64,000 nt of DNA from Polaromonas sp. (GTDB taxonomy: Bacteria; Pseudomonadota; Gammaproteobacteria; Burkholderiales; Burkholderiaceae_C). Location: the NCBI RefSeq assembly GCF_035638815.1, contig NZ_DASQZG010000005.1, positions 11,613 to 75,612 of the forward strand. Direction: 5' to 3'. Below the pieces are notes generated by a model. That model made no database searches, was not told where the DNA came from, and worked only from the letters and a program-made list of their open reading frames with translations. Both the position numbers and the translations under genes were made by a program. This document shows, piece after piece, positions 1 to 64,000 of the stretch (the first letter of the stretch is position 1; each line of letters starts with the position of its first letter).

Positions 1-1229
1 AGGTGCCGTACGGAGCCATCCTGGCGGTCAAGGCTGACCAGACCATCAAGGCTGGCGCCATTTTGGCTAACTGGGACCCGCTGACCCGACCCATCATTAC
101 CGAGTTTGCAGGCAAAACCCTGTTCGAGAATGTTGAAGAAGGCGTGACAGTTGCCAAGCAGCTCGACGAGGTGACCGGTCTGTCCACCCTGGTGGTGATC
201 GATCCGAAACGCCGCGGCGCGACCAAGGTGATTCGTCCGCAGGTCAAGCTGATTGATGCATCCGGCAATGAAGTCAAGATTCCCGGCACGGATCACTCGG
301 TGACGATTGGCTTCCAGGTGGGTGCGCTGGTTCAGGTGCGTGACGGTCAGGATGTGGGCCCAGGCGAAGTGTTGGCACGTATTCCGGTCGAAGGCCAGAA
401 GACGCGAGACATCACCGGTGGTCTGCCACGTGTGGCCGAGCTGTTTGAGGCCCGTACCCCGAAAGACAAGGGCACACTGGCCGAAATGACCGGTACCGTG
501 TCGTTTGGTAAAGAGACCAAAGGCAAGGTTCGCCTGCAGATCACTGATCCTGATGGCAAAGTCTGGGAAGACCTCGTGCCAAAAGAGAAAAACATCCTGG
601 TGCATGAAGGCCAAGTTGTGAACAAGGGCGAGAGCATTGTGGACGGCCCTGCCGACCCACAGGACATTCTGCGTTTGCTGGGCATGGAAGAGCTGGCTCG
701 CTACATCGTCGACGAAGTGCAGGACGTTTACCGCTTGCAGGGCGTGAAGATCAACGACAAGCACATTGAAGTGATTGTTCGCCAGATGCTGCGCCGTGTC
801 GTTGTTGAAAGCGTGGGGGACTCCAGCTACATCGCTGGTGAACAGGTCGAGCGTTCAGTCATTCTGGATGCCAACGACGCCTTGCGCGGTGAAGACAAGA
901 TTCCCGCAACCTTCAGCAACCTGTTGCTTGGTATCACCAAGGCATCGCTGTCGACCGACTCGTTCATTTCTGCGGCTTCCTTCCAGGAAACCACCCGCGT
1001 GCTCACCGAGGCTGCCATCATGGGCAAGCGCGACGAGTTGCGTGGTCTGAAAGAAAACGTGATCGTCGGCCGTCTGATCCCTGCCGGTACCGGCATGGCT
1101 TACCACGAAGCCCGCAAAGCCAAGGACCTGATGGACGACGCCGAGCGCCGTGCCATCGCCGAGGCGGAAGCAGCCGAGCTGGAAGCCCAGCCAGAAGCAG
1201 CCAGCAGCGAAGGTGCTGCCAGCGAATAA
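1..1229 (+). CDS. rpoC: DNA-directed RNA polymerase beta-prime subunit, C-terminal ~408 codons (5' end upstream of window)
   Basis: ORF open to window edge. Conserved beta-prime C-terminal blocks: [61 protein letters not shown]. Followed by a strong intrinsic terminator. Confidence 0.95.
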
Positions 1230-1258
1230 GCTGCCAGTATCCGCTATAAAAAGCATAG

Positions 1259-1296
1259 CGCCTCACGCCCGATTTAAAAGGGCGTGAGGCGTTTTT
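1259..1296 (+). terminator. rho-independent terminator after rpoC
   Basis: 12-bp perfect stem cgcctcacgccc/gggcgtgaggcg, 9-nt loop, then TTTTT. Starts 30 nt after the rpoC stop. Confidence 0.85.
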
Positions 1297-1419
1297 CGTT
1301 GTGAAGATGACGACGGCGCATCGAATGGAAGCGTCAGGCGCTGTACATTGCCCCGCCTTGTCGGCTACAGTCGCCGGAGCCGGCTGGCACCCCGCCGCAG
1401 CTTATGGAAAGAAGGTTTT

Positions 1420-2013
1420 ATGTCCACCACTTCTCTGGTTCTGATTGCCGTGTCTGCCTTGCTGCTGTTTTGGGCAGTCGGTGCGTACAACCGGCTCGTG
1501 CGCCTGAAAAACGTGATCGCCAACGCTTTCGGGCAGATCGATGTGCAGCTCAAACGCCGTTATGACCTGATTCCCAATCTGGTCGAAGCCGCCAAAAAGT
1601 ATCTGCAACATGAACGCGAAACGCTGGAGGCGGTGATCGCCGCGCGCAATCAGGCGCGTACCGCGAGCGATGCTGCACGAAGCCGGCCGACGGGTGCGTC
1701 CGAGGTCATGGCGCTGGCGGTCGCCGAGCAGGCGCTGAGCGGAAGTCTGGCGCGCCTCTTTGCCGTCGCCGAAGCTTATCCCGAGCTCAAGGCCGACGAC
1801 ACCATCCGCGAGCTCAGCGAAGAGCTGACCAGTACCGAGAACAAGGTGGCTTTTGCGCGGCAGGCTTATAACGACGCGGTGCTCGACTACAACAACGCGC
1901 AGGGGCAATTTCCGCCTGTGCTGATTGCGCGCCTGTTTGGCTTTGCGCCTTCTGCCATGCTGCAGGCAACACAAAGCCCCGCGGAACGCGAGGCGGTTCG
2001 GATCCAGATGTAG
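1420..2013 (+). CDS. lemA: LemA family membrane protein
   Basis: ATG 1420 preceded by GGAAAGAAGG. N-terminal TM helix, then LemA-type blocks (GAYNRLVRLKN, IDVQLKRRYDLIPNLVE, AYPELKA). The Arg-rich upstream extension from 1348 is rejected. Confidence 0.85.
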   Translation: MSTTSLVLIAVSALLLFWAVGAYNRLVRLKNVIANAFGQIDVQLKRRYDLIPNLVEAAKKYLQHERETLEAVIAARNQARTASDAARSRPTGASEVMALAVAEQALSGSLARLFAVAEAYPELKADDTIRELSEELTSTENKVAFARQAYNDAVLDYNNAQGQFPPVLIARLFGFAPSAMLQATQSPAEREAVRIQM

Positions 2014-2021
2014 AGAATGTG

Positions 2022-2188
2022 GCCCCCACGGTCGCTCACTTCGTGTAGCTCCCTGCACCTTGCAGGCCGCCGCTCGCCAGAGGCTTCGCTTCTGGCGCCT
2101 GTCCGAACCTGCTCAAGCAGGCTCGGAGCCGCAGGCGCCAGCCCCGAGGGGGCCGCTGCGCCTGCGACCCGGCGGAGCCGGTTCCGCG
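2022..2188 (+). repeat. GC-rich intergenic repeat, copy A (modules 2022-2056 and 2142-2188 split by an 85-nt insert)
   Basis: gcccccacggtcgctcacttcgtgtagctccctgc and ccccgagggggccgctgcgcctgcgacccggcggagccggttccgcg recur near-identically in reverse complement at 5054-5137. Confidence 0.8.
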
Positions 2189-2257
2189 TCCCCGGCTGGT
2201 TTGAATACAAGAATCCCACGCTTGTCGCTTTGCCTCTTTCGCCTAACCAAGTTCAAT

Positions 2258-3259
2258 ATGCGATTCTTTGAACAACAGGAGAGTGCTCGCGCACAGACTC
2301 GCCACTTGCTGCTGCTGTTTGGCGTGGCAGTCGTGCTTCTGGTGCTGGCCGTGAACGCGAGCCTGGCGTTGACCTGGCGGCTGGTCACGCCGGGCTTCAG
2401 CGGATACCCAGCTTACTTCTTTCACGTCAATACCATCATGACGCTGGTCTTTGTGTTGGGCGGCTGGTGGATGGAGACGTCCAACCTTACCGGTGGTGGC
2501 GAAAAGCTGGCGCGCCGTGTTGGCGCCCGTGAAGCCTGGCCGTCGGTGCGCCTTGAGGAGCAAAAGCTTTGGAACATTGCCAGTGAACTGGCCATTGCCG
2601 CCAGCATGTCTGTTCCCCGGGTCATGGTGCTGGACCGGGCGGGCAGCATCAACGCTTTTGCTGCGGGATGGGATGAGGACGACTCCATCATTGCCGTGAC
2701 ACGCGGCGCGCTCGACCATCTGACCCGTGACGAGCTGCAAGGCCTGGTGGCGCATGAGCTAAGCCACATCCGTGAGGGCGACACGCGCCTGAACATGCGT
2801 CTGGCGGGCATGGTCTTCGGACTTGAGATGATTTTTAATCTTGGCGTCACCATGTGCGAGCGCGGTTCAAACGGTCAACGCAGCTTTCTTGCTTTGCCGG
2901 GGGTAGCCATCGTGGCTGTGGGTTTTCTCGGCTGGGTGGCGGGGCGGGCGCTCAAGGCTGCTGTGTCGCGCCAGCGCGAGTTTCTGGCTGATGCACGTGC
3001 TGTTCAGTTCACCCGCAGCAAGGATGGGCTGGGTGGTGTGCTGCGCAAGGTTGCCAGCCAGCAGGGCACAGACCCAACGCCAAGCTTTCACTCCGCTGTG
3101 CAGCACATGCTGCTGGTTGGGCGGGATGCCAAGCCCCACTGGTTTGACTCGCACCCACCGCTGGCCGAGCGGATACGCCGCATCTATGGTCGCCCGATGT
3201 CGGCGCTGGCGGTGAAGAGGGATGAATTGTTTCCAACTCAGCCGGGTGCCCTGCTTTAA
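2258..3259 (+). CDS. M48 family (HtpX-like) zinc metallopeptidase
   Basis: ATG 2258. N-terminal TM helices, HELSHI (HExxH) motif, further hydrophobic segments. lemA-M48 peptidase adjacency is common. The ORF-track start at 1925 runs through the intergenic repeat and is rejected. Confidence 0.85.
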   Translation: MRFFEQQESARAQTRHLLLLFGVAVVLLVLAVNASLALTWRLVTPGFSGYPAYFFHVNTIMTLVFVLGGWWMETSNLTGGGEKLARRVGAREAWPSVRLEEQKLWNIASELAIAASMSVPRVMVLDRAGSINAFAAGWDEDDSIIAVTRGALDHLTRDELQGLVAHELSHIREGDTRLNMRLAGMVFGLEMIFNLGVTMCERGSNGQRSFLALPGVAIVAVGFLGWVAGRALKAAVSRQREFLADARAVQFTRSKDGLGGVLRKVASQQGTDPTPSFHSAVQHMLLVGRDAKPHWFDSHPPLAERIRRIYGRPMSALAVKRDELFPTQPGALL

Positions 3260-3388
3260 GTGCATAAGCACATCACGATTGATTTGAAGGCGGCCGTTCC
3301 ACCACGCGCCGAAGTACTGGATACTCCCTATGGCTCGCCTTCCGTGGCGCGTTAAATTGACAATTTGTAAAAACCGCGAGGAGACGCT

Positions 3389-3721
3389 GTGAAGATAAAA
3401 AATCCCGTACCGAAGTTGGCCTTCCTGTTGGCCATCACAGCGTCATCGCTGGCCCACGCGCAAAGCAATGCGTCGCAGCAAACGCTCTACACCCGCAGCC
3501 TGGCTGCCACTTGCGCCAATTGCCACGGCACCGATGGCCGGGCTGTGCAGGGCTCCGCGGTGATCTCTCTGGCGGGTATGGATCGAAGCTATCTCGCGAC
3601 CCAGCTCAAGGCCTTCAAGTCCGGCGCCCGGCCAGCTACCGTGATGCACCAAATCAGCAAGGGGTATAGCGACGCGCAGATCGAGACGCTTGCTGACTAC
3701 TTTGCCGCACAAAAGAAATAA
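3389..3721 (+). CDS. monohaem c-type cytochrome (flavocytochrome c small subunit-like)
   Basis: GTG start after GAGGAG. Signal peptide ending AHA-Q, single CANCH haem-binding motif. Ends 12 nt before the FccB-like gene. Confidence 0.8.
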   Translation: MKIKNPVPKLAFLLAITASSLAHAQSNASQQTLYTRSLAATCANCHGTDGRAVQGSAVISLAGMDRSYLATQLKAFKSGARPATVMHQISKGYSDAQIETLADYFAAQKK

Positions 3722-3732
3722 GGAGAAATTCA

Positions 3733-5007
3733 ATGCAACGCCGTTCCTTTCTCCAGTCTTCTGCCGCCCTCAGCCTGCTGGGTTTGAGCGCCTGCGCTTC
3801 CATGAGCATTCCCGCCAAAGCCCGTGTGGTCGTGGTCGGTGGTGGTTACGGCGGCGCTACTGCCGCCAAATATGTGCGCCTGCTGTCGGACTACAAAATC
3901 GATGTGGTGCTGATCGAGCCCCAGGCCGCTTTTGTTTCATGCCCCATCTCCAACCTGGTGCTCAGCGGCGGCAAGCAGATTGCCGACGTCACCACGCCCT
4001 ACACCGGGCTGTCCAAAAATCATGGCGTGACAGTTGTGCGCGACATGGTCTCCTCCATTGACACTGCAAAACGGTTTGTCACCCTGGCTGGTGGATCCAC
4101 CATCGCTTACGACAAGCTGGTGGTGTCGCCGGGGGTTGACCTGATGTACAGCAGCATTGCCGGATTGCAAGAGGCCAATGCTGCGGGCCAGATTCTGCAA
4201 GCCTGGAAGGCCGGCGCTGAAACACTGGCGCTGCGCAAGCAGCTGGAAGCCATGCCCGACGGTGGTGTGTACGCCATCACCATTCCAGAGGCGCCTTACC
4301 GTTGCCCTCCCGGCCCTTATGAGCGGGCATCTGTCATTGCAGGTTATTTCAAGGCCTTCAAGCCGCGCAGCAAGGTGTTGATTCTGGACGCCAACCCCGA
4401 TGTCACCTCCAAGGGGCCGCTGTTCAAAAAAGTCTGGGCCGAACAATACAAAGGCATCGTCGAGTACCGGGGCCAGCACAAGGCCACCGCGGTGGATGCC
4501 AGGGCCGGCGTTATCAAGTTTGACGTGCAGGAAGATGTCAAAGCCAATGTGCTGAATGTGCTGCCTTCCATGCGCGCGGGCGCCATCGCCGTGCAGACGG
4601 GCTTGAACAACCTGGCCAACAACCGCTGGTGCGGCGTCAATTACCAGACCTTTGAATCCACTGTGGCTGCCAACGTGTTTGTGCTGGGTGACTCGATCCA
4701 GATCGCGCCCGGCATGCCCAAGAGCGGCCATATGGCCAACAACCATGGCAAAGTGGCTGCGGCGGCGATCGTGGCGCAGCTGTCAGGTTGGGATGTCAAC
4801 CCCGCTCCCATGCTCACCAACACCTGCTACAGCTTCGTGGACAACAAAAACGTGGTCCACGTGGCGAGCGTGCATGAGTACGTGGCGGCAGAGAAAACCT
4901 TCAAGACCGTGGCCGGTTCGGGCGGCGTCAGTGTCGGGCCGACAGAGCTTGAAGGCACCTATGCGCTGAGCTGGGCGAGCAATATCTGGGCTGATAGCCT
5001 GATCTGA
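3733..5007 (+). CDS. fccB: flavocytochrome c sulfide dehydrogenase flavoprotein subunit
   Basis: Tat-type signal (QRRSFLQSSA), FAD Rossmann motif VVVVGGGYGGATAAKY. Length and cytochrome partner fit FCSD/FccB. Confidence 0.85.
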   Translation: MQRRSFLQSSAALSLLGLSACASMSIPAKARVVVVGGGYGGATAAKYVRLLSDYKIDVVLIEPQAAFVSCPISNLVLSGGKQIADVTTPYTGLSKNHGVTVVRDMVSSIDTAKRFVTLAGGSTIAYDKLVVSPGVDLMYSSIAGLQEANAAGQILQAWKAGAETLALRKQLEAMPDGGVYAITIPEAPYRCPPGPYERASVIAGYFKAFKPRSKVLILDANPDVTSKGPLFKKVWAEQYKGIVEYRGQHKATAVDARAGVIKFDVQEDVKANVLNVLPSMRAGAIAVQTGLNNLANNRWCGVNYQTFESTVAANVFVLGDSIQIAPGMPKSGHMANNHGKVAAAAIVAQLSGWDVNPAPMLTNTCYSFVDNKNVVHVASVHEYVAAEKTFKTVAGSGGVSVGPTELEGTYALSWASNIWADSLI

Positions 5008-5053
5008 ACTACCGGCGACGTTCCGCGTCCGATCCCGAATTGCAAGCAGGGGC

Positions 5054-5137
5054 CGCGGAACCGGCTCTGCCGGGCCGCAGGCGCAGCGGCCCCCTCGGGG
5101 GGGCAGGGAGCTACACGCAGTGAGCGACCGTGGGGGC
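5054..5137 (-). repeat. GC-rich intergenic repeat, copy B (inverted relative to copy A)
   Basis: The reverse complement matches both modules of copy A with a few mismatches and lacks the 85-nt insert. Confidence 0.8.
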
Positions 5138-5149
5138 TAACATACCTCC

Positions 5150-6481
5150 ATGCAAGACAACCCCAACCAAATCCCCCTGTGGCGCCAGCTTCAGGGGGCT
5201 GCTTTTTTATTAATGGCCGTCCGCGCGGGCCGCTCCATGACGGCTGCGCTGGAGGACGTTGACACGTCCATCCGGCCGGGCGTGCAGGCGCTGGGTTTTC
5301 ATGCCCTGCGTCATCTCGGCCGGGCCGAAGCGCTCCGCCAGCAACTCGCCAGCCGGCCCCCGCCCCCAGAGGCTGACGCCTTGCTTTGCGTGGCCCTGGC
5401 GCTGATCTGGATGGAGGAGGGTGCGCCCTACACCGTTCATACCCTGGTTGATCAGGCGGTGGAAGCCGCCAAAAACAGCGAAGAAACGCGGCATCAGGCC
5501 AGCTTTATCAATGGTTGTCTGCGGCGCTTTTTGCGCGAGCGCGATGCGCTGGTTGCCGTCACCGAGAGGCATCCCCAGGCGGTGTGGAACCACCCGCAAT
5601 GGTGGATAGACCGGCTGCGCAAGGACCACCCCGGGCATTGGCAGGCCATCCTGCACGCCAACAACACCCGGGCACCGCTTATCCTGCGTATTAATAAACG
5701 AAAAACGACTTCTGCCCAATATTTACGGGCGCTGTCAGCTATGAATATAGGAGCATCTGCCGCTGGTGAACATGGCGTCGTGCTGGCCCATGCGCAGTCT
5801 GTACCGTCCCTGCCTGGCTACGCGGAGGGGCAATTTTCAGTCCAGGATGCGGCCGCGCAGCTCGCCGCGCCTTTGCTGCTTGCCGGGCTCGCTGCTGGCG
5901 ATGGCGGTCGCCTCAGGGTCCTCGATGCCTGCGCCGCGCCGGGTGGCAAAACCGCCCATTTGCTGGAGCGGGCTGATTGCGATGTGACCGCACTCGACAT
6001 TGATGCACGCCGCTGCGAGCGCATTGGGCAGAACCTGCAGCGGCTCGGCCTGCAGGCCAATGTGCGGGTGGGTGACGCCGCCAGCCCTGCCGGCTGGTGG
6101 GACGGGCGCCCCTATGACGCCATTTTGCTCGACGCGCCCTGTACCGCGTCGGGCATCGTGCGCCGCCACCCGGACGTGCGCTGGCTGCGCCGGCCAACGG
6201 ACATCGCGCAGCTGGCCGCTCTGCAGCTGAAGCTGCTGGAGGCGCTGTGGCCCCTGGTCAAGCCGGGTGGCAGGCTGCTTTACTGCACCTGCTCGGTTTT
6301 CCGGGCTGAGGGCGAGCAGCAGGCTCAAACGTTTGTTACACACCACAAAGATGCCTCTTTGATGCCATCACCCGGTCATTTACTGCCTCAAAGTGGCAGT
6401 GGGGAGACTGACTTCCCGGACAATTTGAAGGGTGAGCACGACGGGTTTTATTACGCACTTTTTGAAAAAAGCAAGGCTTGA
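5150..6481 (+). CDS. rsmB: 16S rRNA (cytosine967-C5)-methyltransferase
   Basis: NusB-like N-terminal half. SAM-MTase half with LDACAAPGGKT, DAPCTASG and CTCS catalytic-cysteine motifs. Confidence 0.9.
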   Translation: MQDNPNQIPLWRQLQGAAFLLMAVRAGRSMTAALEDVDTSIRPGVQALGFHALRHLGRAEALRQQLASRPPPPEADALLCVALALIWMEEGAPYTVHTLVDQAVEAAKNSEETRHQASFINGCLRRFLRERDALVAVTERHPQAVWNHPQWWIDRLRKDHPGHWQAILHANNTRAPLILRINKRKTTSAQYLRALSAMNIGASAAGEHGVVLAHAQSVPSLPGYAEGQFSVQDAAAQLAAPLLLAGLAAGDGGRLRVLDACAAPGGKTAHLLERADCDVTALDIDARRCERIGQNLQRLGLQANVRVGDAASPAGWWDGRPYDAILLDAPCTASGIVRRHPDVRWLRRPTDIAQLAALQLKLLEALWPLVKPGGRLLYCTCSVFRAEGEQQAQTFVTHHKDASLMPSPGHLLPQSGSGETDFPDNLKGEHDGFYYALFEKSKA

Positions 6482-6488
6482 CGCAGTG

Positions 6489-7118
6489 ATGCGGCGTGCG
6501 TGGGCGTTTTGCCTGTGCCTGTTGTTGGTCTATGCCAGCCCGGCACTGGCCGCAGATGTCAGCCAGATGAAGCTGGAGCGGTCTGAAGACACGGTTTTCC
6601 TCTCGGCCAGCGTCAAGTTCGACTTGCCCCCGGTGGTGGAGGACGCACTTCTCAAGGGCATTCCGCTGTTTTTTGTGGCTGAGGCCGACATCTACCGCGA
6701 CCGCTGGTACTGGTATGACAAACGCGTCACCACGGCCACACGTACCCTGCGACTGGCCTACCAGCCGCTCACGCGGCGCTGGCGCCTCAATGTGATGTCG
6801 GGCGCCATCAGCGTGACCGGCCTGCGAGCATCCCTCAGCCAGAGTTATGACAGCCTGCCTGAAGCCCTTGCGTCGATTCAGCGCATTTCCCGCTGGCGTA
6901 TCGCCGACGCGGCAGAAATTGAGTCTGACGCCAGGCACAACGTCCAGTTCCGTTTCCGGCTGGACTTATCCCAGCTACCGCGTCCCTTCCAGATTGGAGT
7001 TGCGGGTCAGAAGGACTGGGCTGTGTCGATCGAGGAGACCCGCCAATTGGTGGCAGAGCCCATACGCGAGGCTTCTAAAGATCCAGGCAAAGACCCAGTC
7101 CCAGAGGTCTCCAAGTGA
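6489..7118 (+). CDS. DUF4390 domain protein (periplasmic)
   Basis: ATG 6489 gives a signal peptide (CLCLLLVYASPALA-A). Conserved position between rsmB and the sensor kinase in Burkholderiales. Confidence 0.7.
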   Translation: MRRAWAFCLCLLLVYASPALAADVSQMKLERSEDTVFLSASVKFDLPPVVEDALLKGIPLFFVAEADIYRDRWYWYDKRVTTATRTLRLAYQPLTRRWRLNVMSGAISVTGLRASLSQSYDSLPEALASIQRISRWRIADAAEIESDARHNVQFRFRLDLSQLPRPFQIGVAGQKDWAVSIEETRQLVAEPIREASKDPGKDPVPEVSK

Positions 7119-9403
7119 GCCTGAAGGGCGGCGTCTCGGGGCTAAAAAGCAGCCCGGCCTTCCGCTGGACGGTGGGCGTCGGCATCGGAATCATGGCGGC
7201 ACTGGGCCTGGTGCTGCTGTTTTTGCTGACCCAAGCCACCGGCAACCGCGAGCTGTACGAACAAAATTACGTCCGCCTTTTTGCGCTGAACGTGGCTGTG
7301 GCGGGCTTGCTGCTCATGGTCATTGGCTGGATTGTGTTTCGCCTCATCGTGCGGTTGCGCAAAGGCAAGTTTGGCAGTCGTCTGCTGGTCAAGCTGGCCG
7401 CCATCTTTGCGCTGGTGGGCTTGCTGCCCGGCATGATGATTTATGTGGTGTCCTATCAGTTTGTATCCCGCTCCATCGAGAGCTGGTTTGACGTCAAGGT
7501 GGAGGGCGCGCTGGACGCCGGGCTTAATTTGGGCCGCGTGACACTGGATACGCTGGCGACCGAGCTCTCCAACAAAACCCGGGTGGCCGCAGGGCAGCTG
7601 ACCCAGACCTCTGACGCCTCCGCCGGACTCGCGCTTGAGCGCTTGCGCGAGCAGCTCTCTGTCAGCGACGTGGTGCTGTGGACCGCATCGGGGCAGATGA
7701 TTGCCAGTGCTGGCGACTCACGGTATTCCCTCAAGCCCGAGCGACCGCCGGCGCAGCTGCTTCGCACGGCACGCACGCAGCGCGTCGCCACCCAGATTGA
7801 GGGCCTGGACGAGGTCACCTTGCCGGGGGCTGAAGGCGCCAGCGGGGGAGCGGGCATCACAGGCGCACCTGCTACGGTGCCGCGCATCAAGGCGCTGGCG
7901 CTGATCAACAACCCCAGCGTCGGCCTTCTTGGTGAAAGCCGGTTTCTGCAAGTCACTGAAGTTTTGCCAGCCAGCCTGGTTGCCAATGCCATCGCGGTGC
8001 AAGAGGCCAACCGCGAATACCAGGAGCGCGCGCTGGCCCGGGGCGGCCTGCGCAAAATGTACATAGGCACACTCACGCTCAGTTTGTTCCTGGCGGTGTT
8101 TGGCGCGGTGCTGTTGGCGGTGTTGCTGGGCAATCAGTTGGCCAAGCCTTTGCTGGTGCTGGCAGAAGGCGTGAAGCAGGTGGCCCAGGGCGACTTGACC
8201 CCCAAGGCGGCCCTGCAGGGCAAAGACGAACTGGGTGGCCTGACGCGCTCGTTTGCTGTCATGACCCAGCAGCTGTCCGATGCCCGCGGTGCCGTACAAA
8301 AGAGCATGGACCAGGTAGACGCCGCCCGCGCCAACCTGCAGACCATTCTGGACAACCTGACCGCTGGTGTTATGGTGCTGGACCTCAAAGGCCGCATCCA
8401 GACGAGCAACCCCGGCGCCACCCGAATCCTGCGCGCACCCCTGGCAGCGCATCATGGTCAGCTTCTTAGTGAGGTCCCCGGTCTGGAGGTTTTTGCGCAA
8501 GGCGTGCAGACCCAGTTTGACACCTACTTCGGCGAAAACCAGCAGCACGACATTGAACACTGGCAGCAGTCGTTTGAACTCAATGCGGCGCAACCGGGTG
8601 CGCCTGACAACGCCATCACACTGATTGCCCGGGGCGCAAAAATGCCGGGCAACGAATGCCTGCTGGTGTTTGACGATGTGTCCGAAATGGTGTCGGCCCA
8701 GCGTGCCCAGGCTTGGGGCGAAGTGGCGCGCCGCCTTGCCCACGAAATCAAAAACCCGCTCACGCCTATTCAACTCTCGGCTGAACGGCTGGAGATGAAG
8801 CTTACCGGCAAGGTGGGTGAGACCGAGCAAATCCTGCTGACCAAATCCGTCAAAACCATTGTTGACCAGGTCGATGCGATGAAGCGGCTGGTGAATGAGT
8901 TTCGCGATTACGCCCGTTTGCCCGCCGCAGAACTCAAGCCGCTGGACCTGAACGCACTCGTCAACGATGTGATTCAGCTTTATGCCAGCGACAACGCCGT
9001 GGTGCCGGTGCATACCGAGCTTGATGCCAATGCGCCGCATATCAAAGGGGACGACCAGCAAATCCGGCAGGTCATTCACAACTTGTTGCAAAACGCTCAA
9101 GATGCACAAGACGGCATTTCTCCAGACCATAAAGGCGTGGTGACGCTGCGGACCGAGTACTCGCCAACCTCGCGTCGGGTGCGCCTGATCGTGCGCGATA
9201 ACGGCACCGGCTTCCCCGAGCACATCCTGAAACGGGCCTTTGAGCCCTACGTGACCACCAAGGTCAAGGGCACTGGACTGGGCCTAGCCGTCGTCAAAAA
9301 AATCGCCGATGAGCACGGCGCCCGCATCGATATTTCAAACCGGGTCGTGGATGGCGCCGTGAAAGGGGCTCAAGTGTCGTTATCATTCGCGGTGGTAACT
9401 TGA
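7115..9403 (+). CDS. NtrY-like sensor histidine kinase (TM-HAMP-PAS-HisKA-HATPase)
   Basis: GTG start overlaps the upstream stop (GTGA). H-box LAHEIKNPLTPIQLSAERL; N/G boxes HNLLQNAQDA, RDNGTGF, GTGLGLAVVKKI. Confidence 0.85.
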   Translation: MSLKGGVSGLKSSPAFRWTVGVGIGIMAALGLVLLFLLTQATGNRELYEQNYVRLFALNVAVAGLLLMVIGWIVFRLIVRLRKGKFGSRLLVKLAAIFALVGLLPGMMIYVVSYQFVSRSIESWFDVKVEGALDAGLNLGRVTLDTLATELSNKTRVAAGQLTQTSDASAGLALERLREQLSVSDVVLWTASGQMIASAGDSRYSLKPERPPAQLLRTARTQRVATQIEGLDEVTLPGAEGASGGAGITGAPATVPRIKALALINNPSVGLLGESRFLQVTEVLPASLVANAIAVQEANREYQERALARGGLRKMYIGTLTLSLFLAVFGAVLLAVLLGNQLAKPLLVLAEGVKQVAQGDLTPKAALQGKDELGGLTRSFAVMTQQLSDARGAVQKSMDQVDAARANLQTILDNLTAGVMVLDLKGRIQTSNPGATRILRAPLAAHHGQLLSEVPGLEVFAQGVQTQFDTYFGENQQHDIEHWQQSFELNAAQPGAPDNAITLIARGAKMPGNECLLVFDDVSEMVSAQRAQAWGEVARRLAHEIKNPLTPIQLSAERLEMKLTGKVGETEQILLTKSVKTIVDQVDAMKRLVNEFRDYARLPAAELKPLDLNALVNDVIQLYASDNAVVPVHTELDANAPHIKGDDQQIRQVIHNLLQNAQDAQDGISPDHKGVVTLRTEYSPTSRRVRLIVRDNGTGFPEHILKRAFEPYVTTKVKGTGLGLAVVKKIADEHGARIDISNRVVDGAVKGAQVSLSFAVVT

Positions 9404-9464
9404 CAACACTTGTGCGCGGCCCAGCCGCAGCAGGCCGGTAACTGGCGGGACTAACGATTCAATC

Positions 9465-10142
9465 ATGGCAAATATTCTGGTAGTCGACGACGAGCTCGGT
9501 ATACGCGACCTGCTTTCGGAAATTCTCAATGACGAGGGTCATCAGGTTGAGCTCGCAGAAAACGCAGCCCAGGCCCGCGCCGCCAGAGGCCGCGCCCGGC
9601 CCGACCTGGTATTGCTCGACATCTGGATGCCCGACACCGATGGTGTGAGCCTGCTCAAAGAGTGGTCCTCAGGCGGTTTGCTGACCATGCCGGTCATCAT
9701 GATGAGTGGCCACGCCACCATCGACACTGCCGTTGAAGCCACCAAGATCGGCGCCATGGCTTTTCTTGAAAAACCCATCACGCTGCAGAAACTGCTGAAA
9801 GCAGTTGAGCAGGGCCTGGTGAAATCAGCAGGCCGCAAACCAGTCGTCGTACCCACAGCAGTGCTGCACGCCGTCGACATGACCGTAGAAGCCGTCATGA
9901 CCAGCGGCGCCGTGCCTCTGCCAGTCGACTTGGGACCGCAACCCACTCAAAGCTTCTCGCTTGAAAAACCCCTGCGTGATGCGCGCGACGAATTTGAAAA
10001 AGCGTACTTCGAATTTCACCTGGCTAAAGAAGGTGGCTCCATGACCCGGGTGGCCGAAAAGACTGGCCTTGAGCGCACCCACCTGTACCGCAAGCTCAAG
10101 CAACTTGGCGTAGACCTGACCCGCGGCAAGCGCGCCGCCTGA
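9465..10142 (+). CDS. NtrX-like response regulator (receiver + Fis-type HTH, no AAA+ module)
   Basis: ILVVDDE...LVLLDIWMPDTDG receiver motifs. C-terminal HTH (MTRVAEKTGLERTHLYRKLKQLG). Confidence 0.85.
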   Translation: MANILVVDDELGIRDLLSEILNDEGHQVELAENAAQARAARGRARPDLVLLDIWMPDTDGVSLLKEWSSGGLLTMPVIMMSGHATIDTAVEATKIGAMAFLEKPITLQKLLKAVEQGLVKSAGRKPVVVPTAVLHAVDMTVEAVMTSGAVPLPVDLGPQPTQSFSLEKPLRDARDEFEKAYFEFHLAKEGGSMTRVAEKTGLERTHLYRKLKQLGVDLTRGKRAA

Positions 10143-10164
10143 TATATAATCGTGGGCTCAATAG

Positions 10165-10240
10165 GCCCGGTAGCTCAGTCGGTAGAGCAGAGGATTGAAA
10201 ATCCTTGTGTCGGTGGTTCGATTCCGCCCCAGGCCACCAT
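10165..10240 (+). tRNA. tRNA-Phe (GAA)
   Basis: 76-nt cloverleaf, near-identical to canonical bacterial tRNA-Phe. Anticodon loop ttGAAaa, T-loop ggttcgattcc, encoded CCA. Confidence 0.95.
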
Positions 10241-10352
10241 CTTTCTTTCTCAGTAGGTCCCGAGTCAGCTCACAAGTCTTTGTAGATCAAGGACTTAGCC
10301 TTAAACGGCGGCTCAAGCGGTATCACTGAATCCCAGAACGTCCCGTTCTTGC

Positions 10353-10410
10353 GTGTACCCCTAGGTGTACCCCAGACTGCTTTTTAAATTCAGTCTTTCC
10401 GGGGGTACAC
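10353..10410 (+). promoter_or_regulatory. repeated GTGTACCCC motifs upstream of int (possible recombinase arm or autoregulatory sites)
   Basis: Direct copies at 10353-10361 and 10365-10373. Inverted copy gggggtacac at 10401-10410 abuts the int ATG. An agactg/cagtct inverted repeat flanks an AT-rich centre at 10375-10396. Confidence 0.35.
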
Positions 10411-10411
10411 C

Positions 10412-11731
10412 ATGGGACAGCTCAACGAGCTACAGATCAAGGCGGCGCAGCCGCGCGACAAGGAATACATGCTTTCAGACGGGGAGGGCTTGTACCTGCG
10501 CGTCAGACTCAACGGGAAGGTCTGGATCTACCGCTACAAGCATGCAGGCCAGCAGGCCAAGCTGAGCTTCGGCCCTTATCCAACAGTGACCCTGGCCGTG
10601 GCGCGCAGGAAGGCCCGCGGCGAGGCTGAGAAGCGCGCGGGCGGCATTGACCCCAGGGACGCGCGGCGAGAGCAGTTAGAGCGCGATAGGGTGTCTCGGC
10701 TGAATACGTTCGAGCTGATGGCACGCGCCTGGCATGCCCAAGCGCACCAAGACCGTCAGTGGTCCGCAGGTTACGCCGAAAAGGTAATGCGGCATCTGGA
10801 GTTGCACATCTTTCCGTGGCTGGGCACGTTGATCATGGAGGCTATCAAGCCTACTGAGCTAGTGCGTTGCCTGCATCGTATCAAGGAGCGTGGCAATCTG
10901 GAAACGGCGCAGCGCGTCCGGGAGGCTGTTCAGCATGTCTTTCAGTATGCGGTTGACGTGGGCGCGCTGGACCCTGCCAAAAACTTTGTCAATAGCCGGA
11001 CTGGAGGCTTGCCCGCGCCGCGTGCCCGTCACTACCCGGCTATTACAGATCCCGAGAAGCTGGGCCAACTGCTGCGCGACATTCAAGGGTACAAAGGCCA
11101 TGTCATCACGCGTGCCGCCCTGCAGCTTTCACCGATGCTTTTCCAGCGTCCAGGGCAGTTACGCTTGGCCGACTGGGAGGATATCAATTTTGAGCAGGCC
11201 ATGTGGCGCTGCCCTCCTGAGAAGATGAAGCTTCGCGAGTGGATGAAACGAGACACACGGACGCCAGCACACTTGGTGCCCTTGCCGACGCAGGCCTTAG
11301 AAATCTTGCGTGACATCTATCCACTGACGGGCCCCGCTGGACCAATTTTCCGCAGCATGGCGAAGCGTTCAGAGGCGAGCCGCCATATGAGCGATAACAC
11401 AATCAACAGCGCTTTGCGAACGTTAGGCTACGACACCAGAGAGCAGATCACGGGGCACGGTTTCCGGGCGACGGCCCGGACGCTGATCCGTGAGTTGCTA
11501 GGCTGGGATCGTGAAATCATCGAGCGGCATCTGGCTCACGTTTCCGACGAGGAGCTGGGCGGCAGCTACGACCGAACGACATTCCTAGATCAGCGCCGGA
11601 AGATGATTCAGCTTTGGGCCGACCTGCTGGACGATTTAGCCGCTGGCAAGGCAGTTGCGCTTGCCACGGACCTTCGTCGGTCAACTTCGATTGAAAAATC
11701 CTCGAGCCTACTGGAGGAGGCTGGCGCATAA
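10412..11731 (+). CDS. int: tyrosine integrase, P4-like (DUF4102 arm-binding N-terminus)
   Basis: N-terminus LSDGEGLYLRVRLNGKVWIYRYK...LSFGPYPTVTLAVARRKA. Catalytic region includes GHGFRATART, HLAH and GSYDR (R..HxxR..Y context). Confidence 0.9.
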   Translation: MGQLNELQIKAAQPRDKEYMLSDGEGLYLRVRLNGKVWIYRYKHAGQQAKLSFGPYPTVTLAVARRKARGEAEKRAGGIDPRDARREQLERDRVSRLNTFELMARAWHAQAHQDRQWSAGYAEKVMRHLELHIFPWLGTLIMEAIKPTELVRCLHRIKERGNLETAQRVREAVQHVFQYAVDVGALDPAKNFVNSRTGGLPAPRARHYPAITDPEKLGQLLRDIQGYKGHVITRAALQLSPMLFQRPGQLRLADWEDINFEQAMWRCPPEKMKLREWMKRDTRTPAHLVPLPTQALEILRDIYPLTGPAGPIFRSMAKRSEASRHMSDNTINSALRTLGYDTREQITGHGFRATARTLIRELLGWDREIIERHLAHVSDEELGGSYDRTTFLDQRRKMIQLWADLLDDLAAGKAVALATDLRRSTSIEKSSSLLEEAGA

Positions 11732-11976
11732 GCTTGAGCTTGCAGCCTAGCCGCTTTATAGCCTTCGGGGTCATCGACCCATTCTTGCAGTGCTGCGCTC
11801 GGCCAGGCCGATGCTCGACCACCCAAATGGACCGGTGGTGGAAAACGGCCCTCAGCAACGCGTCGATAAATAGTAGAACGACTGAGGGCAGCAATACGCA
11901 TAACGTCGCGTAACCGATAGAAGGCTGGTGGGACCTTGGAAGCCGGTAACTTGGGCGGGGATTTATGGAGAAACAT
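11608..11976 (-). CDS. alpA: AlpA-family phage/ICE regulatory protein (excisionase-like HTH)
   Basis: YRLRDVMRIAALSRSTIYRRVAEGRFPPPVHLGGRASAWPSAALQEWV matches the AlpA/Xis HTH pattern. ATG 11976 preceded by GAAGGA. The C-terminal tail overlaps the int 3' end. Confidence 0.7.
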   Translation of the reverse strand: MFLHKSPPKLPASKVPPAFYRLRDVMRIAALSRSTIYRRVAEGRFPPPVHLGGRASAWPSAALQEWVDDPEGYKAARLQAQAYAPASSSRLEDFSIEVDRRRSVASATALPAAKSSSRSAQS

Positions 11977-12101
11977 GCGAATCCTTCTCGAACGAGTTCG
12001 AGAGAATGCGTCTAAACAGGAATCCCGCCAACTCACGCGAGCGTGCTATGCCTTACCGGGGCGTAGCTCCTCAACCACCGAGGCGTCTGTTTTCAGTTGC
12101 G

Positions 12102-13031
12102 TCATAGTGCTTGTATGGACTTGGCGAGTTCGCGGGGATCTTTGTAGCCTGGTGCTAACTGGGCATTGTTTGCACCGTACAGCGCGAATGAATCGGGTAA
12201 CCAGAGAGCATATTCGATGCCATTGAGATGATGGTCGGGAGAGCAGTCCACAGACCATCGCCGCAACATATAGCCCGCATTCGCTGCTCGGACCTTTATC
12301 TTTAGTACGTCATCTCTCATGCCGTAATCCATGCACACGAGTCCCGGCCGCGGGTGGCTGGGGTGCGGTACCAGCGCTAAGCTGATGACTCGGCTCCATT
12401 GCTCATCGTCATTCGCCATCTCGCCCTTGCCGGCAGGGCTGTTCTCGAGCGCGACAGGGTTTTCCATCCGATTGAGGACGTAGTCACGGAACTCTTCGTG
12501 GTCTCGGTCATATGCCCGTACGTGCCAGCGAATACCTGTGTCTATGAGTGCGATGGGGACAAGCGTTTTCTCGGTTTTTCCGCTCTTAACCGACGTGTAG
12601 TGGAGCTTGACCGCGAGCTTCCGATTAATGGCCCGGGAAATCGGCGCAAGCACCGCAACGTCAGGAAGAGTAAGTGGCAAAGGAGTGTCGCTTGGAAGCA
12701 TTGCCTCCCAGTCCTCTCCTAATCCTTCCCCAAAGCCTTCGGACAGTGCAGTGAGCACTCGGCGTGCGGAATGTTTGAACAGTGGCTGAAAGTTTGGCGT
12801 CGGCCTGTAAACCTTTTCTGCCGGATCCATTTCGCAGTTCCCGGGAGCGAACCGTCTATACAGCGCGATATCTCGAGTTACACCGGAGGGGCCCATACCA
12901 AAGCGCTCAGCTACATCTTGCCGGCGAAGCTCCCCCAGGAAATACAGCATGAAATCTATGTGTGCCAATCTTTCTTGCTGCGCACGTGGGTGGTCCTTCA
13001 GCTCACGGCTGTCTTCTTCTTTAATGTCCAT
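12102..13031 (-). CDS. HTH-WYL domain transcriptional regulator (CapW/BrxR-like)
   Basis: N-terminal wHTH (QERLAHIDFMLYFLGELRRQDVAERFGMGPSGVTRDIALY). WYL-type core (KLHYTSVKSGKTEKTLVPIALIDTGIRWHVRAYDRDHEEFRDYVLNRM). Divergent from the Ubl operon. Confidence 0.8.
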   Translation of the reverse strand: MDIKEEDSRELKDHPRAQQERLAHIDFMLYFLGELRRQDVAERFGMGPSGVTRDIALYRRFAPGNCEMDPAEKVYRPTPNFQPLFKHSARRVLTALSEGFGEGLGEDWEAMLPSDTPLPLTLPDVAVLAPISRAINRKLAVKLHYTSVKSGKTEKTLVPIALIDTGIRWHVRAYDRDHEEFRDYVLNRMENPVALENSPAGKGEMANDDEQWSRVISLALVPHPSHPRPGLVCMDYGMRDDVLKIKVRAANAGYMLRRWSVDCSPDHHLNGIEYALWLPDSFALYGANNAQLAPGYKDPRELAKSIQAL

Positions 13032-13077
13032 GAACGAATGATAGATGAAAAAGCAACGACCATGAGACCAAAATGGA

Positions 13078-13108
13078 CCATTACATGCCCAAAATGATCA
13101 TGTAATGG
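13078..13108. promoter_or_regulatory. inverted repeat in the WYL/Bil divergent promoter (candidate operator)
   Basis: ccattacatg-N11-catgtaatgg, 10-bp perfect arms in an AT-rich stretch 47 nt upstream of the WYL start. Confidence 0.45.
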
Positions 13109-13337
13109 GTTCAATATGATATAGTCACGATATGAATTTGGAAAAGGAGCTAAATAGACGTCAGAAATAAAAAGCGGCCGAGAACAAAGTCCTCGACCGC
13201 CGGGGTGTACACGTAGCTTTCGCAACGGGCACGGTTTCGCAGCCGCCATTGTGTTGCTACTCACTTCGGCCGTCAAGGCTTGCCCCGAAAAGGCCGACCA
13301 GGGCGTCGGAAATTAACCAAAGAAGTGAGCAAACACT

Positions 13338-13646
13338 ATGAATGCAATCTCTCCTGGCGAGAAACTCGCCCTCAATGCCAACTTGGTGCTTCGCGTCCGG
13401 TACGCGCCGGTGAAGCAACCCTTCGTACAGCCCCAGACGCCGGCCAGCACCACGCTGGCTGCGGCCAAGGCTCTCGCGCTTACGCACTTCGGCTTGACCG
13501 AAGGCGCGGTCGACGGCGGAACGAAGACCTACGAGATCTCGGTCGATGAGACCGTGCAGACCAACCTCAGTCTGACGCTTGGCGAACTGGCCACCCATGG
13601 CCGGCAAATCGAGCTGCTGCTGATCGAGCAGTTCCAGCAGGGCTGA
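13338..13646 (+). CDS. bilA: ubiquitin-like beta-grasp protein ending in Gly (BilA-like)
   Basis: 102 aa; C-terminus ...LIEQFQQG-stop. First gene of the Ubl/E2/JAB/E1 operon; stop is 4 nt before the next ATG. Confidence 0.75.
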   Translation: MNAISPGEKLALNANLVLRVRYAPVKQPFVQPQTPASTTLAAAKALALTHFGLTEGAVDGGTKTYEISVDETVQTNLSLTLGELATHGRQIELLLIEQFQQG

Positions 13647-13650
13647 CGCA

Positions 13651-14088
13651 ATGGCAGCCGAGTACGACCTGGCAACGTTCGAAAGGGACTTTGCCGAGGC
13701 GCTCGAACTGCCGGCTGCATCGCGTTGGAGCCTGGAGAGGGACGTCGACGTCCCTCTCCAGGCAATTTGCACGATGCACCCTCGCAGCGCGCCGCACGAG
13801 TTCTACAGGGTCCGGCTGCGCTGGACCGATTACACGGCGCCGTTTTCCATCAAATTCTTGAGTTTGGAAACCGGCGCCGACAGCGACCAGCACGCCTGGC
13901 CCAACATGGACGGCGCGAACCCGGGCGGGTTTTTTCTGTGCGCACCGTTTAGCAAGGAGGGCAACGACCACCACAAGGAGTGGGAGAGCTCCCCTTCAAT
14001 CCGCTACAGGACGCCGGAGCAGCCGCTGGTTTTTGCCCTGTTGCAACTGCAGTTTCTGCTGGACAACAAATATAGAGGGAGGGGCTGA
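13651..14088 (+). CDS. bilB: E2-like ubiquitin-conjugating enzyme homologue (BilB-like)
   Basis: 145 aa. HPN-like context HAWPNMDGANPGGFFLCAPF with candidate catalytic Cys. Positioned between the Ubl and JAB genes. Confidence 0.7.
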   Translation: MAAEYDLATFERDFAEALELPAASRWSLERDVDVPLQAICTMHPRSAPHEFYRVRLRWTDYTAPFSIKFLSLETGADSDQHAWPNMDGANPGGFFLCAPFSKEGNDHHKEWESSPSIRYRTPEQPLVFALLQLQFLLDNKYRGRG

Positions 14089-14089
14089 A

Positions 14090-14599
14090 ATGGCTCAGAA
14101 AACATGGGACCTGCCGCGCGACCTGCTCGCGCAATCGATCCAGGTTATGCGCCCCTACGGCGCGATCGGTCATGAGGGCTTGGCCCTATGGTTTGGTGAC
14201 GACCGGGGTGATGCGGTGGAGATAACGCACCTGATCGTGCCGCATGGCCCGGGTTTGGTGACGCATCCGTTGCACTTGAGCTTATCGCTGCGGGCCATCG
14301 CGCGGCTCACGGGCCTGTCCGGACGGCTGGATCGCTATTGGGCCGGCCAGATCCACAGTCATCCCGGGGTGGATGTGCGACTTTCAGAAGTTGACAAGAG
14401 GATGGGAGTGCTGGTGCAAGACTACCTCTCCGTGGTTTGCCCGCATTACGCCCAGCAGCCCGTCACCGACCTGCGAGAGTGCGGCATCCACATTTTTGAC
14501 CGCGGTGCCTACCGCCAACTTGCACCAGCGGAAGTGGGCGCGCGCATTCATGTGAGCGAACGTACCGTAGAGGTCGTCCCGGTGGAGGTACCAGCATGA
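14090..14599 (+). CDS. bilC: JAB/MPN (JAMM) metallo-isopeptidase (BilC-like)
   Basis: ATG 14090 after AGGGAGGGG. Upstream Glu (GHEGLALWF) plus exact JAMM motif HSHPGVDVRLSEVD (HxHx7Sx2D). Confidence 0.85.
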   Translation: MAQKTWDLPRDLLAQSIQVMRPYGAIGHEGLALWFGDDRGDAVEITHLIVPHGPGLVTHPLHLSLSLRAIARLTGLSGRLDRYWAGQIHSHPGVDVRLSEVDKRMGVLVQDYLSVVCPHYAQQPVTDLRECGIHIFDRGAYRQLAPAEVGARIHVSERTVEVVPVEVPA

Positions 14600-16134
14600 A
14601 CGCACAGGACGAGACCTTGGTTTCCAGCAGACCAATGGGCGTCGCCGGCGAGCTGGGTGCGAAAGCACTCGAACCAGCGATCGTTTTTGGACGGCAAGTG
14701 ATACTGACGGGTGAGCTGGCGAGCTTGCGGGAGCAAAACGGCCGCTGGTGTTTTCTCGATAGCCTACGCCTGCTTTCGCGAGTGGTTGGCGACCTGACCG
14801 TGGTCCTGCCCGATGAACGCGGCGACTTTCACTTGGAGGTTGACGAGGTCGTTGCCGAACTTTGGAGTCAGGGCCGGGTCCGGCGAATTGGCGCAAAGGA
14901 TTGCGATTTCCTAGGCGCTACGGCCATCTTGAATGTGGGCAACACGGTCCGCCCTGACCTGCCGTGGACCTCCATCAACGCCAATGGTTGGATTGCTCGA
15001 TGCACTTCTGGTTCGAAACCGTTGCCAGAAGGCAGTGCCATCGCCAACCCCTTAGCGTGCATGCTCGCGGCATCGTTTGGCGTAGCGGAGGTTTTCAAGC
15101 GCATCTACGGTGTGCCGCCGCACAAGGCCGCGCCAATGAAGGACGTGGCCTTCTCGCTGTTCGAACTCAGCGTCGAGTTCACCGACTTCGGTCCGAGGCT
15201 TCCGGACTCTATTTCGCTGCCCAACACACTGCTTCTGGGTGCCGGCGCTATAGGCAACGGTATCGTCCTGTTATCGTCGCAGTTGCCGCTTCTTGGCCGG
15301 ATGCTGGTACTGGACAAGCAGGTGTTTGGTCCCGAAAACTATGCCACCTGCGCGCTGCTGGACGTCGCCGACTGGATCGGCAAGCCGAAGGCGAAGCGCT
15401 TGGCCGGGTGGCTAACTACGCGTTCTTGCCTCGCCGTCACGGGCGAGCAAGCCACCGTTCAGAGCGCGATGGACGACGGTCTGCTTGATGGCCTGCGTCC
15501 TGACCTTGTGATCAACGGTCTGGATGACATCGGCGCGCGAAAAGCTGTGCAGAAGGTCTGGCCCTCCTTGCTGGTGGACGGCGGCATTAACTCGGTGGGT
15601 GCAGCGGTTAGGGCGCACAGCATGTCGCACCGCCATCTTGCCTGCATGCGCTGCGCGTTCGTTGACCCTGTCCAGGACCACATCGACGCGCAATCAAGGG
15701 TCACCGGTCTGGCACGCGCTTCGCTCGAAGGCAACCAGGATCGCCCCATTACGGACGAAGACATCGCGCACGCGAGCTCGGAGCGCCGGGAATGGTTGAG
15801 GGCGCAGCAAAGGCAGGGTCGGACGGTCTGTTCTACGATGAACCTGGCGCAAGCCGAAGGGCTCGGGCTGGCGCTGGAGGAGGGCTTCCAGCCATCTGTG
15901 CCCTTCGTGGCCACCGCGTCGGCCGCTCTCGTTATGGCGCACGTTCTTCGCACTTTGTTGTGGCCGCAAATGAAGTTTTTTAGCGGCTTTCAGTTCGAGA
16001 GCGTTTTCGCTGGGGCGGACACGGCCCAGCGCTATAACAAGCTGGCCTCGCCTGGCTGTGAGTGCACGAGGAACAAGGTCATCATTGACACGATCCTGGC
16101 GCGCAGAGACGCCGCAGCATGTAAGGCGCGGTAG
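14596..16134 (+). CDS. bilD: E1-like ThiF/UBA-family adenylating enzyme (BilD-like)
   Basis: ATGA overlap with the JAB gene. Rossmann motif LLLGAGAIGNGIVLL. Cys-containing segments (HRHLACMRCAF, PGCECTRNK). 512 aa. Confidence 0.8.
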   Translation: MNAQDETLVSSRPMGVAGELGAKALEPAIVFGRQVILTGELASLREQNGRWCFLDSLRLLSRVVGDLTVVLPDERGDFHLEVDEVVAELWSQGRVRRIGAKDCDFLGATAILNVGNTVRPDLPWTSINANGWIARCTSGSKPLPEGSAIANPLACMLAASFGVAEVFKRIYGVPPHKAAPMKDVAFSLFELSVEFTDFGPRLPDSISLPNTLLLGAGAIGNGIVLLSSQLPLLGRMLVLDKQVFGPENYATCALLDVADWIGKPKAKRLAGWLTTRSCLAVTGEQATVQSAMDDGLLDGLRPDLVINGLDDIGARKAVQKVWPSLLVDGGINSVGAAVRAHSMSHRHLACMRCAFVDPVQDHIDAQSRVTGLARASLEGNQDRPITDEDIAHASSERREWLRAQQRQGRTVCSTMNLAQAEGLGLALEEGFQPSVPFVATASAALVMAHVLRTLLWPQMKFFSGFQFESVFAGADTAQRYNKLASPGCECTRNKVIIDTILARRDAAACKAR

Positions 16135-16283
16135 GGTCATTGGCCTTGTGGGGCTGACGGGGGTTAGCCCCGTGCGAAAGTGCGTCATGCGGACCTGCTC
16201 GCTACACGCGACGAATTGCGCCAACCGCTCTGTCGCCGCCATGCCGGAGCTACGTAAGGTCGCAGCCCGCGCTCGGCTAGCCA

Positions 16284-17480
16284 GTGGCCATTGAGCGTCG
16301 TGAGAAACGAAGCCCTACGACGCTGGCGCCGGGCATTACACTTGCAGGCTGGCCCAACCCCTACATGCGTCCACTCGCCTACAACCCAAAATACGCGCTC
16401 AACGCCATCTGTCCTTACTTCACGATGTTTCCGCTGGAGTACCCGCTAAGGGTACTTAGGAAGCATCGCAAGGATGCTCCGGTGGTGATTGACCCGTTCT
16501 GTGGTCGTGGCACGACGTTATTTGCAGCGCGGGCAATGGGACTTAAAAGTTGGGGAATCGATGCATCGCCCGTTGCGGTGGCGATTGCCAGGGCCAAGCT
16601 TTCCAATGCGACGGCCGATGAGGCGCTGAGCCTCGCTGGTTTCCTCGTTGCTGGGGTCAGGCCTGCGCACACGCCGAACAGTAAATTCTTCAGGAAAGCT
16701 TTTCACAAAAACACGCTTCGCGGCATTTGCGCCCTGCGAGAAGGGCTGAGTGCGGGCCTTCAGGACACTGATGCTTCAGTTCTCCTGCGGGCAGCTGTAC
16801 TGGGCTGCTTACACGGCCCCCTTTTGAAGAGCGGTCTGGCCTCGTATTTCTCGAATCAGATGCCGAGGACATTTGCGCCGAAGCCAGACTACGCGCTGAA
16901 GTTTTGGAGCGCGCGTCACATGGAGCCTCCCGAAGTGGATGTGCTCAAAGTACTCGAGCGAAAACTAAAGCTCATCGCCTCTTCGCGGGAACTGCAGAAG
17001 GCGCGCTTCACCAATGTGATCCACGGAGACTCCACCGTGGCCGCGTCATTGCCCAAAAAACGCGACTACTCATTGGTCGTGACCTCACCGCCTTACTACG
17101 GGATGCGTACCTATGTTCAGGACCAATGGCTGCGCAATTGGTTCTTGGGAGGGCCCGCGACAGTTGATTACGCAGCGGGCGTCCAGCTCGAGCACACCGG
17201 TACCGATGTGTTTGCCGAGTCGCTTGGCAAAGTGTGGAAGAACATGGCACGCACCGAAGCGGACACCCTCGACTTGTACGTGCGTTTTGGTGTGATTCCT
17301 TCGGCGAAGGTGGACGCTAAAGAGCTTGTCGAACGTTCGCTGGAAGCCGCGAATTCAGGTTTGCGCGTACTGTCTTGGCGCAACGGTCTTTCTGCGACTT
17401 CCGGCAAACGGCAGGCAGATCAGATGAAGGCGGATTCAGGAGCTTGTGACGAGTTCGACTTCCATATCGTTCGCCACTGA
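16284..17480 (+). CDS. DNA amino-methyltransferase (N6-adenine or N4-cytosine)
   Basis: SAM motif I DPFCGRGTT near the N-terminus and catalytic motif IV TSPPYYGMRTY about 195 aa later. Start uncertain (GTG 16284 or ATG 16365; no clear RBS). Confidence 0.75.
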   Translation: MAIERREKRSPTTLAPGITLAGWPNPYMRPLAYNPKYALNAICPYFTMFPLEYPLRVLRKHRKDAPVVIDPFCGRGTTLFAARAMGLKSWGIDASPVAVAIARAKLSNATADEALSLAGFLVAGVRPAHTPNSKFFRKAFHKNTLRGICALREGLSAGLQDTDASVLLRAAVLGCLHGPLLKSGLASYFSNQMPRTFAPKPDYALKFWSARHMEPPEVDVLKVLERKLKLIASSRELQKARFTNVIHGDSTVAASLPKKRDYSLVVTSPPYYGMRTYVQDQWLRNWFLGGPATVDYAAGVQLEHTGTDVFAESLGKVWKNMARTEADTLDLYVRFGVIPSAKVDAKELVERSLEAANSGLRVLSWRNGLSATSGKRQADQMKADSGACDEFDFHIVRH

Positions 17481-18683
17481 GGCGGTCGATTGCTTCCTGC
17501 CAGCATAGGCGCGAACCAGTCCATCGAGGCTGCAATGAAGTCCAGCGGCCTTTAACCGTTTCTTGCGCTTGCTGAACAATGTCGCAAGGAGCGGTTGCTT
17601 CTCGGCCGGCGTGCCGCGGTGGATTCGCGCGTGGCACATCGGGCACAGCGCCACCACATTGGCGGGCACGTCAAGACTGGCGTGTGAGTACCGATGCTGA
17701 TGGTGGAGCGGGATGACGTGATGCGCCTCGACATAGTGCCTATGAGTCGAGGCGGCTATGAACAGCTGATTCCCGCAATCAGCTTCGCATGTGTGCTCAA
17801 CGGAAACGATAGCTGTTGCTGCAACGGAAGGATCCCGGTCGTAGACGGTGACCCACGTCGATCGCTTTGGTGGTGGAGGAACGGGAATGTCATACAAGGG
17901 CCCGCTGAGCTGAAGCTTCGCCGCGCGCTCTACCACTTCCGCTTGGAATATGGCTTCGTTCATTCGACCTCGTGCCTCGGCAATGCCGGCCAAATCGCCG
18001 GCTACTCCGGAGGGTATTGCCGCATACACATCCAGGATCTTCTCAACGGCATTCCGCAGGTCCACTGGAAAATTTGAGTCAATGGATGCGAGGTCGAACT
18101 TGCGGCTCAGGATGGCGCCGCGTTCGTAGGCTTTCCCATACCGCATCCTCGCGGAGAGCTCGATCCGGCCAGGTGCAAAGCCCTGAGGGGCCGGCAGACC
18201 ATCGGCGGTTTCGCCGGCAACCAATTCGACCGCTTCCAATACTTCGAGTCCCTCGAATCGATTCTCGAACTGCGCAATCCCTTGGTTGAGCGAGAGCCAC
18301 AGCGATTTGCAATTCTCATCGAACAGAAACGCCAGATACACCCCGCGCGTGGGCGTGGTCGTCACATCCTTGCGCATGACCATCACGTAAGGGATGAGGG
18401 TGTAGCGGCGACCCTTTTGGCCGGCGGAGGCCTTGATCGAAAGGGAGGGGTGATCTCTGACGGCGGACTCTATCCAGCCCTTGATGCGGTGCTCCAAGGC
18501 AACGACCGACGCCGGCGCCATCGCATCATGAAAGCGCATCGCTTTTGTAACCCGTCCTTCATTGTTGCGCCCTCCGGTGTCCAGTACGTACTGATCACGA
18601 ACGACCTGAACAGCGGCGAGGAACGCAATGTCCGCGACTTCGCCATCATCAGTCGAAATGGACATGGCATAACCCTTGTTCAT
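17436..18683 (-). CDS. DUF3578 (McrB-N-like DNA-reader) - HNH endonuclease
   Basis: DUF3578 signature KASAGQKGRRYTLIPYVMVMRKDVTTTPTRGVYLAFLFDENCKSLWLSLNQG. C-terminal HNH: YVEAHHVIPL...NVVALCPMCHARIH. Alternative start ATG 18665 has a better RBS (AAGGG). Confidence 0.8.
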   Translation of the reverse strand: MNKGYAMSISTDDGEVADIAFLAAVQVVRDQYVLDTGGRNNEGRVTKAMRFHDAMAPASVVALEHRIKGWIESAVRDHPSLSIKASAGQKGRRYTLIPYVMVMRKDVTTTPTRGVYLAFLFDENCKSLWLSLNQGIAQFENRFEGLEVLEAVELVAGETADGLPAPQGFAPGRIELSARMRYGKAYERGAILSRKFDLASIDSNFPVDLRNAVEKILDVYAAIPSGVAGDLAGIAEARGRMNEAIFQAEVVERAAKLQLSGPLYDIPVPPPPKRSTWVTVYDRDPSVAATAIVSVEHTCEADCGNQLFIAASTHRHYVEAHHVIPLHHQHRYSHASLDVPANVVALCPMCHARIHRGTPAEKQPLLATLFSKRKKRLKAAGLHCSLDGLVRAYAGRKQSTASVANDMEVELVTSS

Positions 18684-18692
18684 GAAATTCTG

Positions 18693-21600
18693 TCATCCAT
18701 GCCAACGAGCTTCTACGACGCGAGTGCCACCGCCAACCAAATTCACAACGTGCGTCGAACGCTTGTTGCAAAAGGATTCGAGATATGACTTGATGGCTTT
18801 TGCGGTTTTCAAGGTTTTTCGTTCACTGGGCAGGTGGAATGCCAGCGACTTCGGCATGATTACGATGCATTTCGCTTGAGCCCGAGAGACGGAAACGTTG
18901 ATGCGTTCCAGTTGCAAAAGGAAAAATTCCTCGCCGGCGATGATGTCTACATCACCAACTCCGAATGACACGATGATTGTCTGGCGCTGACCTCCCTGAA
19001 ACTTCTCCACGGTATCAACCGCTTCAGCGATGTCGTTGCGAGTCAGCAGCGGAAAAAGCGAAGATAGCTCGGAAATAATGAGCGCTCGTTGCGCCTTATG
19101 GGGCGTGACGATACCCACTACATTCTCAAGAAGCTCCTTAGGCGTGGGAGCGGCATGCAGCTTCCCAGCATTGAGCGGTTCGAGCTGGGTCGACATGGTC
19201 TTGTACAAACCCCACACCAAGGCCGCGACCATCTTCGCTTCGTGCAGGTTCGCTTGCGAGGCCGTGTCATCTTCATGGATAAGAGTACAGACTGCCTTGC
19301 CGGGAGCGAGCAGAGTTTCCCATGCGTCAGAGGTTGGTAGTGAAGCTGGAAGTCCAGCCATTGCGGCCTTGATGTCGAATAGCTGATGCAATCGCAAGGT
19401 GGGCTGAGCTGATGTGAGCTTCGGAGGATAGTCCAGTGTGAGGGCGAAGTCGACGATGTCTTGATTTGACCGGTAGTTGGTTAGCAGTGGAAGCTCCGCC
19501 ACATTGAAACGCTCGGTGAAATAAGCTTGAATGCTGCCAACGAGATACTCCGAGCCGACCGGGGGATCCAAAGCAGCGATTGGCGGCATTTGCTTCGTGT
19601 CGCCAGCGATGATGAGTTGACTTTCGTCCTTCAGGGTGGCGAGTGGCAAAAGGGCGAGCGTGACAGGGACTTGTGAACTCTCGTCAATAATCGCGATGTC
19701 GAACACGGGGGCAAGAACTGCGACTGCGTCGGCGAGCTCTGCAACTTTTCGGGAAGCATGTGCAGAGGTCGCCACCAGGGTGACGCGCTGGTCAGATAGC
19801 AGACTCGTTCTCAACTGTGCGTATGAAGGTGTTCCTTGCCTTAACGACACGTTCGCGCCGGCAATGTGCGCGGGAAGCAATGGTGAGGGGGGCAATTCGC
19901 GCGACTTCGAGTACGCTCTGAAGAAATCGCATGCAGCGCCACATTGCATGGCCAGAACGCCGAGCGCACGATCCGCCAGCTCCTCAACTGCCCGGTAGTT
20001 CGGACCAGTCAGGAGGACTTTGAGTGGCTTCTTCGCTTGGTTGGCTTCGAGCACCATTGCTGCCACCATCGCAGCCAAGGTGTCGGTCTTGCCCGTGCCT
20101 GGCGGTCCCCAGATCAAGCTTAAGGCGGCTCGCGCAGCGCCTTTAACAGCGTCGTATTGGCTATCGTTGAGCGGTGGGTTCGAGATACCTTTGGCGACAT
20201 TCGCGAGTGTGGTTGCGGCAACCGGTGTACGTCGTGCAGTCTTGGCGAGAGAAGTTGCATCCCACAGTATTTGCGATAGCGTTGTCTGAGGCCCAGTTCC
20301 GGATTTGACGGCCTTTCCCGCCTTGCCAAGAGCCTGAATAGCGTTAGGGTCTGGTTTGGCGTTTTTGGGGTCACCTACGGCATTGAGGACCTCGTCTATT
20401 TCACGCGTTGGATCGTAGGGTGGGCCTTGCAAGAGATACAGGCGCTCAGAAGCAATATTGACCACAGTCGGATGCATGGCTGCGGTAAACAAAGCATCTA
20501 CCCCGGGCCAACTCGCTGCAAACTCCACTTCGGCCAGGCCGGTGGTTCGGTCGAGGGACAGTAGTTGGGCACGAACGATTCTGTGCATCGCAATACCCAA
20601 AACCTTTGCTTCCAAGCTAGGGTCGATCGCCTGAAGGTCGAGGGAGTAACCGTTTTCGAGTGGGAAACCAGGCCGGCTCTCCACGCCGAGCGTGAGGTAA
20701 GCGTTCGGGGCTTCGATCTTCGCTTCAAGAGAGTCAGGACTCACCTTGAATCGGTAGCGTCTGCCCCCGAGATGACTCAACATCTGATCGAGGACGATTG
20801 CTTCGTATCTCGATTCCAGCCCTTCAAGTGGAGCTGCCAAGGCGGCACCAGCCAAAGTGACGGCGGTGGCATGGTCCAACGCGGCCCAACGAGCCCAGAG
20901 TTGTGAATCAAAGGCCAGCGACTTCGAAGTCCCAACCCCGGACAGTTTCAGTCGGCTCACCTTCCCTTTGATCGATGCCTTGAAGTCATGGTCTAGCCGT
21001 GCAACGATGGAGGTCAAGCTATAAGCCATTCCCCGAAGGTGCTTGCAATATCGATCCACGGCGTCGGATAGGCTTTGCTTGTAGGTAGCCCCCCACTCAA
21101 CCACACCGCTTGTGTTTGTCCAGATCTCGAACGTTCGCTCGCGTGGAATTCCGTTTGAAAGCGGCTCTGAGTGAAAGCTGTCGAACTTCAGAGGCGGCAG
21201 GGAAGTGTGCGAGTACTCTCGATTCGTTGCCAGGAGCGTGTAAACGTGTGGCACGGGCAAGTGCATCGCCAGTTCCACGACTTCTTGGATGAATACGATT
21301 GCCGGTGACACGGCGCCGTCTTCTCGCTCTAACAAGGCCTCGGCGGGAAAAAGCCAGGCAAGCGCTCGCTGTTTGGTGTCTTTCAGACCTAACACTCGGG
21401 GAAGATGTCGGCCGAACGCTTTGCACAGCTCCTCGTATTGCCTGAACTCCCAGAAGTAGATTTGTGCGTAGGGCAACTTGGGACTTGCGACCCCGGGTTC
21501 TGCCAACGAAGCCGCCTCCAAGGCGCTGCTAGCCAAGTCATCAATGAACTTGCTCAGCATCATCCATTCCGCATCGTCGTTGTCCCGCTCGACCATATGC

Positions 21601-22961
21601 CCTGTGTATTTCAGATGCGTGAGCGTCCCTGCGCTGCCCCATTTCGGTAGGTAGTCGGCTCGATATCCAATGCCAGTAAGCCGACCTGCCGACGGATCGA
21701 AAGTCACGACCACACTGGCTCGCAGCTCCACACCTTTGCCGATGGTATTGAGCTTGACCGAAGGGCCCACGGCGGCCAGATTGGTGATGAGCGACCCAGC
21801 TCGGCTCGCGAGCGAGTTGCGGTTGCGCTTAAGGAAGGAGTGCTGCGAAAAGGTGGGTGCTGTGGGAGCAAGGGTTTTTAACGCGTGGACGTTCTTGGTT
21901 CCACTGTTCTCCAGCACACGCCGTGCGCCTCGCGAGAGGCTGGCAATCTGGCTCAGGTGACCGGATCCCTTCGCTGCGGGCACGCAGTATCTGTCAGGAC
22001 TTGCATTGAAAATAGCCAAGTCGGCGGGTGACAACCAGTCCTGGAAGCCCAGCCAATCACAAGCGTTGCAGCGATTCCCGACGTGGTAGTCAACGGCCTG
22101 CCATCCGGCCTTGTCGCCAAGCCGCACTACGCGCGGTACGTCCTCCGCAAAGAACTTCTTGACGCTGGGCATGAACTGCAGAAAGTCCACTTCCTCTTTG
22201 CTCAGGTCCCGGACGAGCGCATGGATCAGATCTGATTTGAGTGCAGTGGGTTGCGCTTTGTACAAAGCGTCGAACTCCGTGAGAAAAGGTGTCGTCCAGA
22301 GGTACGTTTTCTCAGACACGTAGTACTTATCCTCCAGGCCATGCGCCTCAAGCCAATTCGCCAGGATGACGGCGTACATGCAGACCTCCGCCGCATAGCT
22401 CGCATTGCCCTCGGTGACATTCTTAAGATCTATCACGCAGAGCGCTTGGCGGGTATCCCCTGGCTCGATGCGCTTGCGGCCTCCGCTGCACGTTGCCTGC
22501 CACTCCCCTGGCGATGCGGCATCCACCAGCACAATGTCAGGGCGCATACCGGACAGTGGTGGGATGAGGTGCTGATCTCCTGGGGCGACGCTCAAATTGT
22601 CAAAGATCCGCTGGCGAAGCGGTTCAGGCTCAATGGCAGGCTGAATGCACAGAGTTGTCCCGGTGATCGTGGGCAGCTCTTTCAATAAGTCGACGTCCGC
22701 GAAGTTGGGTCGATGTCTTACCTCTTTGCCCAGCCTTGTGACAAGCATCTGGAACTGGTCTTTTTCGAACCGGTCACCGGCACCGGTCACTAGCTGAACG
22801 TTTTGACGCGATTTCAGGGGTGCAGGCAGCCCCGCCGCGGCAATCTCTGCTGGTTTGCCTCTAAATAAAGACAGATACAGTTCCCGATCGCACTGGGTGC
22901 GCAGGAACATGGAAAGCTTCGATTTCGACAAGTGCCTGGGTGGCATCGGTACTGTTGTCAA
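18693..22961 (-). CDS. 1422-aa fusion: N-terminal Cas4/RecB-like PD-(D/E)xK nuclease, central region (possibly degenerate RNase H-like), C-terminal Upf1/Dna2-like SF1B helicase
   Basis: TTG start 8 nt after AGGAGG. Nuclease motifs MRPDIVLVD, CVIDLKNV, YAAEVCMYAV plus Cys cluster (QCDRE, NRCNACDW, RYC). Helicase motifs GPPGTGKT, IIDESSQV, GDTKQMPP, TNYRSNQDIV, VTPHKAQ, VEKFQGGQRQTIIVS, NVSVSRAQAKCIVI. Confidence 0.8.
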   Translation of the reverse strand: MTTVPMPPRHLSKSKLSMFLRTQCDRELYLSLFRGKPAEIAAAGLPAPLKSRQNVQLVTGAGDRFEKDQFQMLVTRLGKEVRHRPNFADVDLLKELPTITGTTLCIQPAIEPEPLRQRIFDNLSVAPGDQHLIPPLSGMRPDIVLVDAASPGEWQATCSGGRKRIEPGDTRQALCVIDLKNVTEGNASYAAEVCMYAVILANWLEAHGLEDKYYVSEKTYLWTTPFLTEFDALYKAQPTALKSDLIHALVRDLSKEEVDFLQFMPSVKKFFAEDVPRVVRLGDKAGWQAVDYHVGNRCNACDWLGFQDWLSPADLAIFNASPDRYCVPAAKGSGHLSQIASLSRGARRVLENSGTKNVHALKTLAPTAPTFSQHSFLKRNRNSLASRAGSLITNLAAVGPSVKLNTIGKGVELRASVVVTFDPSAGRLTGIGYRADYLPKWGSAGTLTHLKYTGHMVERDNDDAEWMMLSKFIDDLASSALEAASLAEPGVASPKLPYAQIYFWEFRQYEELCKAFGRHLPRVLGLKDTKQRALAWLFPAEALLEREDGAVSPAIVFIQEVVELAMHLPVPHVYTLLATNREYSHTSLPPLKFDSFHSEPLSNGIPRERTFEIWTNTSGVVEWGATYKQSLSDAVDRYCKHLRGMAYSLTSIVARLDHDFKASIKGKVSRLKLSGVGTSKSLAFDSQLWARWAALDHATAVTLAGAALAAPLEGLESRYEAIVLDQMLSHLGGRRYRFKVSPDSLEAKIEAPNAYLTLGVESRPGFPLENGYSLDLQAIDPSLEAKVLGIAMHRIVRAQLLSLDRTTGLAEVEFAASWPGVDALFTAAMHPTVVNIASERLYLLQGPPYDPTREIDEVLNAVGDPKNAKPDPNAIQALGKAGKAVKSGTGPQTTLSQILWDATSLAKTARRTPVAATTLANVAKGISNPPLNDSQYDAVKGAARAALSLIWGPPGTGKTDTLAAMVAAMVLEANQAKKPLKVLLTGPNYRAVEELADRALGVLAMQCGAACDFFRAYSKSRELPPSPLLPAHIAGANVSLRQGTPSYAQLRTSLLSDQRVTLVATSAHASRKVAELADAVAVLAPVFDIAIIDESSQVPVTLALLPLATLKDESQLIIAGDTKQMPPIAALDPPVGSEYLVGSIQAYFTERFNVAELPLLTNYRSNQDIVDFALTLDYPPKLTSAQPTLRLHQLFDIKAAMAGLPASLPTSDAWETLLAPGKAVCTLIHEDDTASQANLHEAKMVAALVWGLYKTMSTQLEPLNAGKLHAAPTPKELLENVVGIVTPHKAQRALIISELSSLFPLLTRNDIAEAVDTVEKFQGGQRQTIIVSFGVGDVDIIAGEEFFLLQLERINVSVSRAQAKCIVIMPKSLAFHLPSERKTLKTAKAIKSYLESFCNKRSTHVVNLVGGGTRVVEARWHG

Positions 22962-23579
22962 TTGCCTTTCCTCCTTTGGGCCCCATCAGCACGTTCGCAT
23001 CGAAGCTGGCGCTCAGTGTACTGCCACGTTGCATTCGCTTACACGACTGACAGGGGCGAGTGAATGCCGCTGGGTGTTCGCCGTCAGCCCGCTTTCATTC
23101 CACTATTGCGCCTCCCAATGGCTTCCCTCCTGCAATTAGAGGAGGTCGGCAATACCGCCTACTAAAGAGCGCTTTGTTTGTATGCTCGTGGCTTGTCTAC
23201 TATGGGTAATAAGGATGTTCATGCGAAGCCCAACCGCAGTGCCGCCGAAGGCCCCAACCTTCGAGCGCCAGTATCCGCGCCCGGTCACTAGAAAGCGCCG
23301 CGGCGCATGCAATGGTCACTAGCTTGGCCAACAAGGTCAAGATACGGCAGGATTCTCGGGTGCGTCGATAGTTGCGAAAAATTGCCGAGCAATAAACCGT
23401 GAGAGAAATCCGCCTCTACTGGGCCGACCATGTAGGTCATCATGAAGACCAACTAAGGAGCGGTGGCATTTGGATCCCAGTAAGCGAAGCAGCGCCGCGA
23501 CCTTCAAATTGTCACTGAGGCTGGCAACGAGATCTACGGCGCTGGCTCGCATTTGGCGGAATAACGCGAGGCGTAGAAC

Positions 23580-24359
23580 CTAAACCTGCTTGGCCAGGAA
23601 TTCTGTGAAGGTGGAAAAAGAGCGCTGTCCTTTTGCAGTATTAAGTTTGGCCAAGATTGTCTTGGCAATGCGCTGTTGCAGATAGGCGCACAGCGGTTCA
23701 AACTTCTCAATGGGCAGCAGCTTCCACGGCGACCCGAACTGAGTTTCAATATTCACTGACAGGACTCCGTAGCTGAACTTTTTAGTCCGGGTCTTGTCGG
23801 CACTTGCAAATTCGTTGTACCGCTTGATCAAATACTGCACGTAGCGGCTCAACTGCTGGTCCGCACCGATCGTGCCGTGTGGCGCATTCACCAGAACAGA
23901 ACGACGGCTGGTCTTCACAGTGACTGTATGGGCCTGTATCGCTCCAGGACTGTTGATCGCGACATAGCCCGTGTTGTTGATGACAGTGATTCGCTTCAGA
24001 TCATTTAAAAGAATTTTCGCGAAGAAGGCGTCAGTTGGTTGCTCGGGCCGACCCGCAACGCCCTCGTGAATGGTTTTTATTTCCTGAAGGGCATCGACGC
24101 TGTAAAGCTCTGGCTCGGAATCCACAACCTTGTGATGATGTCTGCATAAAAGGATCAGGTTGGCGAAGTCATGTCGAGCCTCCTCAGCTTGCGCAGGATC
24201 AAACCGAGGGCCTCCATGTCTTCTGGCTTTGATGTGGCAGATTTCCCCGGTTACGGTGCCGGCGCTCTCAACAATGGGAAGCGCGCAGCCGGGATAAGCG
24301 CAAACATTGCCGGAAAGCGCGAACAGGCGCTTGATGGTCTTGTCGCTAGGTTCTGCCAA
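23580..24359 (-). CDS. HNH endonuclease with uncharacterised C-terminal domain
   Basis: N-terminal HNH core: NVCAYPGC...EICHIKARRHGGPR...NLILLCRHHHKVVD. Confidence 0.75.
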   Translation of the reverse strand: MAEPSDKTIKRLFALSGNVCAYPGCALPIVESAGTVTGEICHIKARRHGGPRFDPAQAEEARHDFANLILLCRHHHKVVDSEPELYSVDALQEIKTIHEGVAGRPEQPTDAFFAKILLNDLKRITVINNTGYVAINSPGAIQAHTVTVKTSRRSVLVNAPHGTIGADQQLSRYVQYLIKRYNEFASADKTRTKKFSYGVLSVNIETQFGSPWKLLPIEKFEPLCAYLQQRIAKTILAKLNTAKGQRSFSTFTEFLAKQV

Positions 24360-24503
24360 TCAGGTTCCTGGGGTTTGGGTGGGAGGATGTCAATCATGAT
24401 GTGCCTTCGCCACTCTCACGGACTTTTGTTTGCAAGGCAGCCCACAGCCATTCTGCGGTTAATAGGCTCGACGTAAATACTACACTGGGCTTAGGAGATT
24501 TTC

Positions 24504-24800
24504 ATGGTCATATCAACCCTCACTATCGACATCAACAAGGATGCGCCTGGCGTTTACACCGCTCATGCTATGAATGGAGACGTTCTAGTGACCGATCCAA
24601 ATAGCTACGATCGAATTGAGGCTGCGATTCGAGGGGAGGCGAGTAATATTCCGGAGGCGTTTGCCTGCTTTGTGGTTTTCACCTACGGTGGAATATCGAC
24701 AGGAACCCTGACCATTGCCGAAGCGATTGCACGCGCGTCCCAGCTTGCTGACCGCCTTATCGAACTAATTGCCGAAGAGCATCGACTTATGGGGCGCTGA
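24504..24800 (+). CDS. hypothetical protein (98 aa)
   Basis: ATG preceded by AGGAG. Divergent from the HNH gene and 30 nt upstream of the next ORF. No motif recognised. Confidence 0.5.
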   Translation: MVISTLTIDINKDAPGVYTAHAMNGDVLVTDPNSYDRIEAAIRGEASNIPEAFACFVVFTYGGISTGTLTIAEAIARASQLADRLIELIAEEHRLMGR

Positions 24801-24830
24801 ACTGACTAAGACCCAATACTGAGGATAAAT

Positions 24831-26117
24831 ATGGCTGGTGCTAGCAAAAAGTTGGGGCTTAAGAAGATCAAAGACCGCTTGTTGATTCCTGGCGACATCA
24901 TTCTTACAACAACCAGGGATGTGTTGAGTGCGGCAATTCGAGTTGCGACCTTTGGCGATATTTCCCATGCGATGGTTTGCGTGGACGATAGCAGCGTGAT
25001 TGATGCGACGGGCGAAGGAGTTCACGCGCGAAACGTGCAGCGACTGTTGTTTGATGAGAACTATCCAGTTCATGTGTTGCGTCTTCGCACTCCACCCTCC
25101 GCCACACAGTTGAAAATAATTGATCAGTTTCTCCGCGGAAACATTGGAACGCAGTATTCAAAGGTAGCGGCGGCGCAATCCCTCTTCGGGGGTGGGCTTG
25201 TAAGCAGAAAACAATTTTGCTCCCGGCTGGTGGCACAGGCATTCGCCTTGGCTGGCATCCAATTGGTGGATCAGTCGGACTTCTGTTTTCCCGTAGAAAT
25301 TCTACGGAGCCCACTTTTGATCGAGATCTCTGACTCGACTCAACTAATCACCCTTGGCGAAGCAGCTGCCTGGGAGGGCGTCGAAGATGTCCCGCAATTA
25401 ATGCGTGACGCCATCAACGCAGTGCTAAAGGCTGCACGTTCGTTGTCCGACAAAATTCAAACTTTTGACGACATTCACGCCTATCTGATAGCCCACCCCC
25501 ACGAAGACACTTTTATGTCGGAGGCTCTAGCAGCGTCTGGATACCTATCTGTTTGGCAAGTGGAGGCCAACAAAAATCCCTGGCAGTATCAAGATGCCCT
25601 GTTAAACGATGTGCCCGAATCTGAAGCAAGGAAGTACTGCCTTCGCTTGATTGAAAGTGAATCGGATGGGCCCCACCGGTTCGTAGTGAATCGAGGAGCT
25701 TATGTTGCACTTCACGCATTACATAGGCTTCATTTCTTCGCGGCACTCATGGATTTGTACGAACTCCTTGCCGAACAGCATCGAACCCGCATCAATGTAG
25801 CGACGCATTGGTTGAATTCTCGCGGGCTACTTGATCTTGAGAACGTGCGACCGGTCCGTCCTCATTCTGCGGAGTGGTTTGAACAGTTGGAAATCTGGAA
25901 TCCCCCTCAAGCCGCGATGACTCGACAAGTCACTAACCTATCGGGAGGCTTAGAGGTTTGTTCGGTATGCGGCGATGATCCTGCAAGTGACTACATGCTC
26001 GTGGAAGGAGCTCCCGCCGGTGGTCCGGGAACCCTGAGACTTTGCGATTTTTGCGTGCGACATCGACGCAATTCGATGGGGGACTTGTTCGTTCCTTTTC
26101 CGGAAGAAATACCATAG
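24831..26117 (+). CDS. permuted papain-fold (YiiX/YaeF C92-like) peptidase domain protein with C-terminal zinc ribbon
   Basis: His-before-Cys order (GDISHAMVCV ... QFCSRLVAQAF) typical of permuted NlpC/P60-PPPDE-like folds. C-terminal CSVCG...LCDFC (CxxC-N-CxxC). RBS GAGGA. Confidence 0.6.
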   Translation: MAGASKKLGLKKIKDRLLIPGDIILTTTRDVLSAAIRVATFGDISHAMVCVDDSSVIDATGEGVHARNVQRLLFDENYPVHVLRLRTPPSATQLKIIDQFLRGNIGTQYSKVAAAQSLFGGGLVSRKQFCSRLVAQAFALAGIQLVDQSDFCFPVEILRSPLLIEISDSTQLITLGEAAAWEGVEDVPQLMRDAINAVLKAARSLSDKIQTFDDIHAYLIAHPHEDTFMSEALAASGYLSVWQVEANKNPWQYQDALLNDVPESEARKYCLRLIESESDGPHRFVVNRGAYVALHALHRLHFFAALMDLYELLAEQHRTRINVATHWLNSRGLLDLENVRPVRPHSAEWFEQLEIWNPPQAAMTRQVTNLSGGLEVCSVCGDDPASDYMLVEGAPAGGPGTLRLCDFCVRHRRNSMGDLFVPFPEEIP

Positions 26118-26623
26118 AGATTCGCGCTCGATCAGTCTCTAAGGAGATTTAATAATCGCAGCCAATTCCGCGCCTCATTTATCAAGAGTTCTGCCTCTGG
26201 ATCACTAGCCGACCTGTCGGTGACGTCCGCCCAGTCAGTTGACTTGCATCAAGTTGAAATTTTCTCCGAGCACCGGGCGCTCCCCGAATACCCCGATCAA
26301 CCGCGATTCGAGCAGTTCGCGATGCTATTGCCCACGGATGCTTCTCAGACAATGACATCCACCGCACCTAAGAACCGACCAAGGATCTCATAGTAAGAGA
26401 CATAAAACTGCCTGCCGGATAGCTCCGCGCCGGAGCCATGCCTGCCCCGCAACGCATTTTGAAGAGGTCCGATTCAGCGTTTTGGGTTCTACTGCTGGAA
26501 TGCCAGACCCTACAACCGAGTTGCAGCGACCTGAATAACGCTTTGTCTGCGTCCCGGCGTATCGCCGTCGGGCTCTCGGACTTTGTCCCGCACCTTCCGG
26601 TCGCGGCCTGCGGGCTTTGATCC

Positions 26624-26856
26624 CTGACGCCTGTGCCAGCCTTGCTGGCTGCGCGCTGCGCTTGCCACGGTCAGTGAGTGAAGGGGTGGGTTCGCTGTTC
26701 CCTCCAACCTATCACGCCGTTCTCGTGGTCAAGGTCTGCACACCCGTGCTTCGCTCGTGCGTTTGCGTCCTTGCGGCCGTCTTCGAACCTTGACAACTGC
26801 GCTGCGCCGTGCCGGTGCCGGTCTCGGGCAATCCCGCCCGGATCAAGGAGTCGACC
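26624..26856 (+). promoter_or_regulatory. conserved ~230-nt non-coding leader, copy 1 (upstream of radC)
   Basis: Shares long identical blocks with 31233-31458: ctgacgcct, tcgaaccttgac, ctgcgctgcg, the 21-mer ccggtctcgggcaatcccgcc (26818-26838) and caaggag-N-gaccATG. No ORF. Confidence 0.6.
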
Positions 26857-27366
26857 ATGTCGCATGATTTTTCTTCCTTCAATTCCTTCGCACTTTTTGT
26901 CCGGGACGTTACGGGCACATATCGCGAAGCCCAAACCGATGAAGTGCTTCAAGCTGCTCAAAGTATGCTCCTAAGCCGGGTGCGCAACACCGAAGTATTT
27001 ACCTCCCCGCAAGCAGTTCGGGATTTTCTGCGGGTTCGTCTGAGTGCCTTGGAGCACGAGATTTTTGCGGTGCTGCATCTGGATGCACAGAACCGAGTGC
27101 TTGAATACGTGGAGATGTTTCGAGGCACTGTGTCGCAAACTTCGGTGTATCCGCGCGAGGTGGTCAAGGAAAGTCTGGCACGCAACAGTGCGGCAGTCAT
27201 CCTGGTACACAATCATCCGAGCGGAGCAGCTCAACCTTCGCGGGCCGACGAAGCGCTGACGCAAACACTCAAAGCAGCACTTTCGCTGGTGGACGTTCGG
27301 GTGCTGGATCATCTGATCGTCGCAGGAGCGGATGTCGTCTCTTTTGCTGAAATGGGACTGCTCTAG
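26857..27366 (+). CDS. radC: RadC-family JAB domain protein
   Basis: ATG 26857 after AAGGAG. JAMM motif HNHPSGAAQPSRAD; C-terminal VLDHLIV. Confidence 0.9.
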   Translation: MSHDFSSFNSFALFVRDVTGTYREAQTDEVLQAAQSMLLSRVRNTEVFTSPQAVRDFLRVRLSALEHEIFAVLHLDAQNRVLEYVEMFRGTVSQTSVYPREVVKESLARNSAAVILVHNHPSGAAQPSRADEALTQTLKAALSLVDVRVLDHLIVAGADVVSFAEMGLL

Positions 27367-27404
27367 TCCCAGGGGCCACAGCCCCTTTTTTAGCCACCGA
27401 GGCC

Positions 27405-27623
27405 TCACTCGGCCGTGTGGATCTCTACCGATGCGTCTTTCTCCACTTTCACAGGAGTCAGCCAGGCCGCCGCAGCTTCTTCTGGTGGCATCGCGCGCAA
27501 TTGCACGTCTTGCCATAGGTCCACCGCCAGCTCCTCCAATTGAGCCGGCTCGACGGTGCGCCAGTGCTGGTGGAGCCGACCGGCGCACTGGGCAATCCAC
27601 TGGGTGGGCAGGAGAGTATCCAT
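27405..27623 (-). CDS. hypothetical protein (72 aa)
   Basis: ORF with plausible composition; start uncertain, no clear RBS. Confidence 0.35.
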   Translation of the reverse strand: MDTLLPTQWIAQCAGRLHQHWRTVEPAQLEELAVDLWQDVQLRAMPPEEAAAAWLTPVKVEKDASVEIHTAE

Positions 27624-27884
27624 AGGTAAATCATACTGTACATCCATACAGTTCGCAAGTACCATGGCTTGCCATTTAGATACCAGAGCACGAAGCATGA
27701 GTCCCTCCCCCCACCTCCGCGCAGCCATTCAAGCTGCGCCTCCATTTCTACCGCCGCGCCCGGTGCGCACCCTGGTCTGGCCTTTCATCATCGGCCGCAA
27801 GCCAGCGGCTGTTTGTCCCATTCGTGCCCGCGCTGCAGCGGTCATCGCCACCACCGCCAGGCACTGGTTATCCTCTGTCGAGTC

Positions 27885-28460
27885 ATGACAGTCGGCTATT
27901 CACTTGCCTTGTTTTCTCGCCCTTTCGCAGAGCGGTCCTGGACCCGCCCATCCCGCATGTGGATCGGCTTGATCCTGGCGATTGGCTCGCTGGTGGCCAG
28001 CGCAGGAACCATCACCGGAAAGGTTGTGGGCGTGACCGATGGCGACACCCTCACGGTCCTGGATGCGAACGATCAGCAGTTCAAGATCCGCTTGTCTGGC
28101 ATCGATGCGCCTGAGAGAGGACAGCCTTTTGGAAACCGGGCCAAGGAATCACTAAGCGAGATGGTGTTCAACAAACAGGTGGTTATCGAATTCAGCAAGG
28201 AGGACCGGTACCGGCGCAAGGTCGGCAAGGTACAGCACGAGGGCACGGACGTGAATCTTGAACAGGTCAAGAAAGGAATGGCCTGGCACTACACCGCCTA
28301 TGCGAAGGAGCAAGCGCCGGCAGATCGCGAAGCGTATGCGAGTGCCGAAGCAGAGGCCAGGGCTCAGCGCCGCGGCCTCTGGCGGGAGCCCATTCAGGCG
28401 GCGCCGTGGGAGATTCGGCGGATCAAGGCCGCAGTCCGGGAAGTGCCCGAAAGGAATTAA
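27885..28460 (+). CDS. thermonuclease (staphylococcal nuclease-like), membrane-anchored or secreted
   Basis: ATG 27885. N-terminal hydrophobic segment, SNase blocks GKVVGVTDGDTLTVL, IRLSGIDAPE, GMAWHY. Confidence 0.85.
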   Translation: MTVGYSLALFSRPFAERSWTRPSRMWIGLILAIGSLVASAGTITGKVVGVTDGDTLTVLDANDQQFKIRLSGIDAPERGQPFGNRAKESLSEMVFNKQVVIEFSKEDRYRRKVGKVQHEGTDVNLEQVKKGMAWHYTAYAKEQAPADREAYASAEAEARAQRRGLWREPIQAAPWEIRRIKAAVREVPERN

Positions 28461-28705
28461 GCCGCGCCTACTGCGTCCCTGACGCATTTCTTGCTGAAGC
28501 TGTTCTTGGCTGCACCGGAGAGCTTCTTCTCTTTGCTGGCGATATCGCACTTGGCGGCCGCATCTTTCTCGCACTTTTTGAGGAAAGAAGTTTTGGCGGC
28601 GCCGGACAACTTTTTCTCAGTTGCATTGGCGGTGCAGGTGGCGTCTTGAGCGAAGGCCGAACCAGCGAAGCCCAGAATGGTGATCACGATAAGTTTCTTG
28701 AACAT
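28457..28705 (-). CDS. PsiF-repeat secreted protein
   Basis: ATG 28705 after AAGGAG. Signal peptide, duplicated KKLSGAAK(T/N)SF(L/S)KKC repeat. Confidence 0.7.
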   Translation of the reverse strand: MFKKLIVITILGFAGSAFAQDATCTANATEKKLSGAAKTSFLKKCEKDAAAKCDIASKEKKLSGAAKNSFSKKCVRDAVGAA

Positions 28706-29088
28706 GAATGCTCCTTGTGAAACCCGAACAGCGAATCGGGTTAGCCACTGTAGCGCATGCGCTCGGAGCGCACGCATCTCTCCCAAGGGCTTTACGCCCC
28801 ACCGGACCTCAGATGCTCCTCAATCTCATGCATTTGCGCATTGAGATAAACCAGGCGATGAACTTAGGAAAACGGCGGCAACGGCGCCCAGCTCAGGTCA
28901 CTCGCCGAACCCACCGCAGCCAATATCGGTCCCCGAATTTGGAATCTGGCTGCACGGCGTGACGCCCTACGCCAGCGCTCGCTGCGGTGGGTTGGGAATG
29001 CCTACCGGACACCGGAGCATCGAACACCACCGATCAACGGCAATCCAGCGCGTTGATCGAGTTTTCGACAACATCACCCGGATACCCT

Positions 29089-29538
29089 ATGAACCACCAA
29101 GGCGTCAGCGAAATATTCTTTGAAGAGTCCTACACAGTGCCAGCGGACCAGACGGCTAAGTCGCTTTTTTCGCGGCTTCCTCACGGAAGCGGATACGCAG
29201 AGCGGCTGGTCGAATGTCTTGCCACCGGGTACCTGGTAGCGGTGGTTGAATCTATTTGCATTCGTGAGATGCAGCAGCACGTCGATGCCGCCGCTGAAGT
29301 GGTGGTCGGCCGTTCGATCCGCATCGACCATCGAGGGCCGATCCCGCCGGGGTCTCCGCTTCGGCTGCGCGGATGGCTGGAACGGCTGGGAGACCGGAGC
29401 GCCACATTCCGCGTGCAAGTCCACGACGCACACGAAGTCGTCTGCGAGGCCACTGTCACGCTGGTGGCCGCACAGCGGACACTTCTGGAGTCGCGCATTG
29501 CGACAAAGGTTCAGGCACTCCAATGCCCTGGCACCTAA
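29089..29538 (+). CDS. hotdog-fold thioesterase (FlK-like)
   Basis: ATG 29089. Pattern LATGYLVAVVESICIREM and length fit the small thioesterase family. Confidence 0.55.
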   Translation: MNHQGVSEIFFEESYTVPADQTAKSLFSRLPHGSGYAERLVECLATGYLVAVVESICIREMQQHVDAAAEVVVGRSIRIDHRGPIPPGSPLRLRGWLERLGDRSATFRVQVHDAHEVVCEATVTLVAAQRTLLESRIATKVQALQCPGT

Positions 29539-30129
29539 GAAAAGCGCGTCCCGCTGGTAGCGGAGCGCGGGGTACAACTCAACTGCTGCGCTCGAATGTC
29601 ATGAGCGCCGGTCCGAGTAAATCCTGCGGGCAGGCTACCGTGACGATGGCGGCTCGGCGAGGGCCTTCCCGCTTGCACTTCCTTCCACGCCAAAGATGCC
29701 GACCGCTGGCCAGCGCCGATGCGGCGGGATCGTTCCTTCTGATCTCTTTGTCAGCCGACATGGACCTGAACTGCGACAGGGGCCTGCCGGAACGCTGTTG
29801 CAGCGGTGACGGTGCTGGGGCCATGCGTCCTTTCCCCACAGGATCACACCCACAACGGCCTTGTATTTGTCGTGAATCCTGGCTCGGGCACGGCGGTGTT
29901 GCACTTCGTTTCGCACTGCCTCGGGCTTTTTCGCCGCAACCGTCCAGCCCAACAAATTTCCCCGACCTGCGGTCTTCCTCGCGAGGCAAATTTCTCGGGC
30001 CTCCCGGTCCTTCACTGCGTTACGGCCCCTCCGCTTCGCTGTGGGATGCGGCGCGCCCGGACCCTCACCCATCGGATCACGCCAAGGCCGCGATGGGCGC
30101 GACCTGGTTAACTTCAAAAGGACTTCATC

Positions 30130-30435
30130 ATGGCCAACATCGGCACCTTCACCGCACAGAACGACAGCTATACCGGCACGGTTCGCACCCTGACGCTCAA
30201 CGTCAAGGTCAAGATCGTTCCCAACAACAAGGAGAGCGAGAACGCTCCGGACTACCGCATCGTCGCTGGCAACTTCGAAATCGGCGCGGCGTGGAAGAAA
30301 GTGAGCAAATCGGATCGCCCCTACCTGTCGGCGACCCTGGATGACCCGTCGTTCCCGGCAACCATCTATGCCCGCCTGGTCGAAGGCGAGGACGGCGCGC
30401 ACAACCTGATCTGGTCGCGCAGCAAGGGTGACTGA
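30130..30435 (+). CDS. DUF736 protein (conserved ICE/plasmid small protein)
   Basis: MANIGTFTAQNDSYTGTVRTLTLNVKV...PDYRI...IGAAWKK...YLSATLDDPSF is the typical DUF736 pattern. Confidence 0.85.
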   Translation: MANIGTFTAQNDSYTGTVRTLTLNVKVKIVPNNKESENAPDYRIVAGNFEIGAAWKKVSKSDRPYLSATLDDPSFPATIYARLVEGEDGAHNLIWSRSKGD

Positions 30436-30447
30436 GCGTCGCTGTCG

Positions 30448-30474
30448 GCGCCCCGCCACCAGCGGGGCGCTTTC
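30448..30474. terminator. GC-rich hairpin between convergent genes (weak T-tract)
   Basis: gcgccccgc-cacca-gcggggcgc followed by TTTC. Confidence 0.45.
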
Positions 30475-30526
30475 ACGATTCCGCGGATTGAGGTCCGCTA
30501 ACTGCTTCGCTAGCGCTCGATAGTGG

Positions 30527-30964
30527 TCAGTTTGCGAGTTCCGCTATGCGCGAAGTCGCCTCGCGCTTGCCCAGCTTCAATGCAGCGCGCAAAGCCGGGA
30601 GCTGAGAGGCTCTGGGCGTAGCCTTCTGCTGCTCCCACTTGTAAATAGATTGGCCGGAGACGCCGACCAGCACACCCATTTCAGCCGCTGTTATGCCCAG
30701 GCGCTTGCGCTGCGCGGCAAGCCCTGTGGCGCTGAATCGATTTCGCAAGGGCGCCTGCGCCGGATCTACCTGTACCGCTGGGGCCCGGCGGATGCGGGCT
30801 GATCCCTTCGCTGCGCGCTCCAGATCCGTGATGCGACGCTTCAGGGCAGCGATTTCCATCCGATACTGGCTGACGGCTTTTTTCAGTTGGGCGGTTTCTC
30901 CGCGCAGTTCTTTACGAGCAATTCGGGTGATCTCAGCTTTCAAAACGGTCGCGACGTTCATCAA
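30527..30964 (-). CDS. XRE-type HTH regulator with N-terminal coiled coil
   Basis: C-terminal HTH (LGITAAEMGVLVGVSGQSIYKWEQ). Confidence 0.7.
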   Translation of the reverse strand: MMNVATVLKAEITRIARKELRGETAQLKKAVSQYRMEIAALKRRITDLERAAKGSARIRRAPAVQVDPAQAPLRNRFSATGLAAQRKRLGITAAEMGVLVGVSGQSIYKWEQQKATPRASQLPALRAALKLGKREATSRIAELAN

Positions 30965-31232
30965 AAATCCTTTGTTGGTCCGGAATCAATTATCGACTGG
31001 GCTCTTTGGCGCCGATTCGCCTTCACGCTTTTGCGGCTGTACGCTTCTACTGGTACGCGTAATTCCTGAAATGCGCATGCGAGGCTTCAATGAAAGCCGT
31101 ATTCCCAGGTTTGCGTCTATACGGATTTCAGGTTTAGCAAAGGTATGGGCTTGTGCGTCTCCGGCGATGCCGGCCGCGCTGTCGTGCTGCATCGAGCCGC
31201 CCGTGGCGTCTCGCCCCTTCGGGCTTCCATCG

Positions 31233-31458
31233 CTGACGCCTTCGCGCCTATCTGCGCTGCGCACTGCGTTTGCAGGAGCAGAGGCGAGGGCTAGCTTGCT
31301 GTTCACTTACCGTATCACGTCGTTCTCGTCGTTAAGGTCTGCGCGTGCCTTGCACGCTGGCGTCCTGGCGGCCGTCAGTCGAACCTTGACGGCTGCGCTG
31401 CGACGTGCTGCTTCCGGTCTCGGGCAATCCCGCCCTGATTCCTTTCAAGGAGAAGACC
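31233..31458 (+). promoter_or_regulatory. conserved ~230-nt non-coding leader, copy 2 (upstream of DUF2958)
   Basis: See copy 1. The identical 21-mer is at 31414-31434. The gttaaggt/accttgac pairing retains a G-T wobble relative to gtcaaggt/accttgac in copy 1. Confidence 0.6.
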
Positions 31459-31806
31459 ATGACGAAGCTCATCACCGACGAACAACGCGCGCAACTGCTG
31501 GCCAACGGCCGGCAATCCCTCAAACAGGAAAACTTCGATCCCACTCCTGTGGTCAAGCTGTTCACCCCGGACGCTGGGGCGACCTGGCTGCTGGCCGAGA
31601 TCGACCCGGACGACCACGACCATGCGTTTGGGTTGTGCGACCTGGGCCTGGGTTACCCCGAGCTGGGGTGGGTCAGCCTGGCAGAGATCGTGGAGGTGCG
31701 CGGCGGGCTCGGACTTCCGGTGGAACGGGATCTGCACTTCGCACCTCAAAAGCCTCTGAGTGTGCGCGCGCGTGAGGCGCGGTTCGCTGGGCGGGTCGTG
31801 GCTTAG
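31459..31806 (+). CDS. DUF2958 protein
   Basis: ATG 31459 after AAGGAG. Pattern PVVKLFTPDAGATWLLAEIDPDD...AFGLCDLGLGYPELGWVSLAEI. Confidence 0.8.
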   Translation: MTKLITDEQRAQLLANGRQSLKQENFDPTPVVKLFTPDAGATWLLAEIDPDDHDHAFGLCDLGLGYPELGWVSLAEIVEVRGGLGLPVERDLHFAPQKPLSVRAREARFAGRVVA

Positions 31807-31897
31807 CAACCTCCGGTGCCGCCGAAGCGGCGTCCTCAGAAGGGGGAGGCGATCTACATATTTCGTCGGGATCGATGCCTTTCGAAACGGATGCCTA

Positions 31898-32149
31898 CTA
31901 AATGCCCGCAGCCGCGAGAAGCTTTGAGGGCCGAACCCCTAGCGCCTCGGCGATCTTGCTCAGGTTGATGACCGCCACGTTGTGCTCACCCCTCTCGATG
32001 CCGCCCATATACGACCTATCAAGGCCCGCCAGATCAGCCAGCGCCTCCTGGGAGAGATCCTTGGCGGCGCGCGTGCGTCTGATCGCATCACCAAGTGCGG
32101 TGAGGATGGGGTCTTTTGCGAATGACGGAGACGGTTTGGCCACACCCAT
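31898..32149 (-). CDS. XRE-family HTH regulator
   Basis: LSQEALADLAGLDRSYMGGIERGEHNVAVINLSKIAEAL. Confidence 0.8.
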   Translation of the reverse strand: MGVAKPSPSFAKDPILTALGDAIRRTRAAKDLSQEALADLAGLDRSYMGGIERGEHNVAVINLSKIAEALGVRPSKLLAAAGI

Positions 32150-32335
32150 CACTGTCTCGGGTTGATGTAAATAACACCACGGGATAAGATACCCAATTGA
32201 ATACAATGACACTCGTTGCAAGGCGACGTAGAGTCGCAACGTATGCAGAAGCCGTCACGATTCATCGACTCGAGCTAGGTAGCGCTTGATTTATCGGCTT
32301 GTCGGACTAGGATGTAACTTGCTCACAACATCACG

Positions 32336-32677
32336 ATGACGGTTCTCGCAAACGAGCAACGAAGCCAAATGCTGGCCAACGGTGCCGCGCGGGTACGTGG
32401 GGACACTCTTGACCCCTTGCCCGTGATCAAGCTCTACACGCTGGACGCCGGGGCCGCCTGGCTGCTGACCGAACTTGACGTCGATGGAGACAGAGCGTAC
32501 GGCCTGTGCGACTCTGGTACCGGCAGTCCTGAGTTGGGACATGTCAGCCTCTCGGCCCTCGCACGCGTGCGGGGTCCGCGCGGCATGCGCATCGTGGCTG
32601 ATCCGCACTTTAAAGCGCGCCAGACACTCTCGGGCTATCTGGCCGACGCTCAGCGCGACGGCTCGATCAGCGACTGA
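32336..32677 (+). CDS. DUF2958 protein (paralogue)
   Basis: PVIKLYTLDAGAAWLLTELDVDGDRAYGLCDSGTGSPELGHVSLSAL parallels 31459-31806. Confidence 0.8.
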   Translation: MTVLANEQRSQMLANGAARVRGDTLDPLPVIKLYTLDAGAAWLLTELDVDGDRAYGLCDSGTGSPELGHVSLSALARVRGPRGMRIVADPHFKARQTLSGYLADAQRDGSISD

Positions 32678-32781
32678 CGAGCGTCTTTGAAGCGTCGCTA
32701 TTCGCGCGACGCTCGGTCGCCGCAAAAGCGACCCATACTTTGCACGCCTATGGCAGCGTTCCTCTTTCAAAGGAGGATTTC

Positions 32782-33579
32782 GTGACCGACCCCAACCTCG
32801 AAGACCTGCCCAGCACACCTTGGGGCGTGTCTGCTGCTTATCTCTATCTGCTGGATCTCGATGATTCGGCGCTCGCATGGGAATATTTGCGCCGCCACCC
32901 GGGCTATCGCTTGGATTGGAAACGCCGCAAGCGCGTGGTGTCGTTTGCCCGTTGGGGGTTGCGATATTGCGAAGATCCCGACCTAGACGGACGCCTGGCG
33001 CATCCGCTGTGGCGGTCATCTCCTGACGGGTTGCTGCAGGTGCGTGCTGCGCACGCGCGCAGTGCGGTAACCCGCCGATTCGATCTGTGGCGCATTTCCG
33101 GCCGCAAGCGCCTGGCGCTTGATGGTTCCGACTTGTCGCTGACTACCGACCTCAGTGCGCAGCGCATGCACTTGTCCCTGTCGGGCAGCTTGGCTGACGG
33201 GACCCCTTACGCGGGCGCAGTGCCGCTAACTCGGAACCTGCGTGGCAACTTGGGCACCTTTATCGCACAAGCGCAGGCGCTGGAAGGACACCCCCCGCAG
33301 GTTGACCCCGCACGGGCAGTGTCCCGCGGAGCGCTGCTTCATCTACGCGCCCTGCAAGCGCTCGATGCGGCGCAGGTGGGCGCGTCGCAACGCGACATTG
33401 CCCAGGTCTTGTTCGGTCTGGAAGCCGTAGTCCTACGCTGGCACGAAGACGGGGAACTGCGCGCGCAGGTGCGCCACCTGCTCCGACGGGCCGAGGCGCT
33501 GATGAATGGCGGCTACCTGACCCTTGCGGGTGTTTCGCATCCCGCAACGAACCACCCCGGAGACGAACCGGTGCGCTGA
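32782..33579 (+). CDS. DUF2285/DUF6499-type regulator-like protein
   Basis: GTG 32782 is 6 nt after AAGGAGG. WEYLRRHPGYRLDWKRR motif. Confidence 0.6.
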   Translation: MTDPNLEDLPSTPWGVSAAYLYLLDLDDSALAWEYLRRHPGYRLDWKRRKRVVSFARWGLRYCEDPDLDGRLAHPLWRSSPDGLLQVRAAHARSAVTRRFDLWRISGRKRLALDGSDLSLTTDLSAQRMHLSLSGSLADGTPYAGAVPLTRNLRGNLGTFIAQAQALEGHPPQVDPARAVSRGALLHLRALQALDAAQVGASQRDIAQVLFGLEAVVLRWHEDGELRAQVRHLLRRAEALMNGGYLTLAGVSHPATNHPGDEPVR

Positions 33580-33672
33580 ATCTCTCCCTGCCTTGATCGG
33601 GCCTGGTTGCCGAGACTACCCTCCATCGGGCCGCGAATGGTTTGCGGCCCATTGACAGCGATGGAGGCCGTC

Positions 33673-33978
33673 ATGGCAGTTGGCAGTTCTTTCCCGTCCC
33701 GCGCGACAGCAGCGGCCGCGCCACAGCGCTCTGTGGCTTCGGCGGTCCCAGCCGGGCCGGCTAACCCCGAATTTCTGACCACCGACGAAGCCGGCGCGTT
33801 CCTGCGGCTGTCGCCACGTACGCTGGAGAAGCAGCGAGTGTTGGGTGGCGGCCCGCGCTTTCGAAAGTTCGGCGCGCGCGTCGTCTACGCGGCCGCCGAT
33901 CTGCGTGCATGGGCCGACAGCCGCGCCTACGGCATGACCTCGGACCCCGGCTACGAACAGCGCGACTCTGTCCGCTGA
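33673..33978 (+). CDS. excisionase/MerR-like HTH DNA-binding protein
   Basis: ATG 33673 after GGAGG. LTTDEAGAFLRLSPRTLEKQRVLGGGPRFRKFGARVVYAAADLRAW. Confidence 0.65.
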   Translation: MAVGSSFPSRATAAAAPQRSVASAVPAGPANPEFLTTDEAGAFLRLSPRTLEKQRVLGGGPRFRKFGARVVYAAADLRAWADSRAYGMTSDPGYEQRDSVR

Positions 33979-34004
33979 TTGGCTGCACGAGGGGGCAGCA
34001 CCTT

Positions 34005-35009
34005 ATGTCGAAGCGCCTGAGCGAACGCGAACAGCTTTCGCTTTTCCGCGCATTGCCGCACGGTGACATGGCGCTGCGTGATGCCCAGGATTTGATGGCC
34101 TACCCGTTCTTTTCCCTTGCGAAGTCGCCGCGCATAGTCCCGATCAGGTTCGAGGCCGGCGGCATCTGTCTCACTGTCGAGGGCGTGCCCGAGCACGGCA
34201 TCGCCACAATCTGGGACGCCGACGTGCTGATCTGGGCCGCCAGCCAGATCATCCAGGCGAAGAAGGAAGGCATCGTGCCTTCGCGTCTGATGGTGGCCAC
34301 GCCTTACGAGATCCTGCGCTTCGCGCAGCGGGGTACTGGCCGCAGTGACTACCTGGCGCTGCGCGCCGCGCTGGATCGGCTCCAGTCCACGACGGTCGCC
34401 ACCACGCTGCGCCAGCGCGAGCGCCCGAACGGCGCCACGCGTGTGCACCGCTTCTCCTGGATCAACGAGTGGAAAGAGTACATGCGACCGGACGGGCGCT
34501 CCGATGGCATCGAGTTGATTCTTGCCGACTGGTTCTTCACCGGCGTAATGGATGAGGCCCTTGTGCTGACGCTCGATCCTACGTATTTCCGGCTTTCAGG
34601 CGGCATCGAGCGCTGGCTGTACCGGTTGGTGCGAAAACATGGCGGACGACAGCCTGCCGGCTGGCGCTTCGATATGCGCCACTTGCACCTGAAGTCAGGG
34701 AGTCTGCAGCGCCCTTCCGACTTTGCGCTCCAGGTGCGCCAGCTCGCGCGGCGCCAGGCGTTGCCCGGCTACCAGCTGTCGCTGGAGCGCAGCGGCGGCA
34801 TCGAATGGTTGGCCTTCCGGGCCGGCCCAATCGAACCCGTCGAGGCTGACTTATCCACAACTTCTGTTGAAGAACCTGTGGATGGGCTGGGGATGGGCTC
34901 GGTGGATCACCCGCAGGACCCTCGGTGGATCGGCCGCAGAAGTATCGGTGGATCGTCCGCACCGATCGGCCAGAAGGCCACGCCCAGCAACGGTTTCGAG
35001 CCTCCCTAA
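34005..35009 (+). CDS. repA: replication initiator protein A-like (ICE RepA)
   Basis: DLMAYPFFSLAKSPRIVPIRFE...ATIWDADVLIWAASQI is typical of this family. Confidence 0.8.
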   Translation: MSKRLSEREQLSLFRALPHGDMALRDAQDLMAYPFFSLAKSPRIVPIRFEAGGICLTVEGVPEHGIATIWDADVLIWAASQIIQAKKEGIVPSRLMVATPYEILRFAQRGTGRSDYLALRAALDRLQSTTVATTLRQRERPNGATRVHRFSWINEWKEYMRPDGRSDGIELILADWFFTGVMDEALVLTLDPTYFRLSGGIERWLYRLVRKHGGRQPAGWRFDMRHLHLKSGSLQRPSDFALQVRQLARRQALPGYQLSLERSGGIEWLAFRAGPIEPVEADLSTTSVEEPVDGLGMGSVDHPQDPRWIGRRSIGGSSAPIGQKATPSNGFEPP

Positions 35010-35029
35010 ACATCTAAAGGGATACATAA

Positions 35030-35779
35030 ATGGAAGTCACGCGCGCGCGAGCCGAAGCTGCTCAAAAAATGGGCAGTGCCTTGCCGGAGGCAGTCCGAAC
35101 AGCCGAAAACCGTTTACCAGGAAGACGGGACAGGCCCGGCAAGGTGATCGCGCTGCTCAACCAGAAGGGCGGTGCGGGCAAGACCACGCTCGCCACGCAC
35201 TTGGCCGGCGAACTGGCGCTGGCGGGAAACCGCGTGACGCTGCTCGACGCCGATCCGCAAGGCTCGGCTCTCGACTGGGCACAGCGACGGCTTCAGAACG
35301 GGCAGGGTCGGCTCTACGGCGTGTTCGGGCTGGCGAGGGACTCACTGCACCAGGAAGCCCCGCAGATCGCCTTGGAGGCGGATTACGTGGTGATCGACGG
35401 TCCGCCCAGGGTCGCGGCGCTTGCCCGCTCCGCGCTGCTGGCCGCCGACCTGGTGCTGATTCCCGTGCAGCCCAGCGCCTATGACGTGTGGGCCAGCCAT
35501 GAGATGGTGGCGCTCGTTGCCGAGGCCCGGGTGTTCAGACCGCAGCTTCGCGCGGCCTTCGTGATCAACCGGCGCGTGGTAGGTACCGTGATCGGCCGCG
35601 AAGCTCGCGCCGCTTTGGCGGACCAGCCATTCGCCGCGTTAGAGACCGAAGTCTCGCAGCGCATCGTGTTTGCCGACAGCGTGGCCGCAGGCCGGCTCGC
35701 ATGCGAAGCGGTGCCGAAGTGCGCCGCAGCGCGGGAAATCGCGGCACTGGCGCTGGCAGTGCAGGAGATGCTGCGATGA
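35030..35779 (+). CDS. parA: ParA-family partition ATPase
   Basis: Deviant Walker A NQKGGAGKTT. ATG 35030 after AAGGGA; N-terminal extension length uncertain. Confidence 0.85.
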   Translation: MEVTRARAEAAQKMGSALPEAVRTAENRLPGRRDRPGKVIALLNQKGGAGKTTLATHLAGELALAGNRVTLLDADPQGSALDWAQRRLQNGQGRLYGVFGLARDSLHQEAPQIALEADYVVIDGPPRVAALARSALLAADLVLIPVQPSAYDVWASHEMVALVAEARVFRPQLRAAFVINRRVVGTVIGREARAALADQPFAALETEVSQRIVFADSVAAGRLACEAVPKCAAAREIAALALAVQEMLR

Positions 35780-36039
35780 CGGCATCAGCGTCATCTGCAG
35801 CGCCGAGGCGAGCATCCATCGGCCGCAAGCCTGCCATCGACCCGGCCTCGACCTGGGTGCGACAGGCTGATGCACCTGAAGTTGCCGCAAAGGCGTCGAT
35901 ATACACCGCGCGCCTGACCATCGACGTGACGCCGGCGCTGCGAGGTCGCATCAAGGTAATCGCCTTCGAACGCGGCGTTACCGCCGCCGAAATGTTGCGC
36001 GAGCTGCTGAAGCGCGAATACGGCGGAGGCCAGTCATGA
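35776..36039 (+). CDS. small ribbon-helix-helix partition/centromere-binding protein (ParB/ParG-like)
   Basis: ATGA overlap with parA. C-terminal RHH-like LTIDVTPALRGRIKVIAFERGVTAAEMLRELL. Confidence 0.55.
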   Translation: MTASASSAAPRRASIGRKPAIDPASTWVRQADAPEVAAKASIYTARLTIDVTPALRGRIKVIAFERGVTAAEMLRELLKREYGGGQS

Positions 36040-36554
36040 GACAGTTGTTCCCCACCACTGCGCAGGCTTGGCCCCAGGACTTGCCGCCGCCACGGCCTGT
36101 TTATATGCGGGTCTCGCTTGCCTTCGTCGAGCATCGGGTAAACGTCTGGTTGCGCTTTGGTCAGCCCGCGCGCGAAACAACGTTGGATCGCTGGCGGCGC
36201 GTGGCGACATTCGAACCCAATGCCGTCTGTTGCCGCGTGAAGTGGATAGGCAATGACTACGGGACGGCGCTCTGGCAGCTCATGGTGCTGCAGGCGCCCA
36301 TGCCGTTCGATGGCGCGCAACGAGTCTCCGGTGTAGCGCCCGGCGCGCGCATCCTGCTGCGTGCCGATGGCGAACCACAGGTCAAAGCGGCGCTCGAAGC
36401 GATCGACGCCATCGAAGCGCTCGGAGTCGATCCGGCTGCGGTTGCCGTCACGTACTGGCGCACGGCTGGCAACCGGCTGGCTGCACACCGGCCGCTGCCG
36501 TACTACACCGCCGAGCGACATGCGGCACATCTCGCGCGTCGGTCGCTGAAATGA
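36036..36554 (+). CDS. DUF2840 protein
   Basis: ATGA overlaps on both sides. Conserved position between parB and traF in Tn4371-like ICEs. Confidence 0.6.
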   Translation: MRQLFPTTAQAWPQDLPPPRPVYMRVSLAFVEHRVNVWLRFGQPARETTLDRWRRVATFEPNAVCCRVKWIGNDYGTALWQLMVLQAPMPFDGAQRVSGVAPGARILLRADGEPQVKAALEAIDAIEALGVDPAAVAVTYWRTAGNRLAAHRPLPYYTAERHAAHLARRSLK

Positions 36555-37084
36555 GCCAGCGCGCGCTTTTCGCCGGCATGGGCATTGGCTTGGCTGCACT
36601 GCTCGCGCAGATCTTCATGCCGTTGCCAGCCCATAAGCGTGCGCTCGTGGTCTACAACCCGACGGACAGCGTGCCGCGCGGCTGGTACCTGGTTGGCAGC
36701 ATGAAGCGCGCAGGTGCGCTGCCCGTCAGCAGCGTCGTTCTGGCCCGCCTTCCCGTCGACGTGGAGGCCTTTGCGGGACAACGCGGCTACTTGCCGGGCG
36801 GCGTGCCGATTCTCAAACGCATTGGTGCCATCGCACCGCAGTCGGTATGTGTTCGAGAGCAGGTCGTGCTAATTGATGGGGCAGTTGCGGCGACCACACG
36901 CACACATGATGGCGCGCGCCGGCCACTGCCTGCCTGGCAGCATTGCCGACTCCTTGCCGAGGGCGAACTGTTCCTGCTCAGCGACACGAACCCGGCATCC
37001 TTCGATAGCCGCTACTTTGGCCCGATCACTGCGTCAGACGTGGTCGGCATCGCACGGCCAATGTGGACCTGGAACGCGCCATGA
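36551..37084 (+). CDS. traF: S26-family signal peptidase, conjugative TraF
   Basis: NPTDSVPRGWY and SDTNPASFDSRYFGPI motifs. Confidence 0.8.
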   Translation: MSQRALFAGMGIGLAALLAQIFMPLPAHKRALVVYNPTDSVPRGWYLVGSMKRAGALPVSSVVLARLPVDVEAFAGQRGYLPGGVPILKRIGAIAPQSVCVREQVVLIDGAVAATTRTHDGARRPLPAWQHCRLLAEGELFLLSDTNPASFDSRYFGPITASDVVGIARPMWTWNAP

Positions 37085-37345
37085 GCCTTGCTCTATCGCG
37101 TCATCAAGTACGCCGCCCAACTGCCGCCGGGCATGTGCCCGCGCTGCACTCGGTCGTGCGGGGAGTCCGTCGCCAGCGTGGTGCTCGCGCTGCACCGCCG
37201 CTGCCTCTCGGGCAGCGTTGCGCACCCGGTGCGCGGCTGGCGGCAGGTCGGAGCCGGGAGCGGATGCGGAAGGCGGAGACGGAGGGCCAGATAAAGGGGC
37301 CGGCACGCCGACCCTCGCCGAGCCAGTCTGCACGTGGGTGGGACG

Positions 37346-37379
37346 CGGCACGGCATCCGTCTGCGCCTGTGCCGTGCCG
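37346..37379. promoter_or_regulatory. inverted repeat upstream of the relaxase (oriT candidate)
   Basis: cggcacggca-N14-tgccgtgccg, 10-bp perfect arms, in the 375-nt ORF-free gap between traF and the relaxase. Confidence 0.35.
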
Positions 37380-37459
37380 ACGCGTTATGCCGCATGCCAA
37401 CGACAGGGCCCGTGTGCCGCGTCCGATCCACTGCGCCACACTGCGCCAGGGTTTTCGCG

Positions 37460-39397
37460 ATGGCATCGCGTGACGACGACCGCTTCCGCATCCGGCCGGC
37501 TGCGCCAAAATCGCGCACTGGGCCGCGCTCGCAGCGTTTTGTGTCCCAGGTCCTCAAAGAAGTCTCTAAGGCCGGCGCGAAGGCTTCGGGCACCCGCGGC
37601 GGCCAGCCGGCCAACACCTTCGGGCGCGGGCGCGTCGCCTCTGGCATGGCCGGCCAACGCCTGCAGGCCAACGCCCGCCGCGTCATCATCAAGGCTCGTT
37701 TCGTCGTACTGAAAAAGGCCGGGGCCAACTCAGTGCCCACGCACCTGCGCTACATCGAACGTGATGGTGTCACGCGCGACGGCCAGAAGGGCCAGGCTTA
37801 CGGAAGTGACCGCGGCAAGGAAGTCAACACCGCCGATCTCAGGGCCTTCGAGGATCGCGGCAAGGGCGACCGCCATCAGTTCCGTTTCATCGTTTCGCCC
37901 GAGGATGCGGTGGAGATCGACGACCTGAGGGGCTACACCCGCCAGCTGATGTGGCGCATGGAAATCGATCTGGAGACACGACTGGACTGGGTGGCCGTGG
38001 ACCACTGGGACACCGACAACCCGCACACGCACGTCGTACTCAACGGCCGTGCTGCCGACGGGCAGGATCTCGTTATCGCGCCGCACTATCTGGCCCATGG
38101 AATGCGCATGCGTGCCAGCGAGATCGCGACCGAATGGCTCGGCCCGCGCACCGAAACCGAAATGCGCCAAAGCCTACAACGTGAAGTCGATCAGCAGCGC
38201 CTGACCGCCTTGGACAGGGCGCTCCTCAGGCAGGCCAGTATGAATATCGTAGATTTGAGCGGCTGCCGTTCGGAACCTCAACGGCAGAACGCACTGCGGG
38301 CACGGCTCCAGAGGCTCGAAGCCATGGATCTGGCCGAGCGCTTAGGTGCTAACCGCTGGCGGCTGGCGCCCGACCTGGGCCCCACGTTGGGAGCGATGGG
38401 TGAAAGGCAAGACGCCCTGGACGCTATGCGCCGCGCTTTGAAAGGTGAGCAGCGCGAACTGGTGGTGGATGACGCGCAGGGCAGCACCGTCGTCGGCCGT
38501 ATAGCTGGTAAAGGGCTTTACGACGAACTGAATGACAGAAGCTATGTGGTGGTCGATGGCATCGACGGACGCGCGCACTACCTTAGGCTGCCGTCTGGAA
38601 GCGACCTGTCCGCCTGGCCTTCTGGCGGCATCGTTGAGGCCGGGCCGGCGGTGCGGGAGCGTCCGGTGGACAGGGCGATCCTCACCGTTTCGCGTGAGGG
38701 GATATACCGCGTCTCGGACCACCTTGCGCAGTTGCCGGAGCATCCTCATGAAACGGTCGAGGTGCATGTTCGCCGGCTGGAAGCTCTTCGGCGTGGCGGC
38801 ATTGTCGAGCGTGCAGCCGATGGCGTTTGGCGGGTGCCGTCAGATTTTCTGGTGCGAGCACGGCAGCATGATGCGCGAAAAGCGGTTGGGCCCAACATCG
38901 AGCTGCGCTCACACTTGTCCATTGATCAACAGATGCAGGCGATCGGGGCCACTTGGTTGGACCGCCGGCTGATGGGTGGCGGTCAAGGCCAGGCGTCACG
39001 GGGTTTTGGGAAGCAGGTGCAGGACGCGCAGCAGCGGCGCGCGGAGTACCTGACGGAACAGGGCTTGGCTGAGCACCGTGGGCAGCGCCTAGTGCTCGCT
39101 CGCAATCTGTTGGCTACTCTACGCGACAGGGAACTGGCAACGGTAGGCCGCGAACTTCAGGCCAGCACGGGCCAGATCTATCGGCCACTTCGCGATGGCG
39201 AAGCTGTGAACGGCATTTATCAGCGCTCGATCCAACTGGCCAGCGGGCGATTCGCAATGCTGGACGACGGAATGGGCTTCAGCTTGGTCCCCTGGCGCCC
39301 ACTGATCGAGCAGCGACTTGGGCAGCACGTTTCGGCGCTCGTCCGGGGCTCTTCAGTTGATTGGACCTTGGGGCGCAAAATGGGTATTGGGAGATAG
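37460..39397 (+). CDS. MOB-P type relaxase (relaxase/mobilisation nuclease + DUF3363)
   Basis: ATG 37460. Histidine triad HWDTDNPHTHVVLNG; THLRYIERDGV. Confidence 0.85.
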   Translation: MASRDDDRFRIRPAAPKSRTGPRSQRFVSQVLKEVSKAGAKASGTRGGQPANTFGRGRVASGMAGQRLQANARRVIIKARFVVLKKAGANSVPTHLRYIERDGVTRDGQKGQAYGSDRGKEVNTADLRAFEDRGKGDRHQFRFIVSPEDAVEIDDLRGYTRQLMWRMEIDLETRLDWVAVDHWDTDNPHTHVVLNGRAADGQDLVIAPHYLAHGMRMRASEIATEWLGPRTETEMRQSLQREVDQQRLTALDRALLRQASMNIVDLSGCRSEPQRQNALRARLQRLEAMDLAERLGANRWRLAPDLGPTLGAMGERQDALDAMRRALKGEQRELVVDDAQGSTVVGRIAGKGLYDELNDRSYVVVDGIDGRAHYLRLPSGSDLSAWPSGGIVEAGPAVRERPVDRAILTVSREGIYRVSDHLAQLPEHPHETVEVHVRRLEALRRGGIVERAADGVWRVPSDFLVRARQHDARKAVGPNIELRSHLSIDQQMQAIGATWLDRRLMGGGQGQASRGFGKQVQDAQQRRAEYLTEQGLAEHRGQRLVLARNLLATLRDRELATVGRELQASTGQIYRPLRDGEAVNGIYQRSIQLASGRFAMLDDGMGFSLVPWRPLIEQRLGQHVSALVRGSSVDWTLGRKMGIGR

Positions 39398-39435
39398 CTC
39401 TCCATACGAAAAGCGAGGGCTTGGCAATGCGCTTG

Positions 39436-39722
39436 TCTCAAAGAAATTTCAGGCACTGCTACTGGTCAATGGCACAAATGCTGGTTCACCGCAGTGAAGG
39501 TGGTTGCGACTTGCGACCGGTCGATCTGTCGGAACAGGCACCCGGCAGTTGACACTTCCCAACGGGGAAACACGGACATTTCTTGAAAATGGAGACGCGT
39601 CATTAAAAGCTTGGGCGAAAGCTCAGGATGCAAAGTCGCTAGGTTTCGTCCCGTGCAATGGCACTGTCCCGCCTGCCATTTGGACCTCCACTCTGCTCTT
39701 AGGTTTGGTTTGGAGCGTCTAA
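39436..39722 (+). pseudogene. fahA: fumarylacetoacetase 3'-terminal remnant (frameshifted, internally deleted)
   Basis: Two frames carry NFRHCYWSMAQMLVHRSEGGCDLRPVDL and GTRQLTLPNGETRTFLENGD...LGFVPCNGTVPPA, which parallel the FAH C-terminus ([22 protein letters not shown] ... GQTRKFLLDGDEV ... GFGQCAGKVLPA). Confidence 0.7.
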
Positions 39723-40156
39723 CCCGCAACCAGCCGCGCATGCAGCGCTCGCACCGTCTCGCGCAGGTGCACAAGGTTCGCGCTGGCCATGCCGCAGGCG
39801 GTTTCAATCGCCTTGTTGACCTTGACAGCTTTAAGTTTCAGCTTTCGGCCCTCCGGCGTTAGGGTCAAGGCCAGGCTTCGGTCGTCGCCGGCCACGCGCA
39901 GGCGCAGCAGCAGGCCGTCGGCTTCCATGCGCTTGAGCACCGGCGTTAGCGAGCCCGATTCCTGGTACAGCGCGTCCGCCAGCGCCTTCACGGTGATGCC
40001 TTCACGCTCCCACAACACCAGCATGACCAGGTACTGTGGATAAGTCAGCCCGATCTCTTCGAGCAGCGGTTTGTAAACCTTGGTCATGGCGAGCGAGGTT
40101 GAATACAGGACGAAGCAGAGCTGTTCATCCAGGCGAAGAGGGTCTTTGATAGGCAT
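39719..40156 (-). CDS. MarR-family regulator, OhrR-like
   Basis: LDEQLCFVLYS (OhrR-type sensing Cys context), LTYPQYLVMLVLWE. Confidence 0.8.
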   Translation of the reverse strand: MPIKDPLRLDEQLCFVLYSTSLAMTKVYKPLLEEIGLTYPQYLVMLVLWEREGITVKALADALYQESGSLTPVLKRMEADGLLLRLRVAGDDRSLALTLTPEGRKLKLKAVKVNKAIETACGMASANLVHLRETVRALHARLVAG

Positions 40157-40351
40157 GGTCAGCGCATTCTACGGGTAAGCCCATATACATTGCGCGCTAA
40201 CGATTTGCGCACTAATAAAATTTGAGTTACTATGACAAGTCTTCGAACATAAACATTTTGACAATGTTCGAAGCAGGCGGGGCGTGACGGCCTCTTTTTT
40301 TGACACATATAGTTTGCGCAGTAATTAATTGCTCGCTATTTATATCAGGAG

Positions 40352-41380
40352 ATGAACTTGAAACCAATCACCCAATTTGTGGCCACGGCCATGCTCGGTC
40401 TGGCCGCATCGTGCAGCCTAGCCGCTGGCAGTCCCGGTGTTGAACACAACACCCAGGCGTTCTTGCAGGCGCTCGCCTCCGGCGGAGGAAAGCCGCTGGA
40501 ACAGCTATCGGTGCCCGAAGCTCGCGGCGTGCTGGTCGGCGCGCAGGCGGGCGTCAAGCTTGAGCTGCCTAAGGCTGAAGTCCAGGAGCGCACCATCACG
40601 GCCGACGGAAAAAAGATCAGCCTGACCATCGTCCGGCCAGCCGGCGCCGCCGGCAAGAAACTGCCTGCTTTCATGTTCTTCCACGGTGGCGGCTGGGTGC
40701 TGGGCGACTTCCCCACGCATGAGCGGCTGGTGCGTGACCTGGTGGCCGGTTCCGGCGCCGTAGCTGTGTTCGTCAACTACACACCGTCACCCGAAGCACG
40801 CTACCCGACCGCGATCAACGAGGCCTACGCCGCGACCAAGTGGGTCGCCGAAAACGGTGCCCAGATCAATGTTGACGGCAGCCGCCTGGCGGTGGCCGGC
40901 AACAGCGTCGGCGGCAACATGGCGGCTGTCGTGAGCCTGATGGCCAAGGAAAAGGGCGGGCCAAAGATCAAGTACCAGTTGCTGCTGTGGCCGGTGACCG
41001 ACGCGAACTTCGAGAACGCCTCCTACAAGCAGTTCGGGGAAGGGCACTTCCTCACGCGCAACATGATGAAGTGGTTCTGGGACAACTACACCACTGACGC
41101 CGCCAAGCGCCGCGAGATCTATGCATCGCCGTTGCAAGCAACCACCGAGCAGTTGAAGGGCCTGCCGCCAACACTCATCCAGTCGGCCGAGTTCGATGTG
41201 CTGCGCGACGAGGGCGAGGCCTATGGCCGCAAGCTCGACGCCGCCGGTGTGCCCGTCACGGTCACGCGCTACAACGGCATGATTCACGACTTCGGCCTGC
41301 TCAACTTGCTAAGCGGCGTGCCCGGCACTCGCTCGGCCATGCTGCAAGCCTCCGAAGAGCTGAAGAAGCACCTGCGCTAA
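40352..41380 (+). CDS. secreted alpha/beta hydrolase (HSL-family esterase/lipase)
   Basis: Signal peptide, oxyanion FFHGGGW, nucleophile elbow GNSVGG, C-terminal DVLRDEG and HDF. Confidence 0.8.
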   Translation: MNLKPITQFVATAMLGLAASCSLAAGSPGVEHNTQAFLQALASGGGKPLEQLSVPEARGVLVGAQAGVKLELPKAEVQERTITADGKKISLTIVRPAGAAGKKLPAFMFFHGGGWVLGDFPTHERLVRDLVAGSGAVAVFVNYTPSPEARYPTAINEAYAATKWVAENGAQINVDGSRLAVAGNSVGGNMAAVVSLMAKEKGGPKIKYQLLLWPVTDANFENASYKQFGEGHFLTRNMMKWFWDNYTTDAAKRREIYASPLQATTEQLKGLPPTLIQSAEFDVLRDEGEAYGRKLDAAGVPVTVTRYNGMIHDFGLLNLLSGVPGTRSAMLQASEELKKHLR

Positions 41381-42096
41381 TCCCCGCGGCCCGTCCATCC
41401 CACGGAGAGACAAACCTTGATGTACCTGGAGATGGGTGCGGGCCGCGCGGCCGCTGTGGCAGTTACTCAGCCTGGGCTTGTTGATCGGGCCCGTGTCCAC
41501 CCTCAAACCCAGGACCAAGCTGCTGAGCTCGACCCAGCTTAACGCTATCGGGCCATCGTGGGTGTGGCCACCGCCAGGGCGGAGGATCTGGGGTTTGCCG
41601 CGCGCATGTGGGTTCAGCCGCAGATCCAACGCGCGCGGACCCTGCCCGACCTTGCAGGAGTTGCGGGCCTGTTGTGCAAGCGGCTCGCCAGCACGCCGCT
41701 CATGGCCTTACGCCTGAGCAAGTTGCGCCAATTAGCCGGCGATAGTCTTTGACACTCGAATCCGCAGGACCCATGCGGCGTGCATACAGAGGTTCTTCCT
41801 CTGCCAATTCGGGGCAAAGCGACATGGCTCACTTGGCTATTCGCCGGAGATCCCGATGAAGATCGGTCTCGTGCCACGACGTAGCCTCACGCCACTTTTC
41901 CTATCCAGAAGCAATCTGCGAATTCGAGCAAGGCTGGTGATCGCATCCTTCAAAAGGCGAAGGGCAAGTTCAAAATAATTTCCTGAAGGAGTAAAACTAT
42001 GAGCAACACCGTCCCTAAGGTCACACTTACACTGTCCCACCATTGCCACTTCCAGCTCCTCCGCGCACTGTTCGACAGTCACGCGGCGAGGCGACA

Positions 42097-42984
42097 ATGA
42101 TTGAGCTGCGACACCTGCGCTACTTCGTCGCCGTTGCCGAGGAGCTCAATTTTCGCCGTGCCGCCGAGCGCGTGCATATCGACCAGACCCCGCTGTCGCG
42201 CGCCATCCGCGACCTGGAAGACCAACTTGAGGTGCAGCTGTTCGTGCGAGCGCCGCGCAAGCTGCACATGACGCCGGCCGGGGTACGGCTGCTCAAGGAG
42301 GCGCGCAAGGTCTTCATTCGGATCGACCGCACATTTCGCGCCGTGCGAGATGTCGATGCCCGCTTTCGCGCCCCGCTGCGCATCGGAATCGCCGATGGCA
42401 TCGCGCAGCCCAAACTTTGCGAGTGCTTCGTCCGCTGGCGTGAAGTGGCTCCGGAGACCCCATTGGAGCTGACCGAAATGCGAGCCTCGGAACTGGCGGA
42501 CGCGCTGGAGCGCGAAGAGATTGACGCGGGCTTCTCGTTCGGCCTGCCGAATGGCGATGCAATCTTGGAGGAACTCGCGTGGAGTTATCCCGTCATGGCG
42601 CTGCTCCCCGCCGGACACGAACTTGCGTCGCAAAGCCGGCTTGCGCTCACTGATGTGCTTTCTTTTCCACTGCTATCCTGTCATGCTGATCGGCAGCCCG
42701 GCTTGCTGCAGCAGATTAGCGCCATCGTGCAGCGGTACACAACGACACCGACACTAGCCGGTGAAGCCGGAACACTCTCGGGCTACATCACCCGCATCGC
42801 AGCCGGCATGGGGGTCGGGCTGGGGGACGCAGGCCATGTTGCCGCGCTGCGTCGTACCGACGTGGTAGCCGTGCCGCTACGTGAGGACGAGTGGATCGCC
42901 ACCTACGTGCTGCACAAGCACCAGCGGTTCGGGATACCAGGGAATCTGCAACGTTTCGTTGCCCATAGCAAAACTTTGCGTTGA
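42097..42984 (+). CDS. LysR-family transcriptional regulator
   Basis: MIELRHLRYFVAVAEELNFRRAAERVHIDQTPLSRAIRDLE. Confidence 0.85.
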   Translation: MIELRHLRYFVAVAEELNFRRAAERVHIDQTPLSRAIRDLEDQLEVQLFVRAPRKLHMTPAGVRLLKEARKVFIRIDRTFRAVRDVDARFRAPLRIGIADGIAQPKLCECFVRWREVAPETPLELTEMRASELADALEREEIDAGFSFGLPNGDAILEELAWSYPVMALLPAGHELASQSRLALTDVLSFPLLSCHADRQPGLLQQISAIVQRYTTTPTLAGEAGTLSGYITRIAAGMGVGLGDAGHVAALRRTDVVAVPLREDEWIATYVLHKHQRFGIPGNLQRFVAHSKTLR

Positions 42985-43250
42985 TTGTTACTGCTGTCGC
43001 GCGCGCCAGGTATAGCGCAGCGGCATCGGCCGTGGACATATAGCGCGGGACTTGCAATGCTATAGCCGCGGCTGAGTCTCGGGTTGGCTTGCATTTATCC
43101 AGTCCGAGGCGGCGATTTCCGCCAGCACACTCCTCACCACGCTCCTTCGCGCCCCGATGGGTGGACGGTTTGGCGATGCGATTCCAGACTCAGGAAGCGG
43201 TGTCGTTTTGGCACGCGCGCTGGAATCAATACGCGAAGGAGTTGTCGCCT

Positions 43251-45266
43251 ATGTCGACACGGGGTACGACCGGAATCTTGTTCGGGCAGATTGTCGTGGT
43301 GGCGGCCGTTGCCTTGGGCGGCGTTTGGACGGGCACGCAGTGGACGGCGCACGCCTTAGGCTACCAAGCGCGGCTTGGCCCTCTGTGGTTCGAAGTTTAC
43401 GGCGTGCCTGTCTATGAACCTTGGAAGTTGTTCGAGTGGTGGTACTTCTTCGACGCCTACGCACCTCAGGTGTTCGAGCACGGCGGGATCATCGCCGCCT
43501 CAAGCGGGATGCTCGCCACAGCAACGTCTATCGGCATGGCAGTGTGGCGTTCACGCCTTGCGAAGCAGGTCACGACTTACGGCTCGGCGCGCTGGGCCGA
43601 ACGTCAAGAGATCGTCAAGGCCGGGCTGACTCAATCTGCCGGGGTGCTCCTCGGCAAGACCGCGCACAAGGAGGTCGACTACCTGCGCCACGAAGGTCCG
43701 GAGCACGTGATGGCATTTGCGCCAACGCGATCCGGCAAGGGCGTTGGCTTGGTGGTACCGACCCTGCTTTCCTGGCCGGGTTCAGCCGTGATTCACGACA
43801 TCAAGGGCGAGAACTGGAACCTAACCGCCGGATGGCGCTCGCGGTTCTCGCATTGCCTCTTGTTCAATCCGACCGATGCGAGGTCGGCCACGTACAACCC
43901 GCTGCTCGAAGTTCGGCGTGGCATGCACGAAGTGCGCGACGTGCAGAACATCGCCGACATCCTGGTCGATCCCGAAGGTGCATTGGAACGGCGCAACCAC
44001 TGGGAGAAGACCAGCCATGCCCTGCTGGTCGGTGCCATCCTGCACGTTCTCTACGCCGGCGAAGACAAAACGCTGCGCGGCGTCGCCAATTTCCTGTCCG
44101 ATCCGGCGTGCCCATTCGAGGTGACGCTGCACCGGATGATGACCACCGGGCATCTGGGTAGAGATGGGGAGGATGGGGTTCATCCCGTCGTCGCTTCCGC
44201 AGCGCGCGAAGTGCTCAACAAGAGCGACAACGAACGTTCGGGTGTGCTGTCCACCGCAATGAGCTTCTTGGGCCTGTACCGTGACCCCACGGTGGCAGAA
44301 GTCACGTCGCGCTGCGATTGGCGCATCGCCGATCTGATCTCAGCGTCGCACCCCGTCTCGCTCTATCTGGTCGTGCCGCCCTCCGACATCAGCCGCACCA
44401 AGCCGCTGATCCGGCTGATTCTTAATCAGATCGGCCGGCGCCTGACCGAATCCCTGGACGGCTCGGACGGCATCCCCCGCAAACACAAGCTGCTGTTGAT
44501 GCTCGACGAGTTCCCAGCGCTCGGCCGGATGGACTTCTTCGAGAGCGCCCTTGCCTTCATGGCGGGCTACGGACTGCGTGCTTTCCTGATCGCACAGTCC
44601 CTCAACCAGATCGACAAGGCCTACGGCCCGAACCATTCCATCCTGGACAACTGCCACGTGCGCATCGCATTCGCAACGAACGACGAGCGCACGGCCAAGC
44701 GCATCTCCGAGGCGCTGGGGACAGCGACCGAGCTGCGCGCCCAGCGCAATTACGCCGGCCATCGGCTCGCGCCTTGGCTCGGGCATCTGATGGTTTCGCG
44801 CCAGGAAACGGCCCGGCCCCTGCTGACGCCAGGCGAGGTGATGCAACTGCCGCCCGACGATGCGGTGGTGATGGTCTCGGGCCATCCGCCCATCAAGGCG
44901 AAGAAGCTGCGCTACTACCAGGATCGGAACTTCACCCAGCGCGTCCTGCCTGCACCCGTGCTGGCTGCGGGCGTCTACGAGGACCGTCCTGCTGCACGGC
45001 CTGACGATTGGAGCGGACTGCCGACCCGGACAGCTCTGCGGGATTCGTCTGTCCCTGATGGCGGTGGCCTTATCGACGAGGGTGGCCACCAGCTCAAACC
45101 CGAGCTGGATGTCGCTGCCGATGCGCCGTCGCTTCCAGACGCCGACGGCCTGTTGGTGCTGGATGACGAAGACGATGCGCCGCTTCGGCCGCAGGATGTA
45201 GACCGGCAACTGATGCGTACCGCGCGCCTGGCCGCACTGGACCCTGATGACGGGATCGCGTTATGA
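43251..45266 (+). CDS. traG: type IV coupling protein TraG/VirD4
   Basis: ATG 43251 after AAGGAG. Walker A APTRSGKG, Walker B LLLMLDEF. Confidence 0.9.
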   Translation: MSTRGTTGILFGQIVVVAAVALGGVWTGTQWTAHALGYQARLGPLWFEVYGVPVYEPWKLFEWWYFFDAYAPQVFEHGGIIAASSGMLATATSIGMAVWRSRLAKQVTTYGSARWAERQEIVKAGLTQSAGVLLGKTAHKEVDYLRHEGPEHVMAFAPTRSGKGVGLVVPTLLSWPGSAVIHDIKGENWNLTAGWRSRFSHCLLFNPTDARSATYNPLLEVRRGMHEVRDVQNIADILVDPEGALERRNHWEKTSHALLVGAILHVLYAGEDKTLRGVANFLSDPACPFEVTLHRMMTTGHLGRDGEDGVHPVVASAAREVLNKSDNERSGVLSTAMSFLGLYRDPTVAEVTSRCDWRIADLISASHPVSLYLVVPPSDISRTKPLIRLILNQIGRRLTESLDGSDGIPRKHKLLLMLDEFPALGRMDFFESALAFMAGYGLRAFLIAQSLNQIDKAYGPNHSILDNCHVRIAFATNDERTAKRISEALGTATELRAQRNYAGHRLAPWLGHLMVSRQETARPLLTPGEVMQLPPDDAVVMVSGHPPIKAKKLRYYQDRNFTQRVLPAPVLAAGVYEDRPAARPDDWSGLPTRTALRDSSVPDGGGLIDEGGHQLKPELDVAADAPSLPDADGLLVLDDEDDAPLRPQDVDRQLMRTARLAALDPDDGIAL

Positions 45267-45751
45267 CCCGCGCCCGCCTGAACATTTTCATCGAGCCGGA
45301 CCATGCAAAGCGGCTGGACCAAGTCGCGGCGCACAAGGGCGTGTCGAAGTCCGCCGTGATCGCCGCCGCGTTGGCGTCATTCCTCTCACCTGATGGCGCC
45401 GACCAGCGCGAGGCCGCCATTGCCAAGCGCTTGGACCGGCTGTCGCGCCAGTTCGACCGGCTGGAGCGCGACCAGAACGTGCTGATCGAAACGGTGGCGC
45501 TTTACATCCGCTACTTCCTAACGGTCTCGATCCCTGTGCCCGAAGGGCAGCAGGAGGCGGCACGCGCGCAGGGCCGGGCCCGATACGTGCAGTTCATCGA
45601 ACAGCTGGCGCGCCACATTCAGCGTGGGCGCAGCCTTGTGCGCGAAGTCCATGAAGACATCGGCCCCGCTGAAGGCGCCGAACCAACGCAGCCTGGCGCT
45701 CAGGCAGGGCCTGGTGCCGACACTGAGGAGATTCAACGTGAATCTGCCTGA
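45263..45751 (+). CDS. CopG/RHH-family protein
   Basis: ATGA overlap with traG. N-terminal RLNIFIEPDHAKRLDQVAAHKGVSKSAVIAAAL. Confidence 0.65.
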   Translation: MTRARLNIFIEPDHAKRLDQVAAHKGVSKSAVIAAALASFLSPDGADQREAAIAKRLDRLSRQFDRLERDQNVLIETVALYIRYFLTVSIPVPEGQQEAARAQGRARYVQFIEQLARHIQRGRSLVREVHEDIGPAEGAEPTQPGAQAGPGADTEEIQRESA

Positions 45752-46757
45752 GCCTATCGCCAAGGACGCCTCGTTGGAACGGCGCATCCGCATGCTGCGG
45801 ACGGCCATGGGGCCGGAGATCGCGGCAGCGTTGGAGGACCCGGAGGTGGTCGAAGTCCTGCTGAATCCCGATGGCTCGCTATGGGTGGATCGTCTGGGTA
45901 CGGGGCGCGAGCCGACCGGGACTGCGCTGCCGCCGGCCGTGGCCGAACGGATCATCCGCCTGGTGGCCGCGCACGTGCGCACCGAGGTGCATGCGGGCGC
46001 GCCAATCCTGTCGGCCGAGCTGCCGGAAACCGGAGAACGCTTCCTGGGCGTGCTGCCGCCTGTCGTGCGCGCGCCGTCCTTTGCGATCCGCAAGCGGGCG
46101 CTGCGCATCATGACGCTGGCGCACTACGTGGCCGATGGCGTGATGACCGAGGACCAGGCAGCGTTCCTGCGCCGCGCGGTACGCGAGCGCCTGAACATCG
46201 TCATCGCGGGCGGCACCAGCACCGGCAAGACGACGCTGGCCAATGCCTTGCTCGACGAGATTGCCGAGACGCGCGACCGGGTGTTGATCCTTGAAGACAC
46301 GGTGGAGTTGCAGTGCCGCAGCGACGACCACGTGGGTATGCGTACCGAACCGGGTGTGAGCAACATGGCCGATCTGGTGCGTGCCACGCTGCGGCTGCGG
46401 CCGGACCGCATTGTCGTCGGCGAGGTGCGCGGCTCCGAAGCACTCGACCTGCTCAAGGCCTGGGGTACCGGGCATCCCGGCGGCATTGCCACCGTGCATG
46501 CCGGCTCCGCACACGGCGCGCTGACGCGACTGGAGCAACTGGTGCAGGAAATCAGCGTGACGGTGCCACGCGCCCTGATCGCCGAGGCTGTCAACGTCAT
46601 TGTCTTCATCGCCGGCCGCGGCCGTGCGCGCCACGTGCGCGAGATCGCCCGCGTCATCGGCCACGACAGCCACGGCTACCAGCTCAGCACCGAGCTGCTG
46701 TCTGTCTTCCCGTCCCTTCTTTCATCCATCCCTTCCACCACCGGAGAAACTTCATGA
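45738..46757 (+). CDS. trbB: VirB11-family ATPase TrbB
   Basis: GTG 45738. Walker A GGTSTGKTT, ILEDTVEL, GHPGGIATVHA. Confidence 0.85.
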   Translation: MNLPEPIAKDASLERRIRMLRTAMGPEIAAALEDPEVVEVLLNPDGSLWVDRLGTGREPTGTALPPAVAERIIRLVAAHVRTEVHAGAPILSAELPETGERFLGVLPPVVRAPSFAIRKRALRIMTLAHYVADGVMTEDQAAFLRRAVRERLNIVIAGGTSTGKTTLANALLDEIAETRDRVLILEDTVELQCRSDDHVGMRTEPGVSNMADLVRATLRLRPDRIVVGEVRGSEALDLLKAWGTGHPGGIATVHAGSAHGALTRLEQLVQEISVTVPRALIAEAVNVIVFIAGRGRARHVREIARVIGHDSHGYQLSTELLSVFPSLLSSIPSTTGETS

Positions 46758-47083
46758 CGACTTCACGCCTTTCCGTAAAACCGCTTCTGCACGTCGCCGC
46801 CGCAGCGCTGCTGCTAGCCGTGGCCCTGCCCGCGCAGGCGGCCGGCTCGAACATGCCTTGGGAAGCACCGCTGCAATCGGTGCTCGAATCCATCCAGGGG
46901 CCGGTGGCACGGATCATCGCGGTGATCGTCATCATCTCGACGGGCCTCGCTCTGGCCTTTGGCGATACCAGCGGCGGTTTCCGCAAGCTAATCCAGATCG
47001 TGTTCGGTCTGTCGATCGCCTTCGCCGCGTCCAGCTTCTTCCTGACCTTCTTCAGCTTCACGGGTGGGGCGGTGCTGGCATGA
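46754..47083 (+). CDS. trbC: pilin-like TrbC (VirB2 family)
   Basis: ATGA overlap. Signal peptide and two hydrophobic helices. Confidence 0.8.
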   Translation: MTTSRLSVKPLLHVAAAALLLAVALPAQAAGSNMPWEAPLQSVLESIQGPVARIIAVIVIISTGLALAFGDTSGGFRKLIQIVFGLSIAFAASSFFLTFFSFTGGAVLA

Positions 47084-47352
47084 GCGCGGCGCCCGGAACC
47101 ATCGCCGGCTTTGAAGTGCCGCTGCACCGTTCGCTGACCGAACCCATCCTGCTGGGCGGGGCGCCTCGCACCGTGGCGATTGCCAACGGCACGCTGGCCG
47201 CCGCCGTCGGGCTCGGGTTGCAGCTTTGGCTGCCCGGCCTGGTGCTGTGGATCGTCGGGCATTCGCTGGCCGTCTGGGGTGCGCGCCTCGACCCGCAGTT
47301 CATGCAGGTCTTCTCACGGCATATCAAGCACCGGCAGTTGCTGGACGTGTGA
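47080..47352 (+). CDS. trbD: TrbD (VirB3 family)
   Basis: ATGA overlap. PLHRSLTEPILLGGAPR motif. Confidence 0.8.
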   Translation: MSAAPGTIAGFEVPLHRSLTEPILLGGAPRTVAIANGTLAAAVGLGLQLWLPGLVLWIVGHSLAVWGARLDPQFMQVFSRHIKHRQLLDV

Positions 47353-47359
47353 GGTTGCC

Positions 47360-49727
47360 ATGTTGAACCTCTCCGAATACCGCAAGCGCCCGGCGCTGCT
47401 GGCCGACTGGCTGCCTTGGGCCGGACCTGGACAGCGCGACCCAGGGCGAACTGGTCGCTACGTCGGCTCGCCTCAACAACGCGCTGCGGCGTCTGGGCTC
47501 CGGTTGGGCGCTGTTCGTGGACGCCGAGCGGCGCGAAGCGGCCGACTACCCAGAATCGGCTTTTCCCGAACCCTTGTCTTGGCTGGTCGACGAAGAGCGT
47601 CGCGCCGCTTTTGAGGAGGACGCCAGCCACTTCGAAAGCAGCTATCACCTGACGCTGCTGTACCTGCCGCCCGAGGAGTCGACGGCACGCGCCGCCCGGC
47701 TGCTCTACGAGAACCATCATTCCCAAGGCGTTGATTGGCGCGAGCGGCTGGAAGCCTTCGTATCCGAGACAGAACGCCTCTTCGGTTTGCTCGACGGCGT
47801 GATGCCGGAGATTTCGTGGCTCGACGATGCGCAGACCCTGACCTACCTGCACGCCTGCGTCTCCACGCGCCGGCATGCGATGGCCGTACCCGAGATCCCC
47901 ATGCACCTGGACGCGCTGCTGGCCGATCAGCCGCTGGTGGGCGGTCTGGCGCCGATGCTGGGGAATCAGCACCTGCGGGTGCTGTCGATCCGCGGCTTTC
48001 CGACCTCGACCTGGCCGGGCCTGCTGGACGATCTGAACCGTCTGGGCTTCGCCTACCGCTGGAGTACGCGCTTCCTGTGCCTTGAGAAGGCCGAGGCGGA
48101 GAAGGAGTTGCGCCGCCTGCGCCGCCAGTGGTTCGCCAAGCGCAAGAACATCGTCGCGCTGCTGCGCGAGACCATTTTCCAGCAGGAGAGCCCGCTGGTG
48201 GACTCGGATGCGTCGAACAAGGCATCAGACGCCGACGCAGCCCTGCAGGAGCTGGGCAGCGACCAGGTGGCTTTCGGCTACGTCACGGCGACCGTGACGG
48301 TGCTCGACGCCGACGCGGCGGCGGCCGACGAGAAGCTGCGTGCCGTGGAGCGAGCTATCCAGGGTCGCGGCTTCGTCACCATTCCCGAGACCTTGAATGC
48401 GGTTGACGCATGGCTGTCCTCAGTGCCGGGCCACGCCTATGCCAATGTCCGGCAGCCGATCGTTTCGACGCTGAATCTGGCGCACATGATGCCGGTGTCG
48501 GCAGTGTGGGCAGGGCCGGAGCGCAATGCGCATCTGGATGGCCCGCCCCTGATCGTCACTCGCACCGATGGTGCGACGCCGTTTCGGCTGGTCACGCATG
48601 TCGGCGATGTGGGACACACGCTGGTCGTGGGTCCGACCGGCATGGGCAAGTCGGTGCTACTCGCGACGCTGGCGATGCAGTTCCGCCGCTACCCGGACTC
48701 GCGCATTTTTGCTTTCGATATGGGCCGGTCGATGCGCGCCACAATTCTCGGGCTCGGCGGAGAGCACTATGACCTGGGCACCGACGGCGCCATTGCATTC
48801 CAGCCTTTAGCCCGCATCGACCAGCACGGCTACCGCGCCTGGGCGGCCGAGTGGATCGAAGGCCGGCTGCTTCAGGAAGGCGTGGCCGTAGACCCGCCTG
48901 ATAAAGACGCCGTCTGGTCCGCACTCAACAGCCTGGCCAGCGCGCCGGTCGAACAGCGCACCATGACCGGGCTGTCGGTGCTACTGCAGTCCAACGCCCT
49001 GCGTCAGGCCCTGCAGCCCTACGTTCTGGGTGGCGCCTACGGCAAGCTGCTTGATGCCGACACCGATCGGCTCGGTGCTGCATCTGTGCAGGGCTTCGAG
49101 ATGGAAGAGCTGATGCACAGCAAATCGGCTGTGCTGGCAGTGCTCGGCTACCTGTTTGCCCGCCTCGACGAGCGCTTCGACGGGGCGCCTACCTTGCTGA
49201 TCCTGGACGAGGCCTGGCTGTTCCTGGATGACCCCGTGTTCGCCTCGCGCATCCGCCAGTGGCTCAAGACGCTGCGCAAAAAGAACGCCTCGGTGATCTT
49301 CTCCACACAGTCGCTCGCAGATATCAAGGATTCGACCATCGCGCCGGCCATCGTGGAAAGCTGCGCGAGCCGCATCTTCCTGCCAAATCCGCAAGCGACC
49401 GAGCCGCAGATTCGCGTGATCTACGAAGGCTTCGGACTCAACAGCCGGCAGATCGAGATCGTCGCGACTGCGCAACCCAAGCGGGACTACTACTACCAGT
49501 CGCGGCTGGGCAACCGCGTCTTCGACCTCGGGCTCGGGTCGGTTGCGCTGGCCTTCGCCGGCGCGTCCTCGCCCGAAGACCAACGAGCCATGGACGCCGT
49601 GTCCGCTGGCATCACCTCCTCGGACTTCGCAGCAGCCTGGTTGCGCCATCGGAGCCTCGATTGGGCCGCCGGCCTCATCTCCTCGTTTCCGCCTATTCCT
49701 TCGTCACCTCAGGAGAACTCACCATGA
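47360..49727 (+). pseudogene. trbE: TrbE (VirB4 ATPase) with an apparent N-terminal ~70-nt deletion and +1 frameshift near 47418-47426
   Basis: MLNLSEYRKRPALLADWLPWAG runs in one frame from ATG 47360. GPDLDSATQGELVATSARLNNALRRLGSGWALFVDAERR and the remaining ~765 codons lie in the +1 frame. The conserved LVAPGVVLNKDGSFQRT.RFR block is missing. Confidence 0.7.
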
Positions 49728-50452
49728 AGAAGCACCTTCTTGCCGCCTTTGCGGCGTCGCTCATTGCGCTTGCGCCAGCCGCTCAGGCGCAGTGGGTCGT
49801 GATCGACCCGACCAATTTGGCGCAGAACATCATGACAGCCGCCAACACCCTTGAGCAGATCAACAACCAGATCAAGCAACTTCAGAACCAGGCGCAGTCG
49901 CTGACGAACCAGGCGCGCAATCTCGCAAGCCTGGATTTCAGCGCGTTGGGTGAGCTGCGGGCCGCCTTGTCGGCGACAGCCCAGTTGATCCAGCAGGGCC
50001 AGGGTCTGGCCTTCAATGTCACTCAGATGGAATCGGATTTCCGGCGGCTTTATCCCGAGTCGTACACGGCGGCAATCTCGGGTACGCAGATGGGGGCCGA
50101 TGCGCGCACGCGCTGGACCCATTCGCTCGAAGCACTGCGCACCGCGACCAAGGTGCAATCGCAGGCGGTGCAGAACTTCACGTCGGACGAGCGGACCTTG
50201 ACTGACCTGGTGAACCGCAGCCAGTCGGCCACAGGCGCATTGCAGGCGATGCAGGCGACGAACCAGCTGCTAGCCCTGCAGTCGCGCCAGGCGATGCAGG
50301 CCCAGCAACTGCAAATCACGCAAGACCGTGCGGCGGCGCTGGAGCAGGCCCGGCAGGTCGCGGTGCAGGAGCGCGCGCGCGAGGTGCGTCGGCGCTTCCA
50401 GGGCGATGGCACGCCGTACACGCCTTACACGGTCAACTTCTACGGCAACTGA
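49724..50452 (+). CDS. trbJ: TrbJ (VirB5-like)
   Basis: ATGA overlap. Signal peptide, then QWVVIDPTNLAQNI. Confidence 0.85.
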   Translation: MKKHLLAAFAASLIALAPAAQAQWVVIDPTNLAQNIMTAANTLEQINNQIKQLQNQAQSLTNQARNLASLDFSALGELRAALSATAQLIQQGQGLAFNVTQMESDFRRLYPESYTAAISGTQMGADARTRWTHSLEALRTATKVQSQAVQNFTSDERTLTDLVNRSQSATGALQAMQATNQLLALQSRQAMQAQQLQITQDRAAALEQARQVAVQERAREVRRRFQGDGTPYTPYTVNFYGN

Positions 50453-50463
50453 GGGGAGCGACC

Positions 50464-50745
50464 ATGAAACAGCCTCTAAGCATGATCCTGGCCGCAGTCG
50501 CAGCCATGTTGCTGGCCGCCTGCGGCAAGCCCGCGCCTATTGAGTCCGTCGAGTCGCTGGTGGCCAATCCCGAGCGCCTGAAGGAACTGCGCGCGCAATG
50601 CAAGGCCGACCACGCAAAGGTCGGTGACGACCAGTGCAATGCCGTGGCCGAGGCCACGCGCCGGCGCTTCTTCCGAAGCGGCGGGCCGAAACACACACCG
50701 GAAGCGCTGGCACCCGCGGCTTCGGCACCAGCGCCCAAGGACTGA
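50464..50745 (+). CDS. entry-exclusion-type lipoprotein (TrbK-like)
   Basis: Lipobox LLAAC. Position between trbJ and trbL. Confidence 0.65.
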   Translation: MKQPLSMILAAVAAMLLAACGKPAPIESVESLVANPERLKELRAQCKADHAKVGDDQCNAVAEATRRRFFRSGGPKHTPEALAPAASAPAPKD

Positions 50746-50748
50746 GCA

Positions 50749-52116
50749 ATGAATGATCTGTCGGTCATCGATCGCTTCCTTGACGTCTTCTCGCGCTACA
50801 TCGATTCCGGGTTCGGTCTGCTGGGCGGAGAGGTGGGGTTTCTGACCGCCACGCTTGTCGTGATCGACATGACGCTGGCAGGCCTCTTCTGGGCGATGAG
50901 TAATGCCAGCGGCGGCGGTGGCGACGATGTCATCGGCAAGCTGATCAAGAAGGTGCTGTATGTCGGCGCCTTCGCCTTCATCCTGAACAACTTCAACAGC
51001 CTCTCTAGCATCGTGTTCCGATCCTTCGCCGGGCTCGGCCTGGTGGCGTCCGGTTCGTCGATGACCCAGGGCGAACTGCTGCAACCCGGTCGACTGGCGC
51101 GCGTAGGCGTGGAGGCAGGCGCGCCGATCATGAAGCAGATCAGCGACCTGACGGGCTTTCCAGAGGTGTTCGCCAACCTCGATGTCATCACCGTGCTGTT
51201 CCTGGCGTGGCTGGTGCTGATCGTGAGCTTCTTCGTGCTCGCGGTCCAGCTTTTCGTCACGCTGATCGAGTTCAAGCTCACCACGCTCGCGGGTTTTGTG
51301 CTGGTGCCGTTTGCGTTGTGGAACAAGACCGCCTTTCTGGCCGAACGGGTGCTGGGCAACGTGGTGTCTTCGGGCATCAAGGTGCTGGTACTGGCCGTGA
51401 TTGTCGGAATCGGCACGGGCCTGTTCGCCGAGTTCACGGTGCCGCCGGGTACCGAGCCGTCCATCGACCACGCGCTGGTCATCATGCTGGCCGCGCTGGC
51501 GATGCTGGGTTTGGGGATTTTCGGGCCGGGCATTGCCACCGGGCTCGTGTCTGGTGCGCCGCAGCTTGGCGCCGGAGCGGCAGCGGGGACGGCATTGGGT
51601 GCCGCGGGTCTGGCCGTCGCTGGCGGCGCGGCCGTGGCGGGAGCCGGTTCGGCGGTGGCTGCAGGGGCTCGCATGGCGCCGGGTGCTGCGCGTGCTGCCA
51701 TCGGCGGGGGCGCCGCCGCAGCACGGTCCGCCAGTTCAATGGCCAGCGGCGCGAAGTCGGCCTATCAGGCCGGCGCCGCCGCATCGGGCAGCGGTGGCGT
51801 GCGTGCAGCCGGCGCCGGCTTGACCAACGTCGCGCGCAGCGGTGCCAGCACCGTCGGCCAGCGTGTGGCGTCCGGTGCGAAGGCGGTCAAGGACGGTGTG
51901 GGGAGCTTTGTCGCCGATGCCGCTGCACCCGCCTCAGCCAAGTCGACGGACGCAAGCGAATCGAGCAGGCCAGCGACTGAGCCCGCATGGGCCAAGCAGA
52001 TGCGCCGTAAGCAGCAGATAACGCACGCGGTCACAACGTCCGCCCACGCATTGCGCTCCGGCGATGCCGGCGGCAGTGGCGCCAGCCCGAGCTTGCGCGA
52101 TGACTCAAATTCTTAG
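50749..52116 (+). CDS. trbL: TrbL (VirB6-like) with Ala/Gly-rich C-terminus
   Basis: Multiple TM helices; conserved position. Confidence 0.85.
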   Translation: MNDLSVIDRFLDVFSRYIDSGFGLLGGEVGFLTATLVVIDMTLAGLFWAMSNASGGGGDDVIGKLIKKVLYVGAFAFILNNFNSLSSIVFRSFAGLGLVASGSSMTQGELLQPGRLARVGVEAGAPIMKQISDLTGFPEVFANLDVITVLFLAWLVLIVSFFVLAVQLFVTLIEFKLTTLAGFVLVPFALWNKTAFLAERVLGNVVSSGIKVLVLAVIVGIGTGLFAEFTVPPGTEPSIDHALVIMLAALAMLGLGIFGPGIATGLVSGAPQLGAGAAAGTALGAAGLAVAGGAAVAGAGSAVAAGARMAPGAARAAIGGGAAAARSASSMASGAKSAYQAGAAASGSGGVRAAGAGLTNVARSGASTVGQRVASGAKAVKDGVGSFVADAAAPASAKSTDASESSRPATEPAWAKQMRRKQQITHAVTTSAHALRSGDAGGSGASPSLRDDSNS

Positions 52117-52125
52117 GAGATCCAG

Positions 52126-52839
52126 ATGATGTTCAAACGTCCCCAGGTGCGGTACTCGGCGACGCCCGAGCCCGTCACTCCCTACCAGGCCGCTGCGCAG
52201 GTCTGGGACCAGCGAATCGGCAGCGCACGCGTACAGGCCAAGAACTGGCGGCTGATGGCTTTCGGTTGCCTGTCCCTCGCGCTGCTGATGGGCGGCGGTC
52301 TCGTGTGGCGTTCGGCCCAGTCCATCGTGACGCCTTTCGTCGTCGAGGTGGACAACGCCGGCCAGGTGCGCGCTGTCGGCGAAGCCGCCTCGCCCTACAA
52401 GCCCAATGACGCCCAGATCGCGCACCACCTGGCGCGCTTTATCACTGACGTGCGTTCCCTGTCCATCGACCCGATCGTGGTGCGGCAGAACTGGCTTGAG
52501 GCCTATGAGTACACGACGGACCGTGGCGCCGCGACGCTGAACGATTACGCGCGAGCGAACGATCCGTTCTCGCGCATTGGGCAGAGCTCGGTGGCCGTCG
52601 AGGTCACGAACGTGGTGCGGGCCAGTGACACGTCGTTCCAGGTGCGCTGGATTGAACGCAGCTATGCGAATGGCGCGCCTTCCGGCATGGAGCGCTGGAC
52701 AGCCGTTCTGTCCGTGGTGCTGCAGCCGCCGCGCACCGAACAGCGCCTGCGCAAGAACCCACTCGGGATTTACGTCAACGGCCTGTCCTGGAGCCGTGAG
52801 CTCGAAGCCACCGATGCAATGAAAGGAACAAAGCCATGA
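52126..52839 (+). CDS. trbF: TrbF (VirB8-like)
   Basis: TPYQAAAQVWDQRIGSARVQAKNWR; single TM. Confidence 0.85.
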   Translation: MMFKRPQVRYSATPEPVTPYQAAAQVWDQRIGSARVQAKNWRLMAFGCLSLALLMGGGLVWRSAQSIVTPFVVEVDNAGQVRAVGEAASPYKPNDAQIAHHLARFITDVRSLSIDPIVVRQNWLEAYEYTTDRGAATLNDYARANDPFSRIGQSSVAVEVTNVVRASDTSFQVRWIERSYANGAPSGMERWTAVLSVVLQPPRTEQRLRKNPLGIYVNGLSWSRELEATDAMKGTKP

Positions 52840-53846
52840 ATACTCATCTCCGTGAATCCGTACTGCCGCTGATCTTGCTGGTCCTCGCTGGTTGCGCCAC
52901 GCGGGGCAAGCCGCCGCCGACGATCTCTCTGGACGAACCCGTTGCCGTCGCTGCGCATCAACTGCCGGATCCACCCAAGCCCATCGAGGTGGTTGAGGTT
53001 CCAAAGCCCTTGCCGCTGCCCGACCAGATGAAGGCGCTGCCGAGCGAGTCCGATGCGAAGTTAGCACCGGAACCCGTAGATGAAAAAGTCCGCGTTGCCC
53101 GTGCGAACATGGAGGCCCGGATCGCGCCCTCACGTGAGGGCTATGTCAACGCGATCCAGGTCTGGCCCTACGCCGATGGCGCGCTCTATCAGGTGTATGC
53201 CAGCCCTGGACGTGTGACCGTCATAGCCTTGCAGCAGGGCGAAGAGCTGGTAACGGTGTCGGCCGGGGACACGGTGCGCTGGGTCGTCGGCGATACGGCC
53301 AGCGGAGCCGGTGCGACGCTGCGCGTGAATATCCTGATCAAACCCACACGCATTGGCTTGAAGACCAACCTGGTGGTGACAACGAATCGTCGCACTTACT
53401 TGCTCGAACTCTCATCGACGCCGCAGGCCTGGATGGCTTCGGTGTCCTGGGACTACCCGAAGGACCGGATGTTGGCCCTGCAGAAGCAGGCGCAGCAGGC
53501 CCAGGCCAGCGCGCCAGTGGAAACTGGCATGACGCTGGAGCAGATCAAATTTCGCTACGTCGTCAGTGGTGACAACCCGCCTTGGAAGCCCTTGCGCGCC
53601 TTCGACGATGGTGAGCGTGTCTACATCCAGTTTCCCGGCGGCATCTCGCAGGGTGAGTTGCCGCCGTTGTTCGTGATCGGTGCGCGAGGCGATGGGCAAC
53701 TGGTGAACTACCGTTTCCGCTCGCCGTACTACGTGGTGGACCGGCTGTTCGGCGCGGCTGAGTTGCGGCTGGGTGGTGACAAGGCGCAGGTGGTGCGCAT
53801 CGAGCGCACCGACGGTGTGAGCTCCGGAGCCACGCGGAGGAACTGA
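52836..53846 (+). CDS. trbG: TrbG (VirB9-like)
   Basis: ATGA overlap. Lipoprotein-type signal (LAGC); conserved position. Confidence 0.85.
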   Translation: MNTHLRESVLPLILLVLAGCATRGKPPPTISLDEPVAVAAHQLPDPPKPIEVVEVPKPLPLPDQMKALPSESDAKLAPEPVDEKVRVARANMEARIAPSREGYVNAIQVWPYADGALYQVYASPGRVTVIALQQGEELVTVSAGDTVRWVVGDTASGAGATLRVNILIKPTRIGLKTNLVVTTNRRTYLLELSSTPQAWMASVSWDYPKDRMLALQKQAQQAQASAPVETGMTLEQIKFRYVVSGDNPPWKPLRAFDDGERVYIQFPGGISQGELPPLFVIGARGDGQLVNYRFRSPYYVVDRLFGAAELRLGGDKAQVVRIERTDGVSSGATRRN

Positions 53847-53848
53847 GT

Positions 53849-55129
53849 ATGAACACATCCCCCGATGCAGCGCCAGCCGCGGCGCCGAAAGTAGATCCTG
53901 AATCCGTGGCCTTACGCGCTTCGCCGCGCCCCGTCACGCGCCTGAATCGCCGCATGCTTGCGCTCGGCGCCGGCGCCCTGGCCGCTATCGTACTTGGCGG
54001 CACCCTGTGGTCGCTGCAGTCGAACAAGCGCCAGCGCAATCCAGCCACCGAGCTGTACAACGTTGATCGGGTCTCGCGAGCTGAAAACCTGGACCAGCTG
54101 CCCAAGGACTATGCCGGGATTCCACCAGCCGTGAAGCAGGGGCCGCCCGTGCTGGGCGAGCCGCTGCCCGGAGACTTGGGGCCCGCCATCGTCAAGGCGC
54201 AGCAGCCGATGGAGATGCGGCCTCCGGGTGGCGGCGTCGATCCTGCGCAAGCCGAGCGACTGGCATCCGAAGAGGCTGCGAGGTCTTCGGTGTTCTTCCG
54301 AAGCGGTGCAAGCAGCGGAGGACCGAAGCCGAGCGCCGCGCATGCCGTCGTCGATCCTCCGGCATTGGCTTCAGGCAATCAGCCGTTCAATCCGATGGGG
54401 TCCACTGCTCCCGCAGCGCAGCCCGTCGATCCTACGGCGGTGCAGAATCGGCAGGATCAGAAGGAATCGTTCATCGCGAAGGCAGGCGACACATCGGCGC
54501 GCAATCCTGGCGGTTTGCAACTGCCCGCGTCGCCCTACCAGGTGATGGCGGGCACGATTATCCCGGCGGCGCTGGTGACAGGGATCAACTCTGACCTGCC
54601 TGGGCAAGTCATCGCAAACGTGTCGGAGGCGGTCTACGACACCGCCACGGGTCGCCATCTGCTGATTCCACAGGGCTCGCGCCTGATCGGCCGCTACGAC
54701 AGCCAGGTGGCCTTCGGCCAGCGGCGAGTGCTGCTGGTGTGGACGCGGTTGATCCTGCCCGACACTTCGTCCGTGGCGCTCTACCGCTTGCCGGGCATCG
54801 ACCCTGCCGGCTACGCCGGCCTCGAAGATGGCGTCGACTGGCACTGGGACCGCATCCTGGCCGGCGCTGCTTTGTCTACGCTGTTGGGCATCGGGGCCGA
54901 GCTGGCGGCACCGGAGAGCCGCACCGATGGCAACCGCATCGTCATTGCTGGGCGCGAGAGCGCGCAGGACACGGTGAACCTGGTCGGGCAGGAGATCACG
55001 AAGCGCAACATGAGCATCCAGCCGACGCTGACGATCCGGCCGGGCTTCCCGATGCGGGTGATGGTCAGCAAGGACCTGGTGTTGCGGCCTTATCAGCCTC
55101 TGTTTTTCCAGCGAGGATCGTCGCAATGA
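53849..55129 (+). CDS. trbI: TrbI (VirB10-like)
   Basis: Pro-rich N-terminal half; C-terminal IPQGSRLIGRYDSQVAFGQRRVLLVWTRLILPD. Confidence 0.85.
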   Translation: MNTSPDAAPAAAPKVDPESVALRASPRPVTRLNRRMLALGAGALAAIVLGGTLWSLQSNKRQRNPATELYNVDRVSRAENLDQLPKDYAGIPPAVKQGPPVLGEPLPGDLGPAIVKAQQPMEMRPPGGGVDPAQAERLASEEAARSSVFFRSGASSGGPKPSAAHAVVDPPALASGNQPFNPMGSTAPAAQPVDPTAVQNRQDQKESFIAKAGDTSARNPGGLQLPASPYQVMAGTIIPAALVTGINSDLPGQVIANVSEAVYDTATGRHLLIPQGSRLIGRYDSQVAFGQRRVLLVWTRLILPDTSSVALYRLPGIDPAGYAGLEDGVDWHWDRILAGAALSTLLGIGAELAAPESRTDGNRIVIAGRESAQDTVNLVGQEITKRNMSIQPTLTIRPGFPMRVMVSKDLVLRPYQPLFFQRGSSQ

Positions 55130-55383
55130 GCACGAACAAGCTGCGGCTGGGACCTTTGCCAAAGGCTGAGAGCGTCAAGCTTACGGTGACCCTGCCGGGC
55201 GAATTGAAGCAACGCCTCGAGCGGTACGCGCAATTGCACAGCCAGGCGCATGGCGAACCGGTCGATGCGGTTGCACTGATTCCGCACATGCTGGATGCGT
55301 TCATTGCGCGTGACCGGGAGTTCCTGAAGCGCAGCCGCAAGAACGACGCGTTGTCTGCCCTGCCGCCTAAGCCAAGCCTTTGA
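55126..55383 (+). CDS. DUF2274 protein
   Basis: ATGA overlap with trbI. LRLGPLPKAESVKLTVTLPGELK pattern. Confidence 0.75.
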   Translation: MSTNKLRLGPLPKAESVKLTVTLPGELKQRLERYAQLHSQAHGEPVDAVALIPHMLDAFIARDREFLKRSRKNDALSALPPKPSL

Positions 55384-56334
55384 ATGCTTCGGCGATCGGC
55401 TCTCGATACCGGCTGTGCTACCGTCCTTGTCATGAAGAAAGCTGGTGTGAAGGCCTCTGAGGCGGCCGCGTTGCTGGACAGGATCAAGATCCTTGCAGTT
55501 CAGGCGATGTTTTCGGACGATGAGCTGCTGGAGCAACTGGTTCTTAAGGGCGGCAACGCCATGGCCCTGGTGCATCAAGTCAGCGCCCGCGCCTCAGTTG
55601 ACCTGGACTTTTCGTTGAAGCAGGACTTCGGTCATGACGTCGCAGATGCTGAAGCTCGTATCCACAAGGCTTTGACCGAGACGTTTCGCGCAAGTGGGCA
55701 CGAGGTATTTGACTTCCGCATGATCGAGAAGCCGCGGGCAATTTCAGAGGACATGCGCCATTTTTGGGGCGGCTACGACGTCGAATTCAAGCTGGCAAGT
55801 GCCGAGGTGTTCGCGGAGCATCGCGACGACGTGGAGGTCTTGCGCCGGCGTGCAGTGAACCTCGGGCTGGGCACCAAGTTCCTGATTGACATCAGCCGCT
55901 TCGAGTATGTCGACGACAAGCAGCCAGTCGACTTCGAGGGCTACATGATCTACGTGTACTCGCCCGTCATGATCGTGTGTGAGAAGCTCCGGGCGATCTG
56001 CCAACAGATGCCTGAATACGGTCCCATCATCAAGCGGGATCGCGCTGGCAGCGCTCGCCCGCGAGACTTCGTTGACATCTTTGTGCTGATGGATACGCTG
56101 AAGCTGGACCTGACGACGGACAAGACGGTCCAGATCTTGAAGTCGATGTTCGAGGTCAAGAAGGTGCCACTGGCATTCTTGGGCAAAGTGCCGGAGGTGT
56201 ACGAGTTCCACCGGGCCGGCTTCGCCGCGGTGGAGGCAACTGTCACGCCAGGGTTCGATCTCAAGGAGTTTCGCTTCTACTTTGACTATGTGTTGGCCCT
56301 GATCGACAAACTAAAACCCGCTTGGGATGTGTAG
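55384..56334 (+). CDS. AbiEii/AbiGii-family nucleotidyltransferase toxin
   Basis: LVLKGGNAMALVH...SVDLDFS NTase motif. Alternative start ATG 55432. Confidence 0.75.
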   Translation: MLRRSALDTGCATVLVMKKAGVKASEAAALLDRIKILAVQAMFSDDELLEQLVLKGGNAMALVHQVSARASVDLDFSLKQDFGHDVADAEARIHKALTETFRASGHEVFDFRMIEKPRAISEDMRHFWGGYDVEFKLASAEVFAEHRDDVEVLRRRAVNLGLGTKFLIDISRFEYVDDKQPVDFEGYMIYVYSPVMIVCEKLRAICQQMPEYGPIIKRDRAGSARPRDFVDIFVLMDTLKLDLTTDKTVQILKSMFEVKKVPLAFLGKVPEVYEFHRAGFAAVEATVTPGFDLKEFRFYFDYVLALIDKLKPAWDV

Positions 56335-57201
56335 TCGCCAATCGCTGTCGTAGCGCGTATCGTTCATCTCGTGCGTCAGATAAAAGTCTTGCTCCTGGGG
56401 CAGGCGCCGCACCAGGTCGAGCTGGCTAGGCTTGTAGTCCGCGCGCTGCAGGTAATAGCCGACGGCCTGGTGGTAGGGATAGACAAAACTCAACTTGTGC
56501 AGCATCGCCACCAGCTTGTTGATGGACACGCGCTCCTTTGCCAGCTCGTACGCTTTTGCCACCTCAAAGACGCCGCCCGCATAGACCGGCCGCACTGTGA
56601 TGTCGATCAAGGTGCGTTCTAGATTCGTCAGTCGGGCTTGGACCTCGGCCCCGCTTTCGTCTGTCATCAGTTCGGTGACGACGCCCAGGTGGCCGGTGTC
56701 GGCGCCGTTCAGCAAGTAGATCTTCTTGTCGTCGTATTCCACCCAGTTACTTGAGGCGCGTGCCGGCTTCTTGAAGGCGTTGTCAATATCTGCCTGGCTG
56801 ATCTTGCTGTCGCGTTCGCTTGCATTCGAGGCGGTTCGTTCGTCCGTGAGATAGATGGACTTGGGTGACTGCTCGGTCAGCCCGTGTGCGCGCATCGCCG
56901 TGTAGTGGCTGAAGTGCAGGTCTTTTTTCAAACCAAGCAAGATGGCGAGCAAAGGGGCCTGGTCCCAGACGTAGCACTTCTCAGCCCGCTGAGGGAAGCG
57001 AAACTCATACTGTTTGAGCTTCGAATGCTTCTCCAGAAATTCGATAAATTGTTCAGCAGTTGTGTTTTGTGCGAGGCGCCAGAAATCCCGCTGTTCCGCG
57101 AGGATTGCGTAAATCTCTTTCGGCTTCAGGACATGGTCGGGAAGCGCGTCAAAGTGTCGAACGATGTCCGGCTTTGCGATCTGGATTCGAGTGCGATTCA
57201 T
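56311..57201 (-). CDS. AbiEi-like (COG5340-type) antitoxin/transcriptional regulator
   Basis: LHFSHYTAMRAHGLTEQSP and overall length resemble AbiEi. Convergent with the AbiEii gene, overlapping it by 24 nt. Confidence 0.55.
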   Translation of the reverse strand: MNRTRIQIAKPDIVRHFDALPDHVLKPKEIYAILAEQRDFWRLAQNTTAEQFIEFLEKHSKLKQYEFRFPQRAEKCYVWDQAPLLAILLGLKKDLHFSHYTAMRAHGLTEQSPKSIYLTDERTASNASERDSKISQADIDNAFKKPARASSNWVEYDDKKIYLLNGADTGHLGVVTELMTDESGAEVQARLTNLERTLIDITVRPVYAGGVFEVAKAYELAKERVSINKLVAMLHKLSFVYPYHQAVGYYLQRADYKPSQLDLVRRLPQEQDFYLTHEMNDTRYDSDWRLHIPSGF

Positions 57202-57237
57202 CCGAGGGGGTGAGCCCGCGAATCGATGTGATCGGCG

Positions 57238-57553
57238 TACTTAGCAGCATGCATGCTGCTAAGTATGCCATTGACGAAGCAAGGCTACAAGGCATTTACC
57301 TCGAAGTCCATAGGGGGAATGAGCTGTTGCAGCGCTGTGCTGTGCAGCGTTCACGCTGCACAGCATAACATTGGCATCATGGCGAGTCAATCGCATCTTC
57401 GCCAAGGAGCCAGGTTGAAGCGCTGTTTACAGGGGGGCTCGCTGACTGCTAGGCTGGGGCATATATGCCCCAGCCTAGCAGTCAAGCCATAGCCCTGCGC
57501 TTGCAATTTCTCTCTGGAGTGGTTATGCTGTGGAGCGCATGCGCTCCACAGCA
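57238..57553. repeat. cluster of four unrelated perfect palindromes/hairpins
   Basis: 57238-57265: 28-nt palindrome tacttagcagcatgcatgctgctaagta. 57338-57365: 12-bp stem tgctgtgcagcg/cgctgcacagca with loop ttca. 57443-57484: 42-nt perfect palindrome centred on atat. 57526-57553: 28-nt palindrome tgctgtggagcgcatgcgctccacagca. Confidence 0.9.
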
Positions 57554-57600
57554 CCGTGCATCACTTGCGCATACGGCCCAACAGATCTCGGGAGATAGTC

Positions 57601-58125
57601 ATGACGATAGGCACGATCGAACTGGCCGAACAAGAGCTTGCCCTTCTTGAACAAATCGATTTCAACTGGCACTCCCATGACAGCGGCCGGCGTTCGTGTG
57701 ACGCGGCTGCGAGGTTGATGCCGTTGCTTTTGCAGCGCAAAGCGATCCCGGAGCGCCGTTTGCGCTACTTTGACGATCCGGAGCTCAATGGAGGAAGAAA
57801 GTCCCGCCTGCAAGTGTTCGAAGGCAACGGAACTGTGGGAGCCGACATCTTTGGACACGGAAACTTTCTCCGTCATCTCCGCTACTTCATCCATGGGGCG
57901 GCTTTGCCTGAACGCATCAAAAGCCAGATGGCCGAGCTGGTCGGCGACCCCTCGTACTTCACCAGCGGCGACCTTGAGCCGGCGCGCAAGCTCGCTCGAC
58001 AGTTGGCTCGATCGTCCGGGCTCGGATCTGCTTCGTCGGACAGCTTTTTCCAGTTGATGAATGACCTTGGGTTAAGTCCAAGTTGCGCGGACTCTGTGCG
58101 ACGAGCGGTACTTTCCGTGCGGTAG
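57601..58125 (+). CDS. hypothetical protein (174 aa)
   Basis: ATG 57601 after GGGAGA; no motif recognised. Confidence 0.5.
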   Translation: MTIGTIELAEQELALLEQIDFNWHSHDSGRRSCDAAARLMPLLLQRKAIPERRLRYFDDPELNGGRKSRLQVFEGNGTVGADIFGHGNFLRHLRYFIHGAALPERIKSQMAELVGDPSYFTSGDLEPARKLARQLARSSGLGSASSDSFFQLMNDLGLSPSCADSVRRAVLSVR

Positions 58126-58245
58126 GCGACATCTGGGTTGCCACGGGGTTTCGCTTGGCACCTGGCCTCGCAATGAGCTGGCAACGATTAATCGCTCTCG
58201 ATAATAAGGTGGCGCAGAAAAGGGGCTGACGCACCCGCGAGACGG

Positions 58246-59115
58246 TCAGGTGGGGACTGACTGGCGCAAGGTGTTCACCAACAGCGCCTGCAAGCCGTCG
58301 ACTGCCTTGTTGCCGTGCGAGGCACGACTGCGGTACACCGATACTTCCATCGGCGCCAAGGGTCCCAGTCCATGCTCGGCTCCAAGGATCTGCAGGTGGT
58401 CCGGTGCGCTGCAACGCGTCAAGGCGGCGATGGCCAGCCCGCTCTCCACGGCCGCGAGCTGTCCAGCGAGGCTGGAGCTGTGATACACCACGCGGTAGCG
58501 TCGTCCTTGCAGCGCAAGCGAGTTGATTGCGCTGCGGCGGGCCAGGCTCAGGTCCTCGTAGACCGCAATGGGCAGCGGGTCACTGTGCCACGCATCGAAC
58601 TGGGGAGAGCCGACCCAGACCATCGGTTCATGGAAAAGCAAAGTGCCGCGACGAGAGTGATCCCGCGAGACCAGAGCGAGGTCCAACTCGCCACGTCCAA
58701 CCCGGGGGATCAACGAGGTCGATTGCTCGCAGTCGAGCTCGATTTCGACGCCTCTGTGCCGGGGCGCAAAGCGCTTGAGCACGGGCGTCAGATAGCTGCT
58801 CGCATAGTCGTCGGGAACCCCGAGCCGCACGCGCCCCGTGAGCACCTCCCCCTGGAATGCGGCCTGCGCTTCTGCGTGGAGGGCAAGCAAGCGCCTGGCA
58901 TATCCCAGCAGCTGCTGCCCCTCGGGGGTTAGCTCGTGCTGGCGGGGCCCGCGCAGGAGGAGGGGGTGGCCGCAAGCGACCTCCAGTTTTTTCAGCTGCA
59001 TGCTTACGGCGGACTGGGAACGATGCACCACGGCGGCGGCAGCCGACAGCGAGCCTGCCTCCACCACGGCAACAAAGCACTTGAGCCAATCGACCTGCAA
59101 ATCCTGTTGCGCCAT
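58246..59115 (-). CDS. LysR-family transcriptional regulator
   Basis: N-terminal HTH (WLKCFVAVVEAGSLSAAAAVVHRSQSAVSMQLKKLE). Divergent from the EamA transporter. Confidence 0.85.
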   Translation of the reverse strand: MAQQDLQVDWLKCFVAVVEAGSLSAAAAVVHRSQSAVSMQLKKLEVACGHPLLLRGPRQHELTPEGQQLLGYARRLLALHAEAQAAFQGEVLTGRVRLGVPDDYASSYLTPVLKRFAPRHRGVEIELDCEQSTSLIPRVGRGELDLALVSRDHSRRGTLLFHEPMVWVGSPQFDAWHSDPLPIAVYEDLSLARRSAINSLALQGRRYRVVYHSSSLAGQLAAVESGLAIAALTRCSAPDHLQILGAEHGLGPLAPMEVSVYRSRASHGNKAVDGLQALLVNTLRQSVPT

Positions 59116-59198
59116 CCCGGTAGGCCATTCGATTAGCGAATGGTTATGTGCTGAATTATGCGCTTTTCTACTACGTTCCGCTGCTCCACACTGCGGCG

Positions 59199-60110
59199 AT
59201 GCATCACCAGTCCACAGCCAAAGTGCCCGAAGCGAGCAGCACGCGATCGCGCTCCGGCGCTCTGCCTTTCGTGGCCGGCAGCATGTTGCTGGGGACGATC
59301 GGCATCTTCGTGCATGAAGCCAATGTGGATGCGATCACGGCCACTTGGTTTCGCTGCGCGTTCGGGCTGCTCACCCTCACCGCCTGGCTTGCGGCACGAC
59401 GGGACCTCGGCGCGCTGCGTCTCGCGGCGGCTAACGGTAGATGGATTTTTGCTGCCGCTGTCCTCATGGTGGCGGCATGGACGCTTTTCTTTGCTGCCAT
59501 CGCTAGAACTTCCGCCGGCGTGGCCAGCGTCCTGTTCCATGTGCAGCCGCTGTGGATGCTGGCCCTTAGCGCCTGGTTTCTAAAGGAGTCGGTTACGCGC
59601 CGGCGCCTAGTGGCCGTGCTAACCGCCATGGCGGGGCTGGTCCTCGCCACTGGGGTTCTCGACGAGCTTGCCGCACGCTCGCCTGTGCTGTTTGCACCCG
59701 GCTATTGGATCGGGATCGTCATGTGCCTCATCGGCGCGCTCTGTACTGCGGTCGTCACCCTTATCGCCAAGAGGGCCGTACGCGCCCCGGCCGGCGTGCT
59801 TGCGTGGTGGCAGTGCGCGGTGGGGACAGTGATGTTGCTAGCGTGGCCCGCGACCCAGGGCTGGCCTGCCTGGGGAATGACCTGGGCCTGGCTGGGCGGA
59901 CTCGGCATCGTCCACACAGGCTTGGCCTACAGCTTGATGTACCTGGGCCTGCCACGCTTGAGCACGGACCGGATCGCTGTCCTGCAGTTCGTGTACCCCG
60001 CGCTGGTGATCCTGCTCGATTGGCTGCTCTACGATCAGCGGCTTGGCCACCTCCAAGTGGTCGGGATGGCGCTCATGGCAGCGGCCATTTGGTTCGCAGA
60101 GCGGGAATAG
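59199..60110 (+). CDS. EamA/DMT-family transporter
   Basis: About 10 TM helices. Start uncertain (59148 or 59199). Confidence 0.75.
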   Translation: MHHQSTAKVPEASSTRSRSGALPFVAGSMLLGTIGIFVHEANVDAITATWFRCAFGLLTLTAWLAARRDLGALRLAAANGRWIFAAAVLMVAAWTLFFAAIARTSAGVASVLFHVQPLWMLALSAWFLKESVTRRRLVAVLTAMAGLVLATGVLDELAARSPVLFAPGYWIGIVMCLIGALCTAVVTLIAKRAVRAPAGVLAWWQCAVGTVMLLAWPATQGWPAWGMTWAWLGGLGIVHTGLAYSLMYLGLPRLSTDRIAVLQFVYPALVILLDWLLYDQRLGHLQVVGMALMAAAIWFAERE

Positions 60111-60715
60111 GGACGATCGAACGGGCACACTCAGCGCCAGCCTGTCCGATAGCTTGGCAGAAGGCAGACGGCTGCTTTGGGTCGAAAGCGGCAATTGCGG
60201 CGGCTACTTCAGATTGTCATCCTTGGCTGCCGCTAGCCAGTTTTGGTGTACTCCAACGTGTACCCGGCAGATAGGACGAATTGGTGAAAACGAGTACTGG
60301 TGCGGGCTGCAGGCGATCTTAGGATTCCGCCCCAGTTTTGGACGCTGCCGGGATCGCTCGAATGGTCTAGGGAAATCAATGACTTACGGCTGCGATCCGA
60401 AGTCTGTGGTTCGATTCCAAGTTTCCGCAAGACAAGCTGCCCATTGTTTTGCGTCGTCCATCAAGCCCCTTTCATGCCGCCTTCAATTGTTCGGAAGGCC
60501 GCCAGCTTCGCTTTTTCACTCTAAGTGAGCTTTTCAACATTCGTTGAACACGGCATTTCTGGTGAATGTCCCAGCAAACCGTTGAGAGCGATACTATGCC
60601 CAACCGCAGTGATTTGATTGAATAATGCATAAAAAATAGTACAAGACACTAAAAATCAAATGATATTCAATCGTCGTTCTTTGAAATTGATTAGAAAATG
60701 TGTTATTTTTAGCAC

Positions 60716-61474
60716 ATGGATAGAACTCCACGACACGCTCTAATCAAGAAGCTCCAGACCAGCCTGCCGCGCGGGATGCCGTTCGATCTGGCCGCGCTGG
60801 AGCGTATCGGCGTGTCGGCCCAACTGGCGGCTCACTACGCTGAAAGCGGCTGGCTGGACCGCTTGGGCCAAGGCGTTTATGCGTTTGCCGGTGACACCTT
60901 GAGCGCGCATGGCGCGATCAAGCTCCTGCAAACCCGTGTCACCGGCCTGCATGTGGCGGGCAGGAGCGCGCTGACGCTTCAGGGTGTGCGCCACAACCTC
61001 GCGATGCGCGAGGCGGTGGTGCTGTGGGGCGACGTGCGCTTTGTGCTGCCGGAGTGGTTCACTTCGCGGTTCCCATCGCGTTACGTGTCGGCCAGGTTGT
61101 TCAACTTGCCGGATGGCACGCTTGCCAGCAAAAGTTTGACGACGCCGCCGGGCGTGACGGATGGCTTGCGCGTGTCAGTCCCCGAGCGTGCGGTCCTTGA
61201 ACTGCTTTACGAGGTCGGTACGCATCAGGGGCTGGAGGAGGCGCGTAACCTGTTCGATGGTCTTCGCAATCTGCGCAAAGAGGTTCTGGGCGAGCTGTTG
61301 CAGTCCTGTACCAGCATCAAAGCCGTTCGACTGTTCCTGACCTGGGCGCGTGAAACCAGTGTGGTCGACGTGGAAGCACTGCAAAACCGGTACACGTTGC
61401 CTGTCGGCAGCGACAAACGATGGATCACCCGCATGAAAGATGGCAATTTGCTGACCCTGAAACCTCATGGATAA
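60716..61474 (+). CDS. AbiEi-family antitoxin
   Basis: GVSAQLAAHYAESGWLDRLGQGVYAF; 8-nt overlap with the downstream AbiEii gene; AT-rich promoter upstream. Confidence 0.75.
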   Translation: MDRTPRHALIKKLQTSLPRGMPFDLAALERIGVSAQLAAHYAESGWLDRLGQGVYAFAGDTLSAHGAIKLLQTRVTGLHVAGRSALTLQGVRHNLAMREAVVLWGDVRFVLPEWFTSRFPSRYVSARLFNLPDGTLASKSLTTPPGVTDGLRVSVPERAVLELLYEVGTHQGLEEARNLFDGLRNLRKEVLGELLQSCTSIKAVRLFLTWARETSVVDVEALQNRYTLPVGSDKRWITRMKDGNLLTLKPHG

Positions 61475-62381
61475 AACTTACGCCGATACAGTGCGCCTGC
61501 TGCTGACAGCCGCGCCCGACGTGTTTGCCAACGACATCTTCGCCATGAAGGGTGGCACCGCCATCAACCTGTTCGTGCAGGACATGCCGCGCTTGTCAGT
61601 CGATATCGACGTGGTCTACACACCTTGGCAAACTCCGCGTGAGCAGGCTTTGAAAGCCATCAACGATGAAATCGATGCCATTGCCGGTCGCTTGGCCCGA
61701 CTGGACCTGACCACACGCAAGGTGAACTCCAGGGATCTCGGCGACACCAAGCTGCTGATCGAAAACGCCAAGGCCCAGGTCAAGGTTGAAGTCAACGTGG
61801 TTTTTCGAGGCACGGTGCTCCCGATCGAGCGCCATCCCTTGAGCCCGAAGACAGCCGACCTGTTCAGCGTGGCGCTGGAATTGCCAGTCCTGGCACCCGC
61901 AGAGCTGTATGGCAGCAAACTGGTCGCGGCCATGGACCGTCAGCACCCGCGTGACCTGTTTGACGTGCAGAAGATGTTCGAGTCCGGTGGTATATCGGAC
62001 GCGGCGGTGGAATGCTTCGTGACTTACCTAGCCGGGCACAACCGACCTACCCACGAGGTGCTGTTCGGGAACGAAAAAGACATCGCTCATGAATACCACC
62101 AGCATTTTGTCGGCATGATCACCGAGCCGGTGAGTCTTGACGTTCTGCTGGAGACACGCGCCAGACTGCGCGAGGAACTTCCGCGACGGTTTACGGGACA
62201 GCACAAGCAGTTTCTGACGGGTCTGGCCCGTGCACAACCTGATTGGACATTGCTCCAATGTTCGCATGCGTCTGAACTACCGGCATTACGCTGGAAACTG
62301 GGCAACTTGCAAACCTTTGCCCAGCGTCGTCCTGCGGACTTTGAAAAGCAGGCGGCAACATTGGAGGCTTTGCTGGCCTGA
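61467..62381 (+). CDS. AbiEii/AbiGii-family nucleotidyltransferase toxin
   Basis: MKGGTAINLFVQDMPRLSVDIDVVY NTase motif. Confidence 0.8.
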   Translation: MDKTYADTVRLLLTAAPDVFANDIFAMKGGTAINLFVQDMPRLSVDIDVVYTPWQTPREQALKAINDEIDAIAGRLARLDLTTRKVNSRDLGDTKLLIENAKAQVKVEVNVVFRGTVLPIERHPLSPKTADLFSVALELPVLAPAELYGSKLVAAMDRQHPRDLFDVQKMFESGGISDAAVECFVTYLAGHNRPTHEVLFGNEKDIAHEYHQHFVGMITEPVSLDVLLETRARLREELPRRFTGQHKQFLTGLARAQPDWTLLQCSHASELPALRWKLGNLQTFAQRRPADFEKQAATLEALLA

Positions 62382-62488
62382 ACAACCGTTCCGCTTGGAC
62401 GCATGCCCACTCGCGCCGCTATTCGGGAGCCCAAAGTAAGAAGGAGCGCCCAGTCCAAAATACGTCCAAACGCCGAAAGGGGGGCGGC

Positions 62489-63793
62489 ATGAAGCGCAGT
62501 GAACTCTACGCAAAAGTCTGGTCCACGCCGATGACCAAACTGGCGGCTGAACTGGGCATTTCCGATGTCGGATTGGCGAAAGCGTGTCGGAGGCACGCCG
62601 TTCCGGCGCCGCCGCAAGGCTACTGGGCAAAATTGAGTGCCGGGCAGACGCCGCCGAAGACGGCGTTACCAACTCCCGAACTGGATGTGCAAGTCAATTT
62701 CGCGACCACAGACCCCGAAGAGCGTGCCCGCCAGCAAGCGGTCGAACGCAAGCGCGTTGAAACCCTCAATGCATATGCACAAGCCGCAGTGGTAACGGTC
62801 GATGTGCCGTTTGCTCAGGACTTGGACGATGCGCATTCACTTATCAAGGCAACCAAAAAATACACTGACCGCATCCCCAAGCTAATTGAGCAGTACAAGC
62901 GGCGCGGCGTAAATGCTTGGCAGACGACGCGTGACGAAGACCGACCTCCTGGCGACAGCAACGGCAGGTACAGCTTGCTCCATCACGGGCTACTGGACAT
63001 CACAGCGTCGCTCGAATCGATGGATTGGGTCCTGCGCTTCCATGCCTCCGTCTTCAAGGGGCTCATGGCTGGCGGGATGGTTATCTCTCGCCGCGAGGCT
63101 GAGCCTGCAAGGCGTGGAACTCAGCCCGAAGGCCCGGTCATTGAAGCGCGGCTAAAAGGCGAGGTTTTCAAGATATCCTTCTCACAAGGGTACCGCCGGA
63201 TAACTCTTGACGCGCAGGAGCTGGCACGAAAGAGGAAGGAAATCTCCTGGGCGAAAGAGTATGAGTACCGGCCCTCGGACAAGCTGACGTTCAGCCTCGA
63301 CGGAACCGAATACCAAGCCAGAAAGGCTTGGGTAGGCACGCAGGCAAAACTGCAGGAGTTGCTACCGGAGATTGTTCGAGCCGCGTTCCAGCTCGTACCT
63401 TTGCAGGTGGAAATGCGTAAGCAGCGCGAGGCGGCAGCAGTGATTGCCCAAACGGCAGCGGAAGCACGAGCCCTTCAGGAAAGGCGGGCGCGCGCGAGAG
63501 CTGAGCAACTGAAACAAGCGTTCCAGATGGCCGAGGTGGAGACGCGAGTGCAGCAGTTGACGGAGTTTTTAGCGCGTCTGGAGGCCACTGCCGATAGTCG
63601 GCCGGCGCCCTCTAGCGAGCGCATCAAGGTGTGGCTCGACGTAGTGAGAAAAGAGCTGGACGCGAGGAATCAGGTCGAATCCATGCTGCAGCAATGCCTG
63701 TCGGTCCCGTCCTGGGGCAACTGGCCGCCAGATTGGTGGCCCACCGAGCCGGCGCCAGATGCGCCCGACGCTGCTGACGACGCAGAGGAGTAG
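62489..63793 (+). CDS. hypothetical protein (434 aa): N-terminal HTH-like segment, Lys/Arg-rich coiled coil, acidic tail
   Basis: MKRSELYAKVWSTPMTKLAAELGISDVGLAKACRRHAVPAPPQGYWAK. No catalytic motif recognised. Confidence 0.55.
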   Translation: MKRSELYAKVWSTPMTKLAAELGISDVGLAKACRRHAVPAPPQGYWAKLSAGQTPPKTALPTPELDVQVNFATTDPEERARQQAVERKRVETLNAYAQAAVVTVDVPFAQDLDDAHSLIKATKKYTDRIPKLIEQYKRRGVNAWQTTRDEDRPPGDSNGRYSLLHHGLLDITASLESMDWVLRFHASVFKGLMAGGMVISRREAEPARRGTQPEGPVIEARLKGEVFKISFSQGYRRITLDAQELARKRKEISWAKEYEYRPSDKLTFSLDGTEYQARKAWVGTQAKLQELLPEIVRAAFQLVPLQVEMRKQREAAAVIAQTAAEARALQERRARARAEQLKQAFQMAEVETRVQQLTEFLARLEATADSRPAPSSERIKVWLDVVRKELDARNQVESMLQQCLSVPSWGNWPPDWWPTEPAPDAPDAADDAEE

Positions 63794-63827
63794 TGTGACT
63801 CACTGTCAAGATTCAATCGGCGCCAAC

Positions 63828-63867
63828 ATCTCAGAATCTCAGAATCTCAGAATCTCAGAATCTCAGA
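63828..63867. repeat. 8-nt tandem repeat (atctcaga) x5
   Basis: Five perfect head-to-tail copies between convergent genes. The last copy contains the stop codon of the minus-strand partial CDS. Confidence 0.95.
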
Positions 63868-64000
63868 GAGGCAGGGTGGCGCAATATTTCCATAGCTCTT
63901 CAAGATCGTCTGATTTCTTAAGAACGGTATCAGCACCGAGACGTTGGGTGTGATCAACTATGTCCGGAATATAGTGATTGGTGACTACAACAATCGGTTG
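63863..64000 (-). CDS. C-terminal end of a response-regulator receiver-like protein (5' part beyond window)
   Basis: The reverse strand reads QPIVVVTNHYIPDIVDHTQRLGADTVLKKSDDLEELWKYCATLPL-stop. The PIVVVT...GADTVLKK pattern is receiver-like. Absent from the ORF track because no start codon lies in the window. Confidence 0.45.
   Translation of the reverse strand, partial: QPIVVVTNHYIPDIVDHTQRLGADTVLKKSDDLEELWKYCATLPL

What the first reader, a model, noticed from the sequence alone, without database searches (positions are those of the whole stretch)
12102..16134. Complete Bil-type ubiquitin-like conjugation operon (Ubl-E2-JAB-E1) under a divergent WYL regulator, carried as ICE cargo
Seen: four tightly coupled genes (4-nt gap, 1-nt gap, ATGA overlap). 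They encode a 102-aa protein ending in ...QFQQG-stop, a 145-aa protein with an HPN-like WPNMD...GGFFLC context, a JAMM protein with exact HSHPx7SxxD, and a 512-aa ThiF/E1-like protein with GAGAIGNG. A divergently transcribed HTH-WYL gene lies upstream. Established: such operons were predicted by Iyer, Burroughs and Aravind. They were shown in 2024 (Bil, bacterial ISG15-like) to conjugate the Ubl to phage structural proteins. WYL regulators (CapW/BrxR) control several defence systems. Inference: the Ubl is encoded already ending in Gly, so the JAB enzyme would act in deconjugation rather than maturation. WYL control and ICE carriage make horizontal spread likely.
Basis: partly seen in the sequence, partly recalled or inferred. 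Interest (0 to 1): 0.7.

Follow-up and report, generated by a model that had tools for sequence, protein, structure and literature searches.

The report
Divergent Bil ubiquitin-like defence operon
This is a complete four-gene bacterial ubiquitin-like conjugation operon of the known anti-phage Bil family, sitting under a WYL repressor in the cargo of a conjugative element; it is a divergent branch that standard models only half recognise, and it carries a conserved, previously undescribed antisense small-RNA unit in its leader.

Summary
Five genes lie at the stated coordinates with the stated spacings and motifs.

- **E1 and JAB protease:** they match BilD and BilC by sequence (PADLOC, and PDB 8TYZ/8TYX).
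- **Ubl and E2:** they match nothing by sequence. Their AlphaFold models are a beta-grasp fold and a UBC fold. Their wider families link to Type I BilA and BilB.
- **Distribution:** the operon defines a rare clade, found in 17 loci among 185,579 species genomes.
- **Clade features:** a single-domain Ubl that always ends in QG-stop, a 145-aa E2, and an E1 of about 510 aa.
- **Regulators:** these swap between loci. BrxR-type WYL occurs here, and HTH plus M78 peptidase (CapH/CapP-like) occurs elsewhere. This is typical of defence systems.
- **Context:** the operon lies next to a tRNA-Phe integrase, in a defence-rich cargo region of an element with a full conjugation module.

So it is a Bil-family system, Type I-like but outside the published seed sets. 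This is a new variant, not a new kind.

The unexpected part is upstream of the Ubl gene. Nearly all clade loci with upstream sequence carry a minus-strand sigma-70 promoter, a roughly 75-nt structured RNA and an intrinsic terminator. This unit is antisense to the bil leader and abuts a 3-5-codon mini-ORF. It probably adds post-transcriptional repression.

The parts
10164..10239 (+). tRNA-Phe (GAA), the likely integration site of the mobile element
   Evidence: ARAGORN. No second copy of its 3' end exists in the window.
10412..11731 (+). Tyrosine integrase (Arm-DNA-bind_3, Phage_int_M and Phage_integrase domains)
   Evidence: Pfam.
12102..13031 (-). BrxR/CapW-type HTH-WYL transcription factor, divergent from the operon
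   Evidence: Pfam WYL 1.2e-11 and PADLOC WYL 5e-17. The 71%-identical Trinickia orthologue carries WHD_BrxR, WYL and BrxR_CTD.
13078..13108 (.). Candidate WYL operator: perfect dyad CCATTACATG-N11-CATGTAATGG
   Evidence: At the same place in the two other WYL-linked loci the arms co-vary (ACGCGATCA/TGATCGCGT in L005; ACACGATCAA/TTGATCATGT in Trinickia).
13132..13170 (+). Leader mini-ORF (MNLEKELNRRQK-stop) ending 2 nt before the hairpin. In the other 13 loci tabulated it is a 3-5-codon ORF, mostly M-x-x-K-stop, with its own Shine-Dalgarno sequence.
   Evidence: The window copy is atypical: the SD (AAAGGAG) is kept but the nearby ATG is missing.
13166..13241 (-). Candidate ~75-nt small RNA: 5' single-stranded GC(C/U)AACC-like motif, stem-loop 1, then a 12-13-bp terminator hairpin (13201-13173) with a U-run. 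It is antisense to the bil leader.
   Evidence: A covariance model built from 8 other loci finds it here (32.7 bits, E 9e-8). There is one copy per locus, always on this strand. 15 of 20 pairs show compensatory changes, and 91.5% of cells are paired against about 40% in slid controls. The terminator stem is 95% canonical on the minus strand (32 G-U pairs) against 77% on the plus strand. There is no Rfam match.
13248..13276 (-). Sigma-70-type promoter of the candidate sRNA: TTGACG, 17 nt, CACAAT
   Evidence: In other loci it reads TTGACA, then 16-18 (mostly 17) nt of variable spacer, then GAnAAT.
13294..13309 (+). Hairpin 2 (CCGAC-cagggc-GTCGG) between the sRNA promoter and the Ubl Shine-Dalgarno sequence. 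In several other loci a T-run follows it on the + strand.
   Evidence: Read. Stems co-vary between loci (CCGGC/GCCGG, CCGAT/ATCGG, GTCGA/TCGAC). The strand and function are not settled.
13338..13646 (+). Ubl (BilA-like): a single beta-grasp domain of 102 aa with Gly102 as the last residue
   Evidence: AF2 pLDDT 82.6. Foldseek matches Caldiarchaeum ubiquitin (4e-5), SUMO, ISG15 and BilA 8tyz_B. All homologues end in QG. One ~95-aa relative matches the C-terminal domain (positions 79-157 of 162) of PADLOC BilA at 2e-7 and a second only marginally at 0.009; two others tested did not match.
13651..14088 (+). E2 (BilB-like): UBC fold with a WPN motif (83-85) and candidate catalytic Cys97 (codon 13939-13941), followed by E103, G104, H108 and W111
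   Evidence: AF2 pLDDT 73.3. All 50 listed Foldseek matches are E2 enzymes or E2-containing complexes, with query TM up to 0.60. 20 of 41 family members hit PADLOC BilB, and 13 hit Pfam PF24702 (DUF7665, now BilB-like).
14090..14599 (+). JAB/JAMM metallopeptidase (BilC-like): Glu29 and H89-x-H91-x7-S99-xx-D102
   Evidence: PADLOC BilC 2.8e-6 and PDB 8tyx_B BilC 1e-7. The alignment places Glu29 opposite the E33A site of BilC.
14596..16134 (+). [quoted passage not shown]
   Evidence: PADLOC BilD 1.9e-23 and PDB 8tyz_A 5.9e-10. Weak Pfam ThiF and Prok-E2_C hits, and a precomputed BilD_N hit.

Best explanation
This is a functional Bil-family (bacterial ISG15-like) ubiquitin-like conjugation system, most likely used for anti-phage defence.

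**Inferred mechanism, by homology to the characterised Bil systems**
- The E1 adenylates the already exposed C-terminal Gly102 of the 102-aa Ubl.
- The E1 takes the Ubl as a thioester on a cysteine in the insertion of its active domain. Cys412 is the only invariant candidate.
- The Ubl then passes to Cys97 of the small UBC-fold E2, which transfers it to lysines of target proteins without an E3.
- In the one Type I system studied, the target is the phage central tail fibre.
- The JAMM peptidase is not needed for maturation here. It most likely recycles or edits conjugates.

**Regulation (inferred)**
- A BrxR/CapW-type WYL repressor binds the dyad at 13078-13108, between the divergent promoters.
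- A constitutive antisense RNA of about 75 nt pairs with the bil leader downstream of a mini-ORF. This would suppress leaky expression until the promoter is derepressed.

The module travels as cargo of a tRNA-Phe-associated conjugative element.
For: **Gene content and motifs:**

**E1 and JAB homology to BilD/BilC:**
- PADLOC BilD 1.9e-23 and BilC 2.8e-6.
- PDB 8tyz_A 5.9e-10 and 8tyx_B 1e-7.
- Pfam BilD_N.

**E1 residues:** the nucleotide loop, Mg/ATP residues, both Zn-binding Cys pairs and an N-terminal Arg (SRP motif) are conserved. The nucleotide loop, CxxC and C-terminal Cys align with E. aridi BilD; the N-terminal Arg is only approximately aligned with its Arg9.

**Ubl:** beta-grasp fold.

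**E2:**
- UBC fold, with a YPxxPPS...AWP...C...EG...H...W signature across 41 relatives.
- Half of those relatives hit BilB.
- hhalign aligns Cys97 and Glu103 with Cys138 and Glu144 of Type II BilB.

**Operon conservation and terminal QG-stop:**

**Defence-type context:**
- Regulators swap between BrxR-WYL and HTH plus M78 peptidase.
- Neighbours include a methyltransferase, an MrcB_N-HNH type IV restriction enzyme and a DpdJ-like helicase.

**Mobile-element carriage:**

**sRNA:**

**Mechanism of the family:** Chambers et al. (10.1101/2023.09.26.559546) and Hor et al. (10.1101/2023.09.04.556158).
Against: - Nothing here is experimental. Defence, targets and thioester chemistry are all by analogy.
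- The window's own Ubl and E2 hit no BilA/BilB, Pfam, NCBIfam or PDB sequence model.
- The E2 model has its active-site loop (residues 87-105, containing Cys97) below pLDDT 50. Foldseek E-values are only about 1e-2, although all 50 listed hits are E2 enzymes.
- The E1 shares only 22% identity with the solved BilD, and its catalytic Cys could not be aligned with Cys417.
- No E1 structure was predicted.
- sRNA expression is not shown. In the window the mini-ORF lacks the SD-proximal ATG seen elsewhere.
Confidence: 0.8

Rival explanations
1. It is a genuine Ubl conjugation system, but its role is not phage defence. It could be a stress-response or element-maintenance pathway that modifies host or ICE proteins after DNA damage.
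For: - Targets and roles of most Bil/Bub operons are unknown, and their authors raise stress-response roles.
- The regulators (WYL, HTH plus M78) respond to DNA damage in other systems, not specifically to phage.
Against: - It is homologous to a family whose tested member defends against phages.
- It lies in a defence-rich cargo region.
- Regulator swapping is typical of defence systems.
Confidence: 0.12
2. It is a sulfur-carrier pathway of the ThiS/MoaD-ThiF type with a JAMM protease (as in CysO/Mec+ or QbsE/QbsD), not a protein-conjugation system.
For: - The E1 is annotated as a ThiF/MoeB-type adenylyltransferase in public records.
- A weak Pfam ThiF hit.
- It pairs a small beta-grasp protein ending in Gly with a JAMM peptidase.
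Against: - A UBC-fold protein with a nearly invariant Cys is always present.
- The E1 has the eukaryote-like pseudo-dimeric domain architecture of BilD (BilD_N plus the active domain), not a homodimeric ThiF.
- The Ubl resembles ubiquitin, SUMO and ISG15.
- There are no sulfur-metabolism neighbours.
- The Ubl needs no C-terminal trimming.
Confidence: 0.03
3. The conserved element upstream of the Ubl gene is not an sRNA. It could be a plus-strand leader or attenuator (mini-ORF plus hairpins), or only a promoter-terminator insulator.
For: - A Shine-Dalgarno sequence plus a 3-5-codon ORF is conserved on the + strand in 13 of 14 loci.
- Hairpin 2 is followed by a + strand T-run in several loci.
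Against: - Hairpin 1 pairs properly only on the minus strand: 95% against 77%, with 32 G-U pairs.
- The minus-strand -35 and -10 hexamers are conserved, with a variable spacer of near-constant length (16-18, mostly 17 nt).
- A U-run follows the hairpin only on the minus strand.
- The two readings are compatible: an antisense RNA can act on a translated leader.
Confidence: 0.25

Closest known systems
Type I BilABCD (Collimonas sp. OK412; Millman 2022, Hor 2024)
   Same: - Gene order Ubl-E2-JAB-E1.
- The Ubl is encoded ending in Gly.
- There is no E3.
- The E1 and JAB hit the PADLOC BilD and BilC models.
- The E2 family overlaps BilB / Pfam BilB-like.
- At least one relative's Ubl aligns to the C-terminal domain of BilA.
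   Different: - The Ubl has one beta-grasp domain (102 aa) instead of two (about 163 aa).
- The window's Ubl and E2 fall below the BilA/BilB model thresholds.
- The E1 matches only positions 92-330 of the 453-position BilD model, at 81 bits, and is about 60 aa longer.
- It has a WYL regulator and a conserved antisense sRNA unit that I did not find reported for Bil.
Type II BilABCD (CEHH/6C; Ensifer aridi TW10; PDB 8TYX-8TZ0; Chambers 2024)
   Same: - Same gene order.
- Single-domain Ubl.
[quoted passage not shown]
- The JAB has the same active site.
- The E2 has Cys followed six residues later by Glu.
   Different: - 22% E1 identity.
- The E2 is 145 aa against 204 aa and lacks the long disordered insertion.
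- The CEHH spacing is not kept: His108 lies at +11, whereas CEHH has His at +8 and +13.
- The Type II Ubl carries residues after the Gly and needs BilC processing. Here there are none.
Bub operons (6E/DUF6527) and Type II CBASS Cap2/Cap3
   Same: - E1, E2 and JAB chemistry.
- Frequent control by CapW/BrxR or CapH/CapP.
- Some relatives of this clade have Ubl-E2 or E2-JAB fusions reminiscent of BubAB.
   Different: - There is no DUF6527 serine protease, no E1-E2 fusion and no CD-NTase.
- The four proteins are separate here.
Antisense-RNA control of a translated leader (plasmid R1 CopA/CopT/tap with the CopB repressor; hok/mok/sok). This comparison comes from my own knowledge.
   Same: - A protein repressor of the promoter, plus a short, strongly promoted, structured antisense RNA against the leader of the regulated operon.
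- A small leader ORF sits next to the target.
   Different: - There is no sequence relationship.
- The mini-ORF lies upstream of the antisense target and does not overlap the regulated start codon.
- The function is untested.

Membership tests
Bil (bacterial ISG15-like) operons, general | Four separate genes in the order Ubl-E2-JAB/DUB-E1 | tested here: met
   The order is conserved in 14 genome loci, in metagenome contigs and on a Deinococcus plasmid.
Bil (bacterial ISG15-like) operons, general | The E1 is homologous to BilD, with an inactive N-terminal adenylation domain, an active domain and a Cys-bearing insertion | tested here: met
   PADLOC BilD 1.9e-23, PDB 8tyz_A 5.9e-10 over residues 56-355, and Pfam BilD_N precomputed. 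The catalytic Cys is assigned only by conservation (C412). No structure was predicted.
Bil (bacterial ISG15-like) operons, general | JAMM peptidase homologous to BilC with an intact active site | tested here: met
   PADLOC BilC 2.8e-6 and PDB 8tyx_B 1e-7. Glu29 and HxHx7SxxD are present.
Bil (bacterial ISG15-like) operons, general | UBC-fold E2 with a conserved catalytic Cys and an adjacent His | tested here: met
   All 50 listed Foldseek hits are E2 enzymes or E2-containing complexes. C97 and H108 are nearly invariant in 41 relatives. The active-site loop is poorly modelled.
Bil (bacterial ISG15-like) operons, general | Beta-grasp Ubl with a conserved C-terminal Gly | tested here: met
Bil (bacterial ISG15-like) operons, general | Ubl conjugation to targets and protection against phage | not testable with these tools
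   Needs expression, western blot or mass spectrometry, and plaque assays.
Type I Bil | The Ubl and E2 are recognised by the BilA/BilB models built from the Type I set | tested here: not met
   The window's Ubl and E2 give no PADLOC hit at E<=0.01. The link is only transitive: 20 of 41 E2 relatives hit BilB, and of four relatives' Ubls tested one hits the C-terminal half of BilA at 2e-7, one marginally at 0.009, and two not at all.
Type I Bil | Ubl with two fused beta-grasp domains (ISG15-like) | tested here: not met
   It has a single domain of 102 aa. The literature notes that single-domain variants exist in the wider family.
Type I Bil | The Ubl is encoded with Gly as its last residue | tested here: met
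   Compare Hor et al..
Type II Bil (CEHH/6C) | E2 with the CEHH motif (C, E at +6, H at +8, H at +13) and about 200 aa | tested here: not met
   C97 and E103 (+6) are present. Position +8 is Asn in the window, and it is His in the three most divergent near homologues (P0019-P0021). The invariant His is at +11. The protein is 145 aa. hhalign to E. aridi BilB gives only 50% probability.
Type II Bil (CEHH/6C) | The Ubl precursor carries residues after the conserved Gly and needs BilC processing | tested here: not met
   No extension is present in any member.
Bub (6E/DUF6527) operons | A DUF6527 serine protease, and fused Ubl-E2 / JAB-E1 or E2-E1 proteins | tested here: not met
   There is no such gene or fusion in the window.
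BrxR/CapW WYL regulators | Winged-helix, WYL and BrxR C-terminal domains, divergent from a defence operon, with a palindromic operator | tested here: met
   WYL domain. The orthologue carries WHD_BrxR, WYL and BrxR_CTD. The dyad has co-varying arms. DNA binding is not testable here.
Integrative conjugative element (Tn4371-like layout; the family name is from my own knowledge) | Integrase at a tRNA, relaxase, coupling protein, a mating-pair-formation gene set, and flanking att repeats | tested here: inconclusive
   Present: tRNA-Phe, integrase, RepA (RPA), DUF3363 relaxase, TraG, TrbE/VirB4, TrbL, VirB8, CagX/TrbG and TrbI. No attR repeat was found within the window.

The most novel reading that the evidence does not exclude
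This Bil clade is a five-part system. Besides the four proteins it encodes a dedicated ~75-nt antisense RNA and a translated mini-ORF in the leader. Together with swappable DNA-damage-type repressors, these would form a threshold switch, or a direct infection sensor, that gates a potentially self-damaging ubiquitin-like conjugation machine. An RNA layer of control has not been described for any bacterial ubiquitination-like system, as far as I could find.
Probability: 0.4. Interest if true: 0.65.

Novelty: new variant of a known kind. Interest (0 to 1): 0.5.

Why it matters
Bil systems are the closest bacterial relatives of eukaryotic ubiquitination, and only two have been studied in depth.

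- **A compact branch current tools would probably miss.** PADLOC 2.0 recognises only two of the four proteins. NCBI annotation calls them hypothetical proteins or ThiF.
- **Easy to test.** The single-domain Ubl is ready for activation, and the E2 is very small and eukaryote-like, with YPxxPPS and WPN motifs and a C-terminal helix. Both would be convenient for biochemistry and for tracing E2 evolution.
- **Regulation.** The conserved antisense RNA and mini-ORF suggest how cells keep such a system silent. This is directly testable with RNA-seq and reporter fusions.
- **Spread.** Carriage on a conjugative element, with interchangeable regulators, documents how the module moves between hosts.

Tried and rejected
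- **Direct sequence identification of the Ubl and E2 failed.** Pfam, PADLOC, NCBIfam, PDB phmmer and a PDB profile search with close homologues all gave nothing.
- **hhalign of the close E2 family against Type II BilB gave nothing**. It became marginal only with a broader alignment, and that broader profile still did not retrieve BilB significantly from the PDB (E 0.98).
- **The search for related loci failed with an alignment that included the Type II BilD,** because no conserved block was found. It was repeated without that sequence.
- **No right-hand att repeat of tRNA-Phe was found**.
- **Rfam has no family for the intergenic region**.
- **The sRNA model has limited reach.** It gave only weak top hits at the expected site in L010 and in the Deinococcus plasmid (E about 0.1). 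It found nothing convincing upstream of a more BilB-typical operon with a 416-aa E1 (L025). The element therefore seems limited to this clade.
- **I could not obtain Type I (Collimonas) protein sequences,** so no tree places this clade formally relative to Types I and II.
- **Rejected as part of the system:** the downstream methyltransferase, type IV restriction enzyme and helicase. They are absent from the other loci.

Full report
**1. Observation**

The ORF list and direct reading confirm five genes.
- A WYL gene on the minus strand (12102-13031).
- A 102-aa protein ending ...EQFQQG-stop (13338-13646).
- A 145-aa protein with WPNMD...GGFFLC (13651-14088).
- A 169-aa JAMM protein from ATG 14090 to 14599, with Glu29 and HSHPGVDVRLSEVD. 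This is the canonical HxHx7SxxD.
- A 512-aa protein with GAGAIGNG (14596-16134).

The proposed operator is a perfect 10-nt inverted repeat with an 11-nt spacer at 13078-13108. Identical proteins are on record from a Polaromonas sp. metagenome-assembled genome on a 127-kb contig.

**2. What the proteins are**

*E1.* It matches the PADLOC BilD model (1.9e-23) and the solved Type II BilD (PDB 8TYZ, 5.9e-10 over residues 56-355). It carries the precomputed Pfam family BilD_N. It also gives the same weak N-terminal 'Prok-E2_C' hit that Chambers et al. showed to be the inactive adenylation domain.

Within the family the following residues are invariant:
- the nucleotide loop G215-G222, and D240, K265, D310 and R315;
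- the CxxC pair C350/C353 and the C-terminal CxC pair C488/C490, which correspond to the zinc site of BilD;
- an N-terminal SRP arginine;
- one cysteine in the insertion, C412.

*JAB.* It matches BilC (PADLOC 2.8e-6; PDB 8TYX 1e-7). Glu29 aligns with the mutated Glu33 of that entry.

*Ubl and E2.* Neither matches anything by sequence.
- The Ubl model (pLDDT 82.6) is a beta-grasp fold. It matches Caldiarchaeum ubiquitin, SUMO, ISG15 and BilA itself.
- The E2 model (pLDDT 73.3, pTM 0.72) matches only E2 enzymes among the 50 listed hits, including Rad6 and UbcH5, with query TM-scores up to 0.60.
- The active-site loop (residues 87-105) is modelled poorly, and Foldseek E-values are only about 1e-2.

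*Link of the E2 and Ubl to Bil.* An exhaustive HMMER search with the E2 family found only 73 clusters among 1.84 billion representatives. An alignment of 41 of them shows a classical E2 signature:
- YPxxPPSVxF;
- AWP, the HPN equivalent;
- Cys97, Glu103-Gly104, His108 and Trp111.

Twenty of the 41 hit PADLOC BilB (best 2.8e-15). Thirteen hit Pfam PF24702, which is DUF7665 in the local copy and is shown as 'BilB-like' in the precomputed annotations. Of four relatives' Ubls of about 80-104 aa tested against PADLOC BilA, one aligned to the C-terminal beta-grasp domain at 2e-7, one only marginally (0.009), and two gave no hit. A profile comparison with Type II BilB is marginal (probability 50%), but it aligns Cys97 and Glu103 with Cys138 and Glu144.

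**3. The clade**

- A scan of 185,579 species genomes found 17 loci. Most are Burkholderiales, with single cases in Rhodanobacter, Bryobacter and Geobacteraceae.
- A Deinococcus megaplasmid carries a 37%-identical version.
- Wherever upstream sequence exists, the order Ubl-E2-JAB-E1 and the tight spacing are kept. Every Ubl ends in QG followed directly by a stop codon.
- Some metagenomic relatives are Ubl-E2 fusions joined at ...QG, or E2-JAB fusions.
- Regulators differ between loci. BrxR-type WYL occurs in the window, in Trinickia and in one beta-proteobacterial MAG. Elsewhere there is an HTH protein plus an M78 peptidase, either separate or fused, as in CapH/CapP.
- Swapping of such regulators is a known property of defence and related operons.

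**4. Classification**

The literature divides Bil into two types.
- Type I has a two-domain Ubl that ends in Gly.
- Type II (CEHH/6C) has a 204-aa E2, and its Ubl usually needs trimming.

The window shares with Type I the terminal Gly and the BilB-like E2 family. It shares with Type II the single-domain Ubl and the BilD_N / Prok-E2_C N-terminal domain of the E1.

It fails the direct model test for BilA and BilB. It lacks the two-domain Ubl. It lacks the CEHH spacing and the long E2 insertion.

Hor et al. already note that the wider family includes single-domain Ubls. I therefore file it as a Bil-family system, Type I-like, but outside the described seed sets.

**5. Context**

- tRNA-Phe (10164-10239) is followed by a tyrosine integrase, and then by the WYL-Bil module.
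- Next come a DNA methyltransferase, an MrcB_N-HNH type IV restriction enzyme, a 1422-aa DpdJ-like helicase and further nucleases.
- Further on are RepA, a DUF3363 relaxase, TraG, TrbE/VirB4, TrbL, VirB8, TrbG/CagX and TrbI.
- This is the layout of an integrative conjugative element with a defence cargo region.
- I found no second copy of the tRNA 3' end in the window, so the right boundary is open.

**6. An unexpected conserved non-coding unit**

*Conservation.* The WYL-Ubl intergenic region aligned with the two other WYL-linked loci shows about 78% nucleotide identity over a 116-nt block within 13165-13285. The adjacent Ubl protein is only about 62% identical in amino-acid sequence, which suggests selection on the non-coding block; the two figures are not directly comparable. 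The same architecture appears upstream of the Ubl gene in nearly all clade loci with upstream sequence, whatever the regulator.

*Layout on the minus strand*:
- a -35 box, TTGACA (TTGACG in the window);
- a variable spacer of 16-18 (mostly 17) nt;
- a -10 box, GAnAAT (CACAAT in the window);
- about 9 nt of single-stranded GC(C/U)AACC-like sequence;
- a variable stem-loop;
- a 12-13-bp hairpin followed by a U-run.

*Strand.* The hairpin is 95% canonically paired on the minus strand, including 32 G-U pairs. On the plus strand it is only 77% paired. This identifies the transcribed strand.

*Covariance model.*
- A model built from eight loci recovered the element in seven held-out loci, including the window (13166-13241, minus strand, E 9e-8).
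- There is one copy per locus, always antisense to and upstream of the Ubl gene, in 306 kb searched.
- Fifteen of 20 pairs show compensatory changes. 91.5% of cells are paired, against about 40% in slid controls. That alignment is fitted to the model, so the figures lean in its favour.
- Rfam has no match.

*Plus-strand features.*
- A Shine-Dalgarno sequence and a 3-5-codon ORF, mostly M-x-x-K-stop, end exactly at the sRNA 3' end in 13 of 14 loci.
- The window keeps the SD but has only a distant in-frame ATG, giving a 12-aa ORF at 13132-13170.
- A second co-varying hairpin (13294-13309) precedes the Ubl SD. In some loci a plus-strand T-run follows it.
- The element is weak or absent in a more distant BilB-typical operon.

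*Reading.* I interpret this as a constitutive cis-antisense RNA acting on a translated leader. That is an inference and is not shown.

**7. Mechanism and confidence**

Shown by computation:
- gene content;
- intact catalytic motifs;
- protein folds;
- homology to BilC and BilD;
- conservation of the operon and of the terminal Gly;
- regulator swapping;
- conservation and covariation of the RNA element.

Inferred from the characterised Bil systems:
- adenylation of Gly102;
- thioester transfer from E1-Cys412 to E2-Cys97;
- E3-independent lysine conjugation;
- a deconjugating or editing role for the JAB peptidase;
- phage defence.

Inferred from BrxR/CapW knowledge: repression at the dyad, with derepression on infection or DNA damage.

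**8. Verdict**

The system is a new variant of a known kind. Its added interest lies in the compact, eukaryote-like E2, in the fact that current models miss half of the system, and above all in the conserved antisense RNA and mini-ORF leader.

Noticed in passing
window 13132-13309 (sRNA 13166-13241 minus strand; promoter 13248-13276; mini-ORF 13132-13170; hairpin 2 13294-13309): A conserved promoter, ~75-nt structured RNA and terminator lie antisense to the bil leader. On the plus strand there is a tiny leader ORF and a second co-varying hairpin. The unit is present in nearly all clade loci with upstream sequence, regardless of regulator type, and has no Rfam family.
   Followed up: yes
window 16284-28460: A defence-type cargo region lies downstream of the operon. 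It holds an N6/N4 DNA methyltransferase (16284-17480), an MrcB_N-HNH type IV restriction enzyme (17436-18683, -), a 1422-aa DpdJ/Mokosh-like helicase (18693-22961, -), an HNH protein (23580-24359, -), a C92 amidase-domain protein (24831-26117) and a staphylococcal-nuclease homologue (27669-28460). They are not conserved next to Bil in other loci.
   Followed up: partly
window 33909-55129: A conjugation and maintenance module: RepA (RPA), a DUF3363 relaxase (37334-39397), a TraG coupling protein (43089-45266), TrbE/VirB4 (47517-49727), TrbL, VirB8, CagX/TrbG and TrbI. An alpha/beta hydrolase (40352-41380) is inserted between the relaxase and TraG.
   Followed up: partly
window 55384-56334 and 61467-62381: Two AbiEii-type nucleotidyltransferase toxin genes (type IV toxin-antitoxin / abortive infection). 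One lies just after the Trb genes and one after tRNA-Arg (60356-60429).
   Followed up: no
window 63828-63867: A short tandem array of an 8-nt unit: ATCTCAGA, five copies.
   Followed up: no
window 26783-26843 and 31379-31439: A 61-nt direct repeat (89% identical) containing TTGAC, 4.6 kb apart in the cargo region.
   Followed up: no
L007 1554-3256 (Ramlibacter MAG): A second ubiquitin-like module lies next to the Bil-like operon: a 461-aa JAB-ThiF fusion followed by a 109-aa ORF. This is reminiscent of the Bub or Cap2/Cap3 components.
   Followed up: no
proteins P0163, P0165 (about 245 aa); P0201, P0229 (about 310 aa): Metagenomic relatives in which the Ubl is fused in frame to the E2 (junction ...QIVQG-E...), or the E2 to the JAB peptidase. 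The Ubl-E2 fusions would need cleavage after QG, so the JAB enzyme of this family can probably also process precursors.
   Followed up: partly
L002 2929-4487, L009, L012, L013: In several loci the upstream regulator is a 410-aa HTH-M78 fusion preceded by a HigB-like small ORF and co-directional with the operon. The 27-codon ORF that runs into the mini-ORF in L002, L007 and L012 may be its 3' neighbour or an artefact.
   Followed up: no

Follow-up and report, generated by a model that had tools for sequence, protein, structure and literature searches.

Bad is a bacterial DNA2-like helicase-nuclease whose biochemistry has been described for the Geobacillus stearothermophilus protein (Wilkinson et al., NAR 2020; PMC7430649). 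It carries an Fe-S cluster, cuts ssDNA endonucleolytically, and moves 5'-3' as a helicase over >4 kb (PMC7430649). The enzyme requires a pre-existing ssDNA overhang and is inactive on intact or nicked duplex (PMC7430649, supplement). In Geobacilli the bad gene always adjoins a DNA methyltransferase gene, and a new class of restriction enzymes was proposed by the authors (PMC7430649). Here we describe a Polaromonas locus, found in a window of 64,000 nucleotides, that encodes a Bad-type protein (protein A), a reader-HNH protein (protein B), and a DNA methyltransferase. We tentatively read the locus, with a chance that we put just short of even, as a three-gene R-M-like defence module on an ICE-like island, in which A and the methyltransferase would form the core and B would be a type IV-like HNH accessory.

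The features of the locus are collected in Table 1. Both open reading frames of the original prediction were found at their expected positions, on the minus strand, which had been left unstated; the ribosome-binding site, the TTG start, and the A-B junction can all be read in the sequence. The ATG of gene B follows the TGA of gene A after 9 nt on the same strand, the tight pair that had been described, and gene B is possibly translationally coupled to A. The methyltransferase gene is convergent with gene B, with a 45-nt overlap at the 3' ends. The product of gene A is an exact match in a public protein collection to WP_324883934.1, annotated 'ATP-binding protein', from a Polaromonas sp. MAG.

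Table 1. Genes, domains, and peptides of the locus (window coordinates; residue numbers refer to protein A or B)
Feature	Window position	Strand	Residues	Basis or detail
Methyltransferase gene	16365..17480	plus		~371 aa from ATG 16365; ORF opens at GTG 16284
Gene B	17436..18683	minus		415 aa; McrB-N-like reader + McrA-like HNH nuclease
HNH nuclease core	17613..17780	minus	B 302-357	Pfam HNH_2 9.6e-6, HNH 5e-4
MrcB_N (DUF3578/ADAM) DNA-reader domain	18018..18470	minus	B 72-222	Pfam PF12102, E 5.7e-24
Gene A	18693..22961	minus		1422 aa; TTG start 22961-22959; ORF list and translation
SF1B (Upf1/DNA2-like) helicase	18693..20171	minus	A 931-1422	Walker A K958, DESSQ, full motif set
Helical stalk + beta-barrel ahead of motor	20172..21041	minus	A 641-930	AlphaFold model
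Central domain, RNase H-like strand order	21042..21779	minus	A ~395-640	AlphaFold, weak Foldseek
PD-(D/E)xK (RecB/Cas4-like) nuclease domain, putative iron-staple type	21927..22961	minus	A 1-345	conserved residues, profile, fold matches
Ribosome-binding site AGGAGG of gene A	22975-22970	minus		exactly 8 nt before TTG; read from sequence
MRPDIVLVD			A 139-147	translation
CVIDLKNV			A 175-182	translation
IYFWEFRQYEEL			A 501-512	translation
GPPGTGKT			A 952-959	translation
DESSQ			A 1093-1097	translation
GDTKQMPP			A 1120-1127	translation
YRS			A 1163-1165	translation
TPHKAQ			A 1286-1291	translation
FQGGQR			A 1321-1326	translation
VSRAQ			A 1358-1362	translation

By profile comparison, protein A is homologous to Bad over its full length and in collinear order. 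Alignment of the A family with nine Bad-like proteins (hhalign, probability 100%, E 7e-82) covers 1194 columns and pairs residues 7-1418 of A with residues 5-1315 of the Bad-like proteins through three domains, the C-terminal one an SF1B helicase; identity at the profile level is only ~19%. Pairwise, residues 6-434 match residues 1-362 of a Methanoculleus protein (blastp, E 3e-10), which we used as Bad-type because it comes from taxa whose Bad proteins are listed in PMC7430649. All nuclease, Cys, and helicase motifs are common to A and the Bad-like proteins. E66, D142, D178-x-K180, and E192xxxY196 line up with their counterparts in Bad-type proteins, the RecB motif reading ExxxY in A and QxxxY in Bad. 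C24, C298, C301, and C326 align with the Bad-type cysteines, but the spacing is Cx2Cx24C in A versus Cx2Cx5C in Bad, the third Cys lying 24 rather than 5 residues past the CxxC, and Fe-S binding by A is putative. Protein A is also longer than Bad by 100-150 residues; its 249 full-length homologues measure ~1400-1450 aa. Both A and Bad adjoin a DNA methyltransferase gene. However, the partner of A is a small (~370 aa) permuted SPPY enzyme, whereas that of Bad is type III-Mod-like, and the extra HNH gene B is present in one sub-lineage. The original prediction missed that this family had already been studied and its methyltransferase neighbour already remarked upon (PMC7430649). By analogy with Geobacillus Bad, we infer that protein A would be an ssDNA endonuclease and a processive 5'-3' helicase.

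The domain reading first given for both proteins is borne out by Pfam (helicase, MrcB_N, and HNH) and by conservation of the nuclease, and every peptide quoted for A is present in its translation. Key residues of the nuclease domain are C24, E66, Q107, D142, D178-x-K180, E192xxxY196, C298-x2-C301, and C326. In an alignment of 101 homologues, these residues, the four cysteines included, are invariant, and they recur in the Bad-like proteins with Q for E in the RecB motif. The AlphaFold model of this domain has a pLDDT of 93. Foldseek matches of the N-terminus to Cas4/RecB-like PD-(D/E)xK folds are weak (none at E <= 0.001) and consistent: the best PDB match is Cas4-family ACE1 (E 0.14), and viral matches are nearly all PD-(D/E)xK, RecB-like, or Cas4 (best E 3e-3). 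We assign the N-terminus to the PD-(D/E)xK nucleases because the invariant residues, the alignment with Bad-type profiles, and these matches agree. The middle region had been likened to the RNase H-like part of TM0106-type nucleases. AlphaFold strand order and weak Foldseek matches (RNase H1, Argonaute PIWI, Hermes, and EndoV) suggest that it may indeed be RNase H-like, but a relationship to TM0106 was not detected by NCBIfam. This domain has invariant acidic residues (D422, E465, E505, and D594) and an FWExRQYEELC motif; D422 and D/E505 are kept in Bad-like proteins too. No Pfam match was obtained for residues 1-900, central domain included. The stalk and beta-barrel give weak Foldseek matches to beta-barrels and to Setx (8ftm) and make up the most variable part of A, with a poorly defined consensus; Upf1/DNA2-like helicases likewise have a stalk and beta-barrel preceding the motor. 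Pfam matches are confined to residues 931-1368 (AAA_11, 2.6e-19; AAA_12, 1.8e-17), and among PDB sequences the helicase matches IGHMBP2 (1.6e-13), DNA2 (5eax, 1.5e-12), Upf1, and Sen1.

Eukaryotic DNA2 has in common with A the order of Fe-S PD-(D/E)xK nuclease (Fe-S putative in A), stalk, beta-barrel, and SF1B motor. However, only the helicase region matches it in sequence, the N-terminal region giving no match; the central domain, possibly RNase H-like, is extra in A, and DNA2 acts with RPA in replication and repair and is not paired with a methylase. PADLOC, NCBIfam, and Pfam contain no named system that fits the locus, in agreement with the earlier remark that the A-B pairing was not recognised as a named one. 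The PADLOC matches of A are DpdJ (3.5e-43), MkoC (9.6e-24), and MkoA (1.2e-22). Nhi, Mokosh (MkoA/MkoC), DpdJ, and Hhe belong with A to the Upf1-like SF1B helicase superfamily, but the matches fall within the motor alone (A 927-1417 or 1231-1368), and none of these systems is matched by the first 900 residues of A. We rejected Mokosh, as the Mko matches cover only A 1231-1368 and the locus has no PLD domain, and a Dpd system, as the DpdJ match spans model positions 43-497 of 2112 (helicase only) and there are no dpd neighbours. A model of Nhi is absent from the PADLOC and NCBIfam matches of A, though these library versions may not contain one; protein A, unlike Nhi, is linked to a methylase.

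The methyltransferase has motif I (DPFCGRGTT) and motif IV (TSPPYYGMRTY), with motif I and SPPY invariant, and in PADLOC it scores best against MTase_II (E 1.2e-19). In the original prediction the module consisted of A and B, and the methyltransferase was optional. We found the reverse: of the 75 unique A loci that could be assessed, 74 have a methyltransferase homologue, <=200 nt away in 66, a partnership constant across more than 70 genomes, and the sole locus without one has an IS21 element inserted directly after A. The near-universal partner of A is the methyltransferase, not gene B. The A-methylase loci occur in three gene layouts. The locus has, as expected of R-M, a nuclease gene near-obligately linked to a methyltransferase with intact catalytic motifs. 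With Type III and Type ISP/Type I R-M it shares an ATP-dependent motor, a PD-(D/E)xK nuclease, an N6_N4 amino-methyltransferase, and a place in defence islands. However, the motors of those systems are SF2 translocases or switches without unwinding, whereas A belongs to SF1B and would unwind DNA, and their methylases carry variable target-recognition domains that are lacking here. A Type III system (Res with an SF2 helicase-like ATPase, Mod with a TRD) was rejected because A is SF1B and the methylase is ~370 aa and best matched by MTase_II. No hypervariable target-recognition region was found in 64 methylases, whose conservation profile is flat, and A lineages and methylase lineages recombine freely. 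Classical R-M systems diversify their specificity. Both features are unusual for classical R-M and weaken an R-M-like reading.

One flank of the locus holds a Bil-like E1 gene (BilD, E 1.9e-23) and the other another HNH gene; tRNA-Phe, integrase, RepA, and relaxase genes are also present in the window. These agree with the defence island on an ICE, between a Bil operon and an HNH gene, that had been proposed. Elsewhere, A loci neighbour Kiwa, Hachiman, CBASS, BrxR, BREX PglZ/BrxL, GmrSD, and type III R-M genes, as well as anti-phage dGTPase, HEPN proteins, integrases, and Tn7-like genes. The A family shows a patchy distribution and has spread horizontally, with 463 clusters at 50% identity in a set of 1.84 billion representatives; homologues were found on only 3 of 72,556 plasmids and in 0 of 50,697 cultured phage genomes. 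A and the methylase could also serve mobile elements outside immunity, as a DNA-processing or maintenance module acting, for instance, in DNA2/AddAB-like end resection or repair, in processing of transferred ssDNA, or as a post-segregational 'addiction' pair, with the methylase a regulator or anti-restriction orphan. The DNA2-like activities of Bad, the uniform conservation of the methylase without a variable specificity region, and the several A loci in ICE or plasmid backbones near relaxase, SSB, or ArdC would suit such a role, as would lone methylase homologues on some viral-called contigs and the housekeeping neighbours seen at more distant Bad-like genes. We consider it improbable given the patchy horizontal distribution, the defence genes that immediately adjoin the pair in many unrelated loci, the embedding of HNH, GmrSD, and HEPN genes in the locus, and the near-obligate, often convergent nuclease-methylase linkage, a typical R-M trait.

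The R-M-like reading is based on the homology of A to Bad, the activities and methylase neighbour of Bad, the A-methylase linkage, the defence context, and the adjacency of B; from these we infer a defence function, self/non-self discrimination by methylation, and a role for B. The amino-methyltransferase, with its SPPY catalytic motif, would mark resident DNA, as m6A or m4C. By analogy with Bad, A, of the monomeric DNA2/Bad-like type, would load at single-strand/double-strand junctions or DNA ends and run 5'-3' along one strand on ATP, while its putative Fe-S PD-(D/E)xK nuclease would cut the displaced strand, so that unmarked invading DNA would be destroyed. The need of Bad for an ssDNA overhang counts against simple triggering of A by an unmethylated site, and the frequent lack of a methylase neighbour at more distant Bad-like genes counts against the R-M-like reading as a whole.

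The HNH core of protein B has zinc ligands (CxxxC...CxxC) plus HH...N...H and is closest to E. coli McrA (6ghc, E 2.2e-7), then to ScoMcrA and TagI; in PADLOC, B matches mREase_IV (E 3.9e-9). Protein B combines the McrA-type HNH core with a modified-base reader, as McrA-like type IV enzymes do. However, a McrB-N reader and a McrA-type HNH in one chain is the architecture of neither prototype, and in contrast to McrA-like enzymes this B subfamily always follows a helicase-nuclease gene and keeps to a single methylase clade. B homologues at least 41% identical lie directly after A, on the same strand and at a spacing of 9-15 nt, in 8 of 8 loci, so that A and B are conserved neighbours throughout this B subfamily. 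Gene B is missing from ~90% of A loci, including those of the closest B-less relatives of A (L073). The seven B-bearing methylases form one clade, but the A proteins encoded beside them fall into two groups that share only 39-40% identity. Across these loci, gene B co-segregates with one methyltransferase subtype and not with one A lineage.

The idea that A and B make up an McrBC-like enzyme, with an SF1B helicase in place of the GTPase motor, a DUF3578-HNH protein as reader and cutter, and a separate or optional methylase, draws on this tight, conserved pairing, on the absence of an AAA+ GTPase or McrC, and on the lack of a fitting named system. We regard it as very unlikely: A occurs without B at most loci and in its nearest relatives, its universal partner is the methylase, B follows the methylase subtype, A has its own conserved nuclease, with motifs intact at every B-bearing locus, and a modification-dependent cutter beside a methylase would have to ignore that methylase's mark. 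McrBC itself was rejected, since no AAA_5/McrB GTPase or McrC match was obtained for either protein and only the MrcB_N reader is present.

Alternatively, B may be merely an independent type IV (modification-dependent) enzyme embedded in an A-methylase locus, with no mechanistic cooperation with A. Its McrB-N reader and McrA-like HNH fit this, and its relatives sharing ~30-34% identity stand alone in mobile or defence contexts, some of them under the annotation McrA. A HEPN + GmrSD_N pair is inserted between gene B and the methylase at one locus (L162), and a different HNH gene occupies the slot of B in a third clade (L113). The scarcity of B among A-methylase loci and the intact nuclease of A alongside it are in line with embedding, and defence genes nest likewise inside R-M and BREX loci ('embedded defence genes'; bioRxiv 10.1101/2024.01.29.577857). 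Yet the closer B subfamily is found only directly after A, this adjacency holds across divergent A proteins, and B is always with one methylase clade, whereas free embedding should have placed B in other contexts as well. We hold independence of B to be doubtful, though a serious contender.

Under the preferred R-M-like reading, B would be co-transcribed with A and, with its McrA-like HNH and McrB-N-type base reader, would be an accessory of one methyltransferase subtype only. Most likely it would serve as a modification-dependent (type IV-like) arm against phages with otherwise modified DNA, or make the initial break that becomes the loading site for A. A stronger version, which we think rather unlikely, is that A and the methylase represent a candidate class of ATP-dependent R-M, the one hypothesised for Bad in 2020, in which a DNA2-like SF1B helicase that unwinds DNA and carries an Fe-S nuclease would be the restriction subunit, and that B has been built in functionally as a third subunit matched to one methylase subtype; such a subunit might, for instance, sense whether DNA is methylated and introduce the break at which the motor loads. 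The true start of gene B may be M7 at 18665, as a protein in the public collection (P0121) is 100% identical to B but 409 aa long and starts at this residue.

Both open reading frames of the original prediction exist, on the minus strand (see table). The AGGAGG ahead of the TTG start of gene A and the 9-nt junction between genes A and B were borne out, and every quoted peptide motif was found in the translations. Protein A corresponds to NCBI entry WP_324883934.1, named 'ATP-binding protein', from a Polaromonas sp. MAG. Pfam recognizes an SF1B helicase at residues 931-1368 (AAA_11, AAA_12) and returned zero matches over residues 1-900. For nine diverse family members, the N-terminal 640 residues gave zero Pfam matches even at E 5, and a profile search with this region against PDB sequences was likewise empty. 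The best PADLOC matches (DpdJ, 3.5e-43; MkoC; MkoA) and the best NCBIfam matches (IGHMBP2 family, PLuB helicase-like, ProA, Hhe) cover the motor only and fall far under the curated cut-offs. Since these matches are confined to helicase motifs, assignment of A to Mokosh, Dpd, Hhe, ProA or PLuB was rejected. The pairing had been thought to match no named system, and we indeed found none that fits A or B in PADLOC, NCBIfam and Pfam. As the A family is named by none of the three libraries (PADLOC-DB v2.0.0, NCBIfam release 20, Pfam-A), it has probably been overlooked in defence censuses.

Features of the window discussed in the text (positions in window coordinates)
Feature	Position	Strand	Remarks
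tRNA-Phe	10164-10239		island start
Tyrosine integrase	10412-11731
WYL/BrxR-like regulator	12102-13031	minus
Candidate BilA/BilB small ORFs	13338-13646, 13651-14088	+	upstream position; zero Pfam/NCBIfam matches
BilC-like ORF	14033-14599	+	weak BilC match, 2.7e-6
BilD-like ORF	14596-16134	+	PADLOC BilD E 1.9e-23; Pfam ThiF
Methylase	16365-17480	+	convergent with gene B
Gene B	17436-18683	minus	415 aa; ATG start 9 nt past the TGA of A
Gene A	18693-22961	minus	1422 aa; TTG start
AGGAGG ribosome-binding site of A	22975-22970	minus	8 nt ahead of TTG
Second HNH gene	23580-24359	minus	just upstream of A, same strand
YaeF/C92 permuted papain-like peptidase	24831-26117	+
Staphylococcal-nuclease-domain protein	27669-28460	+	SNase 4.9e-26; PADLOC C3a212 'SNc+LTD'
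RepA	33909-35009
DUF3363/MobA-type relaxase	37334-39397

AlphaFold models, built on an alignment of the window fragment with database proteins, were confident both for residues 1-935 of A (pLDDT 89, pTM 0.85) and for residues 1-355 (pLDDT 93). Foldseek found nothing in the PDB under E 0.25 for the 935-residue model, and the top PDB match of the 355-residue nuclease model, Cas4-family ACE1, was not significant (E 0.14). In the Foldseek viral library, nearly all matches of the nuclease model are PD-(D/E)xK, RecB-like, Cas4 or DUF2800 proteins (best E 3e-3). The Cas4-like label thus rests mainly on motifs and on the match to Bad-type profiles. Weak RNase H-like Foldseek matches were obtained for the central domain, and beta-barrel and Setx matches, none significant, for the region before the motor.

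Bad is a bacterial DNA2-like helicase-nuclease of Geobacillus stearothermophilus, a monomer with an Fe-S cluster (Wilkinson et al., NAR 2020, PMC7430649). An 'iron-staple' RecB-family nuclease forms its N-terminus and an SF1B helicase its C-terminus, with a domain of unknown function between them. Bad binds ss/dsDNA junctions, cuts ssDNA endonucleolytically and unwinds DNA processively 5'-3' (>4 kb at ~200 bp/s); it needs a pre-existing ssDNA overhang (PMC7430649). In Geobacilli the bad gene always adjoins a gene for a methyltransferase related to type III Mod, and the two were hypothesised in 2020 to form a new restriction class (PMC7430649). A genome scan with the full-length A alignment picked up generic helicase motifs, and 65 of its 66 loci encode unrelated SF1 helicases; some of the loci proved to be Bad-like (L002-L019). 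One of these, a 1273-aa ORF of Methanoculleus chikugoensis (L010), carries D148-x-K150, Cx2Cx5C and Walker K819, nearly matching D150 and K815 of Bad. Its family occurs in Methanoculleus, Methanohalobium and Candidatus Competibacter, which are Bad taxa in the supplement of PMC7430649. NCBI names its members 'bifunctional RecB family nuclease/DEAD/DEAH box helicase', and some match Pfam PDDEXK_1 or Cas_Cas4. Both ends of A align with L010 in blastp (helicase, E 4e-25; A residues 6-434, E 3e-10), the A family matched a set of nine Bad-like proteins in hhalign at 100% probability (E 7e-82, 1194 columns, A 7-1418 against 5-1315), and the key residues of A are all common to Bad-like proteins. These comparisons place A in the Bad/DNA2-like superfamily, as a separate branch of larger proteins; the architecture it would have, an SF1B helicase with an iron-sulfur nuclease, is that of eukaryotic DNA2.

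The family is compact. We found 249 full-length A homologues (~1400-1450 aa) in Proteobacteria, Nostoc, Bacteroidia, Bryobacteraceae and others, all with generic annotation. An A N-terminal profile recovered 463 clusters at 50% identity from 1.84 billion representatives, nearly all of 1400-1500 aa, and the family spans Proteobacteria, Cyanobacteria, Bacteroidota and Acidobacteriota. Searches of the literature on PLuB, post-2020 Bad work and SF1B/Fe-S/methylase defence systems revealed no characterisation of the family, nor any later paper testing Bad or its relatives for defence.

A and B had been proposed to form the core of the module, as an McrBC analogue with an SF1 helicase motor. We counted the partners of A by searching loci in tblastn with the A, B and methylase of the window; the loci came from a metagenome scan with an N-terminal-only alignment (80 family-specific loci), plus later loci, and the count base was 76 unique complete A genes outside the window, with 75 loci assessable. 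A homologue of the methylase (41-94% identity to that of the window) is present in 74 of the 75, and in 66 of these 74 it lies no more than 200 nt from A. The gap is larger in the other 8, and an HNH gene occupies it in every case (8/8). The sole A locus lacking the methylase has an IS21 element directly after A. There are three layouts, with the methylase gene either downstream of A (convergent or co-directional) or upstream and co-directional; where the locus has two genes, A overlaps the methylase by 4 nt. A homologue 93% identical to A has the same trio of A, MrcB_N-HNH and convergent N6_N4 methylase, and homologues at 44% identity are directly followed by a convergent methylase, with no B. 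Hence, the conserved module is A plus the methylase, and the methylase gene is part of the finding. The McrBC-analogue model accounts for the A-B pair but leaves both the universal methylase and the B-less majority of loci unexplained. The interpretation in the original prediction is partly supported; the three-gene form, A + B + methylase, is undescribed. In one locus (L134:11239-13606), A is followed by two paralogous methylases, of which one converges on it and the other diverges from it.

Among the distant Bad-like loci checked for methylase neighbours, only L019 was positive, so the link is not universal across the superfamily. In L019 (5268-10396, Fibrella aquatilis), a 1388-aa Bad-like gene is directly followed by a D12-class (Dam-like) N6-adenine methylase, a third, independent class of methylase beside a Bad-type helicase-nuclease. 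The neighbours in L002 and L003 are instead UvrD/PD-(D/E)xK/NERD helicases.

In the window's methylase, motif I (DPFCGRGTT) precedes motif IV (TSPPYYGMRTY), which is a permuted order compared with Pfam N6_N4_Mtase. SPPY is found more often in N4-cytosine enzymes. PADLOC matches the protein best to a type II methylase model (1.2e-19), and it is unnamed in NCBIfam. Sequence conservation stays even over its whole length and reveals no variable recognition region, which is unusual for R-M. The 3' end of the gene overlaps that of convergent B by 45 nt (17436-17480), an arrangement that might regulate the pair through overlapping, convergent transcription; no terminator-like site was detected in the overlap, and a promoter/terminator scan of window 16000-24600 gave nothing above chance. 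Homologues of the methylase (34-48% identity) occur on IMG/VR contigs called viral (L174-L176, L178-L181, L183-L185), where neither A nor a Bad-like gene lies closer than 6 kb, and the methylase had no match in cultured phages. These solitary homologues may serve phages as counter-defence methylases, or the contigs may be mobile elements called viral in error. One of their neighbours resembles a phage ATP-dependent DNA ligase.

The best-supported reading is that A and the methylase form an R-M-like module with B as an accessory. The methylase would put a self mark on DNA, the Bad-like motor-nuclease A would unwind and cut, destroying unmarked DNA, and B would act as an accessory McrA-like HNH enzyme. 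The locus is an uncharacterised variant of the Bad + methylase kind already glimpsed in 2020; the system is not categorically novel and is a well-defined, testable candidate for a mechanistically new class of restriction. Should the A-methylase pair prove to restrict foreign DNA, restriction-modification would gain a mechanistic class in which the motor is an unwinding helicase of the SF1B type joined to an iron-sulfur nuclease, whereas types I, III and ISP use SF2 translocases. Such activity would also provide a biological role for Bad, which is known for detailed single-molecule biochemistry but has no known function. Alternatively, the module may serve repair or the processing of mobile-element DNA, a non-defence role consistent with the overhang requirement of Bad, with a methylase devoid of a variable specificity region and with the frequent housekeeping neighbours of more distant Bad-like genes.

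Elsewhere, A-methylase pairs adjoin Kiwa (on a Tn7-like element), Hachiman, CBASS, BrxR, BREX PglZ/BrxL, GmrSD, a type III R-M system, an anti-phage dGTPase, HEPN proteins and integrases. A was found in none of 50,697 cultured phage genomes and on 3 of 72,556 plasmids. Together, neighbours and distribution provide a circumstantial signature of a horizontally moving defence gene.

For B, Pfam confirmed the predicted combination of MrcB_N/DUF3578 (E 5.7e-24) and HNH; for the HNH core, E. coli McrA (6ghc, E 2.2e-7) is the nearest match, followed by ScoMcrA and TagI. An identical public protein of 409 aa starts at M7, so the true start of B may be 18665. Only 29 relatives of B are detectable. Those at 41-85% identity lie 9-15 nt after A on the same strand, with a convergent methylase beyond, in 8/8 loci; the predicted conservation of the A-B neighbourhood holds for these loci, but most A loci lack B. 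The nuclease and ATPase motifs of A are intact in B-bearing loci. In a neighbour-joining tree of A, B-bearing loci fall in two distant clades with A 39-40% identical between them, and the nearest B-less relative of the window's A is 66% identical. The methylases of B-bearing loci, in turn, are 71-94% identical and form one exclusive clade (7/7). In the B-bearing loci of the L151/L152/L160/L162 set, methylases are 71-74% identical to the window's and A only 39-40%; in L073, A is 66% identical, and the methylase 60% and in another clade. Two distant A clades with a single methylase clade mean that B co-segregates with methylase subtype and not with A lineage. The A and methylase trees disagree, their lineages having been reshuffled by recombination.

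This co-segregation and the strict A-B adjacency favour an integrated B, which may read methylation status or create a loading site for A. On the other hand, B may be merely embedded as an independent type IV enzyme, in line with the B-less majority of loci and with relatives of B at 30-34% identity, which are solitary, near resolvases, integrases, QatB or AIPR, and some annotated McrA. Other genes are embedded in the same slot, too. The place between A and the methylase is taken, in a third A clade, by an unrelated protein of 287 aa that has an HNH at its N-terminus and weak IscB-like and mREase_IV matches (L113:11345-12208, +); L110 and L111 have truncated copies of its gene, cut by an IS element. 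In L162 (7206-9824), a HEPN_RiboL-PSP + GmrSD_N pair and a small ORF are inserted between B and the methylase, and L128 carries this pair upstream of A. The junction looks like a landing pad where further defence genes insert. The three-gene form raises the tractable question of a modification reader's coexistence with, or dependence on, a particular methyltransferase.

The window's module resides on an ICE-like element, between a Bil operon and another HNH gene as predicted. From the tRNA-Phe, the order is integrase, WYL/BrxR-like regulator, Bil-like (ubiquitin-like conjugation) defence operon (13338-16134, +), methylase, B, A and second HNH gene, with RepA and the relaxase further on. No repeat of the tRNA-Phe 3' end marking the right-hand boundary was found within the window. 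The two small ORFs upstream in the Bil-like operon could be BilA and BilB. The N-terminal 100 residues of the second HNH protein match PADLOC PDC-M68A (2.2e-28), CBASS HNH effectors and the SduA N-terminus; L128 has a homologue with 46% identity 3 kb upstream of its A gene. The SNase and YaeF/C92 genes may be further island cargo, since they lie within the lowest-GC stretch of the window (~0.52). In another locus, L154, a BrxR gene precedes A.

Follow-up and report, generated by a model that had tools for sequence, protein, structure and literature searches.

The single-strand origins (sso) of rolling-circle plasmids and of ICEBs1 are strand-specific hairpins at which RNA polymerase starts, and they serve as replication primers. 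In fork-junction and bubble templates, the polymerase binds a duplex that ends near position −12 and carries a single-stranded non-template −10 element. The radC RNA motif is a conserved non-coding element that immediately precedes radC and other DNA-related genes of mobile elements, and it is debated whether elements of this type act as RNA or as single-stranded DNA (ssDNA). Promoters that are active on ssDNA have been shown so far only for the IncF and IncI1 plasmids of enterobacteria (PMC9849209, PMC12672017), and three sequence classes of these promoters are recognised (PMC12672017). Class 1, termed Frpo/ssi, goes back to the work of Masai and Arai (1997), as cited in PMC9849209, PMC11541004 and PMC12672017. 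In the F plasmid, Frpo1 and Frpo2 are repeats of ~92% identity that lie about 5 kb apart before different leading genes (PMC9849209). The promoters of classes 2 and 3 were found in pESBL and F before klcA/ardA and M.EcoGIX (PMC12672017). They are non-homologous hairpin promoters upstream of leading-region operons, and thus this kind of element has several sequence classes.

The cassette described here occurs twice in the window, the 64-kb stretch of Polaromonas DNA that was analysed. It is a non-coding unit of ~310 nt, and its two copies precede unrelated small genes of a conjugative element, radC and a DUF2958 gene, both of which have strong Pfam matches (Table 1). By local alignment, positions 26548–26862 and 31154–31464 form one homologous, collinear unit. 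The first-pass annotation had delimited the repeat as 26624–26856 and 31233–31458; its 3′ limits at the two start codons were placed correctly, and its 5′ limit has to be moved, since the repeat begins ~75 nt farther upstream. The shared blocks that it listed (ctgacgcct, tcgaaccttgac, ctgcgctgcg, the 21-mer CCGGTCTCGGGCAATCCCGCC and the region of the ribosome-binding site) are all present in both copies, and so is the difference between GTCAAGGT/ACCTTGAC in copy 1 and GTTAAGGT/ACCTTGAC in copy 2. The primary sequence is unusually conserved from ~26683 up to the start codon, the strongest conservation being in this core (~26683–26856). The cassette also contains direct repeats, namely GCGCTGCG-like blocks and TTGCGGCC blocks.

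The window has exactly two occurrences of the 21-mer, against an expectation of 0 from 100 shuffles. A covariance model, R1, was built from relatives of the cassette and run on the 64-kb window. It matched copy 1 at 26661–26861 (160.8 bits) and copy 2 at 31265–31463 (157.5 bits), and the next-best score was 17.8 bits. No further copy was found with R1 in the 64 kb, and there is no R1 match in front of the second DUF2958 gene, the regulator gene, repA or the other genes of the window. Small minus-strand ORFs at 26510–26707 and 30986–31306 were considered as coding regions and rejected, their translations being unrelated Arg-rich or low-complexity sequences. Insertions and deletions among family members do not come in multiples of three, which counts against coding in the cassette. 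A weak match to COG3860 (E=1.3) was judged to be a chance hit.

Two readings of the repeat had been offered in the first-pass annotation, a radC-type RNA motif and a Frpo-like ssDNA promoter. In a covariance search with Rfam 15, the sole match at gathering score in the window was a tRNA; no family matched at E≤10 within 26300–32000, and none matched in 18 homologous loci. The cassette is similar to the radC RNA motif in its position before radC, but its sequence and fold are different and the Rfam model of the motif gives no match, so the former reading was abandoned. The latter is better supported, by anatomy and context.

The window contains a Tn4371-family ICE. A tRNA gene (10164–10236) is followed by the integrase gene, a defence-like island, radC, two DUF2958 genes and a gene for a DUF2285/FseA-like regulator, and further by repA (RPA), parA, DUF2840, traF (S26), the DUF3363 relaxase gene, traG and the trb genes (Trb B, E, L, G and I). 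The tRNA-adjacent integrase and the ordered repA-parA-DUF2840-traF-relaxase (DUF3363), traG and trb genes identify the family, and the same layout is found in Polaromonas pPNAP01. Experimental mapping in ICE-KKS102-Tn4677 placed oriT between traF and traI (PMC11448139). The cassettes are located 5.7 and 10.3 kb from the traF-traI intergenic region of the window, on the side away from the relaxase gene. Relaxase genes normally belong to the lagging region and enter the recipient last (PMC11541004); together with the expected oriT site, this would place the cassettes in the leading region. Both radC and the DUF2958 gene point toward the expected oriT, as do the leading genes of F and of the pPNAP01 layout. 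The transferred strand would therefore be their template, that is, the minus strand, with the polarity taken from the general rule for relaxase genes.

A scan of genomes with the 21-mer yielded at least 118 loci, almost all of them in Burkholderiales, and a second pattern derived from a different block added diverse members, among them contigs labelled Nitrospira, Planctomycetaceae, Steroidobacteraceae and Gammaproteobacteria. The family comprises more than 230 genomic loci and 288 plasmid records, mostly Tn4371-type ICEs; among the plasmid carriers are large IncHI plasmids of Enterobacteriaceae with a Tn4371-like ICE. Across the family the cassette always abuts a start codon, and the Shine-Dalgarno sequence is inside the conserved unit. 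The genes served encode RadC, DUF2958, an unnamed 130-aa CxxC protein, Antirestrict (PF03230), DUF932 and SymE-like proteins. These genes are of typical leading-region types, and several of the families are also present in the leading region of F. A literature search on radC together with DUF2958, or on the 17-mer, returned nothing.

In six loci, an endonuclease-less group II intron is inserted in the cassette, always on the minus strand and between the −35 element and the TG of the motif described below. The intron homes to the conserved cassette sequence and splits the proposed promoter. An apparent second subfamily with a replaced 5′ part (L012, L030, L064, L074 and L098) is explained by insertion of the group II intron.

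Helices P0, Pa, Pb, Pc and Pe covary in the family. Among 83 distinct members, 89.7% of the cells in P0, Pa, Pb, Pc and Pd are paired, compared to 34–43% with slid partners. The same members have 24 double-change pairs versus 12.3 in shuffles, and none of 500 shuffles reached 24; the alignment behind these pair counts had been fitted to a model that includes Pa to Pd. P0 is outside that model and for this reason was tested without an alignment: each arm paired better with its own partner than with a swapped one (p<0.0005). Covariation had been named as a check in the first-pass annotation, and its idea of a structured single-stranded nucleic-acid element tied to ICE genes is borne out by these counts. 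The covariation of the helices implies folding of a single strand and makes an exclusively double-stranded function unlikely.

P0 is a long-range pairing of GGGCTGGCTTGCY with GGCAATCCCGCCC, weaker in copy 1 than in most members. Pa has the consensus CACGNCG/CGNCGTG, and its covariation includes the −12 pair (AU 46, GC 17); copy 2 has a T-A pair at the covarying position, one of the four Watson-Crick types observed there. The family form of Pb is GTCAAGGT/ACCYTGAC with a covarying terminal pair (GC 38, UA 28, CG 15). Pe has the family form NNGGC-AATYCC-GCCNN, with the compensatory variants CAGGC/GCCTG, GCAGGC/GCCTGC, GGCAGGC/GCCTGCC and CCGGC/GCCGG. DNA folding of copy 1 recovers Pa and Pb; for copy 2 it recovers P0 and Pa. 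Minimum-energy DNA folds sometimes miss the proposed fold, with unremarkable z-scores, and RNA folds of single sequences do not outperform shuffles (z = +0.14 and −1.16).

The change of one Pb arm between the two copies, noted as G-U compatible in the first-pass annotation, does not decide the strand, and the wobble statistics are mixed. An internal pair of Pb is A·C, equivalent to G·T on the minus strand, in 51 of the 83 members, and both Pb and Pa favour the minus strand. Pc has 10 sense-strand G·U pairs versus 2 A·C pairs, and the helix around the Shine-Dalgarno sequence is G·U-rich in the sense strand. Counts of G·U versus A·C were rejected as a means of choosing the strand: they give a mixed result, a few sites weigh most in it, and the alignment to an RNA model introduces some bias.

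Table 1. Positions of the cassette copies, their structural and promoter-like elements, and related genes in the window. An empty strand cell denotes a feature with no strand assigned.
Feature	Position	Strand	Comment
Copy 1, repeated non-coding cassette	26548–26856	+	ends at radC start codon; local alignment with copy 2
5′ extension, copy 1	26600–26666	+	conserved in type-I subfamily
Small hairpin plus ATCCCTGACGCC, copy 1 5′ extension	26600–26632		
Hairpin P1 GCCAGC-CTT-GCTGGC, copy 1 5′ extension	26635–26649		covarying
TGCGCGCTGCGCTTGCC, copy 1 5′ extension	26650–26666		
P0 left arm, copy 1	26684–26696		pairs with 26827–26839; proposed downstream duplex from ~+3; covaries in diverged members
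−10-like hexamer TAGGTT, copy 1	26706–26711	−	unpaired in model
Extended −10 TG, copy 1	26713–26714	−	inside helix Pa
Pa left arm CACGCCG, copy 1	26713–26719		pairs with 26805–26811 (CGCCGTG); one C·C mismatch
−35-like hexamer TTGACC, copy 1	26727–26732	−	inside helix Pb
Pb left arm GTCAAGGT, copy 1	26728–26735		pairs with 26787–26794 (ACCTTGAC)
Pc tip hairpin, copy 1	26738–26760		strongest covariation, four pair types
Template-side bubble, copy 1	26812–26826		predicted start ~26825–26827, inside 21-mer, as counted from −10 and Pa
Pe hairpin TCGGGC-AATCCC-GCCCGG, copy 1	26824–26841	+	at 5′ end of predicted short mRNA
Shine-Dalgarno AAGGAG (26845–26850) and radC start codon ATG (26857–26859)	26845–26859	+	
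radC (RadC-like JAB domain)	26857–27366	+	served by copy 1; Pfam match 9.3e-44
Copy 2, repeated non-coding cassette	31154–31458	+	ends at DUF2958 start codon; local alignment with copy 1
P0 left arm, copy 2	31288–31300		pairs with 31423–31435; in minus-strand DNA minimum-energy fold
Promoter-like motif, copy 2	31309–31335	−	TTAACG 31330–31335, TG 31316–31317, TACGGT 31309–31314
Pa left arm CACGTCG, copy 2	31316–31322		pairs perfectly with 31401–31407 (CGACGTG)
Pb left arm GTTAAGGT, copy 2	31331–31338		pairs with 31383–31390 (ACCTTGAC)
Pe hairpin, copy 2	31420–31437	+	predicted by register with copy 1
DUF2958 gene	31459–31806	+	served by copy 2; ATG 31459; Pfam match 1.2e-42
DUF2285/FseA-like protein	32740–33579		
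traF-traI intergenic region	37085–37333		expected oriT; flanked by S26/TraF and relaxase genes

The minus strand of the cassette carries a promoter-like motif, TTGACG-N12-TG-N-(T/C)A-NNN-T, that is near-invariant across the family. In 102 close members, the TTGAC (~99%), the TG (99%) and the second and sixth positions of the −10 hexamer, A2 (98–100%) and T6 (99%), are each conserved in at least 98%. In 47 diverse members from other phyla, the TG is conserved in 44, A2 in 46 and T6 in 46. The interior positions 3–5 of the hexamer vary freely and are G+C-rich. Such a pattern of conservation is what would be expected if sigma-70 recognised an extended −10 promoter here. The register of the motif also matches the helices: Pb contains the −35 element and Pa the TG, pairing ends at the covarying −12 pair, and the −10 element falls in the bubble. 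The unpaired stretch measures 14 nt on the non-template side and 12–13 nt on the template side (87 members), and P0 begins ~8 nt after the hexamer, at ~+3. When 14 kb of the window and 13 kb of pPNAP01 were searched with a regular expression for the motif, it matched at the known copies and nowhere else.

A standard scan with a 16–18-nt spacer found no duplex sigma-70-type promoter on either strand around either copy, and no terminators were found around the copies. The same scan gave no sense-strand promoter upstream of the cassette in either subfamily. Candidate sigma-54 and ECF-type promoters on the sense strand, read by eye, have wrong spacings.

We propose, with a probability of roughly 0.6, that the cassette is a new class of Frpo/ssi-like ssDNA promoter in Tn4371-family ICEs and their relatives, on the basis of its anatomy and context. 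During conjugation, the minus strand, which is the template of radC and DUF2958, would enter the recipient as the transferred strand. After folding of this strand, Pb would offer a duplex −35 element (TTGACG) and Pa the TG of the extended −10 element, paired through −12. The −10 element itself (WANNNT, with invariant A−11 and T−7) would sit in a pre-opened bubble of ~13–14 nt, and P0 would restore duplex DNA from ~+3. The folded strand could mimic the open complex of RNA polymerase, and the sigma-70 RNA polymerase of the host could bind it without melting DNA and read the other arm of the hairpin. Since the gene-proximal arm serves as template, the polymerase would proceed through P0 and enter radC or DUF2958.

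Transcription is predicted to start at ~26826 in copy 1 and at ~31422 (range 31421–31423) in copy 2. The resulting leader of 31–37 nt would start with the Pe hairpin, leave the Shine-Dalgarno sequence free and exclude the anti-Shine-Dalgarno sequence. Synthesis of the complementary strand would abolish the hairpin and leave a sense strand without a promoter, so that the cassette would be active only as a single strand. In a long read-through transcript, the Shine-Dalgarno sequence would be paired. As a result, genes for establishment and anti-defence would be expressed in a short burst right after transfer.

The mean predicted probability that the Shine-Dalgarno sequence is unpaired is 0.09 in the full leader RNA versus 0.38 in the RNA from the predicted start, and of 106 members, 94% have the more open Shine-Dalgarno sequence in the short RNA; we treat this as supporting evidence only, because a shorter RNA is expected to be more open anyway. 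The anti-Shine-Dalgarno helix has a predicted energy of −17.5 kcal/mol in the sense strand versus −12.8 kcal/mol in the minus strand, the greater stability in the sense strand being due to G·U pairs. A swap test of this helix was weak (−17.5 kcal/mol for cognate arms versus −16.5 kcal/mol, an effect of 1 kcal/mol), and the helix has little covariation.

Several features of the cassette are those of the class 1 promoters. In both cases a non-coding unit of ~300 nt recurs at a distance of a few kb in front of different genes, which belong to the leading region (the putative one in the ICE) and are oriented toward oriT (the expected one in the ICE), and no duplex promoter is expected. A single strand that folds into a stem-loop under selection is found here as well, and this stem rebuilds the −35 and −10 elements on the putative transferred strand, with a spacer of 15 nt on that arm. 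Antirestriction, DUF932-type and similar genes follow the unit in both groups. The two groups also share a distal border block: positions 31208–31239 of copy 2, in the 5′ extension, match the left borders of both Frpo1 and Frpo2 over 33 nt with 85% identity (E=3e-4; nhmmer gives E=0.008 and 0.011 for the same block).

In contrast to this border, no homology to Frpo1 or Frpo2 was found across the hairpin, where the covariance model scores Frpo at 10.6 bits or less, and the cassette lacks overall sequence homology to the F elements. The cassette is carried by ICEs that have a MOBP-type relaxase and occur in Burkholderiales and other phyla, instead of by plasmids of enterobacteria. Unlike in class 1, the motif lies on the gene-distal arm and points to the base of the hairpin, so that the polymerase would leave through P0 without rounding the loop. 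The −10 element is in a pre-formed bubble of ~13–14 nt bounded by covarying helices, and the cassette is fused directly to the Shine-Dalgarno sequence and the start codon. Frpo2 of F was intended as a geometric control; no linear −35/−10 pair was located in it, and hence the orientation argument rests on strand logic.

A weak collinear resemblance to the cassette is seen before the methylase gene of F (TTCTCGCCGTCAA...GACGGCTGCG) and before a klcA-like gene (GGCAATGCCGCCC..GGAG..ATG); these resemblances are not significant alone (E 0.2–2.5). The promoters of classes 2 and 3 were defined by RNA-seq and 5′ RACE, whereas the ICE cassette is defined here by sequence. Fork-junction and bubble templates are laboratory constructs, and neither they nor the sso hairpins are repeated expression cassettes fused to genes.

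Some observations do not fit the ssDNA promoter well. On the arm with the motif, −35 and −10 are separated by 15 nt, which is short for sigma-70; across from it the spacer measures 17–18 nt. In the internal loop, TTCTCGCC and CTGCGCTG hardly vary, and service as a promoter spacer does not account for this. The model assigns no role to the 5′ extension, and the wobble statistics do not single out the minus strand. Because of these observations, a structured 5′ leader RNA of the sense strand, cis-regulatory or riboswitch-like and hiding the ribosome-binding site, remains a serious and the main rival; we consider it fairly unlikely, and it could coexist with an ssDNA promoter. In such an RNA, Pa, Pb, Pc and Pd would form a three-way-junction sensor, the TTCC/CTCC just 3′ of Pa would pair with the Shine-Dalgarno sequence around Pe, and P0 would be an alternative pairing that switches translation on or off upon binding of a protein, a small RNA or a ligand. 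The covariation of the helices is blind to strand and fits this RNA equally, as do the constant fusion of the cassette to a start codon with the Shine-Dalgarno sequence in the conserved unit, the greater stability of the anti-Shine-Dalgarno helix in the sense strand, and a Shine-Dalgarno sequence that is ~91% paired in the predicted ensemble of the full leader. The excess of G·U over A·C in Pc points the same way, and invariance of nucleotides in internal loops is characteristic of tertiary or ligand sites in RNA. There is also a precedent in the radC motif of Rfam, which precedes radC-type genes; its model has no match here, nor does any other Rfam family. Such an RNA lacks a sense promoter upstream in either subfamily by the standard scan; it might be transcribed from an activator-dependent promoter or by read-through. 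It would also need a symmetric 14 × 13-nt internal loop to spell an extended −10 element in register with a −35 element of the opposite strand by coincidence. Moreover, the two most frequent departures from Watson-Crick pairing within Pa and Pb are A·C in the sense strand, and both the weak swap test of the Shine-Dalgarno helix and the single-sequence RNA folds, indistinguishable from shuffles, speak against it.

The same anatomy would also serve a single-strand initiation or origin signal, where a polymerase on the transferred strand mainly makes a primer for complementary-strand synthesis, a role that has been suggested for Frpo and for sso elements. Frpo is described as both a promoter and a source of primers in work cited in PMC12672017, and several copies per element would give several priming sites. 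We regard this as improbable for the main function, given that the cassette stands at a fixed distance from the Shine-Dalgarno sequences and start codons of at least six gene families; this fusion points to gene expression as the selected output, although the two roles are not exclusive. Finally, the minus-strand −35, TG and −10 elements can be read in duplex DNA too, and might belong to an ordinary promoter firing away from the gene to make an antisense or divergent RNA. Alternatively, the direct repeats could be operators for TraR or for the DUF2285/FseA-like regulator encoded nearby. In either case the cassette would have been copied as a unit before several genes. Such duplex features would not need intra-strand complementarity of arms 85–140 nt apart, yet Pa, Pb and P0 covary. 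The stretch downstream of the minus-strand motif is the most variable part and encodes no conserved product, the ORFs there being unrelated low-complexity artefacts, and a G+C-rich −10 interior with a 15-bp spacer makes a poor duplex promoter. An ordinary duplex feature is therefore very improbable.

Returning to the ssDNA promoter, we tentatively suggest, at somewhat below even odds for the combination, that the cassette represents a previously unrecognised and widespread class of such promoters in which an open-complex fold is joined with silencing of read-through transcripts by Shine-Dalgarno pairing, that the genes would be on only for seconds to minutes after entry, and that the shared 33-nt block reflects common ancestry or a common module with the Frpo elements of F. 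If the ssDNA promoter is confirmed, early zygotic expression would extend to integrative elements and would reach Beta- and Gammaproteobacteria as well as taxa outside them. Its bubble architecture would be a natural analogue of fork-junction templates and a structural prediction for a polymerase that reads ssDNA. The cassette would also provide a searchable signature for leading regions and for the polarity of transfer where oriT is unmapped, and a covariance model now exists for annotation of the family. RadC, DUF2958 and the unnamed 130-aa CxxC protein would be flagged as likely establishment or anti-defence factors of Tn4371-type ICEs, which spread catabolic and resistance genes and have copies inside large clinical IncHI plasmids.

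The leader element is interrupted by a group II intron of ~2.15 kb in locus L030, and the same insertion is found in five other compared loci (L012, L064, L074, L098 and L213). The intron matches Rfam families RF02012 and RF00029, and its encoded reverse transcriptase/maturase lacks an endonuclease domain. The insertion site is ...TTGACGGCGAGAAC^GGCGTG..., on the minus strand in every case, and the interrupted elements precede radC, DUF2958 or the CxxC gene, depending on the genome. This conserved site in the element appears to be a homing target of the intron.

A 33-nt block of the 5' extension, the upstream conserved part of the element, reads GTCTCSGCCC..GGGCTTCCATCSCTGACGC and is also present at the left border of each of the F plasmid elements Frpo2 and Frpo1 (E=3e-4). 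The F plasmid also contains weak collinear likenesses to the element core. The leading-region methylase gene of F is preceded by TTCTCGCCGTCAA..GACGGCTGCG, and GGCAATGCCGCCC..GGAG..ATG lies immediately upstream of its klcA-like DUF1380 gene; both weakly resemble the core, and neither resemblance is significant by itself (E 0.2–2.5). On the minus strand, immediately upstream of copy 2 (the copy before DUF2958), there is a weak hit to the COG3860 RNA family of Rfam. It scores 17.7 bits (E=1.3), below the gathering threshold of 42.5, and is probably due to chance.

A second DUF2958 paralogue, located 874 nt downstream of the first, is not preceded by a leader copy; the two paralogues have a 69-nt repeat with 75% identity. 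In some related ICEs (L120, L232) the DUF2958 gene likewise lacks a strong leader copy.

Inverted repeats were also observed elsewhere in the window. A cluster downstream of the trb genes includes 51-nt arms and a perfect 21-nt palindrome with zero spacer; against the covariance model of the element it gave only weak, chance-level matches. Inverted repeats of 53–56 nt (85–93% complementary) bracket a stretch of ~2.9 kb that lies upstream of both the tRNA and the ICE and is possibly a small unit that is mobile or bounded by repeats.

Coordinates of the intron, F plasmid resemblances, repeats and cargo
Feature	Sequence	Position
Group II intron	L030	1866-4021
Group II intron	L213	4506-4605
33-nt block	L119 (F plasmid, NC_002483)	6141-6173; 11529-11561
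33-nt block	window	31208-31239
Core likenesses	L119	2009-2054; 5196-5231
COG3860 match	window	31126-31176
Second DUF2958 paralogue	window	32336-32677
Inverted-repeat cluster	window	57319-57572
Cluster arms	window	57319-57369; 57522-57572
Palindrome	window	57443-57484
53–56-nt repeats	window	2022-2197; 5045-5137
Defence-like island	window	12102-24359
130-aa protein (minus strand)	L004	6324-6714

The part of the ICE that separates the integrase from radC contains a defence-like island encoding a WYL-domain protein, a ThiF-like protein, a DNA methylase, an MrcB_N-HNH protein, a 1422-aa AAA_11/AAA_12 helicase and an HNH protein. A repeated cargo of the element is a 130-aa protein family (MDDKSHVSLEQQLCLVCG...), found in L004 and relatives, with no match in Pfam or NCBIfam; this uncharacterised family is a candidate for a role in establishment or anti-defence.
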